From an uncultured Gemmatimonadales bacterium (GTDB taxonomy: Bacteria > Gemmatimonadota > Gemmatimonadetes > Gemmatimonadales > GWC2-71-9): a stretch of DNA of 64,000 nt. The notes beneath the pieces are model-generated. The model searched no databases. It was not told the DNA's origin and saw only the letters and a list, made by a program, of their open reading frames with translations. Within the stretch, counting starts at the first letter, position 1; every line of letters starts with the position of its first letter. Below, piece by piece: positions 1 through 64,000 of this stretch. Made by a program: the position numbers and the translations under genes. The stretch covers positions 32,001 to 96,000 of the forward strand of contig CAWGED010000006.1 in NCBI GenBank assembly GCA_963821525.1. Direction: 5' to 3'.

Positions 1-600
1 CTGCAGATCCTTGGGCGCTGCTGTTGCGGCGCTACGACCCGCGCCTCTACGCAGCGGGTCCAGGACGCCAGCAGCCGCAAACAGCCAGTTTGACCACCCC
101 GTCAGCTCTAGAGGCGGCCTTGGGAGGCCTGCAGGGTCCGATCCACTGCCCGGAGGCGGATCGAATCGTCGCGGATCCCCCCGGCCGCTGGGTGCGCCTG
201 GCAGGAGCCAGAGGGTCGTGTCACCACCTCGCCACCCGGCGTTCTATCCGTGGATCCGTGGCCATCGCCACGCACGACGGCGTCCCACCAAGGACGGGCG
301 CGGAGGCATCGCTTCCGACGACGGTCCGGCGTCGATTCGTGAACTCTCGACCCGAACGAACGTCACGAGTCCGGGCGAGAGACTCGAGAGGCGCGGCGTC
401 AGGAAGGGCACGCGGATCATCCTCCGCCGCAGTCCACGTTGACGAGCGTATTCGCCCTTGAGGTCCCCGTAGGACACCTGGTCGGCGCCGCCGATCTCGA
501 ACACCCGGCTCCCCTCGAACGACGACGTCCAGCGCGACGGATCGTCCTGGGCGAGCCACGAGCCATCCACAGCTGGCTCGGTTAGTCGCCTCATGATGTC
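1..600 (-). pseudogene. Degraded SDR/NAD(P)-binding protein with DUF2867-type C-terminus (YbjT-like) remnant
   Basis: Fragment RVFEIGGADQVSYGDL-EYARQRGLRRRMIRVPFLTPRLSSL-GLVT in ORF 244..645(-) is typical of this family. The rest is scattered across frames and much more decayed than a single indel would explain. Confidence 0.5.
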
Positions 601-1214
601 GACTTCCAGTCCTTCGTCGACCATGACCGGCACGGCGCTCGACAAGTCGCGACGACTTTGGTAAAGAGCACGGCTCCCCCGGACCGACCACTCTGGAGAG
701 CCGACCTCTCGGCGAGAAATCGAATCGCGTACATCTCGCCGACTTCGTGAACTGGTGCTTCGAGGTTACGTGTCACGAGAAGCGCCCGCGTCAATATGCC
801 TCCGGCGACGATCCACTCCCGCCGCAGAGCTCGCCTCCTGTGGAGTCACGAGCTTTCCCGTTTGGCGATACCCTCGGTACCTCGATACGTCGCGTGGAGA
901 TGTCGCCGCTCTCGCCGAATACTGCCGCGCCAGCCCACGAATTCGAACCTCATACCGAGGGGTCGCCCTCGACCGACCTGGAGCAATCAGGTCCGACACG
1001 CGCGGACCCAGCCCGCCGCGCCTGGAGTCGCATCCGCTACTGCCCGTTCACCAGGGGCTGACGTCGCCTCAATGTGGCTCAAGCGTCCGAGGATCGTCAA
1101 AGCGCGATCATGCATGCCGTGAACCCACCTCCCAGAGGGTTGAGCGCGAGCTCTGCAGGTCTTGGGTCGTACCGAGGCTTCAGGTAGGTCAGGAAGAGAT
1201 CCTCGATCGGCTGG

Positions 1215-1255
1215 CTTCATCGCCCGCGCTTCACCTGCGGGCGACGAGGTTAAGT
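1215..1255 (-). mobile_element. Degenerate, internally deleted attC-like site
   Basis: Minus strand ACTTAAC (1255-1249) overlaps the TAA stop of the HD gene, followed by GCAGGTGAAGCGCGGGC and GATGAAG (L'-like box plus mutated GTTRRRY). Confidence 0.4.
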
Positions 1256-1837
1256 AGCAGTACGGACAAGCTGGCCGACTAGATGATCCAATTCATCCAG
1301 CAAGGGCCCGCAGAATCCGGCTTCCTTGTAAGCGGCTAGGGCACTCTGGTAGTACCACAGCTGATCTGCTTTGCCGGCGTTGAAGCGGCTCCATAGCGAC
1401 TCGCCAACCCGTTGGTAGTCCGCTAAGAGCGCTCGGGCATTGTCGACCTTATCGGCTACTGTAACACGCAAGTTCGAGGGCTGGGCTTGTCGGACATGCT
1501 CGAGGTATCGCTCCTTGCGTTCTCGCCAGGGTGGCTTGGGGCCGCCCGTGTAGTCTGGAGGGGTGTCGGTTGCCAGTTGAATCAGGGCGAGGACACGCGG
1601 GCCAAAGCGCTTAGCGAGCAGCGCTGGATTGGTCTCAGCGGGTTTGTCCTCCAGCGAATCATGGAGGAGTGCTGCAATTGCTTCATCCTCGTCGCCGCCA
1701 TCCTGCTGGACGAGAGCGCAAACGCTGAGAAGGTGTGCGAGGATCGGGACTTGGGTCTGCTTCCGAGCGTCCCGGCCGTGAAGCTCGATGGCATAATCCA
1801 GTGCTTCCTGGAGTCTGACGCTCAAGAGATCGGCCAA
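1250..1837 (-). CDS. HD-domain hydrolase, small alarmone hydrolase (Mesh1/SpoT-HD-like)
   Basis: Motifs ALDYAIELH-RK-VPILAHLLSV, AALLHDSLED and VTVADKVDN. Likely TTG start at 1837 preceded by GGAG. Confidence 0.85.
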   Translation of the reverse strand: MADLLSVRLQEALDYAIELHGRDARKQTQVPILAHLLSVCALVQQDGGDEDEAIAALLHDSLEDKPAETNPALLAKRFGPRVLALIQLATDTPPDYTGGPKPPWRERKERYLEHVRQAQPSNLRVTVADKVDNARALLADYQRVGESLWSRFNAGKADQLWYYQSALAAYKEAGFCGPLLDELDHLVGQLVRTAT

Positions 1838-1986
1838 AGCTTCACAGTCTCCGTTTGGATGCTGGTGCCGAACACACCGCGTTCCCCTGCGGGCGACCAG
1901 TAAGGACTCACACAACCTTGCGTTCCCTTAAGACCGCCCAGAGGTAGGTCGATGGGACGCTTCCCAGGAAGCGCCCGACACGTGCA

Positions 1987-2069
1987 GCCTAACAACACCC
2001 TGCGACATCGTGAGCGCCAAGCGGAACTCCGGCCCGCCTGGGTTTGTCGGCTGCCTTTGCGGGTTAGGC
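1987..2069 (-). mobile_element. attC site
   Basis: Complementary core boxes GCCTAAC (1987-1993) and GTTAGGC (2063-2069), 83 bp, starting 11 bp after the stop of ORF 2081..2521(-). Confidence 0.7.
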
Positions 2070-2080
2070 GGCAGTTTGCA

Positions 2081-2521
2081 TCAGGGTCCAACCGGCAATG
2101 CTTCATTCAAGGACCGATGCTGGTCCGCGCTAGCTTCTGTCATACCGGTCGGTACCGCTTCTAGTCCCGGTACCGTCAGTCTGGACGGAGCGATATGCGG
2201 TCGCTCCAGCCGCAAGAAGGCCATGTTGGTGGGGCCTCGATAGCCGAGTTCCCGGGCCAGTTCACGAATACCTGGTGCGGTGCGGTTGGTCCAGAGAAGT
2301 TCGCCCTCCGAGGTGGCGCGCAGCCTCCCCGCTCCTAGCACGTGCGCAAGGGCACCCGGAGCTTCCCTCCAGATCAGCCAGACACTGTCCCCCGGCAAGG
2401 GCTTAACTCGCCGAGCACCCGGCGGGTACCAGATCGCGTGCATGGGACTCTCAAGGAGTCCCTGGGTGTTGTCAGCGGTTACTGGTGGGGTCCCACAATA
2501 GATCAGCGCTCGTTCGGGCAT
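2081..2521 (-). CDS. Hypothetical cassette protein, possibly EVE/PUA-like fold
   Basis: 146 aa with GAGGAG RBS just before ATG, bracketed by two attC sites. W-(x)n-PGDSVWLIW-(x)n-VLGAGRL resembles EVE/PUA domains (inference). Confidence 0.65.
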   Translation of the reverse strand: MPERALIYCGTPPVTADNTQGLLESPMHAIWYPPGARRVKPLPGDSVWLIWREAPGALAHVLGAGRLRATSEGELLWTNRTAPGIRELARELGYRGPTNMAFLRLERPHIAPSRLTVPGLEAVPTGMTEASADQHRSLNEALPVGP

Positions 2522-2559
2522 CTCCTCGCTCCCCGTCTTTCAACGAGCTTCGTGCTGCC

Positions 2560-2658
2560 GCGTAACTCGCGCGTAACCTGCAGGCGACAGTCGAACCTCC
2601 ACAAGGTTGGCTCCTTCAGATAGCTAGCCCACCGTACAGTTGCAAGCTCTGGTTAGGT
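2560..2658 (-). mobile_element. attC site
   Basis: Minus strand ACCTAAC-5nt-CTTGCAAC ... GCAGGTTA-CGCGCGA-GTTACGC, 99 bp, extended by the inverted repeat GTGCTGCC (2552-2559) / GGCAGCAC (2659-2666). Confidence 0.8.
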
Positions 2659-2857
2659 GGCAGCACGCTCGCGCCTCGTGGTCCTATCGCGTGAGCAGCA
2701 GCGAATTGTGGTTCGCCACTAGCGCCAGCGCCCATCCTTCATGACCCAAACGCGTGTGAACCGATTGTCGCGTGGCACGGTCTTGCCCCTGTCCTGTCCG
2801 ACCATCGTGGAGCGGCCGGTTTCCACGGCAGTGTTGCCGTAGACTCGCACGAGAACG

Positions 2858-3145
2858 TCACTGGTCGTGATGGACTGGTACGTCAACGCGTGCGATGTGA
2901 AGTCGGCGACGACCTCCGACTGTTCCGCACGACTCCGGTGGGCCTGATACCGAGGAAGTCGTCAGCAGAGATCCGGCGAAGCGCGATGGTGTCGGCAGCA
3001 ATCGGAGCGTGAATCCGCGCCTCATCCTGTTGCCGGACAGTCGCTCGGCCTCGCGGTGGCCCGCTGGCCTGTCGCTCTGTGCCTCCGCGATGACGCCCGA
3101 TACGACCGAAAACAGAAGAGCTGCAACGATCGAGGCGCGCTTCAT
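2858..3145 (-). CDS. Hypothetical secreted cassette protein (probably frameshifted or decayed)
   Basis: Signal-peptide-like MKRASIVAALLFSVVSGVIAEAQS from ATG 3145. Lies between attC sites. Confidence 0.4.
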   Translation of the reverse strand: MKRASIVAALLFSVVSGVIAEAQSDRPAGHREAERLSGNRMRRGFTLRLLPTPSRFAGSLLTTSSVSGPPESCGTVGGRRRLHIARVDVPVHHDQ

Positions 3146-3246
3146 GAGATGCTCCGTGCAGGCGTGATTGAACTTGCTGCCAGTCGAGTGGCTGCGGGCT
3201 ACCACGGGGCCCAACGGGCGGCCGCTGTGCAGCTCGCACTAGGACC

Positions 3247-3347
3247 ACCTAACTAGTACATGAGCTGCGGGTGGACTCAGCTTCCATGACCCGGACCTCG
3301 TCCTCCTTCTTCACGCCTCGCAGAATCAGATCAACCTAGGGTTGACG
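3247..3347 (-). mobile_element. attC site (left box degenerate)
   Basis: Minus strand ends GCAGCTCATGTACTA-GTTAGGT (typical L'/R'). Partner CGTCAAC at 3347-3341, ~101 bp. Confidence 0.55.
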
Positions 3348-3543
3348 CACACTAAGCGCGCGAACGATGGTAGCCATCGTGTCAGCCCACGTGGTCGGAG
3401 GTTGTACGCCGCTGATCGTACGGTGTAGCCAGCGTCATCGCAACTGCTCATTTTCTCCCCGCCCCGACTGTCACACCCTCCACCCTATCCTGGATAGCTC
3501 TCGGCACCCCTCGCCGACGAGCCCAAACCGGAAAGGATCACCC

Positions 3544-4798
3544 GTGAAAGCCACCACCTCCGTCAGCACCACCTTCGCCGCCACCCACGACCGCCACCGG
3601 GTGGGCCTCCTCGTCTCCCTCACCGGCGATGTTTCGGTCAAGCGACCGCCGATCAACGTCGCCCTGGTGCTCGACCGCTCCGGCTCCATGGCCGGCGAGC
3701 CGCTGGCCCACGCCCGGGAGGCGGCGCTCCGCTTCGCCTCCTTCCTGTCGGCGGAAGACCGGCTCTCGGTGGTCGCGTTCGATGACGAGGTCCGGCTCCT
3801 CTTCGGTCCCGGCGCCGGCAACGATCCCTCGGCCCAGCACGCGATCCGCCAGATCTACGATGGCGGAAGCACCAACCTCTCCGGCGGCTGGCTCGAAGGT
3901 CACCGTCAGGTGGGTCAGGCGATCGTGCAGGGGACCAACCGGGTCCTGCTCCTGACCGATGGCCAGGCCAACCAAGGCATCACCGACCCAACTGCGCTTC
4001 GCGGCATGGCCGGCGGTGCGGCCAGCAACGGCGTCTCCACCTCCTGCATCGGGTTCGGGCCCGGGTTCAACGAGGACCTGCTGCGTGCCATGAGCGAGTC
4101 GGGCGGCGGGCACTTCTGGTACGTCGAGGCGCTGGACCAGATGACCGGCGCGTTCGAGGGCGAGATCGAAGGCCTGGTGAGCCTCGCGGCCCAGAACCTG
4201 GTGCTGGAGGTGACGCTCACCCACCCCGGTGTCGCCGGCGTGAGCCTGATCCCGGACGTCCCCGCGGAACGGACCGCCGAGGGCGCCTGGCGCATCAGGC
4301 TGGGAGACCTGTATGCGGTTCAACCCCGGTCGCTCGGCATCATCTTCCACGTCGAGAACGTGACTCAGCTGGGCGACGTGGAGCTGGGCCAGGTCCGGCT
4401 CCAGGCCGACCTCATCAAGCCCGAGGGCATCGAGCACCAGACCATCGTCCTGCCGGTGATGGCGACCTCGATGGGCAGGATCACGTGGTACCCGAAGTGG
4501 AGACCAGCTTCCTCCGCTTCGCCGCCGCGCAAGCGCGTGAGGAGGCGATCCGTCAGGCCGATCAGGGCCAGTTCGAGCAGGCCGCGAACACCCTCCGGGA
4601 AGCAGCCACCAGTTTCGGCTCCTGCGACGACATGCCCGAGCTATGCGAGACCCGCGAGACCTGGTCGCCGAGGCCGACCGCCTCGCCCAGCGGATCTATC
4701 GGTCCGAGGACCGCAAATACCACATGGCTCGCTCGGCGATGGTGCTGGACGGGCGGGTGGCGCAGGAAGAGAAGTTCAGCCGGCGGCGGAAACCGTAA
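3544..4798 (+). CDS. von Willebrand factor A (vWA) domain protein (indels near 4465 and 4655)
   Basis: MIDAS motifs VLDRSGSM, GGSTNL and LLLTDG. GTG start at 3544. C-terminus continues in shifted frames to TAA 4798. Confidence 0.85.
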
Positions 4799-4805
4799 AC
4801 CGCAC

Positions 4806-5350
4806 CCTAACCCCCTGTCCCCCTTCCCTATTGGGAAGGGGCGGCCGCGCGTCCTTAGCTACTGCGTCCAGAGGAGGAATCCCGGCCGAAGGCCGCGGCC
4901 ACTTACCAAGGGCGCCGTCAGCTGCTGAGCGAAGCGAAGCGGCCAGAGGCTTGAGTGCGCTACAGAAGTGGGGTTTACTGTCAGCGGCCCAAGCTGATTG
5001 TGTACGAGACTGGGCTCCAGAAATCCGTGACTGACTCAGGGGCACCGGCCTACTCGGTTACTGGCTGCATGCCCCATGCGCGACAGAATCCTGAAGTCGT
5101 TGGTTAGGATTCGCATTGAGCCTCGGCTTCGCCGACCGAACGTAGCAATCCCAACCCTTCGACCCCTCGCTTCGTTCAGGGAGACGGCGGACAAGTGGAT
5201 GAGGGGCGGTTGAGGCAGATCCCCTGGGACGCGTGCCCCCTTCCCAATCGGGAAGGGGGACAGGGGGTTAGGTAGGAAGCGGAGACGGGACAGCGGGTGA
5301 GATTGCTTCGGCCCCCTCGCTCCGCTCGGGGTGCCTCGCAATGACAGAAG
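4806..5350. repeat. Cluster of REP-like palindromic elements
   Basis: CCTAACCCCCTGTCCCCCTTCCCTATTGGGAAGGGG at 4806-4841, an inverted copy at ~5237-5272, and GAGATTGCTTCG...CTCGCAATGACA at ~5299-5346. Confidence 0.85.
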
Positions 5351-5463
5351 TCGCGGGCGACCGCCGGTCCGCCGGTCCGCAGAGGGGACTGCTATTGTTG
5401 TAGGGGACCTAGTTCACGCTACGGACGCCAATGGGTAAAGCGGAGTACTCGGAGCTCCGGACC

Positions 5464-6393
5464 ATGATGAAACTCGACTCCATATTCGTGCCGCTTGATG
5501 GTTCTGCCTTTGCCGAGCAGGCCGTCGCCTGGGCGGCGGAGCTTTGCCGGGCGGCGCAGGCCAAACTCCGTCTGGCGCTGGTCCATCAACTGCCACCTCC
5601 TCCAGGGACGGCGGACGCGAAGAAACTCTACACCAAGGTGGAAATCCTGCTCCGCCGGGTGCAACGCGACTACCTAAACAAGGTCGCAAAGCGGCTCCAG
5701 GATGGCGGCCTTTCGAAGGTGGGCAGAGTGGTCCTGACCGGGGAGCCAGGTCCTGCACTGGTCGAAGACGCCGTTCAGTGGGGCGCGTCGCTGGTAGTGA
5801 TGAGTACTCACGGACGAGGGCCGCTGGCGCGCACCTGGCTCGGGAGCGTGGCGGATCATGTGGTGCGCCATTTGCCAATACCTGTCCTCCTCATCCGCCC
5901 GGGTGACGAGCACTCGAAGCCGGGGCCGGTCGACTTCGCGGGGGAGATTCTGGTTCCGCTCGACGGTTCGGTGCCGGGCGAGGCAGCACTGGAGCCGGCC
6001 ATGGCTATCGCTCGGCTCTTCGACATGCAACTCAGCCTGCTCCAGGTGGTTGAGCCCATCTCCACCTCACTCACTGGAAATCTGGCCGTGCCGTCGGTCG
6101 AAGACGCCCGGCTGACCGAGCTTTTTCGCAAGGAAGCGGAGGACTACCTGAAGGATGTCGCGAAGCGGGTAGAGAAGGAGGGTCTGCGAGCGGCGTCGAC
6201 CGTGGTGCTGGGTCCGTTCCCGGCTACGTCGATCATCGTCGCCGGGGAGCGTGACTCGGTGAAACTCGTGGCCATGTCGACTCACGGGCGGAGTGGCGTC
6301 CGCCGCTTTGTGATGGGCGGAGTGACCGACAAGGTGGTCCGGAGTCTCAACCGACCGGTCCTGGTCTGCCGCCGAAAACCCAGTCGTCGCTGA
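5464..6393 (+). CDS. Tandem-domain universal stress protein
   Basis: Two USP domains: IFVPLDGS...MSTHGRG...LGSVADHVVR and ILVPLDGS...MSTHGRSG...GGVTDKVVR. Confidence 0.92.
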   Translation: MMKLDSIFVPLDGSAFAEQAVAWAAELCRAAQAKLRLALVHQLPPPPGTADAKKLYTKVEILLRRVQRDYLNKVAKRLQDGGLSKVGRVVLTGEPGPALVEDAVQWGASLVVMSTHGRGPLARTWLGSVADHVVRHLPIPVLLIRPGDEHSKPGPVDFAGEILVPLDGSVPGEAALEPAMAIARLFDMQLSLLQVVEPISTSLTGNLAVPSVEDARLTELFRKEAEDYLKDVAKRVEKEGLRAASTVVLGPFPATSIIVAGERDSVKLVAMSTHGRSGVRRFVMGGVTDKVVRSLNRPVLVCRRKPSRR

Positions 6394-6442
6394 TCGGAGA
6401 GGAGGACGCACCGAGATTCCTCGGTCGCTGCGTTCCCCCGAC

Positions 6443-6703
6443 CTACTTCACGGCAGACTTCTGCGCCTCCTCATAGAGCGTTTCCGGAGCGACATCGGCA
6501 CCGTTGGGCCATTCGATGACCCCACACTCAGGGTTGACGTACACTTGGGCAAACAGCTTCGGGTCACGGAGCGGGGCGTAAAGGCCAGTGTCGCGCTCGT
6601 ACAGCCACGTTGTGCAGTCGACCACCCCGCTCATACCGTCATCGAACGTCACCGCTAACCGGTATCCCGGTAGGGCCTGCACGGAAGTCGCGAGTGGATC
6701 CAT
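6443..6703 (-). CDS. DUF2442-family protein (putative antitoxin)
   Basis: Motifs YRLAVTFDDG, F-QV, IEWPNGADVAPETLY. GGAG RBS upstream. Confidence 0.85.
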   Translation of the reverse strand: MDPLATSVQALPGYRLAVTFDDGMSGVVDCTTWLYERDTGLYAPLRDPKLFAQVYVNPECGVIEWPNGADVAPETLYEEAQKSAVK

Positions 6704-6794
6704 TGCTCACTCCAGTGGAGCGATTTGTAAGGGAGCCTAACTTGGGCTCCTCGGCGCTGAGCGTGGAAGAGGGCGGGGAACAGGGAACGGGGAA

Positions 6795-7030
6795 CTATGA
6801 TTCCGAGCGAAGCGAGGAATCCAAATGTTTAGGTCTTCCTGGGCTCTTACGCATCCGGATTCCTCGGTTGCTGCGCTCCCTCGGAATGACAACTCTGTCG
6901 GACACGGTCCCCCCTTCCCAATAGGGAAGGGGGACAGGGGGTTAGGTAGGAAGCGGGCCTCGCAATGACAGCTCTCTCGGTCGCGGTTCCCCCTTCCCAA
7001 TAGGGGAAGGGGACAGGGGGTTAGGTAGGC
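6795..7030. repeat. REP-like palindrome cluster
   Basis: TGATTCCGAGCGAAGCGAGGAATCC...CTCGGAATGAC, plus two CCCCTTCCCAATAGGGAAGGGGGACAGGGGGTTAGG copies (~6909 and ~6988). Confidence 0.85.
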
Positions 7031-7186
7031 TCGCTGACTAGGGGTTACCTAGCTAAACAGACTGCGAAGGTGCTGCTTGCATTAATCAGATTTAACCACA
7101 GGTTAAGCGTACCTTCATCACAACCGCCTACCTTCGGTCACGTCTGCAGCTCCGTCCCCCAATTGGTATCTCTGGTGAGGCTCCCC

Positions 7187-9981
7187 ATGACCGCCGAACA
7201 TGAAAGACTCGCCGAGGCCCGTGAGAAGGCCGTGGCCTGGAAGAAGTGGGGCCCGTACCTGAGCGAGCGGCAGTGGGGCACGGTGCGCGAGGACTACAGC
7301 CCGGGCGGTGACGCCTGGAACTTCTTCACCCACGATCATGCCCGCTCGCGGGCCTACCGCTGGGGCGAGGACGGCATCGCCGGGATCTCCGACGACAAGC
7401 AGAAGCTCTGCTTCAGCCTGGCCCTCTGGAACGGGAAGGACCCCATCCTCAAGGAGCGGCTGTTCGGCCTGACCAACAGCGAGGGGAACCATGGCGAGGA
7501 CGTGAAGGAGTACTACTTCTACCTCGACAGCACGCCGACCCATTCGTACATGAAGTACCTCTACAAGTACCCGCAGGCGGCCTTTCCCTACGAAGACCTC
7601 ATCACGACCAATCGCAATCGGACCCGGGAGGAGATGGAGTACGAGCTGCTCGACACCGGGGTCTTCAACGAGGACCGCTATTTCGACGTGTTCGTGGAGT
7701 ACGCCAAGGACGGTCCGGAAGACATCCTGGTGAAGATCACGGCGCCCAACCGGGGGCCGGAGCCGCCGAGCTGCACCTCCTGCCGACGCTCTGGTTCCGG
7801 AACGACTGGGCGGCGTGGATCTCCGAGTCCAACCGGTCTCCCGAGAAGCCGAACCTCCGGCAGGTCCCGGCCCGGCGGGCACCAGCGCGGTCGCGGCGAC
7901 GCATCCGCTGCTGGGCGAGTGCATCCTGTACCTGCGAAGGCGAGGTGCCGCTGCTCTTCACTGAAAACGAGACCAACAACGAGCGGCTCTTCCCCGGCCA
8001 GATGAATGCCAGCCCATACGTCAAGGACGGCATCAACGACTCGTGGTCCAGGGCAGGAAGGCCGCCGTCAATCCCAGCGGGCAGGGCACCAAGGTCTCGG
8101 CGCACTACCGGACGACGGTCCCCGCCGGGAAGTCGGCGACCGTTCGGCTGCGGCTGACCGGCAGGCCCCGGCCGGACAGCGCAGGCCGAGCGCCGTTCGG
8201 CCCGGAGTTCGACAAGATCCTGGCCGCACGGCTCCAGGAGGCGGACGAGTTCTATCGCGCGGTCACCCCGCCCTCCGTCTCGCGCCGACGAGGCCAGGGT
8301 GATGCGGCAGGCGCTCGCGGGGATGCTGTGGAGCAAGCAGTTCTTCTTCTTCGACGGCGACAACTGGCTGCAGGAGCACCACTCCCACCCGCTCCATTCC
8401 GGCTACCGCAACTGCGCGGAACTCGGAGTGGTTCCACATGCTGAACGAGGACATCATCTCGATGCCCGACAAGTGGGAGTACCCCTGGTACGCCGCCTGG
8501 GACCTGGCCTTCCACTGCCTCCCGCTCTCGATCGTGGATCCCGACTTCGCCAAGCAGCAACTGGAGCTGATGCTGGCGCGGTCTACCTGCACCCCAGCGG
8601 CCAGATGCCGGCGTACGAGTGGAACTTCAGCGACGTGAACCCGCCGGTCCATGCCTGGGCGACGCTGTTCCTGCACTTCACCGAGAAGGCCCAGCGCGGC
8701 GAGAGGGACGTCGAGTTCCTCAAGACGGCGTTCAACAAGCTGGTGCTGAACTACACCTGGTGGGTGAACCGCAAGGACCGCTTCGGCAAGAACCTCTTCG
8801 AGGGCGGATTCCTCGGGCTGGACAACATCGGCGTCTTCGACCGCAGCGCCCCGCTGCCCACCGGCGGCCATCTCGAGCAGGCGGACGGCACGGCGTGGAT
8901 GGCCCTGTTCACCCAGAACATGCTGGATCTCGCGTTCGAGATCACCCTGCACGACCGCGCCTTCGAGGACATGATCGTGAAGTTCGCGGAGCACTTCCTA
9001 CTACATCGCCGCGGCCATGAACCGCCCCGGTGACGACGGCATGTGGGACGAGGAGGACGGGTTCTACTACGACGTGCTGCGGCTCCCCGACGGCAGCGCC
9101 ACCGGCTCAAGGTGCGCTCGATGGTCGGGCTCCTGCCCCTCTGTGCCACCACGGTCATCGAGGCGAGTGCCCGGGAGAAGGTCCCGAGCGCGATGGCTCA
9201 GATCGCCCAGCGACTGTCCCGGATGCCCGAGCTGAAGAACACCATTCACCCCACCGGCCCCGGGCATTTCGGCGTGGCGGACCGGGGAATCATGGCGCTG
9301 CTCACGCCGGAGCGGCTCCGCCGCATCCTCACCAAGATGCTGGACGAGAACGAGTTCCTGGGCCCCTACGGCATCCGCTCGCTGTCCAAGTTCCACGAGG
9401 CGCACCCGTACGTCCTCCACGTGCAGGGCCAGGAACACCGGGTGGACTACCTGCCGGCCGAGTCGAACACCGGCATGTTCGGTGGCAACTCCAACTGGCG
9501 GGGCCCGGTCTGGATGCCGGTGAACGCCCTCATCATCCGGGCGCTGCTGAACTTCTACCTGTACTACGGCGACAACTTCAAGATCGAATGCCCCACGGGG
9601 TCGGGGAAGCTGATGAACCTCTTCGAGGTGAGCCAAGGAGATCTCCGACCGGCTCACCCGGATATTCACCCGCGATGAACAGGGCCTGCGGCCGGTCTAC
9701 GGCGGCACCGAGAAGTTCCAGTCCGATCCCAACTGGCGCGACTACATCCTGTTCTACGAGTACTTCCACGGCGACAACGGCGCCGGCCTCGGCGCCAGTC
9801 ATCAGACCGGCTGGACCGGGCTGGTGGCCAAGCTGATCCAGCTCTACGGGAGCCCTGGATGCCGAGCAGATGCTGAGGAGCGGGCAGGCACGCCGCATTC
9901 GTCAAGGCCGGTCCCACCGGAGCCGTGAAAACGGAGGGAGCGCCACGAGCCAAGAAGCGGCCCGCGCGGCCCGTTGCCTGA
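7187..9981 (+). CDS. GH63 / MGH1-like glucosidase (multiple indels)
   Basis: Motifs [48 protein letters not shown] and [23 protein letters not shown] across successive frames. The 3' end is approximate. Confidence 0.9.
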
Positions 9982-10007
9982 GGACAGACACGACACCGCG
10001 ACGCCAC

Positions 10008-10330
10008 CAACCCCCTGTCCCCCTTCCCTATTGGGAAGGGGGAACCGTGACCGACAGCTCCTCGTGGCTTCATCACCAGCGGGAAAGCGAACCCTCGGAC
10101 GCCGTCCCCTTCCCAATAGGGAAGGGGACAGGGGGTTAGGTGAAAGAGGTGAATGGCGAACGGTGAACGGTGAACGGGACCTGTAGAGCGTTGCAGGGAC
10201 CGGGTATTCGGCCCCCTCGCTCTGCTAGGGGGCCTCGCAATGACAGTCTGTCGGACGCGTCCCCCCTCTCCGTTTCACGGAGAGGGGGACAGGGGGTGAG
10301 GCGAAGCGGGAAGGGGGGCGGGGGTTAGGT
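10008..10330. repeat. REP-like palindrome cluster
   Basis: Inverted pair of CCCCCTGTCCCCCTTCCC-type elements (10008-10043 and 10105-10140), plus CTCGCAATGACA at ~10234. Confidence 0.8.
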
Positions 10331-10399
10331 CCAAAGCGAGACGGAAGACGGGGAAGTAGGCTTCGAAGCCTAGCATCTTCCCCTCTCCGGTGACCGCCC

Positions 10400-13121
10400 G
10401 TGGCCCCACGCCGACGCGCGCTGATTCTGCTGCTTGCCGCTATTGCAGTGCTCTTCGCCTTCTTCCCGGCTTTCACTGCTCTTCTCACCGACTGGTGGTG
10501 GTTTCGAGAGATCGGGTACCAGATCGTCTTTACCCGAGAGCTGACCACCCGAGTGCTGCTCTTCCTGGCGGTGGGCGGCATCACCGCCGGTGTGCTCTAC
10601 CTGAATCTGCGGATCGCGCAGCGTGGGGTCGTCCCCTACCCGATCGTGCTGCGGTTGGGGGAATCGGCGCCACGGGTGGATGTCACGAGGGCGCTGCCCC
10701 GTCTGAGTCTGCCGGTCTCGCTGATTCTGGGCGTGCTGGCCGGCTTGGTTGCCACCGGGGCATGGGACTTGGTTCTCCGAGTGATCTACCGGACGCCGTT
10801 TGGGATCACCGACCCGGTCTTCTCGCGCGACATCGCATTCTACGTATTCACGCTGCCCGGCCTGGCGGCGGCGCTCGGGTTCCTGTCCACCCTCACCACC
10901 ATCTGTCTCCTGCTGCTGGTGCCACTCTACTGGTTGCGCCGCGATCTCGTCCCGGGCCCCGGCCTGCTTCGGGTCGAACCGTCGGCGGGCCTGCACCTCG
11001 CCGTCTTGCTGGCGGTGCTGTTCCTCCTCACCAGCCTCAGGCTATGGCTGGTGGACATCCCGAGTCTCCTCTATTCGAATACCGGTCCACTGATCGGTGC
11101 CAGCTACACCGATCTGCACGCCCGGCTCCCGGCTCTGCGACTCACGGCAGTTCTGGCACTCCTGGCCGGCGCCGCCATCCTGATTGGTGGGGTGCGGGGG
11201 CAGCTGCTCCGCTACGGACTCTTGGGCGTGGGGGGCTACCTGGCGGTGGCCTTCATCGGACGGGGACTCTTTCCATCGGCGATGCAGAAGCTGGTGGTGG
11301 CACCGACCGAGCTGACCCGCGAGACGCCCTACCTGCGGTATCACATCGCCGCCACCCGCCAGGCCTGGGGGCTCGACAGTGTGGAGACCCGCGAGCTGAG
11401 CGGCGAGGCCGACCTCACGCTGGCCGATCTGCGCACCAATGCGCCGACCATTGAGAACGTGCGGCTGTGGGACCGGGAGCCGCTGCTGCAGACCTTCGGG
11501 CAGCTCCAGGAGATCCGCACTTACTACGATTTCGTCTCGGTGGACGACGACCGGTACTGGATCGACGGGAAATACCGCCAGGTCTTGCTATCGCCGCGGG
11601 AGCTCAACGTCGGGTCGCTTCCGACCCGGACCTTCATCAATGAGCACCTGACGTTCACCCACGGAATGGGGCTCACCCTCGGACCGGTCAACCAGGTGAC
11701 GGCTGGCGGCCTCCCCGTGTTGTTCGTCAAGGACCTGCCGCCGGTCTCGACGGGGTCGCTGACCATTACCCGTCCCCAGATCTATTACGGCGAGCTCGCC
11801 AACGAGTTCGTGTTCGTGGCGACCCGGCAACGCGAATTCGACCATCCCTCGGGCGAGGAGAATGTTTACGCCGCGTACGACGGCACCGGTGGGGTCCGGG
11901 TTGGCAACCTCTTACGGCGCCTCTTGCTCGCCGTCCGCTTCGGCTCCTCGAAGATTCTGCTGTCCCAGGACATCACCAACGACAGCCGGGTGCTCTATTA
12001 CCGCGACATCATGGATCGGGCGAAGCGGGCGCTGCCCTTCCTTCGGTTTGATCACGACCCCTATCTCGTGATCAGGGCCGACGGGAAGCTGCAATGGATT
12101 CTCGATGCCTACACCGGGTCAGACGGCTACCCGTACGCTCAGCGGCTCGGCGACGGCACCACCTACCTCCGGAACAGCGTCAAGCTTGTCATCGACGCGT
12201 ACAACGGGTCGCTCGCTGCCTATGTGAGTGCCCCGTCTGATCCGCTGATCCGCACCTGGTCCCGGATCTTCCCTGGAATCTTCGCTCCGTTGGACAGCAT
12301 GCCGGCCGACCTGCGGGCCCACATCCGCTACCCCGACGACCTCTACCGGATCCAGACCAGCCTCTATACCACCTACCATATGGATGCGCCGGAGGACTTC
12401 TATCACCGGGAGGACCAGTGGCAGATCCCGGTCGTGCCGGAGGCCGACGCAGTCGGTGCCGTTCATGCGACACATCATCATGCGGCTTCCGGAAGAGGAG
12501 AAAGCCGAGTTCATCTACATGGTGCCCTTCACGCCGAGGGGCAAGGACAACCTGGCCGCCTGGATGGTGGCGCGGAATGACGGTGATGAATACGGCAGGC
12601 TTCGGGTGTACCGGCTCTCGCGGCAGAGCCTGGCCTACGGCCCGCAACAAGTTGAGAACCTGATCAACCAGAACACCCAGATATCCCAGCAGGTCTCTCT
12701 GTGGGATCAGCGCGGCTCCCAGGTAATCTGGGGCGACCTTCTGGTGATCCCGATCGAGAAGTCGCTGCTTTACGTCCAGCCGCTCTACCTGCAGGCGGCA
12801 GGCGGCCGGATTCCTGAGCTGAAGCGGGTGGTCGTGGCCTATAAGAATCAGGTGGTGATGCAGGAGACCCTGGATGGGGCCCTGACCGAGCTCTTCGGCG
12901 GCTCGACGAGCGCGGCTCGGAGTCAGCCTACCTCGTCCGACACTACCCGAGCGACCGGCGAGTCGGAGCTCCGCGCCATCCTCGCCGAGGCATGGCGCCG
13001 ATATCAGGCTGCGGTCGCGGCGCAACGGGCAGGCGACTGGGCGCGCTACGGCGAGGAAATCCGGCGGGTGGGCGAGTTGCTGGAACGGCTCGGCGGTGCA
13101 GAACAGGGAGGGCCGCGGTAG
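10400..13121 (+). CDS. UPF0182 family integral membrane protein (indel near 12450)
   Basis: Motifs TDWWWFREIGY, FGITDPVFSRDIAFYVF, NVRLWD, FTHGMG, YLRNSVK and LLYVQPLYL-IPELKRV. Confidence 0.93.
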
Positions 13122-13186
13122 ACGCAGGGAGACGGGAGACGGGAGACGGGACGACCGTGGTCGAACGGTTGATCCGGCGACGAAAC

Positions 13187-13382
13187 GTAGGGGCGACCTC
13201 GTGGTCGCCCGGCGGCGGAAACCGTAAACAACGGGAACAGGGAACAGGGAACAGGGTTGAGCGTGGGGAGTGAAGGCGGCACCTCATCCCGAGCGCAGCG
13301 AGGGATCTAGTCTCCGAACCGAGACACCAAGACACGGATTCGTGGCTTCCCCCTCGCTTCGTTTGGGGCCTCGCAATGACAG
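13187..13382. repeat. GTAG-type REP and other palindromic repeats
   Basis: GTAGGGGCGACCTCGTGGTCGCCC at 13187-13210, CATCCCGAGCGCAGCGAGGGATC and CTCGCAATGACA. Confidence 0.75.
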
Positions 13383-13415
13383 CGGTTGACCATCGACCAT
13401 CGACCATCGCCGACC

Positions 13416-13970
13416 TCACCCCACCACCGCATCGAAATACCCCTCCAACTCCAGCACCCACGCCGGGTGCCGATCGTCCGGCTGCCATTCCAGTCGCTCC
13501 GCCAGAATCTCCGGTCGCTCATCTCCGGGACGCCAGCGCTCCACCACCCTGGCGTCGATGTCGATAATCCAGTACTCGACGCCTTCGCGCTGGTAGACTC
13601 GGCGCTTGGTGAGACGATCGTACCGTGCGGTGCTGGGGGACAGGATCTCTACTGCGAGAAGGAGACGCTGGATCTCGGACCAGTTCCGGATCCTCCGGCC
13701 CTCGTTGAACGGCACCACGAACAGGTCGGGCTGCACTAAGGTGCGCGGGTCGAATTCCACGTCGGACGGTGAGAAGAACACTTCTCCGATGCCCGTCGCA
13801 CGGACGTACTCCGTGAGGCGGAAATGGAGTTCTCCGAGGGCGCGCTGATGGGGCGTGCGCGGGGAGGGCGTCACCAGCAGCTCCCCGTCCACCACCTCGT
13901 AGCGCTTCCCGTCGTCTGGCAGCGCTCGCACCCGCTCCGCGGTCCAGTCCGTTGCAGCAGGCATGGACAT
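13416..13970 (-). CDS. Uma2 / DUF820 family PD-(D/E)XK endonuclease-like protein
   Basis: Motifs RYEVVDGEL-TPSP-HQ, VQPDLFVV, LAVEILSPSTARYDR-K-Y and EYWIID. Confidence 0.92.
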   Translation of the reverse strand: MSMPAATDWTAERVRALPDDGKRYEVVDGELLVTPSPRTPHQRALGELHFRLTEYVRATGIGEVFFSPSDVEFDPRTLVQPDLFVVPFNEGRRIRNWSEIQRLLLAVEILSPSTARYDRLTKRRVYQREGVEYWIIDIDARVVERWRPGDERPEILAERLEWQPDDRHPAWVLELEGYFDAVVG

Positions 13971-14162
13971 AACTTGGGCTCCTCGGCGCCGAGTGGGCAA
14001 GATCGCATGGCCGAGGATAGGGACCGGTGGCCGTGCGATCAGACATACATGTCTTCTGGCGGACGAGGCGGGGAAAACGCGGGAACAGAGGCTCCGCCGT
14101 TCCCCCTTCCCAATAGGGAAGGGGGACAGGGGGTTAGGAGGAAGGGGACAGGGGGTGAGGCC

Positions 14163-14588
14163 TTACCTCACCACCTGCACATACACCGGGTGGCCCTCGG
14201 CCGCTGACTTCGCCACTGCGTCGGTGATTGCCGCCTGCCAGGTCGCGACCGATGCTGAATCAGGAACCAGCAAGGACGTCGCTCCTTCCGCTCCTACGGC
14301 TCCTTCCGCGCAGGTCACCCGAATCTCCATCGGGGTATAGATCCCCAAGGTCAGGAACCCGACCAGCTCGTTCGCGAAGCTGTGTTGGGTCTCGACTCGG
14401 GACACACCCGTGGTGCACTTCGCAGCCGTCTCGACGGTCTTGGGAGGGACCAAGCCGTAAATCCAGCCGGAGGCCCATGTGTTTACGACCGTGACGTTGG
14501 AGGGCTTGGCACCGGTCTCGATGGTTGCGTGGTAACAGCCGGCAACTACGAGAGCGACTGCCAGGAAGACGTAGGATCGCGAGCGCAT
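14163..14588 (-). CDS. Bor/Iss-like lipoprotein
   Basis: Lipobox VVAGC, then WIYGLV, C-GVSRVETQHSF-N and LTLGIYTPMEIRVTC. Confidence 0.75.
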   Translation of the reverse strand: MRSRSYVFLAVALVVAGCYHATIETGAKPSNVTVVNTWASGWIYGLVPPKTVETAAKCTTGVSRVETQHSFANELVGFLTLGIYTPMEIRVTCAEGAVGAEGATSLLVPDSASVATWQAAITDAVAKSAAEGHPVYVQVVR

Positions 14589-14793
14589 ATCGATTCCTTT
14601 CGATAAGGGGTGGGTCATTGGCAGCGTGGAGGGCCGTGGTATGCTAAGGCTCATACCGAGGGATCAAGACCGCGTCAAGTATGGCGAGGGTGAGGTGGTG
14701 GGCGCCGGGGACAAGCGTCGACGAAGCGCAGGGTGCGCCACGAGGGTGACGTCCGCCTCTCCGATGACAGGGAGAGGGGGACAGGGGGTGAGG

Positions 14794-15539
14794 TCAGTGC
14801 TTATGCACCCACACCTCCTCCGCCTCCCAAAAACATGTTCACATGCACCATCCATCCGAACATGCGGGGCAGGAACACGCCGCCGGCGGCATCGCATTCC
14901 TCCTTCGTGTTGATGCTCCCACGGGGGCCGAAGCGAGAGTCCATCCGGGCAGAACCCATCTCGTCTCCGGCACCTCTCAACTGAGCTTCCAGGCGGCAGG
15001 CAGATGCTGGTGTGCTGGTGCCATTGCGCGATGCTGAGCGGGAGCCGCTCGTCGAGCTGGTCGAGTGAGAGATCGGGCGGAGCGGTATACATCGCCCCGA
15101 TCAGCCGGAGGCTCCCATCGCGCTGCGGCTGATACAACAGCGCACTGGGTCGAGTGACGTCGAACTCCCTTCGAGCACGGACGGCGTTCGACCGGTTGCT
15201 GTAGTGATAGACGCCCTGCTTCTTGATCCTGGCCGCGAACATGTGGTACCCATCCGCCTCGGCGACTCTGACATCCTCGTAGCGGGCCAGTGCCTGCCGA
15301 GCGACTTCCGAGACGCTATCGGCGCGCTCCCTGTCACCGGGGCGCTCCGGCCAGTGCGGCGTAAGCCTGAGGTGGCGGCCCATATCCATGCTGTCGCCCA
15401 TCATCATCTCGTCGCCCTGATCCCCCATCATCATATGGTCGTGCCCGCCCGGGTCTTGGACCGGCGCCTGGGCCGCGATCCGCGTGGCACCGAACCCCAA
15501 TAACAATCCCAAATGCCAGGCTACCTTGCCCGCTCGCAT
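14794..15539 (-). CDS. Hypothetical secreted protein (frameshifted at the 3' end)
   Basis: Signal peptide, Met/His-rich linker, motifs YHY, PSALLY, LIGAMY and WHQH-C. A shifted frame gives MFGWMVHVN near 14860. Confidence 0.7.
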
Positions 15540-15598
15540 CGTGCGCTCCGATTTGGCTGGTTGGGAGGTAAGACGGGCGAGGGGGGAGGGCGTTAATC

Positions 15599-15853
15599 GC
15601 AGGGGCGACCCTTGTGGTCGCCCGGCCGATCAGGGATTCATCTGCAGGGGCGACCCTCGTGGTCGCCCGCCCGATCAGGGAAGAAGCGGGGAACGGGGAA
15701 CGGGGGCGTGGATCAGTGCCAGGGATGTAAGAGGAAACACCTCATCCCAGAGCGAAGCGACGAGGGACCTAATCTCCCGACCTTGGCGCCAAGGTCGGAG
15801 ATTAGGTCCCTCGTCGCTGCTCCCCTCGCAGCTCGGGGCAGGCTCGGGATGAG
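15599..15853. repeat. REP cluster
   Basis: Two GCAGGGGCGACCC-GTGGTCGCCC copies (15599 and 15643), plus the CCTCATCCC...GGGATGAGG inverted repeat. Confidence 0.75.
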
Positions 15854-15933
15854 GTGCCACCGTTCACTCCTGCGCCGTCTCCCGTCTACCCCCGTTCCCT
15901 GTTCCCCGTTCCCTTTTCCCGTTTTCTTACGGC

Positions 15934-17048
15934 ATGCCTCCCGTCCGCCCCCCCATCGAGCCCATGCTCGCCAAGCTCTCCGACGAGCTCCCCCCCGGCG
16001 ACGGCTATCTCTTCGAGCCCAAGTGGGACGGCTTTCGCGCGATCGTCTTCCGAGGTTCCCCCTCTCCCGCTAGGAAGAGTTCCCCCTCTTCCAGAGGACG
16101 ATCCTCTTCATCCAAAGCCGAGATCTCAAACCCCTCGACCGCTACTTCCCGGAGCTGCACGAGGCGCTGCTGAAGCTGCTGCCGGAAGGTTGTGTGGTGG
16201 ACGGGGAGATCGTGATCCCGACCGAGCGGGGACTCGACTTCGAGTTGCTGCAGATGCGGCTCCATCCCGCGGCATCGCGGGTGGCGAAGCTTTCAAAGGA
16301 GATCCCGGCCTCGTTCGTCGCGTTCGACCTGTTGGCGGCCGACGGCGAGAGTCTGATGGAGGAGCCGCAGGCGAAGCGTCGCGCCAGGCTGGAGAAGTTG
16401 CTCAAGAAGGCTAGGCCGCCGCTCTATCTCACTCCGATGACCCGGGACCGCGACACCGCGGCCGAGTGGCTCAAGGTGTTCGAGGGCGCGGGACTCGACG
16501 GCGTCGTGGCGAAGCGGGAGAAGAGCGCCTACCTGCCGGGTAAGCGTGAGATGATCAAGGTGAAGCACGCCCGCACCGCGGAGTGTGTGGTCGCCGGGTT
16601 CCGCTGGTACAAGACCGATCCCAAGGTGGTGGGTTCGCTGCTGCTCGGTCTCTATGATGACGATGGCGTGTTGCAGCACGTCGGGGTGACTTCTTCCTTC
16701 AGCATGGCGGAGCGAAAGAAACTCGCCGCCGAGCTGGAGCCGCTACGGAAGAATGCTCTGAAGGATCATCCGTGGCGGGAATGGGGCGGGGCGGGGGAAG
16801 GCGAGGGAAAGCGGATGCCCGGGGGACAGAGTCGCTGGAGTGCGGGGAAGGATCTCTCCTGGGAACCGCTCCAGATCGAGCGGGTGTGCGAGGTGAAGTA
16901 CGATCATCTCCAGGGCAGCCGCTTCCGCCACGCCACGACGTTTCTCCGCTGGCGGCCCGACAAGCCGCCCGAGGATTGTCGCTACGATCAGCTGGAGGTG
17001 GCGAAGGCGTACGCGCTGGAGAAGGTGTTCTCGACGGGTCAAACCTAA
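15934..17048 (+). CDS. ligC: ATP-dependent DNA ligase, LigC type (indel near 16090)
   Basis: Motifs IEPMLAK, FEPKWDGFR, VDGEIV, FVAFDLL, DGVVAK, KVKH-RTAECVVAGFR and FRH-F-RWRPDK. Confidence 0.9.
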
Positions 17049-17261
17049 CCCCCTGTCCCCGGCCCCCTCGCTGCGCTCGGGGCGACTTCGTCGCCTATTG
17101 GGAAGGGGGGACGCGCGACCGACAGATCCAGCTGTCTTTCCGGCCGAAGGCCGCATCCTTTCACCAAGGCCGCCGTCACCCTGAGCGAAGCGCAGCGAGC
17201 GAGGGGGCGGAGTTCGGGGTGGCGTACGCAAGCCGGGCGTTAGCCGAAATGCTGGCAAGCC

Positions 17262-17470
17262 CTCATTGGCGAAGAGGCCTTCTCGCAGCGACACCGGCAC
17301 TCGCTTCGAAGCCCTCAGTCCACTCATTGTAAGAGGCCTTCGTCGCACGGACACCGGCACTCGCTTCGAAGCCCTCAGTCCACTCATTGCAAAGAGGCCT
17401 TCGTCGCAGCGACCCGACACTCGCTTCGAGCCCTCAGTCCACTCGAATGAGGCCTTCGTCGCACGGACCT
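17262..17470. repeat. Tandem repeat, ~60 bp unit, ~3.4 copies
   Basis: Units start at 17262, 17323, 17383 and 17442 with core ACACCGGCACTCGCTTCGAAGCCCTCAGTCCACTC. Confidence 0.9.
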
Positions 17471-17659
17471 CCGCTTCGCCGAGCTGGTGTCTTACCCTAC
17501 CCCTTCGGCCGCCTCGGGCCTGCGGCCCTCAGCGTGACGGCGGCCTTTATGAGAAGGTGCGGCCTTCGGCCGGTTGGGCAGGCGTCTCGGTCGCGGTTCC
17601 CCCTCTCCCGCAAGGGAGAGGGGGACAGGGGGTGAGGTCAGAGGGAGGGGGACAGGGGG

Positions 17660-18975
17660 TTAGGTCGAAGGCTCACGTGTCCACCCCTCCGGCCACTTTG
17701 GCTCCTCGTCCGGATCCAACGCCTCCTGAACCGGCCGCAACTCCTCCGGCACGTGCTGCAGGTTCACCCGGATCCGATACCACGCCGAGGAGCGGCCCCG
17801 CATCTGATCCACCAGCACATCCGCCGGCTCCAGATGCGACGCCGCCTCGGGGTGACGCGCCTTCCAGCGTTCCATCCCCGCCAGCGCGTCTTCCTTCTTC
17901 AGTGCTCGACCAATCTCGATCAAAGGAAACTTCGAGGTCCGCCGCTTCGACGGTTGTACCCGCGGCGGCTCGCCCCGCTGCTTCCTATAATGTGGAGGCC
18001 ACGGAGCGTCGCCCTGTCCCTCGCGCTCCTGTTGGGCCGACAGCTCGAGCAGCCGGTCGAGTGATCCCGCTTCCTTATCTATCCCCGCGTGCCGGTCGCC
18101 CACCTTGGCAAACCGCCCCGGCATCGTCGCCAGGGTAAAGTCGCCCAGCTCGGCGCTGTCCACTTCGTCCCAATCGAGCGGCGCCGACACTCGCGCGTCG
18201 GGAGTCGGCCGCACCGAGTAGGCCGACGCCACGGTGCGGTCCTTGGCGTTCTGGTTGTAGTCCACGAACACTCCCTGCCGCTCCTCCTTCCACCACTTGC
18301 TGGTCGCGATGCCCGGCGCCCGCCGCTCGACCTCGCGCGCCAGGGCCAGCGCCGAGCGTCGCACCTGATCGAAGCTCCAGCGTTGTTCGATGCGGACGAT
18401 GACATGCATGCCGCGCGAACCCGAGGTCTTGGGCCAGCCGACGAGCCCCATGTCCTTCAGGGTCGCGCGGACCAGGTGAGCGACCTCTCGCACCTGGGTC
18501 CAGGGAACTCCGGGGACCGGATCGAGGTCTACCCGCAGCTCGTCGGGATGATCGAGATCGTCGGCCCGAACCGGATGGGGATGCAGCTCGAGACAGGCGA
18601 GGTTGGCCATCCAGGCGAGAGTGGCGGCGTCTCGCGGCACCACTTCATCCGCCCGGTTACCCGAGGGAAACTTCAGCGAGACTACTTCGATCCACGCCGG
18701 TCGTGAGTCGGCGCCCGCTTCTGATAGAAGTGTTCCTCCCCGATGCCATTGGGATAGCGCACCAGCATGTTGGGTCGCCCACCCGCCCCGCGCAGCGCCC
18801 CCTCGGCGACCGCGAGGTAGTAGTTGACCAGGTCGAGCTTGGTGTAGCCGGGGGTGGGGAAGAGGACTTTGCTGGGGTTGGTGATGGAGACTTCGTGGCC
18901 GGCGACCGTGAGGGATTCGGGGCCGGTCTTGGGCTTTGAGGGGGACTTTTTGTCTGAGGCGGGCTTCCGGGGCAT
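17660..18975 (-). CDS. LigD-polymerase-domain primase-polymerase (Prim-PolC type; indel near 18705)
   Basis: Motifs ITNPSKVLFP, TKLDLVNYY, FYQKRAP, PDELRVDLDP, KTSGSRGMH and DYNQNAKDRTVASAYSVRP. Confidence 0.9.
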
Positions 18976-19007
18976 AGGATTTCAACCTACCCCCATCGGC
19001 ATTCCAG

Positions 19008-19300
19008 ATCTAACCCCCTGTCCCGCAGTCCTGGACCTAACCCCCTGTCCCCCTTCCCTATTGGGAAGGGGGAACGCGTTCTACGCAGTTCGAGTGAAGC
19101 CACACCCGACGAATCGCCGTCATTGCCGAGGATTCCGAGGATGTGCCGAAGCATTTGGATTCCGTCGCTCCGCTCGGAATGACAGCTATCGCCGACGAGC
19201 TCACCGCGGAACTGATCGCAGCGCGTTCCCCCTTCCCAGTAGGGAGATTGCCGGCGGACCGGGGGCTCGCGCGTCGGACAGGGTGCCTCGCAATGACCCC
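19008..19300. repeat. REP cluster at the left edge of the DUF6603 operon
   Basis: CTAACCCCCTGTCCC twice, CCCTTCCCTATTGGGAAGGGG, GTCATTGCCGAG...CTCGGAATGAC and CTCGCAATGAC. Confidence 0.8.
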
Positions 19301-19463
19301 ACCGCGTCTGGATCGAATCTAGACCCAAAATAGTCCTTGCCTACACCGCGTCAGCCTCCAAAAGTTGCCAGTCACCGCGCCTCGTAAGGCGTCCAAACTC
19401 GCTACTAGAGAATCCCGGGTTGCTGCGGACTCATCGCGGTCGTAACCCGGATAAGAGCCGATC

Positions 19464-21018
19464 ATGGCTCATTCCGATCAGGAACTATTCGACATCGCCC
19501 GCCGCGCCGCGAAAGCGTTCGCCCACCTGCCCAACGTGCACTCCGTCGGGATCGGTGGACGGGAGCGCGCGGGTAAGCCCACCGGAGAAGTCGTCCTCAA
19601 GGTATTCGTTCGCCAGAAGCTCCCTGGCGATCGGCTCGATCCCGCCGCCGTCATCCCCGCGTCCTTCGAAGGAATCCCGACCGATGTAATCCCGGCCGGC
19701 GATCCCAAACGTCTCGCCCTGGTTTCGGGGGTCGAACCCAAGACTCAAGCCGAGTTCGATGCGGGTTTAGATGAGAGCCGGGAGCGGCCCCTCATGGGTG
19801 GCACCGAGATCGAGCCGGACGATGAGTCCGGCTTCGGGACTCTGGGCCTCATCGTCGAGGCATTAGAGGACAATCGCATGGTGTTCGCGGTGACCGCCTA
19901 CCATGTGGTGTTCAACACCCCGCTCCAGGAACGTCCCGCCGAAGTCGGCCAGCCCACCCCCAGCCATAGCTGCACCGCCTGTTGCCGTGGCGTCATCGGA
20001 AAGTTCTTCGGAGGCTATCACTCGGGGATCGTGGAGCCTCCGCCCGGTCCGAAGAAGCTCGACTACGCTCTGATCCGCCTCGATTCGGGGCTCGAGTGGC
20101 TGAACGAGATCAAGGAGATCGGGGTTCTCTTCGATTTCTACGAGCTCAAGGTGAGTGACGTCGTGCCGCTCACTTATCAGGTGCGAAAACGGGGATGCAT
20201 CACCCACCTGACCGGCGGCATTGTCCAGGCGATCGGCGTCGCCCGGCCCAGCAGAACCGGTGATCCCGCCTGGAGCCACCGCTGACGAAATCGATTCCCT
20301 CATGTCCGAACTCTTCAACGAGGAGTCGATCGCGATTCGGCCCAACCCTATCGCTGCCAATCCCGCCGCACCAGTCATCTTCGCGACCCACGGAGATTCG
20401 GGATCCGCCCTGGTCAATGATGACAATAAGGTCGTAGGACTGCTCTGGGGCGGACATCCAGAAGGACACACCGCGCCCACGGACCGCTTCGGCTACGGCT
20501 GGGGCGTGCCGATCACGTGGATAACAGACGACTGCAAGCAGCGGCTCGGCCTGACCATGCGAATTGTGCCGACCGCCGGCACCGGCATCGTCAACACGGT
20601 GCCTGAATTCGCCGAGGCAGGTTCCACCCTCCGCGCCGAGACCAGCCTGGAGCGGGATCTGGATCAGAGCGAGCGCGGCCGGTTGTTCCTGCAAGCCTGG
20701 CTCCGCCACTCGGACGAATTGAACGCAATCATCCAGAGCCAGCGTCGCGTCGCCACCGTCTGGCAGCGACACAACGGCTCGGCGCTGCTGCGGCTGGTGG
20801 CCCGCGCCCCGTTAGAGCCCAACCTGCCGTTGCCGACCGAAGTAGACGGACTCCCGGTACGCGAAGGACTCCAGGTCTTTCTCGATCAGATCGAGCGCTA
20901 TGCGAGTGATGAGCTCAAGCGGGATCTGAGCCGGCACCGCTCCCTGCTGCTCTCCTTGCCCGGTCACAGCTACACCGAAGTTCTGAGTCATTTGCATGGT
21001 GGAGACATTCTGCAATGA
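19464..21018 (+). CDS. Trypsin-fold (S1, Nal1-like) serine protease 1 (indel near 20245)
   Basis: Triad VTAYHVV / LDYALIRL / HGDSGSALV. N-domain VHSVGIGGRERAG-TGEVVLKVFVRQK...EGIPTDV. Helical C-domain. Confidence 0.85.
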
Positions 21019-22471
21019 AGCGGGCCGATGCCGAGTACCGGGACCTGGTGAAGCGAGCAGCGGCGCGATTGGGGAAGCTGCCGGGGGTTCACAACATCGG
21101 CATCGGGGGGCGGGAGAGAGCAGGGCAGCCGACCGGCCAGCTGGTCCTCAAGGTCTATCTCGAGAAGAAGCGAAGGCCGGAGGAGATCAATCCTTCGGAG
21201 ATGATCCCGAAGGAGATTGAAGGCCTGCCGACCGATGTGGTGGAGACCGGACCGTTCCGCTTGAGCGCCGCTCAGGGCGTACCTCCCTTCCCGGAACAGG
21301 ACGCATACAAGCAGGGGGACTTCGGTCGCAAGCGTCCCATCAAGGGTGGGACCCAGCTCGGTGCCGAAGGGAGGACCGGCGATGCCGGGTACTCTGGGAT
21401 TCATGGCCCGCGTCACCGGCGACCCCAAGCGGATCATGGCGGTGACCTGCTTCCATGCGGTCTACCCTACCGGGGTCTTCGAGCTGAATCGAAAGTGCGG
21501 TCAGCCCAATCCTGAGGAGAGTTCTACCAAGTGCTGCGACAATAAGATCGGTCTCTGTGTGGCCGGCCACTACGACGCTCAGCTCGATGGGGCGCTGGTC
21601 CGGGTGGACGGAGGCCAGGAATGGGTGGCGGAGATCCATCAGATCGGTTTCATCAAGGGTCCCCACACCATTACAGCGGACGAGGCGGCCAGCCTGACCT
21701 TCGAGGTGCGCAAGCGGGGCCGGACCTTGCGGCTGACGGGAGGAACGGTGCAGAGCATCGTCGGCAACGGCACGATGAACGATCCGAATATGCCGGCCCG
21801 GCCCTTCACCAACGGCATTATCGTCAAGCCCAATCCATCGGACGTCAGCACGAATCCCTGGTTCCAGCAGGAAGGAGACTCCGGTGCAGCACTGGTGAAT
21901 GACAACAATGAAGTGACCGGAATGCTGTTCGGCCGCAACGCTCAGGGCTGGGGAATGGCGGAGCCGATCCAGGACATCATCGACAAGTTCCGCACTGACG
22001 ACGGGATCACCCTGGAGGTGGCCACCGCGACCAAACTGGGGCAGGTCCAGACCGTGCCCGCGGCCGCAGCCGACGACGCCGGGTCGGGACTCGAGATTCC
22101 TCCCGCTCTGCGCCGGCTGCAGCGCGATCTCGATCGGACCGACGAAGGGCGCGAGCTCATCTCCATCTGGCTGGAGCACTCGCGCGAGTTGAACCATCTG
22201 GTCCATCACGAACCCCGAGTTGCGGCGACCTGGCGACGCGCCGACGGACCTGGATTGTTTCGCCTGGTCATCAACCTGGTGGATGCGCCGGATCGTCCGA
22301 TGCCTCGGGAAATTCGCGGGGTGCCGGCCGAGCACGTGCTCGATGAGTTCCTGCGCGAGGTAGAGCGTTACGCCAGTCCGGAGTTACGGCAGGATTTGCG
22401 GCGGCATCGCCCGCTTCTGACCATGCCTGCCAGGTCGATCCTACGACGATCTCATGAATCAATTGCACTAG
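21015..22471 (+). CDS. Trypsin-fold (S1, Nal1-like) serine protease 2 (indels near 21365 and 22428)
   Basis: Triad VTCFHAV / LDGALVRV / EGDSGAALV. ATGA overlap with protease 1. The shifted frame ends PGRSYDDLMNQLH*, matching PGHSYTEVLSHLH of protease 1. Confidence 0.85.
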
Positions 22472-22496
22472 AGGGGCAGGAGACGGGAACGCAGTC

Positions 22497-25400
22497 ATGG
22501 CGGGTCAAGCTGGTACACTGGAGCAGATGGCACTCGAGCTGGCCGGGATTCTCGGCCAGGTCGGTACCCGCATGCGCAGTTCCAATGTCCGGCAGACGCT
22601 GGGACTGCTCGGCGTTTACTTCCCCGAGCAGCTGCTGGCCAACGCGGGCTTCGTAACCGCCACTGATGCGACCGCGACAGCTGCCCAGGCTATCGAGCCC
22701 GAAGTAACGGCGCTGCTGGCAGCCATCGACGCCGACGATACCGTCCAGATCGCCGCACGAGTAGCAACCGTCCTGGCCAAAACCACTCAGACCCTCGCGA
22801 GCTTCGCCGACGTCGCCAACCAGCTGCAGGCAGTAGGACCCACACTCCCCGGCGTCACGGCCCAGCAAGTCAACGATCTGGTTGCCGGTTTTCCCCGGAA
22901 ACTCCTCGACCTCTTCATCGCTGAATCGCTCGACATCATCCCCGCCGTCGGGGGCACGCTCACCCTGCTCGGCGTGGTCGACAAGGTGGAGATCCCGGGA
23001 GACCCGGCGAATCCGACCAAGCCTACCTTCGACAAGACGGAAGTCCAGTTGGGCCGGCTGCTCGATCTGGCCAGCAAGCCCGGGCAGTATTTCACCACCC
23101 GCTTTGGATGGGGCAGTCCCGGCTTCGATGGAACCGTGCTCTTGCAGGCGATCGACCGGCTCTTCGAACGCCTGGATCTGCCGTCCACCTACTTCCCTCC
23201 GTCCGGCGGTCAGCCCGCCAAGCTCGACGCCTTTGCGTTCGACGTCACGGTGGATACCACCGTGTCCCCACCCGGTCTTCGCTTCGATGTCTTTCTTCCG
23301 ATCGGCGGAGACGTCGACCTTCCGATTCCGGGTCCGACTTCGGCCTGGGTGTTCCACGCGAAGTTCGATGGAAAGCTCGAGGCCGGCACCTCTGCGACGT
23401 TACGGCCTCCATCCACGATGGAGATCACCTCCAACGCGGAGGTCTCCGGTGAGGCGAAGCTGCTAATCGAGGGTCATCCCGCCTCGCCTTTCATCCTGTT
23501 CGGGAAAGCGGGTGGGAGCCGGCTTGAAGTTGCCAAGGTGGATGGCGAGGTCGGCGTTCGCTTCGACTGGAACAGTGTGACCGGGAAAGCGGCCGTGGAG
23601 CCGGAGATCGGCGCCTCGGTTAGCGGGGGCCGCCTGCTGGTGGATGGCAGCGAGGGTGACGGATTCCTCGCCCGGATTCTTTCCGGCATCAAAGATCGAC
23701 GCGCCATTCGATCTCGGGTTTACCTGGAGTCTGGACGGTGGGGTGCAGTTCAAGGGCAGTGGCATGCTGGAGATTCAGATTCCGCTCAACCTCTCGCTGG
23801 GTCCGGTTGACTTCATTCGCGCCTATCTCGGCGCCGGCATCAAAGACGGTACCGTTCCCGTAGAGCTCTCCGCGGCGATCTCGGCCGAAATTGGGCCGGT
23901 GACTGCGGTGGTAGACCGGCTGGGTCTCCTCGCCACGCTCTCGCTGCCTCCCGGCGGCGGCAATATCGGGCCGCTGCAACTCGATCTCGCGTTCAAACCT
24001 CCCACCGGTGTCGGGCTGGCCATCGATGCCGGGCCGATCAGCGGTGGCGGTTTCATCGCCTTCGACGAACCCAACGGCCGCTACGCCGGAGTGCTCGCGC
24101 TCGAAGTCTTCAGCGTGAAAGTGAGCGCGATCGGGCTCATCGACACCAGGCTGCCCGACGGACGCCCGGGATACAGCTTCCTCATCATCATCTCGGTCGA
24201 GTTCTTCCCCATCCAGCTCGGCTTCGGCTTCACCCTGAACGGCGTCGGTGGAATCTGCGGCATCCATCGCACCATCAATGCAGAAGCGTTGCGGCTCGGT
24301 GTGTACGCGGGAAGTCTCGATTCGATCATGTTCCCGCGCGATCCGATCCGGAATGCACCCCAGATCATCAGCGACTTGAGCCGGATCTTCCCGCCCGCGG
24401 AAGGCCAGTTCGTCTTCGGCCCGATGGCCAAGATCGGATGGGGCACGCCGACCCTGGTGGAGATTTCCCTGGGCAATCGTCATCGAGCTGCCGGACCCGA
24501 TCCGCATCGCGCTGCTGGGGCAGATCGCGGCGTTCTTCCCCGACCGCAGTGTCGCCCTGATCGAGATCCACATCGACTTCGTCGCGATGATCGATTTCGG
24601 GGCGAAGTTGCTTTCGCTGGACGCCACGCATCCGCGATTCGAGAATCGTGGTCTGGACCCTGACCGGAGACATGGCATTCCGGCTCTGTTGGGGCGATCA
24701 GCCCAACTTCGCCATCGCCTTGGGCGGGTTCCACCCGCACTTCCAGCCGCCTCCCGGTTTTCCCGCGCTTCGCCGCCTCACTGTCGGTCTGGGCGCCGGC
24801 GACTGGATCCGCATCACCTGCTCCAGCTATCAGGCGCTGACCAGCAACAGCCTGCAGTTCGGAGCCCGGGCCGAGCTCTACATCAACGCCGGTGTCTACG
24901 TCAAAGGCTGGATCGGCTTCGACGCCCTGATCATCTACTCACCGTTCTCGCTCGAGGTGGACATCTCCGCCGGATTGGAGATCGGCGCCGGCGGTGTGAA
25001 GATGGCCGGTGTCCATCTCGATGGCACGCTCACCGGCCCCACGCCGTGGCGGGTACGGGGAGAGGCGACGATCTCGCTCTTCTTCTTCGACATCTCCGTC
25101 GACGTAGACAAGAAGTTCGGAAGCGAAGAGAAGGCGACTCTCGACCCGATCGATCCCTGGCCTCCGCTGCGCGCCGCTCTCAAGGATCCCCGCAACTGGA
25201 CGGCGGTGCCGGCGACGGGAACGCTCAGTGTCGTCACCCTGGCACTGCCTCCGGGGGCCACCGCCACGGTGATCGATCCATCCGGCAAGATGACCTGGAA
25301 GGAATCGGTGGCGCCGCTCGACCGGACCCTCACCCGCTTCGGCAACAGCACTACGCCGGCGCCGGTCAAGTTCAGCGTCGACCAGGTGATCGTCGGCGTT

Positions 25401-25908
25401 GATCCCGCCGAGTACAGCGCGGTGAGCGACTTCTTCGCGGCGGCCCAGTTTGAGGAGCTGACCGACGCCGAGAAACTGTCCCGCGCTTCCTTCGAGAGAA
25501 TGCAGGCGGGCGTCGAAGTGGCGAGTGCCTCGGTACGAGCCGGTCCTTCCATCTCGGCGCCCCTCACCTACGAAACCGAGTATCGCGATCCGGAGCACGG
25601 ACCTGTGCTGGCGCCTCTGTTCACGGTGCCGCTCTGGATGCAACAGGGATTGTTGGCGAGCGGCGCCTCCCGTCAAGCCGGCATCATCGCAGCAGGGACC
25701 CGGGCCTACGCGGCTCCGGCCCAGCTGGCCCAGGTCGGAAGAGCAGTTCGTCGTCGTCTCGACCCTGGACCTCTCCATCAAGGGCGAGGTGACGGTGCCG
25801 ACCACCAAGGGCGCGGCCCTGCAGGCATTGAAGGAGTATGTCGCCGGGCGCCCGGGAGAGCGTGAGCAGTTCCAAGTCGTCCCGATGCACGAACTGGAGG
25901 AAGTGTGA
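22497..25908 (+). CDS. Large DUF6603-type beta-rich protein (~1130 aa, several indels)
   Basis: Motifs FKPPTGVGLAIDAGPISGGGF, YAGVLAL, PIQLGFGFTLNGVGG, FVFGPMAKIGWG, GGFHPHF, ALTSNSLQFGA and GFDALI, recognised from memory of DUF6603 proteins. Confidence 0.75.
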
Positions 25909-28900
25909 CGCTCACCGTCGGTCAGTTCGCCTATCTGCCGTGGCTCAGGACCGGTGTCGGCGCGGAGATCGCCCGGGTAGATGGCACCCCGGGCTCCGAG
26001 CCCCGGGTCACGTTGCCGATTCGGTGCGGTTCAACGGCGATCCCGGCCTGAGTGATGGCGTCACCCTGGAGCTGTTCGGTCCGGGCGAGGTCACCGGCTT
26101 CGATCCGAGGACCGTGGTGCGCACCTGGCCTAGACCAGGAGTCATGGATGCCGAGTGCAACTATTTCCCGATCATCGAATTCGATCAGGCCGATTTGCCC
26201 TGGCGCTTCACGCCGGCTCGGGCCACGACCGGAGACCGGCTTACTCCGTGGATCACTCTCATCGTTCTGGAAGACAGCGAGATCAAACGGCTGGTGCCGC
26301 CCAGTGGTGACGGGCATCTAGGCTCGGTCGAGATCAAGGATGCCAAGGCGCTGCCGCGCAGCCGGCAGCTCTGGGCCTGGGCGCACGTGCAGGTAAGCGG
26401 AGAAACCAGTGTGGATGCAGCCAAGGCTGCGCGCGCTGATGGCGGCCCGCTCGCCGGCAATCAGGTCGCGGCTGATCGCTCCGCGGCGGATGCAACCGAA
26501 TCACGGCTACACTGCGCTCCTCGTTCCCACTTTCAAGCGCGGCGTGCTGGCGGGTATGGGCCAGGATCCGGGGACCACCGATGCGCTGGCGCCGGCCTGG
26601 AGCGACTCGCCCGGCGGTCCGCTGACGTTGCCGGTGTTCTATCTCTGGCGCTTCGGTACCGGTCCCGATGGAGACTTCGAATCGCTGGCGCGGCTGATCG
26701 AACCCTTCGAGGCGCCCGACTCCATCGGGATTCGCGACATGGATGTATCCGCCGCCTCACCGGCATTCCCTCCGGCGAATACCGGCCCGCTTGGCCTGCG
26801 CGGCATGCTGACCGCGCTCAATACCCCGGATACGCGTGTGGAACCCTGCGGCCCGGCAGACTTGGATCGCCAAGTTGAAGGCGCTGCTGAATCTCCCCGC
26901 TGACCGGGCGGCGATTCCCAACACGCCGCGCACCGTTACCCCTCCACTCTACGGTCAGTGGCCGGCGGCCACCGACCGCTGCGAGGCCGACGTTCAACCG
27001 GAGCGACCGCTCTGGTTCCAGGAGTTGTCGGTCGATCCGCGGCTCCGGGTCGGCGGTGGTCTCGGCACTCGGGTGATTCAGGCCAATCAGGAAGCCCTGA
27101 TGGCGAGTGCATGGGATCAGGTGGAACGGGTGCGGCAACTGAATGAGGAGCTGCGGCAGGCGCAGCTCGCTCGGGAGCTGGCGCTGCGGCTTGCGTCTCG
27201 CCATGTGTTTGTCGACGGGACGCAAAATGTGCTCTATCTCTCCGCGCCGTTACATGCCAGAGTCATGGCGAGCCCAACCACCATACGCGCGGTCCTGAAT
27301 CAGAGTCCGGTTCCCCACGGCGTCCTTGAAGGTGCGTTCCGCCGAGTGTCCAGACCGCTGGGACCGATGGGTCGCCGTCAGGGTCGGCCGGAACAGTCGC
27401 CTCTGGTTCGTGGCTCACTGCTCGGTCGTCTGAACCGTGGCGACCTGAAAGCTGCCGAAGCCACCGGTTACATCACCCACTCTTCCCAGCATGAGCCGGG
27501 TGGCGGATCAGCCGATACCGGGTGGAGTGACCGACGCCGAAGTGCAATCCGCCCAGCAGCGGGCAAAGGGGATGCGGTTATTCGCCTGGCTGGTGCTGCT
27601 CGTGGCACTGGTGCTGCTCGTGTTCGGACTATGGGCCGTGGCGCTCGCTGTCGCCGCGGATCGGCGGCGGGCTTCAGGTTGCCGCCAATCGCCAGGCCGC
27701 CGCAAGCCAAGGCGCTCGCCGAACAAAAGTCGCGTGAAGACGCCGACCGCCATCGGAGAAGCGAGCGTTCAGCAGGGGCGGCTCTCGGGGGACCTGGTCC
27801 GCGACGTGGTGCCTCCGGCCAATTACGCACCTCTCGAAGCACCTGCCACCGGTGCGCCGCGCACGCTGCCGACGATTCCAGCCGGCTCGCCGGCTCCCTC
27901 GCCTGAGATCCTGGCCAAGCTCCGCCAGGCGTACGGCACCATGCTCGATCGCATGGCGCGGCCCACGACGCCGATCGCGACTCTGGTGGAAGCCGATCTG
28001 GACGGTATCGCAGCGACCCTCAAGACCAAGCTCGACCCCACCCTGACCATCGCGCAGGCATACACCGGACGCTACGCCCTCGCCGGCGCTGCAATCTGGG
28101 AGCCGTTCGATCCGCTGGAGCCGCTGCTCGCCGCGCCCGAATTTCCCCAGCCGATGTACCGGCCGCTGGCTCAGCTCGACAACGAGTGGCTGCTGCCGGG
28201 ATTCGACAAGATCCCGCCCAACTCCGCGACGCTGCTCAAGACCAATCAGCGAATGATCGAGGCGTACATGGTGGGCGTGAATCACGAAATGGCGCGCGAG
28301 CTGCTTTGGCGGGAGTACCCCACGACTCAGCGCGCGACCTATTTCCGCCAGTTCTGGGATACCGCAGGGTACGTCGCGCCACCCGGCGGCGGTCTCACTC
28401 CGGAGCAGCTCAAGGACATCGTTCCCATCCATACCTGGCGGCCGCCAAGCGATCTCAAGGAACACAGTCCCCGTCCCCCGGTGCCGGGCGGCGACTCCGA
28501 CTATCTGGTCCTCTTCATCCGGGGCGACCTGCTGCGACGCTACCCGAACACCGAGGTCTACGCCGTGAAGGCCAAGTGGGGTGGGCAGGTTGACGGCCGA
28601 GTCATCGATGACCCTGCCAACGATGTCGAGGCCAAAGAGAAGATCGCGCATCCGCTCTTCTCCGGCTTCATGGATCCGGACGCGAATTTCTTCGGCTTCG
28701 CTCCTTACTAAGGAAGAGGTGTTGGGCGATGGGATTCGGGACGGCGCCAAGCCGGGCTGGTATTTCGTCCTCGCCGAGCCTTCGGGGGAACCGCGCTTCG
28801 GACTGGACGAACCAGAACCGGATACCCCTGACTCCCAATTCGGTCTGCCGGTGAGTGGCGGCTGGAACAATCTCGGCTGGGCGAACCTGGCCGGCAGCCG

Positions 28901-29099
28901 GGCCACGTTGAACGATTTCCTGAGCCTGAATCTGGATGCTTCACTCCCCGACACAACGCTGGTCTCCGACTCCACGACGACGCGATGGCATGCGGACTCG
29001 GGTCCCGGACAACACGGTAGCCGCTCGTCCGATCTCGCCTACATCACGTTGCAGCGGCCCATGCGGATCGCGATCCATGCCTCGGAGATGATTCCCTGA
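25905..29099 (+). CDS. Large conserved hypothetical protein (~1060 aa, several indels) with an internal hydrophobic segment
   Basis: GTGA overlap with the upstream stop. Motifs YLPWLRTG, NYFPIIEFDQADLPWRFTP, DFESLA, NQEALMASAWDQ, EAYMVGVNHEMARELLWREYPT-YFRQFWD and EPRFGLD. Confidence 0.8.
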
Positions 29100-32000
29100 T
29101 GGCTGCCACCCCGGTTGATCACCAGCGCGCCCTGCTCGAGGATGCGCGACGCGAGCTCCGTCGCGCCAGGGTCGCTGTCGCTGACGCAGCGGCAAAGTTG
29201 GAGGCGATCAGGCGGGACCGGGATCAAGACCTCCGCCGCCGCGGTGGAAGCCGCCCAGGCGAATGAGGAACGCGCGGCATCCGCGCTCGGCGCCATCCGG
29301 AGAAGAACCAGGGAGGAGTTGGCTTCGCTCGCGGTGGATCTCGGAAACTTTCTCACCCCGACGCCCGAGCAGGAAGTCGCGCGACTCTCCGCCGGCTATC
29401 CCATCGTGCTGCTTCCAGTTCGGATCGAGACCCGCTTTACGGCGGACCAGCTGCTGCTTCGGGTGTATCCCGACGACATCGTAGCCGACAGCTTCGAGCC
29501 GGAGCTGACCGACGAAGAAATCGCCGACGGTCAGGCCTATTGGGACGGGGCATGGCCCGGTGAGGCCGAAGAAAAGCTGGCGTGGAGGGCCATCGTTAAG
29601 AAGCTCGGTGTACCTCGGGGATCCTGGGTGGTCGAGGCGATGACTCCGAGCAATCTCGACAGCCGTCCGGCCGGTGCTCCCGCCTATCTGCCGCCGGCGC
29701 GGCGTGAATCGAGTTGGACTCGGCCGGCGGAAGCCCAGCTGCTTCCCGATCGGTGGCATGTCCTGCTCGATACCGGCGACGGCGAGCGAATCGTTTCGGG
29801 CTCTGCGATTCACGAGCCGCTGGCGCTCACCTTCTCTCCCGATCCCGCCGATCCAACCGATCCGCTGGGGGATGACGGACTCCGTCTCTCATCCGACGTG
29901 CGCTGGACGGTGGACTTCGATCAGGCCGAAAAGGTCGGGATGGGGATCCGGATTCCGCTTTCCAACGCCGAGCGCGGGATGGGCTTTACCCGAGTCATCG
30001 TGTTTGGCGTGAAGTCATCGCTGGCTCCCGACGTCAGTGCCGGCGGAATTCAAGAGCTGCTCGGACACCATCGCCATGGCCGCGGCTTCGCGTTGCTGCC
30101 CCAGGGAACACCGACCAATAACACCTCCGCCGCCACCACTCCGTTTCCACCCAGTGACGGCGACGGCCAGCGAAGCTTCGCGGTCGAGCGAACCGGACTA
30201 CCCGTCGTCGCCGGGCGCGACGGCCCCCGGCTGATCACGGCATTCGGATTGGCGAGCGACACCGCAATCCATCTCGATGGCGCCGACGGACGGGAAGCCG
30301 AGCGGGGCGCTGCCATGGCGCGGGCGCTCTGGCCGGTGACCTGGGGCTACTTCCTGACCGAGCTCATGAAGCCGGTGTTCGAAACGGACGACATCCAGAC
30401 CGCTCAAAGCTTCTTCGTGAATCATGTGAGAGGGCGGGGACCCTACTCCGCGTTTCGGATCGGCGGCACGCCGTATGGAGTACTCCCCGTGTCGAGTCTG
30501 CAGAGCTGGCAAGCGGCGCGGCAGAGCGATGCCGTTGACCGCGCGCTACCCTCGACCCTGCGCACGCTGAGAGCGATCTGGCTCCAGCAGAGCGGTCAGG
30601 TTCCCAGAGTGGGCCGGACTGGCGATCCCGATCAGGATCTGCTGGAAATCCTCGGTCTCGACGCGAGCACCCGCGAGGTCCGAGTCCGGCCGGTGCTGGG
30701 AGAAGATGCGACCTGGAATCTCTTCGGACTCTGGGGCTGGAACGAGCGCATGGACCGCCTGGCTGGATGCCGGTCAGGCCTTGGCCAACCAGGTCTTCAC
30801 CCTGATCGGTCATCCGGAATGGAGACCTCGAATTGCTCAGCTCAACTTCGACCCCAACGCCTGGCCGTTCCGCTATCAACTGGTGACCGAAGATCCGGTG
30901 TCGGAGACGCTGGGTCTCACCCCGAACTACATCGAGTGGATCCGCACCGCTTCGGTGCCGGACCTGATCGCCCAATCGGTTCCCGCCGACTGGGACCGGC
31001 CGGTCTCATTGCTGTATCGTCTGCTCCGCCACGGCGGCCTGCTCGAGTATCAGAACGCCTCCTATCTGCTCGGCGTCCGGTTCCAAACCGTTGAAGTGGG
31101 AGCCGCGGTGGAGCGGGAGATCGTCGGACTGCCCGGCACGGCGCAAGGTCCGAACCGGGTCGAGCAGATGATGCAGCCGATCGGACAGCTCAGCGGCTCG
31201 GCTCCGCTGCACACCTTTCTCTCCGATCCGGCCAACACTGCCATCATTCGCAGTCTGCTGCCCGATGAGCCGGTCGTCGGGTTCCGGGATGCGTTGGCCG
31301 CGCTGTCGGGCGCCAGCACCGCGGAGCTGGAGCGGCTGCTGGGAGAGACGCTGGATGTATCCTCCCACCGGCTCGATGCCTGGATCACCGGACTCGCGGC
31401 CAAGCGACTCGAGCAAATGCGCTCGGCTCGGCCACTCGGCTGTCATATCGGCGCCTACGGATGGGTTGAGAATCTCCGGCCCCGCCCCGCCTCGAGCGCG
31501 CATCCGGTCCGGCTCTCCGACGGGAGCATGGCGGCGCGGCAGGACGGGAACGGCGGCTACGTGCATGCGCCGTCGATGACCCATGCAGCCGCCGCGGCGA
31601 TTCTTCGAAACGGGTATCTCTCTCGAACCGGAGACGATCGCAAGAAGTACGCGGTGGATCTCTCGTCGGCCCGAGTTCGCGCCGGCCGGTTCGTGCTCGA
31701 TGCGGTGCGGGAAGGGCAGCCAGTCGGCGCGGTCTTCGGCTATCAGATGGAGCGGGGGCTGCACGATCATAATCTCGACAAATGGATCGCTCCGCTTCGG
31801 GCTCGCTATCCGCTGGTGGCCGGGAAATCCGGTGACCCCGAGGATTTCGATCCCAACGATCCGGATCAACCCAAGGAACACATCGCCGCCCAAAACGTGG
31901 TGGATGGTCTGGCGCTGCGCCGAGCCTATCAGGCAGGGGAGATCCCGTGGGGCCAGTTCGGTCTGCCCAATGGCGGGGCCGACCAGGCGGGCGTGGAAGC

Positions 32001-33795
32001 GGAGCTGGTACGGCTCGATCAGACAGTTGATGCAACCTCGGACCTTCTGTTCGGCGAAGCGGTTTATCAACTGGTCAAAGGAAGTCCCAATGTCGCGGCG
32101 GCCACGCTGGATGCGATGGCGCAAGGTGTGGTCCGTCCTCCCGATCCTGAAATCGCCACGCAGCCGCGCCGCGGAACCCCTCTGACCCACAAGATCGCGC
32201 TGCTGCTCGGCGGCAGTGGGAAGCCCCTTCCCCCGGGATATCCGGCGCCGACCCCACGCGCCGAGATCGAGCCTCGCATCGATGCCTGGCTTGGTCAGCT
32301 CTTCGGCCCAGCCGATGACTATGAGTGTGGAGTCGAGTTCGGGCCCGAGGAGGCGCCAACCGGCATCACCTCGGTGTCACTGAAGAAGCTGGCGCTGCGA
32401 CCGATCGATGTGCTGGTGCTGGCCCGGGCGCGAGCCGATGCGCATCCCGACGCCACCCGAGCAGAAGCGTCTGAGCTGGACCGGCGCATCCTCGAAGCTG
32501 CACACGCCGCGCTGGGTCTCACCGAGGAGACCCCAGGCCGGATCACTTATGGAAGGCCCGATGCGGGGTTCGATCCGGCGACCGACCGCTCCTTTACCGA
32601 CCTGCTCGAGTTGGCGCGCACGGCGGCGGACATCATCGCCAAGGGCCGCCCGCTGACGCCCGAGGACCTGGTCGCGGAAGATCGTCCTGACGACGCCAAG
32701 GCGGCCGATCACCGAACCGGTGACGCCATCGCCCGCGCGACGATTGCGCATCAGGCGTTGGACGCCGTCACTCTGCTGTTGAGTCAGGCGCTGTCCCTGG
32801 CACAGGCGGCATCCGAGGGTGCGCCGTTCAATCTCACCAATCTTCGCAATGCCCTGCGCGCGGTTTCGTCCATGGGGGTAACGGGAGCCTATCCGATCTC
32901 TTCTTTCGGGCACGACCTGGCGGCACGACAAAAACTCATCGCGCAGGCAGTGAGTGTGGTGGCGGAAGCCACCCGTCGGGTAACGCGGTCGGGTGCTGTT
33001 CTGACTGAGGCGGCGAAGCCGGAACACGCCAGCGACTCTCGCTTCCTCCTGGGGGCCGCGCGAGAGGTGTTGGATATCGTGTGCGGCGCGGAACTGCCTT
33101 TCGCACCGCTGTTCGATGTTCCGGCGCCAGCCGAATTCACCAACGCACTCGCTCACAGCGGGACGGCGGCGTTCATCGACGCTGATCCACTGGTCCGCAA
33201 GGCAGCGCTACAAGACTTCGAGAGAACTGCCCTTCGGGTTCGTCCTCCGTTGGACTCCTGGCGGCGGCTGGAGATCGTGGCCAGCTCGTTGGGCCGCGGG
33301 CGGGCCACGCGCGCTCTGGCCCAGCTTCCCTATTACGCCGGCGCCCGTTGGGTCGCGCTTCCCTTTGCCAGCGAGGCAGACCGGCCCGGGCCCGGGCGGA
33401 TCTCGATCCTCTTGTATCAGGCCGATACCCCACCAGTCAACGTGCCATGGGCCGGACTTCTGCTCGATCACTGGACCGAGATCATCCCCTTTCCCGACGA
33501 ACAGACCGGAGTCGCTTTCCATTATGACGATCCAGGCGCCGAGGCGCCCCAGACGGTGCTGCTGGCGGTTCCCCCGGTCGCCGAGGCGGAGCAGTGGTCG
33601 CTGTCCTGGTTGACGGAAACCCTGAAGGAAACGCTGGAGATGGCTCGAATCCGCGCCGTCGATGGGGAGCTGCTCGGGGCCCTGAGCCAGCTGCTTCCGG
33701 CGATCTGCCTGGCGGACAGTACTGATGACGTGACGATACGAAGCAATTTTATCGATGCGGTTAGGCTCGAGGTTGAGCTGGTCAGGAGGACCTGA
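29099..33795 (+). CDS. Very large conserved hypothetical protein (~1560 aa, indels near 29240 and 30750)
   Basis: TGATG overlap. N-terminal coiled-coil-like segment. Motifs LLPVRIETRF, VYPDDI-FEPELT, QGTPTNNT, RIGGTPYGVLPVS, SHRLDAW, AILRNGY and FHYDDPGAEAPQ-LLAVPP. Confidence 0.8.
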
Positions 33796-33796
33796 C

Positions 33797-35578
33797 ATGG
33801 GCGTTGCAGTGCCGTTCGAAGTTGGAGCACTGGATATCAATCTGCTCTCGCTGACCTGGTGGAACCGGTTGGAGCCCAGGCCGCGGTCGCCTGAGGTCGC
33901 CGATACCCTGGCGGCGAAGATCCGGGATCCGCTGTGGATGCTGACTCGGCAGTGGCAATTCGGTGAATTTCAGGGCGAGGATGCCGGCTCACCGGCCTGG
34001 GTGCAGATGCGAGCGCGAACCACGCCCTTCCTCGGCTGGCGGCCTCATCTTGATGCGGGCCAGCCTTTGCCGCTCCGGCCTATCACGGCACCCCTCGAGG
34101 AGCTGGTGGAGACCGAAGGCTTCGCGCCCGATCTGGCGACGCAGGCCGAGTGGGGACTGGCCTTGGCGTCGCTGCTGGAGGATCAGGGTCTCAACCCAAC
34201 CCAGCGCGCCGCGGTGTTCGCCGCAGTGCGGGAGGAGTTCCCGCTGGACTCCTCACGGGTGGATCCCAGTGATGCGCGTGCGGCGCGTTTCCTCAGCGTG
34301 TGTGATGGCCGGGCGGTGAATGGAGTTGAACTGGCCGCGAAAGGGAGCCACGCCCGCGCTTCTCGCCAAGCCCGCGGTCGTTCCCTTCGTCGCTCAGCTT
34401 CAGGCCGCGATCACCGCTCTGCAGCAGTCGATCTCCCGTACCCTTGGCCAGATCGGGGCGGATAGCGGGACCTCATGGCACAGCGATCGACTGGAGTACC
34501 AGGTGGAGGCAGTCGCCGCAGGCCCGACCGGAGGAACCATGTTGTTCCAGTCCACTCCGGACCGGGATGCCACCTTCGAGTGGTTTACCATGGACCTCGT
34601 CTCCCGGGCAGAAAATCCGGGAACGCCGGATGGTGTCGCGGTTCCGGTACCCGAAGCGATGAGTGTAAGCCGATTGCCCACCTTCGTTCGTTTCCGCGGC
34701 ATGCCCAACCATCGCTGGTGGGATTTCGAGCGCGGGTCCAGTGATTTCGGGAGTGTGATACCGGATAAGCGTGATCTCGCCAAGCTGCTGTGATGGATTT
34801 CATGCTGATTCATGGCAACGACTACTTCGTCGTCCCCTTTGATTTTCCGGTGAGCCGAGTCGCGCGGATCGATGAGCTGCTGGTGCATGACGTCTTCGGT
34901 GGCATCACGCTGGTGGATCGGGCCGATGCGGCGCCCACCCCGCCGGACGCCCGCTGGACCTGTTTCTCGACCTCGATTGCGGATCAGGATGGGCGGCCGG
35001 CTGACTTTCTCCTGCTGCCGCCCAGCGCGGGGCCGGCCCGCCTTGTAGGCGATCAGATAGAAGACGTTCGCTTCGTGCGCGACGAGCAGGCCAACCTGGT
35101 GTGGGCCATCGAGCAGATGACCGAAGGCGGCGAGGGACGGCCCTGGCCGGGACGGGAACGCCACGTCGCCGCCACCGCTCTGGAACCGCCGCAGGTAGTG
35201 CCGGTAACCACCGCGCCACTGCTCTATCGCCTGCAGAGCTTTGTGCCGTGGCACTGGTTTCCAATGCTACCCGTCTCACTCGATCAGTTTACCGGCGAAA
35301 CGGCCCTCGAACGCGGTCAGATGATTCGGCCAGACGGCATCACCAGCCCGGCCCCCATCGGTCGTCTCATTCAGGCTCCACCGAACGGGGTCTACCGAGT
35401 TCGAGAGGAAGCCGTCCCGCGGACCGGACTCAAGGTGGTTCGAGAAGTCGTGCGATGCCGCTGGCTATTGGGGCAGACTCATCTTTGGATTGCGCGCCGC
35501 AAAGGCGTGGGCCGGGGGGAAGGGTCGAGCGGATTGCGCTACGACGAGGCGCGACGCACCCCGCCACCGGCAGAGTGA
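33797..35578 (+). CDS. Conserved hypothetical protein (~590 aa, indels near 34345 and 34790)
   Basis: ATG 2 nt after the upstream stop. Motifs WNRLEPRPR, DPLWMLTRQWQFGEFQGEDAGSP, FRGMPNHRWWDFE, RDEQANLVWAIE and GEGSSGLRYD. Confidence 0.8.
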
Positions 35579-35622
35579 TGCAGGTGTCAGTGATCAGGTG
35601 TCAGGGAAAGCGGCCTCCCTTC

Positions 35623-35770
35623 TGTCATTGCGAACCGGCGAAGCCGGCGAAGCAATCTCACCCGCTGTCCTTTCCAGAGCCTGCGAAATCGGGGTTCTTC
35701 GAGGGAGGGCGGGTGAGATTGCCACGGCCCCTTCGCTCGCGCTGCTCGCTCAGGGTGCCTCGCAATGACT
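35623..35770. repeat. REP-like inverted repeat at the right edge of the operon
   Basis: TGTCATTGCGA...GAAGCAATCTCACCC paired with GGGTGAGATTGC...CTCGCAATGAC. Confidence 0.8.
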
Positions 35771-35934
35771 CAAACCGACTCTTCTAACCGTCCGCCTTGT
35801 CCGCCTGTCCGCCTTGTCCATGAAGGGGCCGGGGCTGGTCCGCCCCCCGCCCATTCGAGCGATACCGCCCCAAACCCTGCTTCCCCACATTGCACTCCGG
35901 TTCTGGTCTCATCTTACCGGAGGATCGCAATACC

Positions 35935-36852
35935 ATGTCCGACACCAACTCACTTCAGGCGCTCTCCGACGCCTTGGCCGGCGCGGTCGAACGCGCCGCC
36001 CGTTCCGTCGTCGCGGTTCACGCCCGTCCCCGACTTCCTTCGAGCGGGGTCCATTGGCGGGATGGGCTGATCGTCACCACCGACGGCACCGTCCGCCGCA
36101 CCGAAGGAATCACGGTGACTCTGCCCGACGGCCGCTCGGTGGCGGCCACACTCCAGGGCCGAGATCCGGGCACCGACTTGGCACTGCTCCGGATCGAGAC
36201 TGGTCTGCTTCCCGTCGCCGAGCGCGCGACGACCAGTCTGAAGCCGGGCCACCTGGTCCTGGCCATCGGCCGGTTGGATGAAAACGGTCCCCGCACGAGC
36301 TTCGGCGCGGTGAGCAGCGTCGGCCCCGCCTGGCGCAGCTGGAAAGGCGGGGAGATCGACGCGCAACTGCAATCCGATCTCACGATCTACCCCGGCTTGG
36401 GAGGTGGGGCACTGGTGGACGTCTCCGGACAAATCCACGGCATCAACTCCGGTGGACTGAGCCGGCCGTTCGCGACGACCATTCCGGTTCAGACGGTGGA
36501 GCGGGTGATCACCGCCCTGTTGAACAAGGGTTACGTGGCCCGCGGCTACATCGGTGCCGCACTCCACGCGGTGCGCTTCTCCGACAAGGCGCGGGAGCGA
36601 ATGAAGCTGTCGCACGGCGGCGGGGTGGTGGTGCTCGAGGTCGATGGAGACGGGCCGGCCGCTAACGCGGGTATCCTTCTGGGTGATGTGCTGGTCGGCG
36701 CCAACGGCGCAGCGCTCGACAGCCCTGAGGATCTGGTGAACCAGCTCGGGAGCGCCATGGTGGGCCGCAAGCTCAAACTCGACATCGTGCGCGGGGGCAG
36801 CCTGACCAGTGCCGAGCTGGTGGTAGGGGAGCGTCCCCGGAAGACCGCATGA
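35935..36852 (+). CDS. HtrA/DegP-like S1C protein with PDZ domain, catalytic His and Ser missing
   Basis: IVTTDGTV replaces TNAHV, TDLALL keeps Asp, and PGLGGGAL replaces PGNSGG. PDZ motif GPAANAGILLGDVL. Confidence 0.85.
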   Translation: MSDTNSLQALSDALAGAVERAARSVVAVHARPRLPSSGVHWRDGLIVTTDGTVRRTEGITVTLPDGRSVAATLQGRDPGTDLALLRIETGLLPVAERATTSLKPGHLVLAIGRLDENGPRTSFGAVSSVGPAWRSWKGGEIDAQLQSDLTIYPGLGGGALVDVSGQIHGINSGGLSRPFATTIPVQTVERVITALLNKGYVARGYIGAALHAVRFSDKARERMKLSHGGGVVVLEVDGDGPAANAGILLGDVLVGANGAALDSPEDLVNQLGSAMVGRKLKLDIVRGGSLTSAELVVGERPRKTA

Positions 36853-37472
36853 CCGGACTCGCCGCGGCGTTCGACGCCCAGAATCGGCTGGCGGACCTGG
36901 CCGAACGGATCCGGCAGTCGACGGTTCAGCTGCAGGCCGGGCCGCACCAACTCGGCGCGGGCATCGCCTGGGGAGAGGATCTGGTGATCACCAACGCGCA
37001 CGTCGCGGTGGCCGACTCGCTCGAAGTGACCCGTCCGGATCGGCAAAGGCGTCAGGGCCGGCTCGTCGCCCGCGATCCGAAGAGGGACGTGGCCTTGCTG
37101 GAGGTGCCGCGGCTCGACCTCGCTCCAGTTTCACTGGGCGGTTCCGCTCGACTGCGGCCGGGGATGCTGGTCTTCGCCATCGGCCATCCGTTCGGCCTGG
37201 TCGGCGCACTCGCCACCGGCATCGTGCACGCGGTCGGCCCGGCGCCGTCGCAATGGATTCCCAACGTGGTCGCGGGGCGATTGCCGTGGCTGATGCTGGA
37301 TATGGAGGTGGCGCCGGGCAATTCGGGTGGCCCGGTGCTCGACGCACATGGAGAGGTGGTCGGTATCACCACGATGATTGCCTTCGGCCTGACCCTCGCG
37401 GTTCCGGGCGAAGCGGCGTTCCGCTGGGCCTCACACCAGCTCGGCCGCCGTCATTCGGAGCGAAGCGCCTGA
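36849..37472 (+). CDS. HtrA-like trypsin peptidase without PDZ
   Basis: Intact triad ITNAHV / RDVALL / PGNSGGP. ATGA overlap with the upstream gene. Confidence 0.88.
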   Translation: MTGLAAAFDAQNRLADLAERIRQSTVQLQAGPHQLGAGIAWGEDLVITNAHVAVADSLEVTRPDRQRRQGRLVARDPKRDVALLEVPRLDLAPVSLGGSARLRPGMLVFAIGHPFGLVGALATGIVHAVGPAPSQWIPNVVAGRLPWLMLDMEVAPGNSGGPVLDAHGEVVGITTMIAFGLTLAVPGEAAFRWASHQLGRRHSERSA

Positions 37473-37482
37473 CTCCTGGTGC

Positions 37483-37599
37483 TGTCATTGCGAGGGAGCG
37501 AAGCGACCGAAGCAATCTCACCCACTCTCCTGGTCAGGAACGCGGGAGAGATTGCCGCGCCCTTCGCTCGCGATGACACTTACTGGGCCTCGCAATGAC
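37483..37599. repeat. REP-like inverted repeat
   Basis: TGTCATTGCGAGG...GAAGCAATCTC paired with GAGATTGC...CCTCGCAATGAC. Confidence 0.8.
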
Positions 37600-37621
37600 G
37601 AAGAGCATCGAGTTCTGATCC

Positions 37622-38212
37622 ATGCCCTCCCTTCGCGTCCTCATCCGCGGTTCCCCCCGATCCCTGGCAAACGACCGTGGTCTGCTCGAAACCGATCCCG
37701 ATATCGCGATCGTGACCGATCCCTCCCGTGCCGATGTGACGCTGCTGGACCTCACGGATAATGACGAGCCAACCCTGCTACCGCTGCCGACCAATGGCAC
37801 CCGCGTGCTGATTCTGATCGGTGAGTCGGCTCCCGCGTCACTTATGGCGGAGGTGCTGGCGAGCGAGGCGAGTGTCGTGACGGATGCGGTGTCGCGCGAT
37901 CAGTTGGTGAGTGCGCTCCGCGCGGTGGCAGGCGGGCTCATGGTGCGGAATCGCTCAACCGTTCACGATGCCGTGCCGGTGCGCGCCCGACCGTTGCCCG
38001 CGGATGACCCGTCCGACGCACTCACCCCGCGGGAGCGCGACATTCTTCGTCTCCTGGGCGACGGCCTCGCCAACCACGACATCGCCGCGACGCTCGGCCT
38101 CTCGGATCACACCGTCAAGTTCCACCTGCGATCGATCTTCAGTAAACTCGGCGCCCACTCGAGAACCGAGGCGGTGAGTGTGGCGGTGCGGCGGGGGATG
38201 CTGTTGTTGTAA
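37622..38212 (+). CDS. NarL/LuxR-family regulator with degenerate receiver domain
   Basis: C-terminal LTPRERDIL-GLAN-IA-L-SDHTVKFHLRSIFSKLG. Confidence 0.88.
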   Translation: MPSLRVLIRGSPRSLANDRGLLETDPDIAIVTDPSRADVTLLDLTDNDEPTLLPLPTNGTRVLILIGESAPASLMAEVLASEASVVTDAVSRDQLVSALRAVAGGLMVRNRSTVHDAVPVRARPLPADDPSDALTPRERDILRLLGDGLANHDIAATLGLSDHTVKFHLRSIFSKLGAHSRTEAVSVAVRRGMLLL

Positions 38213-38317
38213 GGACCTGAGGCCGCCGTCCCCATACGGCGCTGGCTCGGCTGACGAGAGAATGACATTCTTAGGGGTGCTCCGGAAGCTGGACAGGCGA
38301 CAACGGTGAGGGGAACC

Positions 38318-39427
38318 GTGACGAGCGCGGCCATGCTGCAGCAACAGATCCGATTCTGTAAGACGAACGACGGCGTGCGCCTGGCGTACGCGATCGTGGG
38401 CAAGGGACCCCCGCTGGTCAAGGCCTCCAACTGGCTCAGCCACGTCGAATACGACTGGCAGAGCCCGGTGTGGCACCCGTTCCTGGAGCAGCTGGCCCGG
38501 AACCGCACCGTCATCCGCTACGACGAGCGCGGGTGCGGACTCTCGGACTGGAATGTTGCGGACCTGTCGTTCGAGTCGTGGGTACGCGACCTCGAGACGG
38601 TGGCCGATGCGATCGGGCTCAGGCGGTTTCCGCTGCTGGGCATCTCGCAGGGTGGCCCGATCGCGGTGGCCTATACCATCCGCCATCCCGAGCGGGTGAG
38701 CCACCTCATCCTGTACGGCGCCTATGCGCGGGGCCTCCTCAAACGCGATCCGACGCCCATCCAGCGGATGGAGGTGGACACCCTCCTCAACCTGATTCGG
38801 GTCGGCTGGGGCCGGGAGAACCCGGCCTTCCGGCAGGTCTTCACCTCCTTTTTCATCCCCGGCGGCACGTTGGAGCAGCTGCGCTGGTTCAACGAGCTCC
38901 AGCGGGTCTCCACGTCGAGCGAAAACGCCGCCCGGCTGATGGCCGAATTCGCCACCATCGACGTGCGAGACCTCGCGCCCAAGGTTACCTGCCCGACGCT
39001 GGTGCTCCATGCGCGGGAGGACGCCCGGGTGCCGTACGAGGAGGGCCGGCTGCTGGCGGCTCTGATCCCGGACGCGCGGTTCGTCACCCTGGAAAGCCGG
39101 AACCACCTGCTGCTCGAAGGCGAGCCGGCGCTACGAAAGTTCATGACCGAGGTGGACGGGTTCCTCGGCACTTCGGTGGAGCCGGCGGCCGGCGCGATCC
39201 CGGCGGTCTCATTCGCGGCGCTGACCGCGCGCGAGGCGGAGATCCTGGACCTCATCGCACGCGGCCTCGACAACACGGAGATCGCCCATCGACTCCAGAT
39301 CAGCGCCAAGACGCTGCGCAACCACATCACCAACATCTTCGCCAAGCTGGGCCTGACCTCCCGCGCGCAGGCCATCGTTAAGGCTCGGGACGCAGGGCTG
39401 GGCCTCGCGGGCCCCGACCCCTCCTAG
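38318..39427 (+). CDS. Alpha/beta-hydrolase-fold domain fused to a LuxR HTH
   Basis: Motifs YDERGCGLSD and GISQGG (nucleophile elbow). C-terminal LTAREAEIL...KTLRNHITNIFAKLG. Confidence 0.88.
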   Translation: MTSAAMLQQQIRFCKTNDGVRLAYAIVGKGPPLVKASNWLSHVEYDWQSPVWHPFLEQLARNRTVIRYDERGCGLSDWNVADLSFESWVRDLETVADAIGLRRFPLLGISQGGPIAVAYTIRHPERVSHLILYGAYARGLLKRDPTPIQRMEVDTLLNLIRVGWGRENPAFRQVFTSFFIPGGTLEQLRWFNELQRVSTSSENAARLMAEFATIDVRDLAPKVTCPTLVLHAREDARVPYEEGRLLAALIPDARFVTLESRNHLLLEGEPALRKFMTEVDGFLGTSVEPAAGAIPAVSFAALTAREAEILDLIARGLDNTEIAHRLQISAKTLRNHITNIFAKLGLTSRAQAIVKARDAGLGLAGPDPS

Positions 39428-39632
39428 CCACCTGCCTCTCTGGTCTCCGGGGATCCTCCGGACACCCGGCGTGGGACAGCGGTCCCACGAAAATCGCCTC
39501 TCGGTCGAAAACTCAAACCTGATCTGGGACCGTGGCTTCATGTCTGGCCCGGTGCCCTGGCGTACGTTGTGCCCGCGCTCGGAATTGGCCGACGCGCGAG
39601 GAGAACGTCACGCTCGACTGGAGATTCCGACC

Positions 39633-41045
39633 ATGGCCCGCTGGAAGCCTGACCCGACCTTTTACGCCAGCCCGGCTCTCGCCGGAGAGGCGCCCCCGGA
39701 AGACCTCGCCTACGTCGCCCTCCTCGCCTCGGTGGGGAGCGGCAAGCCCGACGCGATCGGCGTTGTGGATGCCAACCCGGCATCGTCCGGCTACGGCCGC
39801 CTGGTGGGCCAGGTGGACCTGCCCGAGGGCGGGAACGAGCTCCACCACTTCGGCTGGAACGCGTGCAGCTCGCACCTCTGCCCCTACGCCCCCAACGCCC
39901 ACGTCGAACGCCGCTACCTGGTGGTGCCGGGCACCCACTCGTCGCGGATCCACATCATCGATACCAAGCCCGATCCGCGGCGTCCGGAGCTGGTGCGCGC
40001 AATCTCGGGCGAGACCGTGATGGCCGCGACCGGCTACGCCGCCCCGCACACGGTGCACTGCGGCCCCGACGGGATCTACCTGAACGCGCTGGGCGCCGTG
40101 GGTGGCGACGGTCCGGGCGGCATCTTCATGCTCGACCACGACACCTTCGAGGTGAAGGGGCGCTGGGAGCAGGAGCGCGGCCCGCAGCACCTGGCCTATG
40201 ACTTCGCGTGGCATCTGGGCCACGACACGATGATCACGAGCGAGTGGGGCACGCCGAACATGGTGAAGGACGGCGTCAATCCCGAGCTGCTGCTGGCGGG
40301 CAAGTACGGCCACGCGCTCCATGTATGGGACCTGCGGCGGCGGCGCCACCTCGAGACCCTGGACCTCGGCGCCGAGCAGCAGATGGTGCTCGAGCTGCGT
40401 CCGGCGCACAACCCGGCGCGGGCCTACGGCTTCGTCGGCGTGGTGATCTCACTCAAGGATCTCTCGTCGTCCATCTGGATGTGGTACCGGGAGAGCACCA
40501 ACGGCTCGGCACGCTGGAAGGTGAAGAAGGTGATCGAGATCCCGGCCGAGCCCGCGGCGGCCGAGGACCTGCCGCCGCTGCTGCAGGGATTCAAGGCGGT
40601 GCCGCCGCTGGTCACCGACATCAACCTCTCCGTGGATGACCGGTTCCTCTACGTGTCGTGCTGGGGCACCGGTGAACTCCGACAGTACGACGTGAGCGAT
40701 CCATTGCGGCCGGTGCTCACGGGCACGACGCGTATCGGCGGCATTGTGCGGCGGACGGCGCATCCGAGCGCCCCGGACCGCCCGCTCAACGGCGCACCGC
40801 AAATGGTCGAAGTGAGCCGCGATGGCCGGCGGGTGTACCTCACCAACTCGCTCTATACGCCCTGGGATGCGCAGTTCTATCCGGACGGAATTCGCGGCTG
40901 GATGGTCAAGCTGGACGCGGACCCGAAGGGCGGGATGGCGCTCGACCCACGCTTCATGGTCGAGATGGAGGAGGGCCTGCGGCCGCACCAGGTGCGGCTC
41001 CAGGGCGGTGATGCCTCATCCGACTCCTTCTGTTTTCCCTCATGA
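39633..41045 (+). CDS. Selenium-binding protein SBP56 family (methanethiol-oxidase-like beta-propeller)
   Basis: Motifs ELHHFGWNACSS, APHTVHC, YDFAWH, SEWGTP, GAPQMVEVSRDG, WDAQFYP and GGDASSD. Confidence 0.92.
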   Translation: MARWKPDPTFYASPALAGEAPPEDLAYVALLASVGSGKPDAIGVVDANPASSGYGRLVGQVDLPEGGNELHHFGWNACSSHLCPYAPNAHVERRYLVVPGTHSSRIHIIDTKPDPRRPELVRAISGETVMAATGYAAPHTVHCGPDGIYLNALGAVGGDGPGGIFMLDHDTFEVKGRWEQERGPQHLAYDFAWHLGHDTMITSEWGTPNMVKDGVNPELLLAGKYGHALHVWDLRRRRHLETLDLGAEQQMVLELRPAHNPARAYGFVGVVISLKDLSSSIWMWYRESTNGSARWKVKKVIEIPAEPAAAEDLPPLLQGFKAVPPLVTDINLSVDDRFLYVSCWGTGELRQYDVSDPLRPVLTGTTRIGGIVRRTAHPSAPDRPLNGAPQMVEVSRDGRRVYLTNSLYTPWDAQFYPDGIRGWMVKLDADPKGGMALDPRFMVEMEEGLRPHQVRLQGGDASSDSFCFPS

Positions 41046-41695
41046 TCTCGCCAGCGACCTGGCCGTGGGCGGCCCTCGCAGTGCTGGGCGGCGTCCACGG
41101 CCTCAATCCCGGCATGGGCTGGCTGTTCGCGGTCGCGCTAGGGATGCAAGAGAAGAATCGTCGGGCGGTCTGGGGCGCCCTGCTGCCGCTCGCGGCAGGG
41201 CACGCGCTCGCCATTGCCACTGCCATCGCCGTGGCGGGCGCGGTTGGCCTGGTGGTGCCGACCGGCAGCATCCGTTGGATCGTGGCCGCCACCCTGCTCG
41301 TGCTCGGTGTGGTGCGGCTGCGGCGCCACCGCCACCCCCGCTGGGTGGGCATGCGGGTGGGTGCGCGGGATCTCACGCTGTGGTCGTTCCTGATGGCGTC
41401 GGCCCACGGGGCGGGGCTCATGGCCCTTCCGTTCGTTCTGGCCGCGACGGATCCGGCCGTCGCCGAGCACCACCACGCCCACGGCGCGGCGATGTCCTCC
41501 CTGCCGCCGGGCGCAATGACCGGTCTGCTGGCCACCGCGGCCCACACAGTCGGCTACCTCGTGGTGCTGGCGCTGATGGCCGCGCTGGTCTACGAGCGGC
41601 TCGGCCTTCGACTGCTCCGGACCGCATGGGTCAACCTCGACCTGGTCTGGGCCGGTGCCCTGACGTGCACTGCGGTACTGACCGTGCTGGTCTGA
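41042..41695 (+). CDS. His-containing multi-pass membrane protein coupled to SBP56
   Basis: ATGA overlap. Motifs HGLNPGMGWLFAVA, GHA, SAHGAGLM and EHHHAH. Confidence 0.8.
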   Translation: MISPATWPWAALAVLGGVHGLNPGMGWLFAVALGMQEKNRRAVWGALLPLAAGHALAIATAIAVAGAVGLVVPTGSIRWIVAATLLVLGVVRLRRHRHPRWVGMRVGARDLTLWSFLMASAHGAGLMALPFVLAATDPAVAEHHHAHGAAMSSLPPGAMTGLLATAAHTVGYLVVLALMAALVYERLGLRLLRTAWVNLDLVWAGALTCTAVLTVLV

Positions 41696-41934
41696 AAGCC
41701 GGTTACTGGGGAAGATCCTAGCAAAAGCGGGAACAGGGGAACGGCGAACAGGAACGGGAGAAGCGAGAGCCTGTCCCGAGCAAGGCGAGGGAATCCAAAT
41801 GCTTGGAAGTCGCGGAATCTTCGGCATCGGGATTCCTCGTCGCTTCGCTCCTCGGAATGACATCGGTCGTTCACTGAAGTGCGTAGAACCCGTTCCCCCT
41901 CGCCCGCTAGGGAGAGGGGGACAGGGGGTGAGGT

Positions 41935-43367
41935 TTACAACCCGAGCGAGCCCACCACGTTGATACGGCCTTTACCATAGAGTGCGTCGGTCCCCGCCGC
42001 ACCGAGGTCGTCCGAACCGGCCTGGATCGCGTTCTTGATGGCACCCGGGTCCCGTCCGTACTTCTCGACCAGGAGTGCCGCCAAGCCCGACGTATGTGGA
42101 GCAGCCTGGCTGGTGCCCTGAACCCCCAGGACGAACGTGCCCGTGCCGCAGATCCCCAGACCGGGGACCAGGCTGAAGTGGGTGCATGCGGCGTACACAA
42201 AACTCACGCCCGCGGTGAGCGTGCCCCAGCCGCCCGGCGAGGCCACGTTGATGACTGAGCGCCCGAAGTTGGAGTAGGCCGCGACCGCGTCGATGTTGGT
42301 GTAGGGGCCGTTCACGCTGGCCTGCGCCGTGGGTCCCGTCGCGGACACGCAGATCACTGCCGGAGTGTTGCAATACGTCTTGTAACCGCTCTTGTCGTGG
42401 TCCAGGTCGATCGCGGCATTCCCAGCCGATACCACGATGGTCACGCCCTGATTCTTGGCAAAATTGAACGCCCGGTTGATGACCGATACGAAGCCGGGGA
42501 AGTTCTTTTTGTCGAACGAGCCGCCGAGGCTCATGTTGATCACATCGACGCCGGCTCCGTTCGGACCAAGGGGCGACGCCGCGTACATGAGGCCGTCAAG
42601 AACGCTGCTGCCCACGCTGGATCCGTTGGCGCCGAGCACCTTCACGGCGACCAGGGTGACCCTGGAGGTGACCCCAGCCGCGGCCAATGCGTTGCTGCTC
42701 ACGGTGGCGGCCACGTGGGTGCCATGGAAATGCAGGTCGATCCAGTCCGGTTGACCCGGGAAGTGCGCTGCCACCAGGGCCGCATCGCCGGGGACGAAGT
42801 TTCGGGAGGCGGCCATGTCGACCCGGCCCTGCAGATCGAGGTGGGTGTAGTCGATGCCGGTATCCAGAATGCCGACCCGCGTGCTGGCGGACCCGAGCTT
42901 GCCCTGGGCCCAGGCGTCATTCGCGTGAATGGCGCGCATGCCGTTCCACTGGCGGGGGAAGAAGAACGCGGTGGCCGGCGCCGATGGGCTCTCCACTGCA
43001 TCCGAGGCGGCCGCCTCGGCCTCGGTGACGGCGACAGGGGCATCCAGCTCGATATCGAGGTCAGGAATCGCCTGTACTACGCTGCCCTTACCCACCAGGC
43101 TCGTGGCCTGCGCGTCAGTCAGCCCCTCGGCATAGGCCACGCCGATCTGGGAGTAGGTCGTGGAGACGTGCCGCCCATCGCCTGAACCCGGCTCGCGAAA
43201 TCGGACGGAATCCAGTTACCGCTGAAGGCGACAATGTGGCGGCCGTTGCCGGCGGCTGCGGCCCGAGCGCCGACGGGGGTCAGGCTCGGCGACGTGGATT
43301 CATCGCGACAGGCGACGAGGGTGGCAAGGATGAGTGCGGCGAGGGCTGATCTGGTGATGCGACTCAT
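41935..43367 (-). CDS. S8 subtilisin-family serine protease, lipoprotein-type signal (indel near 43150)
   Basis: Lipobox LVAC. Motifs ILDTGID, HGTHVA, SAGN and GTSQAAPH. Confidence 0.9.
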
Positions 43368-43605
43368 GAAAACCTCCTGGAAAGGCGGCGGGGGGATACG
43401 GATTTGGGATACGGATCGGTGGTGCGGATCAGCCGCTGCGGATAGAGAAGTTCAGATCCGGCGAATCGGTGCGGCGGACCGCGGGTACGATATTCCAGAT
43501 GACCCGGGCGGGCAGTGATGCGGATCTCTTGCGGGAATCTTTCGGCGTCGAGGCGGGGAGACGGGTGTGAGCGGTGTCTGCGGGAATCGTTCGGCGTCGA
43601 GGACC

Positions 43606-43843
43606 TGAACCCCCTGTCCCCCTTCCCGAATGGTGAAGGGGGAACCGTGTCCGAGAGCTCCTCGAATAAGTAATTTGCGAAGTTCGGTCATTCCAGGGAG
43701 CGCAGCGAGAGCCTGTCCCGAGCGTAGCGAGGGGAAGCAATCTCACCCGCTATCCATGTCTACCTGCGCAGAGGGAAACGGGGGTCCTCGGTAGGGAGGC
43801 TGGGAGAGATTGCTTCGCCCCTGAGCGGGGCCTCGCAAGGACA
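43606..43843. repeat. REP cluster
   Basis: CCCCCTGTCCCCCTTCCC-GAAGGGGGA and GAAGCAATCTC...GAGATTGCTTC. Confidence 0.75.
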
Positions 43844-43866
43844 CCATGGGCGAGCCGCCGAGCCGT

Positions 43867-45381
43867 TCACCTGGCCTCCTCCCTCGCCCGCCCCGGCAAC
43901 GTGATCCGGTAGTCCATCCCGAACTCCGCCGGATACTCGAACGCAAGCCTTCCATTGTTCTCGGCGATTATCCTCTGCACGATCGCAAGGTCGACGGCGT
44001 CTCCCCTCTTTCTGTGCCCAGGGAAATAGGAATAGACCCACTTCTCCAAGGCGGTTTGCGGACTCCCCCGACAGCTCACCATCATGGTCACGCCTCGCGT
44101 TGGGTCCACAAGATCAGCTTGGGCCGAGACCGTGACATATCCCTTGGCCGGCGTGCACTTGACTGCATTGTCGATGACGAGTCCGAGTGCCTCGGACAAC
44201 TGAGCCGGGTCTATTGCGACGGCTGGCAGCTTGGAAGAAATGTCGGCGTGCAGCTTGATCCCCTGGCGTTGAGCGCGCTCCTCGAGCGAGCGTACCAGGT
44301 CACGAATCATGTCGCTGGGGTCGAACCCGGCCACGCCGATTGAAACACGCGGGATGATGCGATCGGCCTCCTCCTCCAGTGGTCGCGCATAGCGCTCCGA
44401 TGCCAGGGCGGTGATGGCGGTGCGTATGGCCTCGGTTCCTTCTTGAGCCGGCACCGTGAAATCCTGTCCCGCCTCCTCAGGATCGGCATCCCAGGCGTCG
44501 AACCGATCGAGTATCTGGAGGACCGACGGCACCACCGCTCCCGAGCGTTCACTGAACCAGTAGCCGAACAGGTGCCAGAGAGTGCTTTGGAACCGGGGGT
44601 CACCATCGAGTGTCCCGAGAGCCCGGTACAGTCCGTCACTGAGAAAGAGGAATCCGCGCAGCCCCCGCAGGGCATCATCGAGGATGTCCCGCTGTTCGCG
44701 GGGTCGCGCCAGCCGCTCGGCCAACTGTGCCGGCTCGCTGACGACTTGGAACAGGTGCTCCCGCGTGTAACCCCTGATCTGAAAATCGTCCGCCAAAGCC
44801 AGAAAGACCTGCACCTCCGGATTGCGGATGAAACGGGTCTCGAGTTCGAGAATGCGCTGCAAGGCGGCGACTTGGCGAGGCCCGCGGTGCACCTGAACGG
44901 AGCCAAAACCCTCGAGGCGGGCACGGAATAATTGAGGAAGCAGCAGTGGATAGTGCGACTCGTAATACGTTCGGACTTCCCGGCGTTCCAGGATCCGGGT
45001 TGCCTGCGCCCGAAACTCACCGTCCATCGGCGCTACATAGTCGACCTGTGTCGCAATCTCCAGAACGGAGTAGCAGGTCAGCAGATCATCCAGTGCCGCA
45101 CGATCAATAATCTCCTGAGGATCGCTGATCTTTCTGGTCCGGTGGTCCCGGAGTACCACCTCGAGATCCCTTGGGTAGGTCTGGCGCTCCACCGAGTCGA
45201 AGAGGTCGATCGCCCGCGGCGCCTCCGTGTCGTCGTAGTAGAGTTGCAGCAGGTCCTGGAGATTGTGGTACTGAAGTTCAGAGGAGATCTCGAAAGGCGT
45301 GTCGAGGTCCGGTACAACCGGCTCGATCCATTCCGCTTCGGGTTCGTCCGGTTCCGGGTAACCTTGTTCTTGCTCGGCCAT
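43867..45381 (-). CDS. Unknown helical N-domain plus degenerate C-terminal HATPase_c-like domain
   Basis: C-terminal DPAQLSEAL-VIDNAVKCT (N box) and DLAIVQRIIAENNGRL-YRITLP. G boxes are altered and no H-box is visible. Confidence 0.7.
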   Translation of the reverse strand: MAEQEQGYPEPDEPEAEWIEPVVPDLDTPFEISSELQYHNLQDLLQLYYDDTEAPRAIDLFDSVERQTYPRDLEVVLRDHRTRKISDPQEIIDRAALDDLLTCYSVLEIATQVDYVAPMDGEFRAQATRILERREVRTYYESHYPLLLPQLFRARLEGFGSVQVHRGPRQVAALQRILELETRFIRNPEVQVFLALADDFQIRGYTREHLFQVVSEPAQLAERLARPREQRDILDDALRGLRGFLFLSDGLYRALGTLDGDPRFQSTLWHLFGYWFSERSGAVVPSVLQILDRFDAWDADPEEAGQDFTVPAQEGTEAIRTAITALASERYARPLEEEADRIIPRVSIGVAGFDPSDMIRDLVRSLEERAQRQGIKLHADISSKLPAVAIDPAQLSEALGLVIDNAVKCTPAKGYVTVSAQADLVDPTRGVTMMVSCRGSPQTALEKWVYSYFPGHRKRGDAVDLAIVQRIIAENNGRLAFEYPAEFGMDYRITLPGRAREEAR

Positions 45382-45396
45382 GGAGTCCTACCGCAT

Positions 45397-46231
45397 CTAG
45401 ATGTGAGGCAGCAGGTGGCCGATCGGAATGGCATACCCTGAATCCGGTTTGCACACGCCGATATGCCCCATACCCTTGACGACTTTGGGACCCGGATCGG
45501 CGCAGAAGCGCACCGCTTTGACGATCCGATCCTTGTCTCCCATCACGACTACCTTCGCCTTGAGAGCCCCGAAACTGCCTTTCAGAAGCAGCGCATCGGT
45601 GTCCTTCTCCAGCTTCTTGAGAGCGTCGGAACCGGGTTCGAGATCGGACAGCACCTGGGCGAAGGCCTTGGCGCCAGACTTGGCCAGCGCACCGAAACGG
45701 GCAGGGAATGCGTTCATGGCTTCATCGGCGAGCGGCAGTATCGCCGCCCCCGTATGCGCCGGGGCGAAGAGAACCAGGGCAATCCTGGAGATCCAGGTCG
45801 CGGGAGGCGTGTCCATTGCAGCTTGAATCAGGGCCTCGCGGACCACGATGGCGCCGAGGGAATGCGCCACCAGGGTTATTGCCTGGTACTGGAAGAGCGG
45901 GTCGGAGCGACGCGCGTCCTTGAGCGTTGGCTGAATTGCCTGCGTGTAGGGATCGGTAGCGAGCGCCTGCAGAAACTCGAGAAACTGGGCGGCGCTGACT
46001 GGAGCCTGCTTGGTGAGCGAGTCGTATCCGTAGAAGAGAAGATCGCGGCCGGCACACTGGGGCTGCAGCGGTAGCAGACTGAGAGAACTGGTCCCAGGTC
46101 GCCTCGGCCTGGCCTCCAAACCCATGCACGAAGACGACCGCACGTCCTACCGGCTGTATAGCCCAGCGAACGCTGCTTTCATCGCCCCACGGGAGTGGTC
46201 GCGACTGGTAGTGGGTCTGCGCCTGCGTCAT
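45397..46231 (-). CDS. Alpha/beta hydrolase (lipase/DUF676-like; indel near 46090)
   Basis: Motifs AVVFVHGFGG, LVAHSLG, P-H-G, DRIV and HIGVCKP. Confidence 0.8.
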
Positions 46232-46259
46232 AGTAGGTCCTGCCAAGATACTAATGATG

Positions 46260-48746
46260 TCACCCAACCATCGCCCCCAACTCCCCACTCAGCCGCTTCC
46301 TCGGCTGCGCCGTTGACCCGATCACCGCCCCGATCGCCTCCTCCATGTTGGGCCACCGGTCCTTCGGGTCCTTGGCCAGCATCCTCATCACCGCACTCTC
46401 CAGCTGCTCCGGCACCTCGGGCTGGCGCTGCCGAATCGGCTCGGGGATGGCGTGGAAATGTTCGAACATGATTGCCATGGCCGAGTCGCCCCGGAAGGGT
46501 TGGGTACCGGTCAGGGCCTCATAGGTCAGCACCCCGAGCGAATACTGATCGGAGGCGCCGGTGATTTCCTTCCCGGCACACTGCTCCGGGCTCATATACG
46601 CCGGAGTACCGATGACCGCACCGGTCCGCGTCTGGTTGTCAGACTCGGTCACCTTCGAAATCCCGAAGTCGGTGATCAGCGCTATGCCATCGCGATCGAT
46701 GAGAATGTTCCCCGGCTTGATGTCGCGATGGACGATCCCGCGCCGGTGGGCATAGGCCAGCCCCTGTCCGACCTGTGACACCACCTCTGTGGTCATCGCC
46801 GAGTTGAGCCGCTTCTTGTCCCCGATCAGATGGCTGAGCGAGCGGCCATCCACGTACCGCATGACGAAGAACATGAGTCCTGCCATGTCCCGCACCGCGT
46901 AGATGGGCACGATGTTGGGATGCGAGAGCGACGCCATGACGCGAGCCTCGCGCTTGAACCGCTCGACGAATTCCTGATTCCTGAGGCCCGGCGCCAGGAT
47001 CTTGATCGCCACTTTTCTGGCGAGCGCGATGTCATCGGCCAGGAACACGGTTCCCATTCCGCCGGTCCCGATCAGACCACGAATCTCGAACTCGCCATTC
47101 AGGACATTGCGGAGATAGCCCTCCAGCTGCTCGGGACCGCCATACGGCCCAGACCAGCGGCGGGTCATCATGGTTGCGTCGGTCGGCGGAACGGCCTCGG
47201 TGGGGAAGATGGTCCGATCGGGTGACGGTGAAGGGGCGGGTGGCGGCGGCGCCGACGCCATCATTGTCCGGTTCAACTCCGAGGCGGACTCGATCACCGG
47301 ATCCTCCGCAAACCGGGGCACAATTCCCGTCCCCAGCACTTCGCGACCCTGGGCCACCTCCTGTCGGGCCTGGGGCGAAAGGACGAGCATCTTCCCCGAC
47401 GGCACGAACAGTCCTGCCTCGAGCAGTACCAGAAGCAATCGATTGACGATCGCCTCGTGATCCCGTGGGCGGATGCCCGAAGCGATCTTCCCCAGCGCCG
47501 ACATCGGACTCTGCGACGGTACCGAACCCCGTGCGACGATGTCTCGAGCCACGGTGAGCACGAAGCGCCGGCAGCGGTCCTGGTCTGCCGCCGCCATCGC
47601 GCCGAGTGGACTGCCCAGCATCTCGTCCTCATTGAGATGCAACAACTCGTGCAGGGCGCTGTAGAACTCGATCGTGGCGACGGCTTTGTCGTCGAACTTG
47701 AGCATCGCCTCTCCGTCTCCACCCACCTCCACCCGCTGTTCCATCAGCTCGACGCAGCGGCTGGGGAATCCCGGTACTCATGAGGGTCAGGTACCGGGTG
47801 AGCTTGGGAAAGAGTGCCAGTGCCTCGGGAGACGCAGCAGGCAGATCGATGTGCCGCTCCAGCAACTGGGGCAGCTCGTCCCAGAGACAGGTGAGATAGA
47901 TGTCGAGGAACGGCGGAAGGTCCTCGTGCCCTGCCTGCCGCCTGGTCTGCCACCTGGCTCTCACCTGCGGTGGTGCCACGACGAGGAAGATCGAATTCGG
48001 CGCCCGGAAGAGATTGGCCAGACTCGCCATCACATCCCAGTCCTCGATCCGATCGATCACCACCACGACCATCGGGGGCGTTCTCGCCGGCGACGTGGTA
48101 AAGAGCCGCCGCAACAGAGGAACCCGGGAGAGACGGGGAACTGCGGTGATGGAGCTGATCAGGCTGTCCCAGCTCGAGCAGCGTGCTCTGAATGTCGTAG
48201 GGGAGGTAGACCGCCTTGCGGGTTTTCTCGACCGACTCCTGGGCGCCGAGCTCCAACTTAAGGGGGACATCTGATTCCGATTGTCGGGTTCAGGCTCCGC
48301 TTGCTGCCGACCGTCTCCTCGACTGCGCTGGTGGCCACTCCCTGGTAAGCCTCGAGCAGTCGCGTGTGGTGCGATTTGGAGAGATCCAGTTCCGAAGCTT
48401 CCACCATCCACTTCAGGTGCCAGAGGAGTCGCTTGGAAATCACCTCGGCACCAGCCAGGGCTTGGGCTCGAAGCTCGAGCACCACCAGATCCGTCTTCCG
48501 TCCCCGTTCGTCGGGCTGGGCGAGCAGGGCTTGCAGCTCGTACAGAATGCGGCGGACGAGGGAAGTCTTGCCGACGCCGGAGTAGCCGCTGATCAGGAAC
48601 CGGCCGGTCCCATGCTCCAGCAGATAATTGATGACCCGCTGGCGGGGCCCGTCCCGCCCGAGTAGCGCGTCAGGATCGGCGCCATCGAGCGGTTCCAGGT
48701 TGAACGGGATGTCGGTGAGAGGGAAACTGACCCCGCCCTTACTCAT
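46260..48746 (-). CDS. P-loop ATPase fused to a Ser/Thr protein kinase (several indels)
   Basis: ATPase: LLGRD, Walker A GYSGVGKTS and Walker B VVVIDRIE. Kinase: GTGGMGTV, VAIK, HRDIKPGN, DFG and GTPAYMSPE. The fusion is inferred across frameshifts. Confidence 0.75.
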
Positions 48747-49542
48747 GCAAGGGACGCCTGCGTGAAAGCTTAGCCAACAGTGGGGTTTGGCCTCGGCGAG
48801 GGCAAGATGGGCGGCCAAGGGGTAAACGGTGAACAGTGAACCGTGAACGGGGCCGGTCGAAGGCCGCACTCACTTGTTAAGGCCGCTGCGGCGGGAAGAA
48901 GCAGTCTCCTTGGGTTGCTTTCGGAGAGGGATTGCTTCGGTCGCTACGTTCTCCTGCAATGACCGAGCCGTGGAGCCGCCGAGATGCCGGAACCAGCATC
49001 ACGTGGCATGAAGTGCCCAAAATTTGGTCGAGGCATAGTCCTTTGTGCCGAGATCACAGGGTGTGGGTTCTTGACGCGCCAAACCCATTCCATACCTTAG
49101 CGCGGTCGATCTGGTCCCAGATGGAAATGGGGCCATTGTTGTCATAGAGCCGGGTATTGTAGAGGGTCTGAAGGTCGATGGTAAACACGTCGAAGTTAGG
49201 GCCGGTGGGTGTGCAATGCCGTGTGGCAGGAGATCCGCGCGACCTCCGGCGAAGCCTGTCACCGAACCCTCACCTCTCTCCTCGCCTCACTCTCCGCTGC
49301 ACTTTCCTCATCTCGAGTTGCGGACATCACTCCCGCAACAATCCCCAACACACAAGCCGTACTGTCGTCCGCGATCATCGCGTCGGCGCTCGCTGGTCTC
49401 CCATTGTAACGATCTCCCCGCCCCGCGACTTCCGCTTCCATAAGAGCGCCCTGCGGTATCCGCTAAGCATCGTAACCCAGCACGGCCAATTGCCTCGCCC
49501 ACCCACCAGAGCGACGCGGCAGCGGACACAAGGAGTTCTCCC

Positions 49543-51181
49543 ATGAAGAAACGCTCGTCCCGGGCCCGTGCGAAGTCGTCAGGACTCGCAGCGTTCCACG
49601 ATGCCAAGGAGCGGCTCTCTGCTCAGTACGTCCGCTCTTCCACGCTGACGGCGGCCGAGTCGCTTCGCAGGACGGGGCCAGACCCCGCTGCGAATGTGGT
49701 GGGCGTGGGTATTGGCGAGAAAGTCACCCGGGGGCGAGCTGACCGGGCGTCGTGCCCTGAAAATCCTGGTGCGTCACAAGCTTCCGCTCGAAGCAATCGA
49801 GGAGCGGTTTAAGCTGCCGACGACTGTCGATGGGCTGCCAGTAGACGTCGAGGAGGTGGGACTCATCGTGGCATTCGCGCCGCCGATCCCCAACCCCAGG
49901 ACGCGGCTGCGGCCCGCACCGCCGGGCAGTTCCGTCGGGTTCAAGGATCCCAAAAACAAGTTCAAGATGGCGGGCACCTTCGGGGCTCTGGTGCGCAACT
50001 CCTCGGGTGTGTTCATCCTCAGCAACAACCATGTACTTGCCGATGAGAACAAGTTGGCCCTTCAATCCCCCATCTTCCAGCCTGGCTTGCTCGACGGTGG
50101 CAACACGTCCAAGGACAAAATCGCGGCACTCACTCGCAGGATTCCTCTGCGCAAGACCAAAAACAGCGTCGATTGCGCGATTGCCAAGGTTGTCGCCGTG
50201 GCCCAGGTCACGTCCGCCATAATCAAGATCGGGCCGCCTACCGGTGTAAAGAATGCCGCCTTGAAGATGAACGTGCACAAGTTCGGTCGGACCACGAGCT
50301 ACACCACGGGCAGCGTCACCAGTATCGATACCGATGTGAACGTGCAGTACGATTCGGGTGTGCTGGCCTTCAAAAGCCAAGATCATGATCAAGGGAGATG
50401 GAGGACGTCCCTTCAGCGCGGCCGGGGATTCTGGCTCGCTGATTCTGGAACGCTCCTCTGGTAAGGCGGTCGGGCTGCTCTTCGCCGGTGGCACGACGGC
50501 GACCTTTGGCAATCACATCCAGGATGTACTACGCGCCCTCGGTGTGACCCTCATCCAAGGTCAGTTTCCGGCACCTTCACCCAGCGCGAGTGCCTCTCCC
50601 AGCGCCAGCGCCTCTGCGAGCGCCAGCCCCTCGGCCAGTGCAAGTCCATCGGCCAGTGCGAGCCCGTCTGCCAGCGCGAGTCCGTCTGCCAGCGCGAGTC
50701 CCTCGGCCAGTGCGAGTCCGTCGGCCAGTGCGAGTCCGTCGGCCAGTGCGAGTCCGTCCGCCAGATCGTCGCCAGCAGTCCGTCCGCCAGCGCGAGCCCG
50801 TCCGCCAGCGCGAGCGCGTCGGCTAGCCCCAGTGCTTCGCCCAGTGCCAGCCCGTCGCCCAGCGCGAGTCCATCTCCCAGCGGCAGTCGGGCGACGAAGT
50901 CCCACCCACATCGGCCTCACGTCAAACGCCATGCCCACCTCCCCCACATGCACCATCCTCACCCGCACAGTCCGATCGCCGAGGAAATCATCGAGCGGGC
51001 GGTGACGGAAATGGTGGGACCGGCCCCTGCTCCACAGGCCGAGCGTGCGGCTGAAGCCCAGGTCGAGGGAGTTGTCGCCGAGGTGATAAAGGAAGTTGCG
51101 GAGTCGAAGCGGACCTTGCCCCGCATGCGGGGTCGAGTCAGCCGGAAAACCAGGAAGGCCCGATCGAAAGGCCGGGGATAA
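49543..51181 (+). CDS. Trypsin-fold (Nal1-like) protease with Ser-Ala-Pro repeat, His-Pro and basic tail (indels)
   Basis: AAGGAG RBS. N-domain NVVGVGIGEK-LKILVRHKL-DGLPVDV. Triad LSNNHVL / VDCAIAK / AGDSGSLIL. Then SASASP repeats, HPHRPH-HHPHPH and RMRGRVSRKTRKARSK. Confidence 0.82.
50578..50882 (+). repeat. Coding tandem repeat (SASASP, 18-bp period)
   Basis: TCGGCCAGTGCGAGTCCG-type units with synonymous variation. Confidence 0.9.
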
Positions 51182-52026
51182 TGGGGCGGCCGCGGTCGGC
51201 GTATCTCCTCTGTACTCTCCCCCGGTCGGGGAGCTGGATGCTGGCGCATGGGCTCCGAGTGACCGGAGTCGCCGGCCGGCCGGAAGAGTACTTCTGGGAG
51301 GATCTGCGTCCGGCCTACGCCAAGCATTGGGGACTCTCACCTGAGGTGTCGCAAAGACGGTTCCTTCGCGCCGCCATTCGTGCCGGCACTACTCCGAATG
51401 GGATGTTCGGGGCGAAGGTGCATTGGTTCGAGTTGCAGCAACTGCTATGGCGCCTGCGCCAGAACTCCGGAGCCCAGAGGCGCTCGGCCCGTCGGCTGAT
51501 TAACGAGGCACTCGACAAGCCAAGTTTCGTGCGACTGGTCCGGGAGGATAAGGTCCGCCAAGCACTCTCATATCACAAAGCGCTGGTCTCCGGAGAATGG
51601 TGGAGGGCTGGGCAATCCCACCCTGTAAATAGAGCGGTGGGCTCCGTCGATTTCCGGCTGGTCTGGGAACTCGAATCCCTGCTCGCCAGCCACGAACGAC
51701 TGTGGACCCGATTCTTCGCGCAACACCGGATCACCCCGCTCGTCGTGACTTATGAGGAGCTATGCGTCAACTACCGGGAGGTACTGCGGCGCGTGCTCAC
51801 CTTCATCGGAGTGGGACGCATCGATTCGGCAGACCTCGGCGAACCGGTGCTCGAGCAACAGGCCGATGAAGACACGGAGCTGTTGGTACATGACTACATC
51901 ACGACGCAGCGATCGGCCGTTCCGCTCCGAACCGAGCCTAACGGCGCGGGGCGGGTACTCCAGGGGGCATCGACAAACGGGCATCGGGTCGATGGCCGGG
52001 CCTACTCCTTGGCTACCGGGTCGTGA
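51181..52026 (+). CDS. Stf0/NodH-like sulfotransferase
   Basis: Motifs CTLPRSGSW, GRPEEYF, TPNGMFGAKVHW, REDKVRQALS and VTYEEL. TAATG overlap. Confidence 0.88.
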   Translation: MGRPRSAYLLCTLPRSGSWMLAHGLRVTGVAGRPEEYFWEDLRPAYAKHWGLSPEVSQRRFLRAAIRAGTTPNGMFGAKVHWFELQQLLWRLRQNSGAQRRSARRLINEALDKPSFVRLVREDKVRQALSYHKALVSGEWWRAGQSHPVNRAVGSVDFRLVWELESLLASHERLWTRFFAQHRITPLVVTYEELCVNYREVLRRVLTFIGVGRIDSADLGEPVLEQQADEDTELLVHDYITTQRSAVPLRTEPNGAGRVLQGASTNGHRVDGRAYSLATGS

Positions 52027-52797
52027 CAACGCCGCGGTTCGACACGCAGCGTCCTGCGTCGGTTCTCGCCAATCGCCGGTGGGTAAAAAACGTCTTTCCC
52101 TATACCTACTACACCGCGAGCAACGTGTTCACGCCCAGGATCTACCAGATGTTCGAGTCGGCGTTCCGCGAGCACACGAACGGGCGGCAGCAGTACATGG
52201 ACAAGCACGATACCGTACGGGGTGACTCTGACTCGAGGCGTGGACGGGCCGCTGGGCTTCTTTGCGTCCCGCGGATGGTACCGAGATGATCGCCCGGCTG
52301 GTCGGCATTCAAGGCCACCCCACACCTGAACATCGGACTCCACCATCACGAGCCCGGCGAGCGAGAACGGCTTCGTGCATAACGACCTGAATCCGGGCTG
52401 GTTCGTCGACTACGAGAGCGACCAGGGAACCGCGCTCGCGCAACCTGGATTTGTGCAGCTACACCACCGGTGAGGCGACGAAAGCGGAGATCAAGCCCGA
52501 GAAGGACCGTCCGGGCCGCGGCATTGCTGTTCATGTTGCCAACCCACCCTGGAAGCCGGGGATGGCGGAGAGACTCGGCATCTATCGTCAGGGGAGTGAT
52601 CGATCCGGAACGTCCACTCGAGCGCTGTCCCGCCGATCAACAACTCGATTCTCCTGTTCGAGTGCACTCCCTGGTCGTTCCATAGCTTCATTCAGAACCG
52701 GCGCACCGCGCGCAACAGTCTCGTCATGTGGTGGCACCGCGAGCCGAGCGACGTGGTGCGTCGCTGGGGTGCCGATTCAATCGTCGATTATCGGTGA
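52023..52797 (+). CDS. 2OG-Fe(II) oxygenase (several indels)
   Basis: HxD in GFVHNDLNPGWF (~52378), distal His in FECTPWSFHSF and 2OG-binding Arg in RNSLVMWWH, read across frames. GTGA overlap. Confidence 0.72.
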
Positions 52798-53596
52798 GGC
52801 TTAGGGATGCGGACCGGACCAAGCGGGTGTGCATGCTCACCGGTGCGGGGGGCACGTTGGGGAGCGCGTTCTGCAGACTGTACGGAGAACGTTACGATAT
52901 CGCGCCGTGTACCGGACGCGGCCACCTCCGGTGGCGTCGCAGCAGCGCTGGTTCATGGACCCTGTGACGGGGCGCCGGGTCAGGAGGGCGAACCGGCCGA
53001 TGGTCTTCGAAATCCAGGCCGATCTGTCGCTGGCGCACGAAATCGATCGCGTGGTGGACGTGACACTGGCGCGGTTCGGCCGAATCGACTTGGTGGTCAA
53101 TGCCGCAGCCCTCGTGAAGGACGCGCCGTTCCTCGATCCGCCCGGTTCGAGGAGGCGCTGGGGAGCAGCTGCTGGTGAACAGCCTCGTGCCGCACCGGCT
53201 CACGGCCAATATCTCGATGAAGTTCTGGCGGGGCCGCCGGGCGGCCAACCTGCGCGCAACCGGAACGTCGTCAACGTATCGAGCGTGTCCGGCTTATTCA
53301 TTTATCCTCGCTCGCGGCCGCGGCGCGCCTACGGCGCCTCCAAGGCAGTCATGAACTTTCTTTCCTGTCAGATGGCGAGCGAATGCAGGCGTTTCGGTGT
53401 GCGGTCAACGTGGTCGCGCCGACCACGTTCCCGAAGCTCGGTCCCGACCAAGCGGGTGGCCGCGGCCATCGTCGGACTCGACCGACGCAGGATGAACGGC
53501 CGGATCCTGGTGATCGCGCAGACAGGCAGCCGCTACGCGCCTGACAGCGCCACCGTGGCGGAGCGCTCGAAGCGTCTCCCCCGAGCTGGAGACTGA
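52794..53596 (+). CDS. SDR family oxidoreductase (indels)
   Basis: Motifs LTGAGGTLG, FGRIDLVVNAA, NVSSVSG and YGASK. Confidence 0.82.
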
Positions 53597-53600
53597 CAAC

Positions 53601-53942
53601 ATGGTCGTCATTGGCCGCGGGCACAACGCATCAAGGAGAAGCATTCAGAACAGCTCATGTCACGTCCGGGCAGTATCGGGAGTCGGCGTGGAACAGGATG
53701 CTGATGGGACGCCGGTAGTTGTGATCCACACCGATCCCCGGGCAGCGGCGCACCTGGCCGACCTGCCGTCCGAGCTCGAAGGTGTGCCGGTGCGAATCGT
53801 CGAGGACGTGCCGTTCCGCAAGCAGGGCCGCGGCGCGGGCGAGGCAGCTGAACAGTTCATCGGCAGGTACATAGACCAGTCAACACTTCACCGCGCCCCT
53901 TGCCCGTGCCTCGGGCGGCTGGCCGCGAAGCGTGGGAGGTGA
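53601..53942 (+). CDS. Small protein resembling the stand-alone N-terminal domain of the Nal1-like proteases (boundaries uncertain)
   Basis: VSGVGV-VVVIH-LPSELEGVPVRIVE-PFR parallels VHNIGIG-LKVYL-IPKEIEGLPTDVVETGPFR of protease 2. Confidence 0.6.
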   Translation: MVVIGRGHNASRRSIQNSSCHVRAVSGVGVEQDADGTPVVVIHTDPRAAAHLADLPSELEGVPVRIVEDVPFRKQGRGAGEAAEQFIGRYIDQSTLHRAPCPCLGRLAAKRGR

Positions 53943-54036
53943 TCCAGTCGATGACAGCATAGACCCCGGAGCTGCGAACAAGAAGGCCTCGGCCTGACGA
54001 GCTCGCTCGGCGAGAGGTCGCGCGCTGCGACCGCGC

Positions 54037-55565
54037 ATGGAACCGCCCTCGCCTCCAGGGCCACCGGGAGACCCACCGACGCGGCGCCGACACCACCCGG
54101 ACCACCGCCCGGTCCGCCGCCGGGACCACCACCCGGTCCGCCTCCGGGACCACCGCCCGGTCCGCCTCCGGGACCACCACCCGGTCCACCTCCAGGACCG
54201 CCGCCACCTCCACCACCGGGACCGCCGCCACCCTCCACCACCGCCGCCGCCACCACCACCGCCGCCGCCACCACCGGGACCGAGTGGCAGCGCAGGCCCG
54301 AGTGGAAGCGCTGGTCCAAGCGGAGGCCCGAGCGGGAGCGCAGGACCCAGCGGTAGTCCGAGCGGGAGCGCAGGCCCCAGCGGCAGTCCGAGCGGGAGCG
54401 CAGGACCGAGCGGGAGCCCGAGTGGGAGCCCGAGTGGGAGTCCGAGTGCGAGCCCGAGTGCCAGTCCCAGTGCGAGCCCGAGTGCCAGTCCCAGCGCAAG
54501 TTCGACTCCCAGTCCCAGTGCGACTCCGACACCGAGCCCGACGGCTACTCCAACGCCCAGTCCAACGCCAACGCCGGTGCCGCATCCGCATCCGCACCCG
54601 CATCCGCATCCGCATCCACATCCACACCCGCACCCGCACCCGCATCCGCATCCCCACCCGCACGCGGCATCCACATCCGCACCCGCACGGGCATCCACAT
54701 CCGCACCCGCACGGGCACCCACATCCCCACCCGCACGGGCATCCACATCCGCACCCGCACGGGCACCCACATCCCCACCCGCACGGGCATCCACATCCGC
54801 ACCCGCACGGGCATCCGCACCCGCACGGGCATCCGCATCCGCACGGGCATCCGCATCCGCACGGGCATCCACATCCCCACCCGCACGGGCATCCGCATCC
54901 CCACCCGCACGGGCACCCACATCCCCACCCGCACGGGCATCCGCATCCCCACCCGCACGGGCATCCGCATTCCCCACCCGCACGGGCATCCGCATCCCCA
55001 CCCGCACGGGCACCCACATCCCCACCCGCACGGGCACCCACATCCCCACCCGCACGGGCACCCGCACCCCCGCCCGCATCCGCACGTGCACCCGCATTTC
55101 CCACGTGCGCAGGGCCGTCCCTATCGGTGGATACGCCGCCGTAGAAGGCTCCGTATGCACCCTCGCGCTCGGTTCCGCCGATACGCGTACCGTTGGGCCG
55201 GGTGGATGCCGAGGAGGGTCAGGCGGATGCTCGCACGGCGGAGACGTGCGATCCGGCGTCGCTTTCCGCCGCCCTGGATTCCGCCGATTCGATGGCGTCG
55301 GCGGCGGAGGCCACACCGCCTGGCTCACCCACCGCGGCGTCGTCGGCCGCATCGGAGGCTGGGGGCTCACGTTCATCCGCCCCTTCGCAGGAGACGGCGT
55401 CGCCCTATCGCCGTCCGCGTTCACCCACGCCGCCGGGTTCACCCGCGCCGCCGGGTCCACCCGCGCCGCCGCGTGAGGGCTCGGGCACGGCGTCTCAGGC
55501 GTCGCCTGCGCGTTCGGCGGGCAGTACGCCGGGCCGCCCGCAGTAGGAGGAGGTCTCGTAGGTGA
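54037..55565 (+). CDS. Low-complexity block-repeat protein (~510 aa): GPPP/polyPro, SGSAGP/SASP/TP, HP/GHPHP and Arg-rich tail (indels near 54085, 54230, 54665)
   Basis: Repeat variation is synonymous in this reading. The His-Pro frame runs directly into ORF 55086..55565. The start position is uncertain. Confidence 0.75.
54095..55100 (+). repeat. Nested coding tandem repeats (12-bp GPPP, 12-18-bp Ser-Pro, 6-bp HP, 18-24-bp GHPHP units)
   Basis: Directly visible periodicity such as CCCGCACGGGCATCCACATCCGCA. Confidence 0.95.
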
Positions 55566-55657
55566 GATGAGTTGAAGTAACCGGGCGCCTCGGGCCGAGG
55601 TCGTATTCCTGACCTGGGCTCGGGTCGCTCGGGTGTACCTCCAATTGCGAACACTCA

Positions 55658-56566
55658 ATGGTGAAAAGTCCTTCGCCTCGCCCGGTTGACCTGAGCGTGA
55701 TCGTGGTCAGCCACAATGAAGGAGAGCTCCTCGAGCGCACTGTCCGCAGCCTGATCGCAACTCTGCCGGAGCAGGGCACCGAGGTCATCATCGTGGATGA
55801 TCAGTCCGACGACGACAGTACTGTTTTCCTCAAAAGGTTGGATCGATCATCGGTGCGGCTGATCAGGTCACCCGAGCGCCTCGGCATTTCAGCAGCTCGG
55901 AACCTGGGAGCGAGGTCAAGTTGCGGTGAGGTAATCGTCTTCAGCGACGCCCACGTCCACGTGTACCCGGGTTGGGCAGAGCCACTCTGGCTCACGGCTC
56001 TGAAGCCGTTTGTGGGCGCTGTGGCGCCGGAGGTGCATTCGATGCACGAGCCTCATATCAAGGGGTACGGCTTCACCTGGCGTGATCCGTCGCTGAAGAT
56101 GCACTGGCTGCGCCGCGGGGGCACGGCACCCTACCCGGTGCCTTTTCTGTGCGGCTGCTTCGTTGCCTTGAGCCGCACTCTGTTCGAAATGACCGGGGGC
56201 TTCGATGAGGGCCTGATCCGCTGGGGGTCGGAAGACGCTGAGCTCTCGCTTCGGCTTTGGCGCATGGGATACGAATGCCATGTAGTGCCTCGATCGTCCG
56301 TGGCGCACCTGTTTCGGAGGAGATTCCCTTACCAGGTGAGCTGGGAAGGGATCTTGCACAACACGCTCCGGCTTGCCACCGTCCACTTCGGACCCAGGGC
56401 CCTCTCCCGCGTCATGCAGCACTGGAACGACCACGCCGCGCTTCCCCGGGCCACGGCGACGCTCTGCCTGAGCGACGTTTGGAGCCGACGCGAAAAAGTC
56501 CAGCGAACCTGCCGGTACCCCGACACTCGGGTCTTGGACCGCTTCCGAATCGAGGCGTTGTCGTGA
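55658..56566 (+). CDS. GT-A glycosyltransferase with polypeptide GalNAc-transferase-like motifs
   Basis: Motifs SVIVVSHNE, IIVDDQSDD, RLGISAARNLGA, FSDAH-GWAEPL, GFTW, FDEGLIRWGSEDAELSLRLW and VAHLFRRRFPY. Confidence 0.88.
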   Translation: MVKSPSPRPVDLSVIVVSHNEGELLERTVRSLIATLPEQGTEVIIVDDQSDDDSTVFLKRLDRSSVRLIRSPERLGISAARNLGARSSCGEVIVFSDAHVHVYPGWAEPLWLTALKPFVGAVAPEVHSMHEPHIKGYGFTWRDPSLKMHWLRRGGTAPYPVPFLCGCFVALSRTLFEMTGGFDEGLIRWGSEDAELSLRLWRMGYECHVVPRSSVAHLFRRRFPYQVSWEGILHNTLRLATVHFGPRALSRVMQHWNDHAALPRATATLCLSDVWSRREKVQRTCRYPDTRVLDRFRIEALS

Positions 56567-57435
56567 TGCCAGTAGCTTCAGCGTTCCATCTTCTTCCCGA
56601 GATCGGTGTTTACATCATCGGGATGCACCGGAGCGGCACCTCCGTTACGACCCGCCTGGTGAATCTCTATGGCGTCCAGCTTTGTCTCGACAACGATCTG
56701 TACGCCGGTGTCAAGGGAAATGAGCGCGGTCTCTGGAAGTCAAAATCGCTGGTCCGATTCAATGATTCGCTGCTGCACCAACTGGGGGCGGAGTGGTGGT
56801 GTCCACCGCGGCCCAACCGGGTGTGGCCCCAGCATCCCAGTCTTGAGCAGCCCCTCTCCTTGGGACGCGCTCTATTCCAACGTCTACATCCGACGAAGCA
56901 ATGGGTGTGGAAGGATCCTCGAACCTGTATCACGCTGCCCTTCTGGCTCCGCGCATTGGAGGCGAAACCTGTCGCGGTGTTCGTGCTGCGGCATCCGCTG
57001 GAAATCGCGGCCTCGCTGCTCGCGCGCAACAAGTTCGACCTTGAGCTTTCGCTAGCGCTGTGGGAACGGTACCTGCAACACGCCTTGCCTCACCTGCACG
57101 GGTTGCCGGTCACGGTAGTGCGGTTCGAGGCGCTCCTGAACGACCCGGTTGGCTGCTCTGCCTCCATCGCCGCTTTTCTCGGGCGCCACGGAGTCGCCGT
57201 CGGCCCGTCGCCCGATCCCTCTGCGATACGTGGCTTCGTGGAGCCCTCCCTGCGGCACCACACTACTGAATGGGACAGGTCATCGAGCGGGAGCCTATCC
57301 TCATCGCAACAAGCACTTCATGAGAGGCTGCTCGCTGCCGCCGGCGATCATGACCGGTTCGATGCGGCCTCCCTGCCGGTCGAAACCGTGAAGACCGACA
57401 CCCTCTTCGCCGGACTGCAGCACCGGTACCACTGA
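56566..57435 (+). CDS. PAPS-dependent sulfotransferase
   Basis: Motifs IIGMHRSGTS, GNERG, WKDPR, RHPLEIAASL and VRFEALL. TGATG overlap. Confidence 0.88.
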   Translation: MPVASAFHLLPEIGVYIIGMHRSGTSVTTRLVNLYGVQLCLDNDLYAGVKGNERGLWKSKSLVRFNDSLLHQLGAEWWCPPRPNRVWPQHPSLEQPLSLGRALFQRLHPTKQWVWKDPRTCITLPFWLRALEAKPVAVFVLRHPLEIAASLLARNKFDLELSLALWERYLQHALPHLHGLPVTVVRFEALLNDPVGCSASIAAFLGRHGVAVGPSPDPSAIRGFVEPSLRHHTTEWDRSSSGSLSSSQQALHERLLAAAGDHDRFDAASLPVETVKTDTLFAGLQHRYH

Positions 57436-57470
57436 GGCCTCGGAGCACGGGCCCGATCCGACGGCTCGAG

Positions 57471-58487
57471 GTGTTGCGGGCCCAGTACGAGACTCGGCGC
57501 CCGTCAGCGTCGAGAGGGGTAGATGCCACGTTGGTCGTTATCACTAGAAATGAAGGGCAGGCCCTGCGCCATACTATCGATCGCCTACTCCAAACCGCAC
57601 CAGCCTCCACCGAGGTTGTGGTCGTCGACGACGGGTCGACCGATGGTAGTATCGACTTCCTCACCGCCAGCCATTCCCCGATTCGGCTGGTGCGCTCCAG
57701 TCGACAGCTGGGGATCGCACGGGCCAGGAATCTCGGCGTGCGAGAGGGCAGAGGCGAGCTCATCGTGTTCTGCGACGCCCATCTGGCGCCCGCGAAGGAT
57801 TGGCTCCGCCCCCTCGCCGAGGCGGTTCGTTCACCCGGCGCCGGTGCGGCAGGTCCCTGCCTGGCTTCCTACACCAAACGCAGCGTCAAAGTGTATGGAC
57901 TCCGTTTCGTGGACGACGTGCTCAACGTAAGGTGGCTTCCTCCGCAGCGCACCGAGCCGTATCCGGTTCCTCTTCTCGCAGGATGCGTTCTGGCAATCAG
58001 GCGGGAAGTCTTCAATGAGATCGGTGGCTTCGACGACGGCATGTTCGGCTACGGGTCGGAAGACCTGGAGTTGTGCCTGCGGCTCTGGCGCTCGGGACTC
58101 GACTGCCTGGTCGTACCGGAATCCGAGGTCGCACATCGCTTCCGGGGTGCGGGAACCCGGCACATTGATCAGGAGCTGAGCCTCTTCAACCTGCTCCGGA
58201 TGGGCATCCTGCATCTCGGGGAGCAACGCCTCATTTCGTTTCTGAACGCGCTGCGACGGAACGCTGCCTTTCCCGAAGCCATGGCACGAGTGCTCTCGGG
58301 AGACACCTTTCGTCGGCGGGCGCAGCTGGGCGGAATGATGCAGTTCGATGATGCGTGGTTCTTTGAACGATTCGCGACTCCGATGCCCGGCTCGGTGGAA
58401 TCCAGCAACGGCAAGCATCGCGAGTTCAGCCACAACGGCGCGAAAGTCCGCAGCCGAGGAGGTTCCGATGGGGTACCGGCATCTTAA
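57471..58487 (+). CDS. Second GT-A glycosyltransferase, paralog of 55658..56566
   Basis: Motifs VVDDGSTDG, LGIARARNLG, FCDAH-WLRPL, FDDGMFGYGSEDLELCLRLW and VAHRFR. Confidence 0.88.
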   Translation: MLRAQYETRRPSASRGVDATLVVITRNEGQALRHTIDRLLQTAPASTEVVVVDDGSTDGSIDFLTASHSPIRLVRSSRQLGIARARNLGVREGRGELIVFCDAHLAPAKDWLRPLAEAVRSPGAGAAGPCLASYTKRSVKVYGLRFVDDVLNVRWLPPQRTEPYPVPLLAGCVLAIRREVFNEIGGFDDGMFGYGSEDLELCLRLWRSGLDCLVVPESEVAHRFRGAGTRHIDQELSLFNLLRMGILHLGEQRLISFLNALRRNAAFPEAMARVLSGDTFRRRAQLGGMMQFDDAWFFERFATPMPGSVESSNGKHREFSHNGAKVRSRGGSDGVPAS

Positions 58488-59331
58488 CCGGAATGCGTGG
58501 TCATATCTCGTCGAGCGCCGGGAGGAATCAACCCGCCCCTATGGCCCGGCCGAGTTCAGTCAGGCCCAATACTGGCTGGACTCGAGCGACTGGATTCCAT
58601 GGGAGGAGGTGAACCGGGTGCTCTGCCTCGCCTCGGGTGGCGGCCAGCAGGGTCCGCTCTTCGCATCCCTCGGGCTCGACGTAACCGTGTTCGACCTGAA
58701 CCCGGATCAGCTGCGAACGGACCAACGCACCGCCCGGCGACATGGATTGTCGCTGCACTGTGTTGAAGGAGACATGATGGACCTCTCCCAGCTCCATGGC
58801 GGCGACTTCGACCTCGTCTATCAACCGATCTCCTCTCTCTACGTGCCCGACATCCGGAAGGTCTACCGGGAGATTTACCAGGTGCTGAGACCCGGGGGCT
58901 ACTACTGGGTGGAGCACTGGAATCCGGTGCAGATGCAGCTGTCAGAATCGAAACCCTGGGACGGGGAAGCGTACCGAGTGGTGTACCAGCAGGACACCGG
59001 TCAGCCGCTGGCGTGGGAGATGTCGACCAAGAAAGGCCAGTCGGCCATCTCGTGGAACTACATCCATTCCCTGGAGGCCTTGATCGGAGGGATCTGTGAA
59101 GCTGGAATGGTGATTCTGCAATTCGGAGAGCGCCATGATGGCAACCCGTCGGCTCGCCCCGGCAGCAACGCTCACATGTCGGCCCACATTCCCAGTTTCT
59201 ACTCGGTCTTCGCGGTGAAACCGGGGGCGCAGCCTCGGCGCCGGAAGCCGCGGCCCGGGGCGTTGCGATCAGGGAAGCCGGGTCGCGCGGGAGGCGAAAC
59301 GGGGCCTAACAGGTCACGAAGTGCCGGCTAA
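58468..59331 (+). CDS. Class I SAM-dependent methyltransferase
   Basis: GAGGAGG RBS. Motifs VLCLASGGGQQ, VFDL, EGDM, FDLV and VLRPGG. Confidence 0.9.
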   Translation: MGYRHLNRNAWSYLVERREESTRPYGPAEFSQAQYWLDSSDWIPWEEVNRVLCLASGGGQQGPLFASLGLDVTVFDLNPDQLRTDQRTARRHGLSLHCVEGDMMDLSQLHGGDFDLVYQPISSLYVPDIRKVYREIYQVLRPGGYYWVEHWNPVQMQLSESKPWDGEAYRVVYQQDTGQPLAWEMSTKKGQSAISWNYIHSLEALIGGICEAGMVILQFGERHDGNPSARPGSNAHMSAHIPSFYSVFAVKPGAQPRRRKPRPGALRSGKPGRAGGETGPNRSRSAG

Positions 59332-60115
59332 CCTTCCGTGAAACCGCCTCGCGGCGCTGCGGGGTCGTGATACCATAGCCGAACGCCTGCGCCAGGCGCT
59401 CGATTCCCGTCTCCGCCAGCTCAGCGAGAGCCTGGGGACGAGTCTCCCAGCGCTTGAAATAGGCTTCATTGACGTCCGGGCGAAGTCCCTCGATGGAGAG
59501 TGGCCCCTCCAATCCCAGAAACTCCAGGACCCTTCCGAGCACCTCAGCGGGCCTCTCCACCAGATCCTCATACCGCACGAGGACCACCTTGCGGAGGGCC
59601 GGAGCGTCCTCCAGGAGCAGGCGATGGCAGTGTGCCCAGTGCTGGACCAGCGAAGCGAGACTCGACTTGCTCCATTTGAGTGTCGCCTCGGCAACAGCAA
59701 TCGGGTGCCGGATGATCAAGACGAAGTGAGCTGGCGGGAAGAGCGCTTGGAGCAATCGGGTCCGGAGCAGGTTGGGTGGCGACTTCTCCAGGAGAACCGG
59801 GCGAGATGAATCCCAGTAGGGCAGCCAGGATGCCAGGAGCCGGTCCCGATTGCCGGGAGTACTGAGCGGTGATTCTTCTGTCAGATGCGCGGCTGGCGAG
59901 AATCCAAAGCGTCCCGGACCACCGATCGCGAGCGCGCTGGGAAGAACGTCCTGCAAGTGCTGGCCCTCATCTTCGGGAACCCTGGATCTGCTGAGGCCGC
60001 TGACCGCCGCATGGGAGGCCAACCCGCGAGACAGCATGCTGGTGCCGCTGCGGTGAAGCCCCCCGACAAACACGAATCGGTGGCGACGGACGAACCCGCC
60101 ATCCAGGCGCAACAC
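59306..60115 (-). CDS. Sulfotransferase
   Basis: Motifs FVGGLHRSGTS, EDEGQHLQ, LEKSPPN, RHPIAV and RYEDLV. Confidence 0.88.
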   Translation of the reverse strand: MLRLDGGFVRRHRFVFVGGLHRSGTSMLSRGLASHAAVSGLSRSRVPEDEGQHLQDVLPSALAIGGPGRFGFSPAAHLTEESPLSTPGNRDRLLASWLPYWDSSRPVLLEKSPPNLLRTRLLQALFPPAHFVLIIRHPIAVAEATLKWSKSSLASLVQHWAHCHRLLLEDAPALRKVVLVRYEDLVERPAEVLGRVLEFLGLEGPLSIEGLRPDVNEAYFKRWETRPQALAELAETGIERLAQAFGYGITTPQRREAVSRKVSRHFVTC

Positions 60116-61186
60116 CTAGACGCCTCCCGAAGTGGAGTAGTGAACAAAGAGTCGCCGGAAGTAACGCCGGTAGGCTCCTGCCACCGCTGGCGAGCGGATG
60201 AAAAGCACGTCTTCGTTGTTGGTCTCGGCGCTGGTGGAAAAGTTGTAGCTCCCCGTGATTACCGTGTGATCGTCGAGAATGAAAGTCTTCAGGTGGTGGA
60301 AATCGTTGAGTCCCCCCGGCAGAGTCATGAAAGGATGGGAGCGGACTCCGACAAACCGTTGATCGCCCAGATACCACCAGTACAGGCGGGGATCGGGTGA
60401 TTTCACGAACGCGAGGGCGTCCTTCATGCCGTTGACGTCGAAGATGCCACGGATATCGGCGCCAGGATCCGCGAAACGGGTGAGAGCCTCGCCGATTTCC
60501 GGGTCGCTCAGCTCGAATGCCATCATCCGCACTTTGGTTGCTCGTCCCAGGGCGCTGGCGATTGCGTTCTCGACTTTGGTTCCTGCCGTGGGTTCGAAGA
60601 AGGGCCACAGCCAGGCCCCGGGGACATCGCCAATCCGTCGCCGGCTCAAGGCGATTGGCAGAGCGAGCGCCTGGGTCGGCTCGGCCCAGATCAGGTCGAA
60701 GGCCTGCCCATATCTGCGGGCCAGCTGTTGCGAGTGGACGACGATCCAGTTGTTGTCCTGAAGCTGGAGAGCGCCAGTGGTAAAGTTGCCGGTTCCGGTC
60801 CAGATCGACTTTCGGTCGCGGATGAGGAATTTGTGGTGAAGGTAGGTCTTCGAGGTGCGTCGGATTTTGCGCGAATGCTGGAGGAGGCCGAACTCATCGA
60901 GGGCTGCCTCGGTACCGTTAGGCTTTGGATCGGCCCCGGGCTTGAGCTTCTCGGGCTCCCCAGCATCGAAGGCCACTCGGACGCGGCACCCTTCTCGCAT
61001 CTTCCGGCGCAGGGCGGCGAGAACTTCAAGGTCGCGCAGGTCGTAGATGGCGCAGTCAATCGACCGCTGGGTGGCTGCCACGAAGTCAACCAGGCGACTG
61101 GTCACATCGCCGGTCAAACCGGCCCGCTTCGAGGTGAAGAAGATCCGGATCCCGGGAACGGCGAAGGTATAAAGCGGCTGGCGCAT
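60116..61186 (-). CDS. Phospholipase D superfamily protein (two HKD motifs; nuclease or lipid enzyme)
   Basis: HHKFLIRD...TGTGNFT and HLKTFILD...TGSYNFS-NNE. Stop directly abuts the sulfotransferase start. Confidence 0.88.
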   Translation of the reverse strand: MRQPLYTFAVPGIRIFFTSKRAGLTGDVTSRLVDFVAATQRSIDCAIYDLRDLEVLAALRRKMREGCRVRVAFDAGEPEKLKPGADPKPNGTEAALDEFGLLQHSRKIRRTSKTYLHHKFLIRDRKSIWTGTGNFTTGALQLQDNNWIVVHSQQLARRYGQAFDLIWAEPTQALALPIALSRRRIGDVPGAWLWPFFEPTAGTKVENAIASALGRATKVRMMAFELSDPEIGEALTRFADPGADIRGIFDVNGMKDALAFVKSPDPRLYWWYLGDQRFVGVRSHPFMTLPGGLNDFHHLKTFILDDHTVITGSYNFSTSAETNNEDVLFIRSPAVAGAYRRYFRRLFVHYSTSGGV

Positions 61187-61309
61187 TGATGCCGTCCACG
61201 ATTGGTGCTTGGCGGTAATCTACTGCGAGTACCCGTGCGTTCCAGATGATCGGCCGCTCGCAACGATTGGCACATCCCCCAGTGGGCAAAGGGAAGAAGG
61301 GTGAGGTAT

Positions 61310-61340
61310 TATTGACTTATCAGTCAATATACGCTACTTT
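61310..61340 (+). promoter_or_regulatory. TetR operator overlapping a sigma70-type promoter
   Basis: Perfect inverted repeat TATTGACT-TATC-AGTCAATA (61310-61329). -35 TTGACT (61312-61317), 17-bp spacer, -10 TACTTT (61335-61340). Confidence 0.75.
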
Positions 61341-61346
61341 CTCCCC

Positions 61347-61922
61347 ATGCCTCGCCCCCGTGAATTCGACCCCGACCTCGTCCTCGACCGCGCCGTCGAG
61401 CTCTTCTGGGCCAAAGGCTATGAGGGCACCTCGATCAGCGACCTCGAGGAACACCTCGGCATGGGGAGGCAGAGCCTCTACGGAGCATTCGGAGACAAGC
61501 ACGAGTTGTATGTGAAGGCGATGGACCGCTACGCCTCCTCCCAGTCGTGGACCAGGAAGGATCTGCTCAAGCCCGACGCCGGGGTGGAGGAGATCAGGGA
61601 GTATTTCAAGGGACTCATTTCCGCGGTAACGCAGGAGCCAAGGCGGTCCTGCATGCTGATCAACGCCGCCATCGAGGGCGATTGTGAGCACCCGAAAGTG
61701 GCGGGGCGCTGCACCGACAATCAGCAGAACCTGACCCGCGCCTTTCGCCACGCCCTCGAGGGTGCAATTGCCAAAGGGCAGCTGGACCGGAAGACCGATA
61801 CCAATGCCCTGGCCCTGGCGCTGGTCAGCCAGTCCTTCGGCCTCAACGTGATGGCGCGGAACGGGGCGTCCCCGGCGACCCTGGCCAAGGTGGCCGAAAG
61901 CATCATGCAGGTCTTCAAGTAG
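61347..61922 (+). CDS. TetR/AcrR family regulator (NemR/ComR-like)
   Basis: MPRPREFD-LFWAKGYEGTSISDL-SLYGAFGDKHEL and CMLIN. Confidence 0.92.
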   Translation: MPRPREFDPDLVLDRAVELFWAKGYEGTSISDLEEHLGMGRQSLYGAFGDKHELYVKAMDRYASSQSWTRKDLLKPDAGVEEIREYFKGLISAVTQEPRRSCMLINAAIEGDCEHPKVAGRCTDNQQNLTRAFRHALEGAIAKGQLDRKTDTNALALALVSQSFGLNVMARNGASPATLAKVAESIMQVFK

Positions 61923-61940
61923 CTCTCTTTTTTGAGTTGT

Positions 61941-61960
61941 TATTGACCAGTCGTTCAACA
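61941..61960 (+). promoter_or_regulatory. Second TetR operator
   Basis: TATTGACCAGTCGTTCAACA, same TTGA-n8-TCAA geometry, just before the TAAGGAG RBS of the SDR. Confidence 0.65.
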
Positions 61961-61975
61961 TTAAGGAGTAATGCA

Positions 61976-62734
61976 ATGAGTGGACAGAAGATTCAGGGCA
62001 GCATTGCCCTGGTGACCGGCGCCAATCGAGGGATCGGCAAGGCGATCGTGGAAGCGTTGCTGGAGCGGGGGGCGAAGAAGGTGTACGCCGGCGCCCGGAG
62101 GGTAGAGGCGCTTCAGGACCTTGTGGCTCGGTACAATGGCCGCCTGGTGCCGCTGTCGCTGGATGTGACCGACGTGGTCCAGGTCGGTGAATTGAGCGCC
62201 AAGGCCGGCGACGTGACCCTGGTGATCAACAACGCCGGCGTTGCCGCCGCGGCGATCGGCGCCCAGATCACCGATCCCGCCATTCTCCCGGCCGCCCGCG
62301 CCGAGATTGATGTCAACTACTTCGGGACGCTGTATGTCACCCAGGCGCTGGCACCGGTCCTCGCGAAGAACGGGGGCGGCACCATCGTGAACATCGGCTC
62401 CGTCGCGTCCCTCACGTCCTTTCCGATTCTCGCCTCCTACAGCGCATCGAAGGCGGCATTGCGCTCTCTCACTCAAGCCTCGCGAGCGCACCTGGCCGCT
62501 CAAGGCACGCGGGTGATCGGAGTGTACCCGGGCCCCGTCGACACCGATATGGCCGCGGACATCCCGCTGGAGAAGGCCGCACCATCCAGCGTCGCGGCAA
62601 ACATTCTCGGTGCCGTGGAAGAGGGCATCGAGGAGGTGTATCCCGACCCGATGGCAGTGGAAGTAGGGCGGGAGTTCGAATCCAACCCGATGGGGCTGGC
62701 ACGCCGGATGTCGGGTGCGGTGGCGGTTGCTTAA
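61976..62734 (+). CDS. SDR family oxidoreductase
   Basis: Motifs VTGANRGIG, INNAG, YSASK and PGPVDTDM. Confidence 0.92.
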   Translation: MSGQKIQGSIALVTGANRGIGKAIVEALLERGAKKVYAGARRVEALQDLVARYNGRLVPLSLDVTDVVQVGELSAKAGDVTLVINNAGVAAAAIGAQITDPAILPAARAEIDVNYFGTLYVTQALAPVLAKNGGGTIVNIGSVASLTSFPILASYSASKAALRSLTQASRAHLAAQGTRVIGVYPGPVDTDMAADIPLEKAAPSSVAANILGAVEEGIEEVYPDPMAVEVGREFESNPMGLARRMSGAVAVA

Positions 62735-62749
62735 CCTAATCCCACGGAT

Positions 62750-62985
62750 ACCCCCTTCCCAAGTGCGGGATAGGGAAGGGGGAACGCGTCTGGATGCATC
62801 TGCGAGAAAGCACCGTCATCCCGAGGCGCGAAGCGACGAGGGATCTAGGCTCCTTACCCTGGCATTGGGATAGGACATCTAGATCCCTCGCTGCGCTCGG
62901 AATGACAACTTTCGGTACTACTTGTCGAGGAGCCCTCGGACTCCGTTCCCCCTTCCCAATAGGGAAGGGTGACAGGGTTTTAGGT
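62750..62985. repeat. REP cluster
   Basis: GTCATCCCGAG...GAGGGATCTAG paired with CTAGATCCCTCG...CTCGGAATGAC, plus CCCCTTCCCAATAGGGAAGGG. Confidence 0.8.
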
Positions 62986-64000
62986 CAGGAGCACCCCGAC
63001 TCCCTCAACAGTCCCTGAAACCTCGGCTCCTCCCGCAACCAATCCCAATCCGGATCGGCCTGGAGAAACACGCACCACCCCGAGCGCCGGTCGCAGGCCC
63101 GCTCCCAGAGCCGGAACCCCGCGTCGTAGTCTTCCAGCCCGAAGAGAATCAGCGACTGGAATATCTCCGGCACGTAGCCTCGGGTTGCCAGCTCGCGTAA
63201 CTCAGCGAGAAATGCCCCGGCTTCGGAGCGGCGCCCCAATCTCCCATGGGCAGCACCCGCGTAGGCCAGAAAGATCGGCCGGCGGCCAATGGCCTGCATC
63301 GCCCGCTCTGCAGTGGTGACTAGCTCCTCGAAACTCCTTCGAGCCGACGCGTTTCGCGCCAGCGTCGCGTAGCCTTGGTACGAATCGGGATTCAGCTCGA
63401 GATGGGCGCGGAGCACCTCGGCGGCCTCCTCGAGTCGCCGGGCGTAGTGGAGACACCGGCCCACACTGACCTGGATCGTGACCGATAGCGGATCGGTCAC
63501 CTGAGCCCGGCGAATCACCTGCAGTGCCTCCTCGGCGTGACCCGTGATGCAGAGGAACAAGGCGTACCAGTGCTGGGCCGGACCGCTCGAGCCGAGCGCC
63601 ATGCCTCGATCGTACTCCCGCTGCGCGAGATCCCAGTCCCAATCGTAGATCGTCGCCACGATCCCGCGGGTGAGATGCGCATCCGCTAAGCCGTCGTCCA
63701 GCTCGACGGCCCTCAGTGCCGCGGCCCTCGCAGGCGGAATCGCCTGCTCCGGCGGCAGGACACCAAACTCTTCCAAGCCGAGCATCGCGTAGGCGTATCC
63801 CAGCCAGGCGTGGGCGTGGGCATAGTTGGGATCGAGCTCGAGGGCTTGCTGGAAGAAGGTGAGCGCCTGGGCAAAACCCTGGGGCGTCGCCTCGTCCCAC
63901 GCGTGCCGGCCTCTCAAGTAGAGGTTGTACGCCTCCGGCTTCCGCGGTCTGCGGTGCGACCAGCTGCGGGGGCGTGGTGACGGTGCGGGTGAGGTTGCTC
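62985..64000 (-). CDS. C-terminal TPR region of a larger protein (5' part outside the window)
   Basis: AYNLYLRGR, ALELDPNYAHAHAWLG, YDWDW and DPDWDWLREEPRFQ-LL, typical of kinase- or cyclase-linked TPR proteins. Confidence 0.8.
   Translation of the reverse strand, partial: ATSPAPSPRPRSWSHRRPRKPEAYNLYLRGRHAWDEATPQGFAQALTFFQQALELDPNYAHAHAWLGYAYAMLGLEEFGVLPPEQAIPPARAAALRAVELDDGLADAHLTRGIVATIYDWDWDLAQREYDRGMALGSSGPAQHWYALFLCITGHAEEALQVIRRAQVTDPLSVTIQVSVGRCLHYARRLEEAAEVLRAHLELNPDSYQGYATLARNASARRSFEELVTTAERAMQAIGRRPIFLAYAGAAHGRLGRRSEAGAFLAELRELATRGYVPEIFQSLILFGLEDYDAGFRLWERACDRRSGWCVFLQADPDWDWLREEPRFQGLLRESGCS

Follow-up and report, generated by a model that had tools for sequence, protein, structure and literature searches.

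The stretch of DNA analysed here (64,000 nt, hereafter the window), which belongs to a soil bacterium's genome of 19 contigs that is 81% complete and has a GC content of 65%, contains a plus-strand gene run from 49543 to 59331 in which the likely gene of a disordered block protein of ∼530 residues lies next to the genes of soluble enzymes resembling polypeptide GalNAc-transferases (GalNAc-Ts). We lean slightly towards the view that the block protein is the substrate of these adjoining enzymes. Since it sits in a recurring cluster together with enzymes shaped like mucin initiators, it is likely to be the target of an undescribed bacterial protein-sugaring pathway.

The first-pass annotation of the window had proposed a four-block copolymer at 54037-55565. 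Three-frame translation combined with Tandem Repeats Finder recovered all the blocks, in that order and on the plus strand, as follows.

53935-53939, plus strand: GGAGG ribosome-binding-like site (feature 53935-53953, including the ATG below)
53951, plus strand: probable start ATG of the block protein
53954-54089, plus strand: N-terminal leader and Pro-rich lead, with at least two frame breaks, outside solid short-read contig coverage
54037-54080, plus strand: Pro-rich short lead
54090-54276, plus strand: block 1, nine GPPP units and polyproline, with a frame break at ∼54233
54099-54206, plus strand: the nine GPPP units, in six distinct DNA forms
up to 54276, plus strand: polyproline run
54277-54579, plus strand: block 2, SGSAGP/SGSP, SPSA and TP, ∼100 residues, holding the bulk of Ser/Thr
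54277-54438, plus strand: SGSAGP/SGSP part, with five SGSAGP copies in five distinct DNA forms
54439-54579, plus strand: SPSA/TP part
54580-55085, plus strand: block 3, (HP)n and GHPH/GHPHPHPH, ∼168 codons, with breaks at ∼54665 and ∼54971
55086-55565, plus strand: block 4, Arg-rich tail, 159 codons of which 72 are Arg, ending at a TGA

The length of block 3 agrees with the ∼170 residues of His-Pro first estimated. Summed over five separate segments starting at 53958 (532 residues), the protein consists of 31% Pro, 18% His (96 residues), 15% Arg, 10% Gly and 8% Ser. Ser and Thr are nearly absent from three of the four blocks, and the only three Tyr residues are within the Arg tail. Block 2 has the composition by which Pro/Thr/Ser-rich tandem domains of mucin/PTS glycoproteins are recognized and, judging from its sequence, is the predicted O-glycan acceptor. 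No Pfam domain was detected in the protein, and a hydropathy proxy revealed no hydrophobic N-terminal stretch from either candidate start, the frame of the leader being uncertain; both results are in line with the original reading that signal peptide and globular domain are lacking.

The sequence is also unusual within its genome and among known proteins. Pro-containing peptide repeats occurred in 10 of 850 strand-wise 10-kb segments of the genome, two of which correspond to the block-gene locus, and genome matches to the His-Pro, GPPP and SPSA patterns were confined to the block-gene cluster. A (PPT)n peptide repeat was noted elsewhere, on the plus strand of C5:1090000-1100000, and is a possible further acceptor. 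The Arg tail gave no match among 1.84 billion protein representatives, where a self-match would score E = 7e-77, as anticipated by the suggestion that gene callers would miss this gene. Two block-protein queries of the ESM Atlas returned one lead of 0.76 and no usable match; across both collections no homolog of the stand-alone block protein was found.

Differences among the copies of each repeat point to a coding sequence. In the proposed plus frame 38 out of 38 differences were synonymous and fell at codon position 3 (GPPP 18, HP 8, SPSA 8 and GHPHPHPH 4), which substantiates the synonymous pattern initially reported; in block 3, where two stretches were tested, the count was 12 out of 12. 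In the remaining two plus frames almost all the differences were non-synonymous. Together with the five SGSAGP copies written in five DNA forms, these counts indicate selection on the peptide and not DNA slippage. Because the minus strand contains long open frames, we also considered that the coding strand might be the opposite one, with a Gly/Cys/Leu-rich mirror protein as its product. The mirror frame shares its third codon position with the plus frame, and GPPP and SPSA are fully synonymous in it as well, but the His-Pro blocks separate the two strands: there the mirror frame was synonymous at 6/7 and 2/4 sites, that is, non-synonymous at 3 out of 11. Besides, the flanking genes are all plus-strand, and related loci carry the same blocks as in-frame tails of recognisable plus-strand proteases. 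We thus regard minus-strand coding as very improbable.

The plus frame is interrupted four times within 54037-55565, where about three indels had been counted at first. The sequence is one base short at ∼54080 and has one extra base each at ∼54233, ∼54665 and ∼54971. The protease, oxygenase, short-chain dehydrogenase (SDR) and small genes that lie upstream are frame-broken as well. A read-level check of the indels, as originally suggested, relied on short-read contigs from four runs (X1-X4), three of which are labelled rhizosphere metagenome and all of which are dated 2012 and may belong to one campaign; the comparison with these contigs covered the oxygenase gene, the surroundings of ATG 53951 and the Arg tail. 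Within 52045-52532 of the oxygenase gene, six single bases of the window were absent from the contigs of near-identical strains, all six when compared with X1 and three also with X3, an indication that base insertions are locally over-represented in the assembly. Like the six errors of the oxygenase, three out of the four breaks inside the block gene consist of an added base. As for the Arg tail, parts of it are covered by contigs from X1-X4, with X3 contigs tiling 55100-55651, and no frameshift was present in the long, near-identical contigs (at least 95% identity). One contig showed an in-frame 18-base deletion at 55440, equivalent to one RRVHPR unit, and the substitutions were one synonymous and one Ser to Arg change. 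An apparent pair of compensating one-base indels at 55440-55445 was discarded because it came from 37-base pieces of unrelated contigs. The check therefore confirmed the frame of the Arg tail and exposed the surplus bases in the oxygenase gene; for the repeat core (54086-55099), we infer that the breaks are assembly errors.

With at least four frame breaks and no homolog among the protein representatives, the locus could be taken for a decaying pseudogene, or its repeats for non-coding DNA or an assembly artefact. Such an origin seems quite improbable to us: slippage or misassembly would not be expected to leave copies that vary at synonymous sites only, similar breaks in neighbouring genes were exposed as errors by short reads, the Arg tail is intact in other strains, and there is no Rfam match in the region. 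The block gene is likely to be real and coding-like, and broken only by assembly errors.

Its start probably lies upstream of the ATG at 54037 from which the gene was initially read. A collinear X3 contig from a more distant strain (depth 3) encodes Met-Lys-His-Arg-Pro-Arg-Ser from the position of ATG 53951, and the window encodes the same peptide after one extra base, the codon differences being synonymous. ATG 53951 follows a GGAGG site and no GGAGG-like site precedes ATG 54037; peptide and site together place the start 86 bases upstream of 54037, a probable assignment that comes from one contig of depth 3. Note that a start at 53951 requires additional breaks upstream of 54037.

The identity of the enzymes encoded around the block gene had been missed in the first-pass annotation. 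The cluster comprises, besides the block gene, the following genes.

49543-51180, plus strand: Nal1-like trypsin protease, frameshifted, whose homologs carry PF25819/PF13365
51181-52026, plus strand: Stf0-family sulfotransferase (PF09037, E = 5.6e-36), 39% identical to its L053 ortholog
52023-52800, plus strand: 2OG-Fe(II) oxygenase, prolyl-hydroxylase-like, broken, 39% identical to an intact ortholog in L053
52807-53596, plus strand: SDR, frameshifted (PF00106, E = 1.7e-10), 39% identical to its L053 ortholog
53601-53830, plus strand: small protease-associated protein, frameshifted, end uncertain, of a kind that accompanies Nal1-like proteases
55658-56566, plus strand: soluble ppGalNAc-T-like glycosyltransferase 1 with motifs DAH, WGSEDAE and HLFRRRFPY, no lectin domain
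56566-57435, plus strand: sulfotransferase, Sulfotransfer_3 (PF13469, E = 1.1e-6)
57471-58487, plus strand: soluble ppGalNAc-T-like glycosyltransferase 2, 41% identical to transferase 1
58465-59331, plus strand: class I SAM methyltransferase, 51% identical to its L053 ortholog
59306-60115, minus strand: convergent sulfotransferase (PF13469, E = 9e-23), candidate cluster member

The protease has a tail of its own, made of (SPSASA)n, His-Pro, an acidic stretch and a basic end, in the same block order as the block protein, and 10 out of 10 repeat differences in it are synonymous. Its nearest homologs, P0122 and P0123, also end in HP/TP tails and basic ends, and the small protein at 53601-53830 matches the C-terminal domain of another protease homolog, P0161, with 45% identity across 51 residues. 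The intact L053 ortholog of the oxygenase matched PF13661/PF13640, and its best PDB matches, both weak, were OGFOD1 (3e-4) and prolyl 4-hydroxylase 6t8m (0.016), a weak likeness to prolyl hydroxylases seen at the level of sequence. The sulfotransferase at 56566-57435 had no PDB match at E = 0.1, and the one on the minus strand weakly matched CurM (1e-5) and protein-tyrosine sulfotransferases (7e-4 to 4e-2). Enzyme fusions link these functions in P0295 (methyltransferase, Stf0 and transferase in one chain), in P0107 and in L053, where a Sulfotransfer_3 sulfotransferase is fused to the second transferase. The genome encodes an APS kinase, for the sulfate donor. No Rfam match was found in 48800-61500, promoter and terminator scans stayed at chance level, and no transporter was seen within 49543-60115.

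Other genes of the window deserve mention. A gene for a phospholipase D-like protein (60116-61186, minus strand) adjoins the minus-strand sulfotransferase. A row of minus-strand genes at 43867-48869, encoding an AAA/STAND-like NTPase, a Ser/Thr kinase, an alpha/beta hydrolase and a HATPase-domain protein, is possibly a conflict or signalling module. On the plus strand, 19464-22656 encodes two further proteases that look Nal1-like on inspection and both combine a small domain at the N-terminus with a helical one at the C-terminus, and is followed by very large frameshifted ORFs with no obvious annotation (22497-35578), which we take to resemble giant gene arrays of the DUF6603 type.

Both glycosyltransferases of the cluster are closest to polypeptide GalNAc-Ts by sequence and, for transferase 1, by its structural model; the activity is predicted. 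When a profile built from transferase 1 together with 16 homologs was compared with the PDB, the 16 best sequences were polypeptide GalNAc-Ts (E = 3e-40 to 7e-29) and the first match of another kind appeared at E = 4e-20. Transferase 2 on its own likewise had GalNAc-Ts as its 16 best PDB sequences (8e-20 to 8e-16). The model of transferase 1 reached a mean pLDDT of 91.6, and every fold match listed for it was a GalNAc-T, with TM values of 0.71-0.82 over the whole model. D97-A98-H99, W189-G190, E192, E195 and H217 were invariant in 17 out of 17 aligned homologs, and the DxH, WGxE..E and C-terminal metal His of transferase 1 aligned to the motifs of mouse T1; the roles of DxH and His344 in GalNAc-Ts are treated by Brockhausen (PMC4202792). 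Loose motif counts among 120 listed homologs gave D[ASG]H in 120, HxF[RK] in 118 and W[GA]xE[DN]xE in 97. JGI automatic labels called four of these 120 homologs polypeptide N-acetylgalactosaminyltransferase. In P0283 a GalNAc-T-like domain is fused to a tubulin-tyrosine-ligase-like domain (PF03133), a hint of protein modification.

Transferase 1, of 302 residues, has GT2-type Pfam matches only, no ricin lectin domain, no Golgi membrane anchor and no hydrophobic N-terminus. Among 81 longer relatives, the lectin domain PF00652 was present only in a fish GALNT, P0303. The GT60 Pfam family PF11397 matched one out of 17 members, at E = 0.12, and nothing in the genome. Lacking both a lectin domain and a PF11397 match, the enzyme is GT27/GT60-like by structure and is filed under neither family. 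In a quick tree the fish GALNT, a single eukaryote on a long branch, grouped among the bacterial family and apart from ordinary GT2 with 99% SH-aLRT. According to Taujale et al. (PMC7185993), GT27 and GT60 have DxH in place of DxD, and GT60 is found in prokaryotes and protists; West et al. (PMC8724618) present GT60 enzymes as relatives devoid of a lectin domain, and the Skp1 pathway of the cytosol as a prolyl hydroxylase paired with a GT60-type transferase.

We then compared loci from other genomes, among them those of a metagenome scan that covered 10 of the 64 parts of the collection. The first-pass annotation had proposed a compositional search beside glycosyltransferase homologs, and such a search found Pro-containing peptide repeats on the transferase strand at 5 out of 14 GalNAc-T-like family loci and at 3 out of 116 ordinary GT2 loci (Fisher p = 3e-4, a value that overstates the contrast because the criterion was set after the loci had been seen and the kin loci L051 and L052 are among the five positives; the loci also differ in length). 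When only loci with at least 55% GC were considered, the counts were 5 out of 8 and 2 out of 54. The count excluded 80 viral loci, the loci of the genome itself (L001, L129 and L130), the duplicate L057 and the short L211-L214, which were replaced by L215-L218.

Among the five, L053 (73% GC) contains orthologs of both transferases, the sulfotransferase, the methyltransferase, Stf0, the oxygenase and the SDR at 39-54% identity, and also a JmjC enzyme. Its S53 protease carries (HPP)n, (TP/HP)n, polyPro and (GPG)n repeats, a Hint domain and a basic tail; at 4995-7592 the block tail of the protease is followed by the Hint domain and then by a short basic peptide. In L051 and L052, the gene directly upstream of the transferase encodes a globular protein in which (PPY)n, (TGTPQP)n and (SPSAS)n repeats are combined with a basic end. 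In L052 a tetrapyrrole-methylase-family gene at 170-1351, presumably borosin-like, lies immediately upstream of the block protein and the transferase. L055 encodes short polyproline proteins and L056 an S53 protease with (TPTPHP)n. At 9591-20845, L056 also contains several more glycosyltransferases, a JmjC enzyme and a trio of small paralogous proteins, which we assume to be DUF2589-like.

What stays constant among the block proteins is the presence of Ser/Thr-Pro and Pro tracts. His-Pro tracts are present in L053, L056, P0122 and the protease of the window and are absent or sparse in L051, L052, L055 and P0123; such patchiness makes His-Pro one variable block and not a constant of the system. 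A basic C-terminus is shared by the two proteins of the window, L051, L052, L053, P0122 and P0123, but not by L055 and L056, and its recurrence lends weight to the Arg-rich end initially described. Among 120 protease homologs, filtering found two Pro-rich tails, in the second and third best matches, plus one Gly/His/Pro tail, so that Pro-rich tails are rare in the Nal1-like protease family.

A block protein was absent from the other nine of the 14 family loci, namely L050, four in Bacillota-like genomes and four in Planctomycetota (L050, L054, L016-L018 and L215-L218), from which we conclude that the transferase family does not need one. The GalNAc-T-like genes of L016, L017, L018 and L054 stand alone amid housekeeping genes of Bacillota-like genomes. 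At the family level, no transferase was found in 60 relatives (best E = 4e-20), in 400 genomes of the same phylum or in 401 genomes of the class of the alphaproteobacterial centre, in searches of which the large ones scored 5-7 candidates per genome; its absence from the relatives and the phylum fits an island. A Planctomycetota-centred search found distant members in 3 out of 301 genomes, none with block proteins. A single-protein search of genome contigs returned distant relatives only, viral contigs had no close transferase member (best E = 9e-19), a plasmid search gave one Cytobacillus match at 35%, and a search with the S53 protease yielded nothing useful.

The loci devoid of a block protein bear on what the enzymes make. 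It could be that the gene is real and that the enzymes build a sulfated glycolipid, a polysaccharide or a small molecule, the block protein being an unmodified partner in the same island, a scaffold that binds metals and polyanions. In keeping with this possibility, relatives that act on small molecules exist for Stf0, the SDR, the methyltransferase and the MftF-like transferase; among named bacterial families the nearest were MftF (E = 8e-34) and the trehalose sulfotransferase Stf0 (E = 1e-31), with both matches far below cut-off. In addition, one study (PMC6821194) connects low-complexity regions rich in His and Arg in prokaryotes with the binding of metals and nucleic acids. The transferases, on the other hand, are much closer to polypeptide GalNAc-Ts than to any bacterial GT2 of solved structure, and the block proteins have Ser/Thr-Pro and not His as their constant. 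We judge this explanation unlikely, while taking it more seriously than the others weighed against a glycosylated block protein.

The recurrence of proteases (Nal1-like and S53) in the clusters, the many near-identical units of the block protein and the tetrapyrrole-methylase-family gene next to the block protein of L052 suggest yet another fate, that of a multi-core precursor which the cluster protease cuts into short His-Pro, Ser-Pro or Arg-rich peptides to be decorated by the enzymes. The blocks, however, vary freely between loci and are often tails of the protease itself, the block proteins have no recurring cleavage site or conserved leader, and the gene run shows no transporter, which renders a peptide precursor improbable.

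If the block protein is the substrate of the GalNAc-T-like enzymes, as we favour, both transferases would add alpha-HexNAc in the cytoplasm to Ser/Thr residues beside Pro in block 2. Hydroxylation of prolines would fall to the 2OG enzyme, and the resulting hydroxyprolines could be glycosylated too, while the sulfotransferases, the methyltransferase and the SDR would complete the glycan. What results would be a stiff, anionic stalk of the bottle-brush type, flanked on one side by a polyproline rod and on the other by two sticky ends, the His-Pro block for divalent metal and the poly-Arg block for polyanions, and might serve as a scaffold or matrix polymer acting with the block-tailed protease. 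The modifiable stalk of the first-pass annotation gains support from the GalNAc-T-like and prolyl-hydroxylase-like neighbours and from the recurrence of block proteins beside the transferase family. As a hydrophobic N-terminus was lacking in every block protein and enzyme examined, the product would stay inside the cell or exit by an unseen route. A broader proposal, which we put forward tentatively and hold to be somewhat short of an even bet, is that soil bacteria own a mucin/extensin-like pathway in which soluble GalNAc-T-like enzymes, together with sulfotransferases and a prolyl hydroxylase, assemble brushes of sulfated O-glycans on block polymers encoded in the operon; the GalNAc-T-like enzymes would come from the lineage that gave eukaryotes GT27/GT60, and the polymers would stand alone, as in the window, or be swapped as tails onto unrelated proteases.

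Mucin-type initiation has been described for animals and protists. In the literature, chiefly open-access, we found no description of the block-protein cluster or of bacterial GalNAc-T-like enzymes with co-encoded acceptors; bacterial relatives of the transferases may already be listed in the supplement of PMC7185993, in CAZy or in West et al. 2004. New here would be a variant of co-encoded protein O-glycosylation, predicted from sequence. Engineers, as one report states (PMC13345888), have imported human GalNAc-T2 into E. coli to make mucin-type glycans. If our reading is true, a soluble, lectin-less bacterial counterpart with an adjoining acceptor would bear on the origin of GT27/GT60, and the bacterial transferases would lend themselves directly to the making of mucin-like materials. 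In the block protein one would have both a test substrate and a block copolymer of natural origin, apparently missed by protein collections.

The cluster can be set beside several known systems. With respect to RiPP precursors, the block proteins have no leader in common. The period of GPPP is four residues (12 bases) and differs from the Gly-X-Y triplet of collagen-like proteins. Serine-rich repeat proteins are low-complexity proteins glycosylated by cytoplasmic, co-encoded GtfA/B and served by an accessory Sec system. The cluster resembles them in its co-encoded glycosyltransferases, predicted to be cytoplasmic, and its low-complexity protein, but the enzymes are GT-A GalNAc-T-like instead of GT-B GtfA/B and the block protein is Pro-/His-rich; GtfA/B, SecA2/SecY2, a signal peptide and a wall anchor were absent from the genes scanned in 43867-61186. 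The His/Pro-rich region of histidine-rich glycoprotein is a long His/Pro/Gly tandem tract that binds divalent metals. Block 3, a putative metal binder by analogy, has a similarly long tract, although its unit is GHPH/GHPHPHPH, there are no cystatin domains, and the likeness seen is one of composition. With extensins and other HRGPs, the block protein shares Pro-rich repeats arranged in blocks (polyPro, Ser-Pro, His-containing), for which extended rods are predicted, and proline hydroxylation followed by glycosylation would be common to both; in contrast to extensins, its repeat blocks contain neither Ser-Pro4 nor Tyr crosslink motifs, a signal peptide is lacking, and the transferases belong to another family. 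The pairing of a lectin-less, presumably cytosolic DxH transferase with a prolyl-hydroxylase-like enzyme resembles the GT60/Skp1 system as outlined in PMC8724618 and PMC7185993, but without a PF11397 match and with a repetitive polymer as putative target instead of one proline of a folded protein. Compared with GT27 mucin-type O-glycosylation, the enzymes here are bacterial and soluble, have neither ricin lectin domain nor membrane anchor, and their activity is predicted, while the acceptor-like protein is cluster-encoded, lacks a signal peptide and carries His-Pro and poly-Arg blocks. The cluster nevertheless shares with the GT27 system the catalytic fold, the DxH, WGxE and C-His motifs, more than one transferase paralog and a Ser/Thr-Pro-rich tandem tract that resembles an acceptor.
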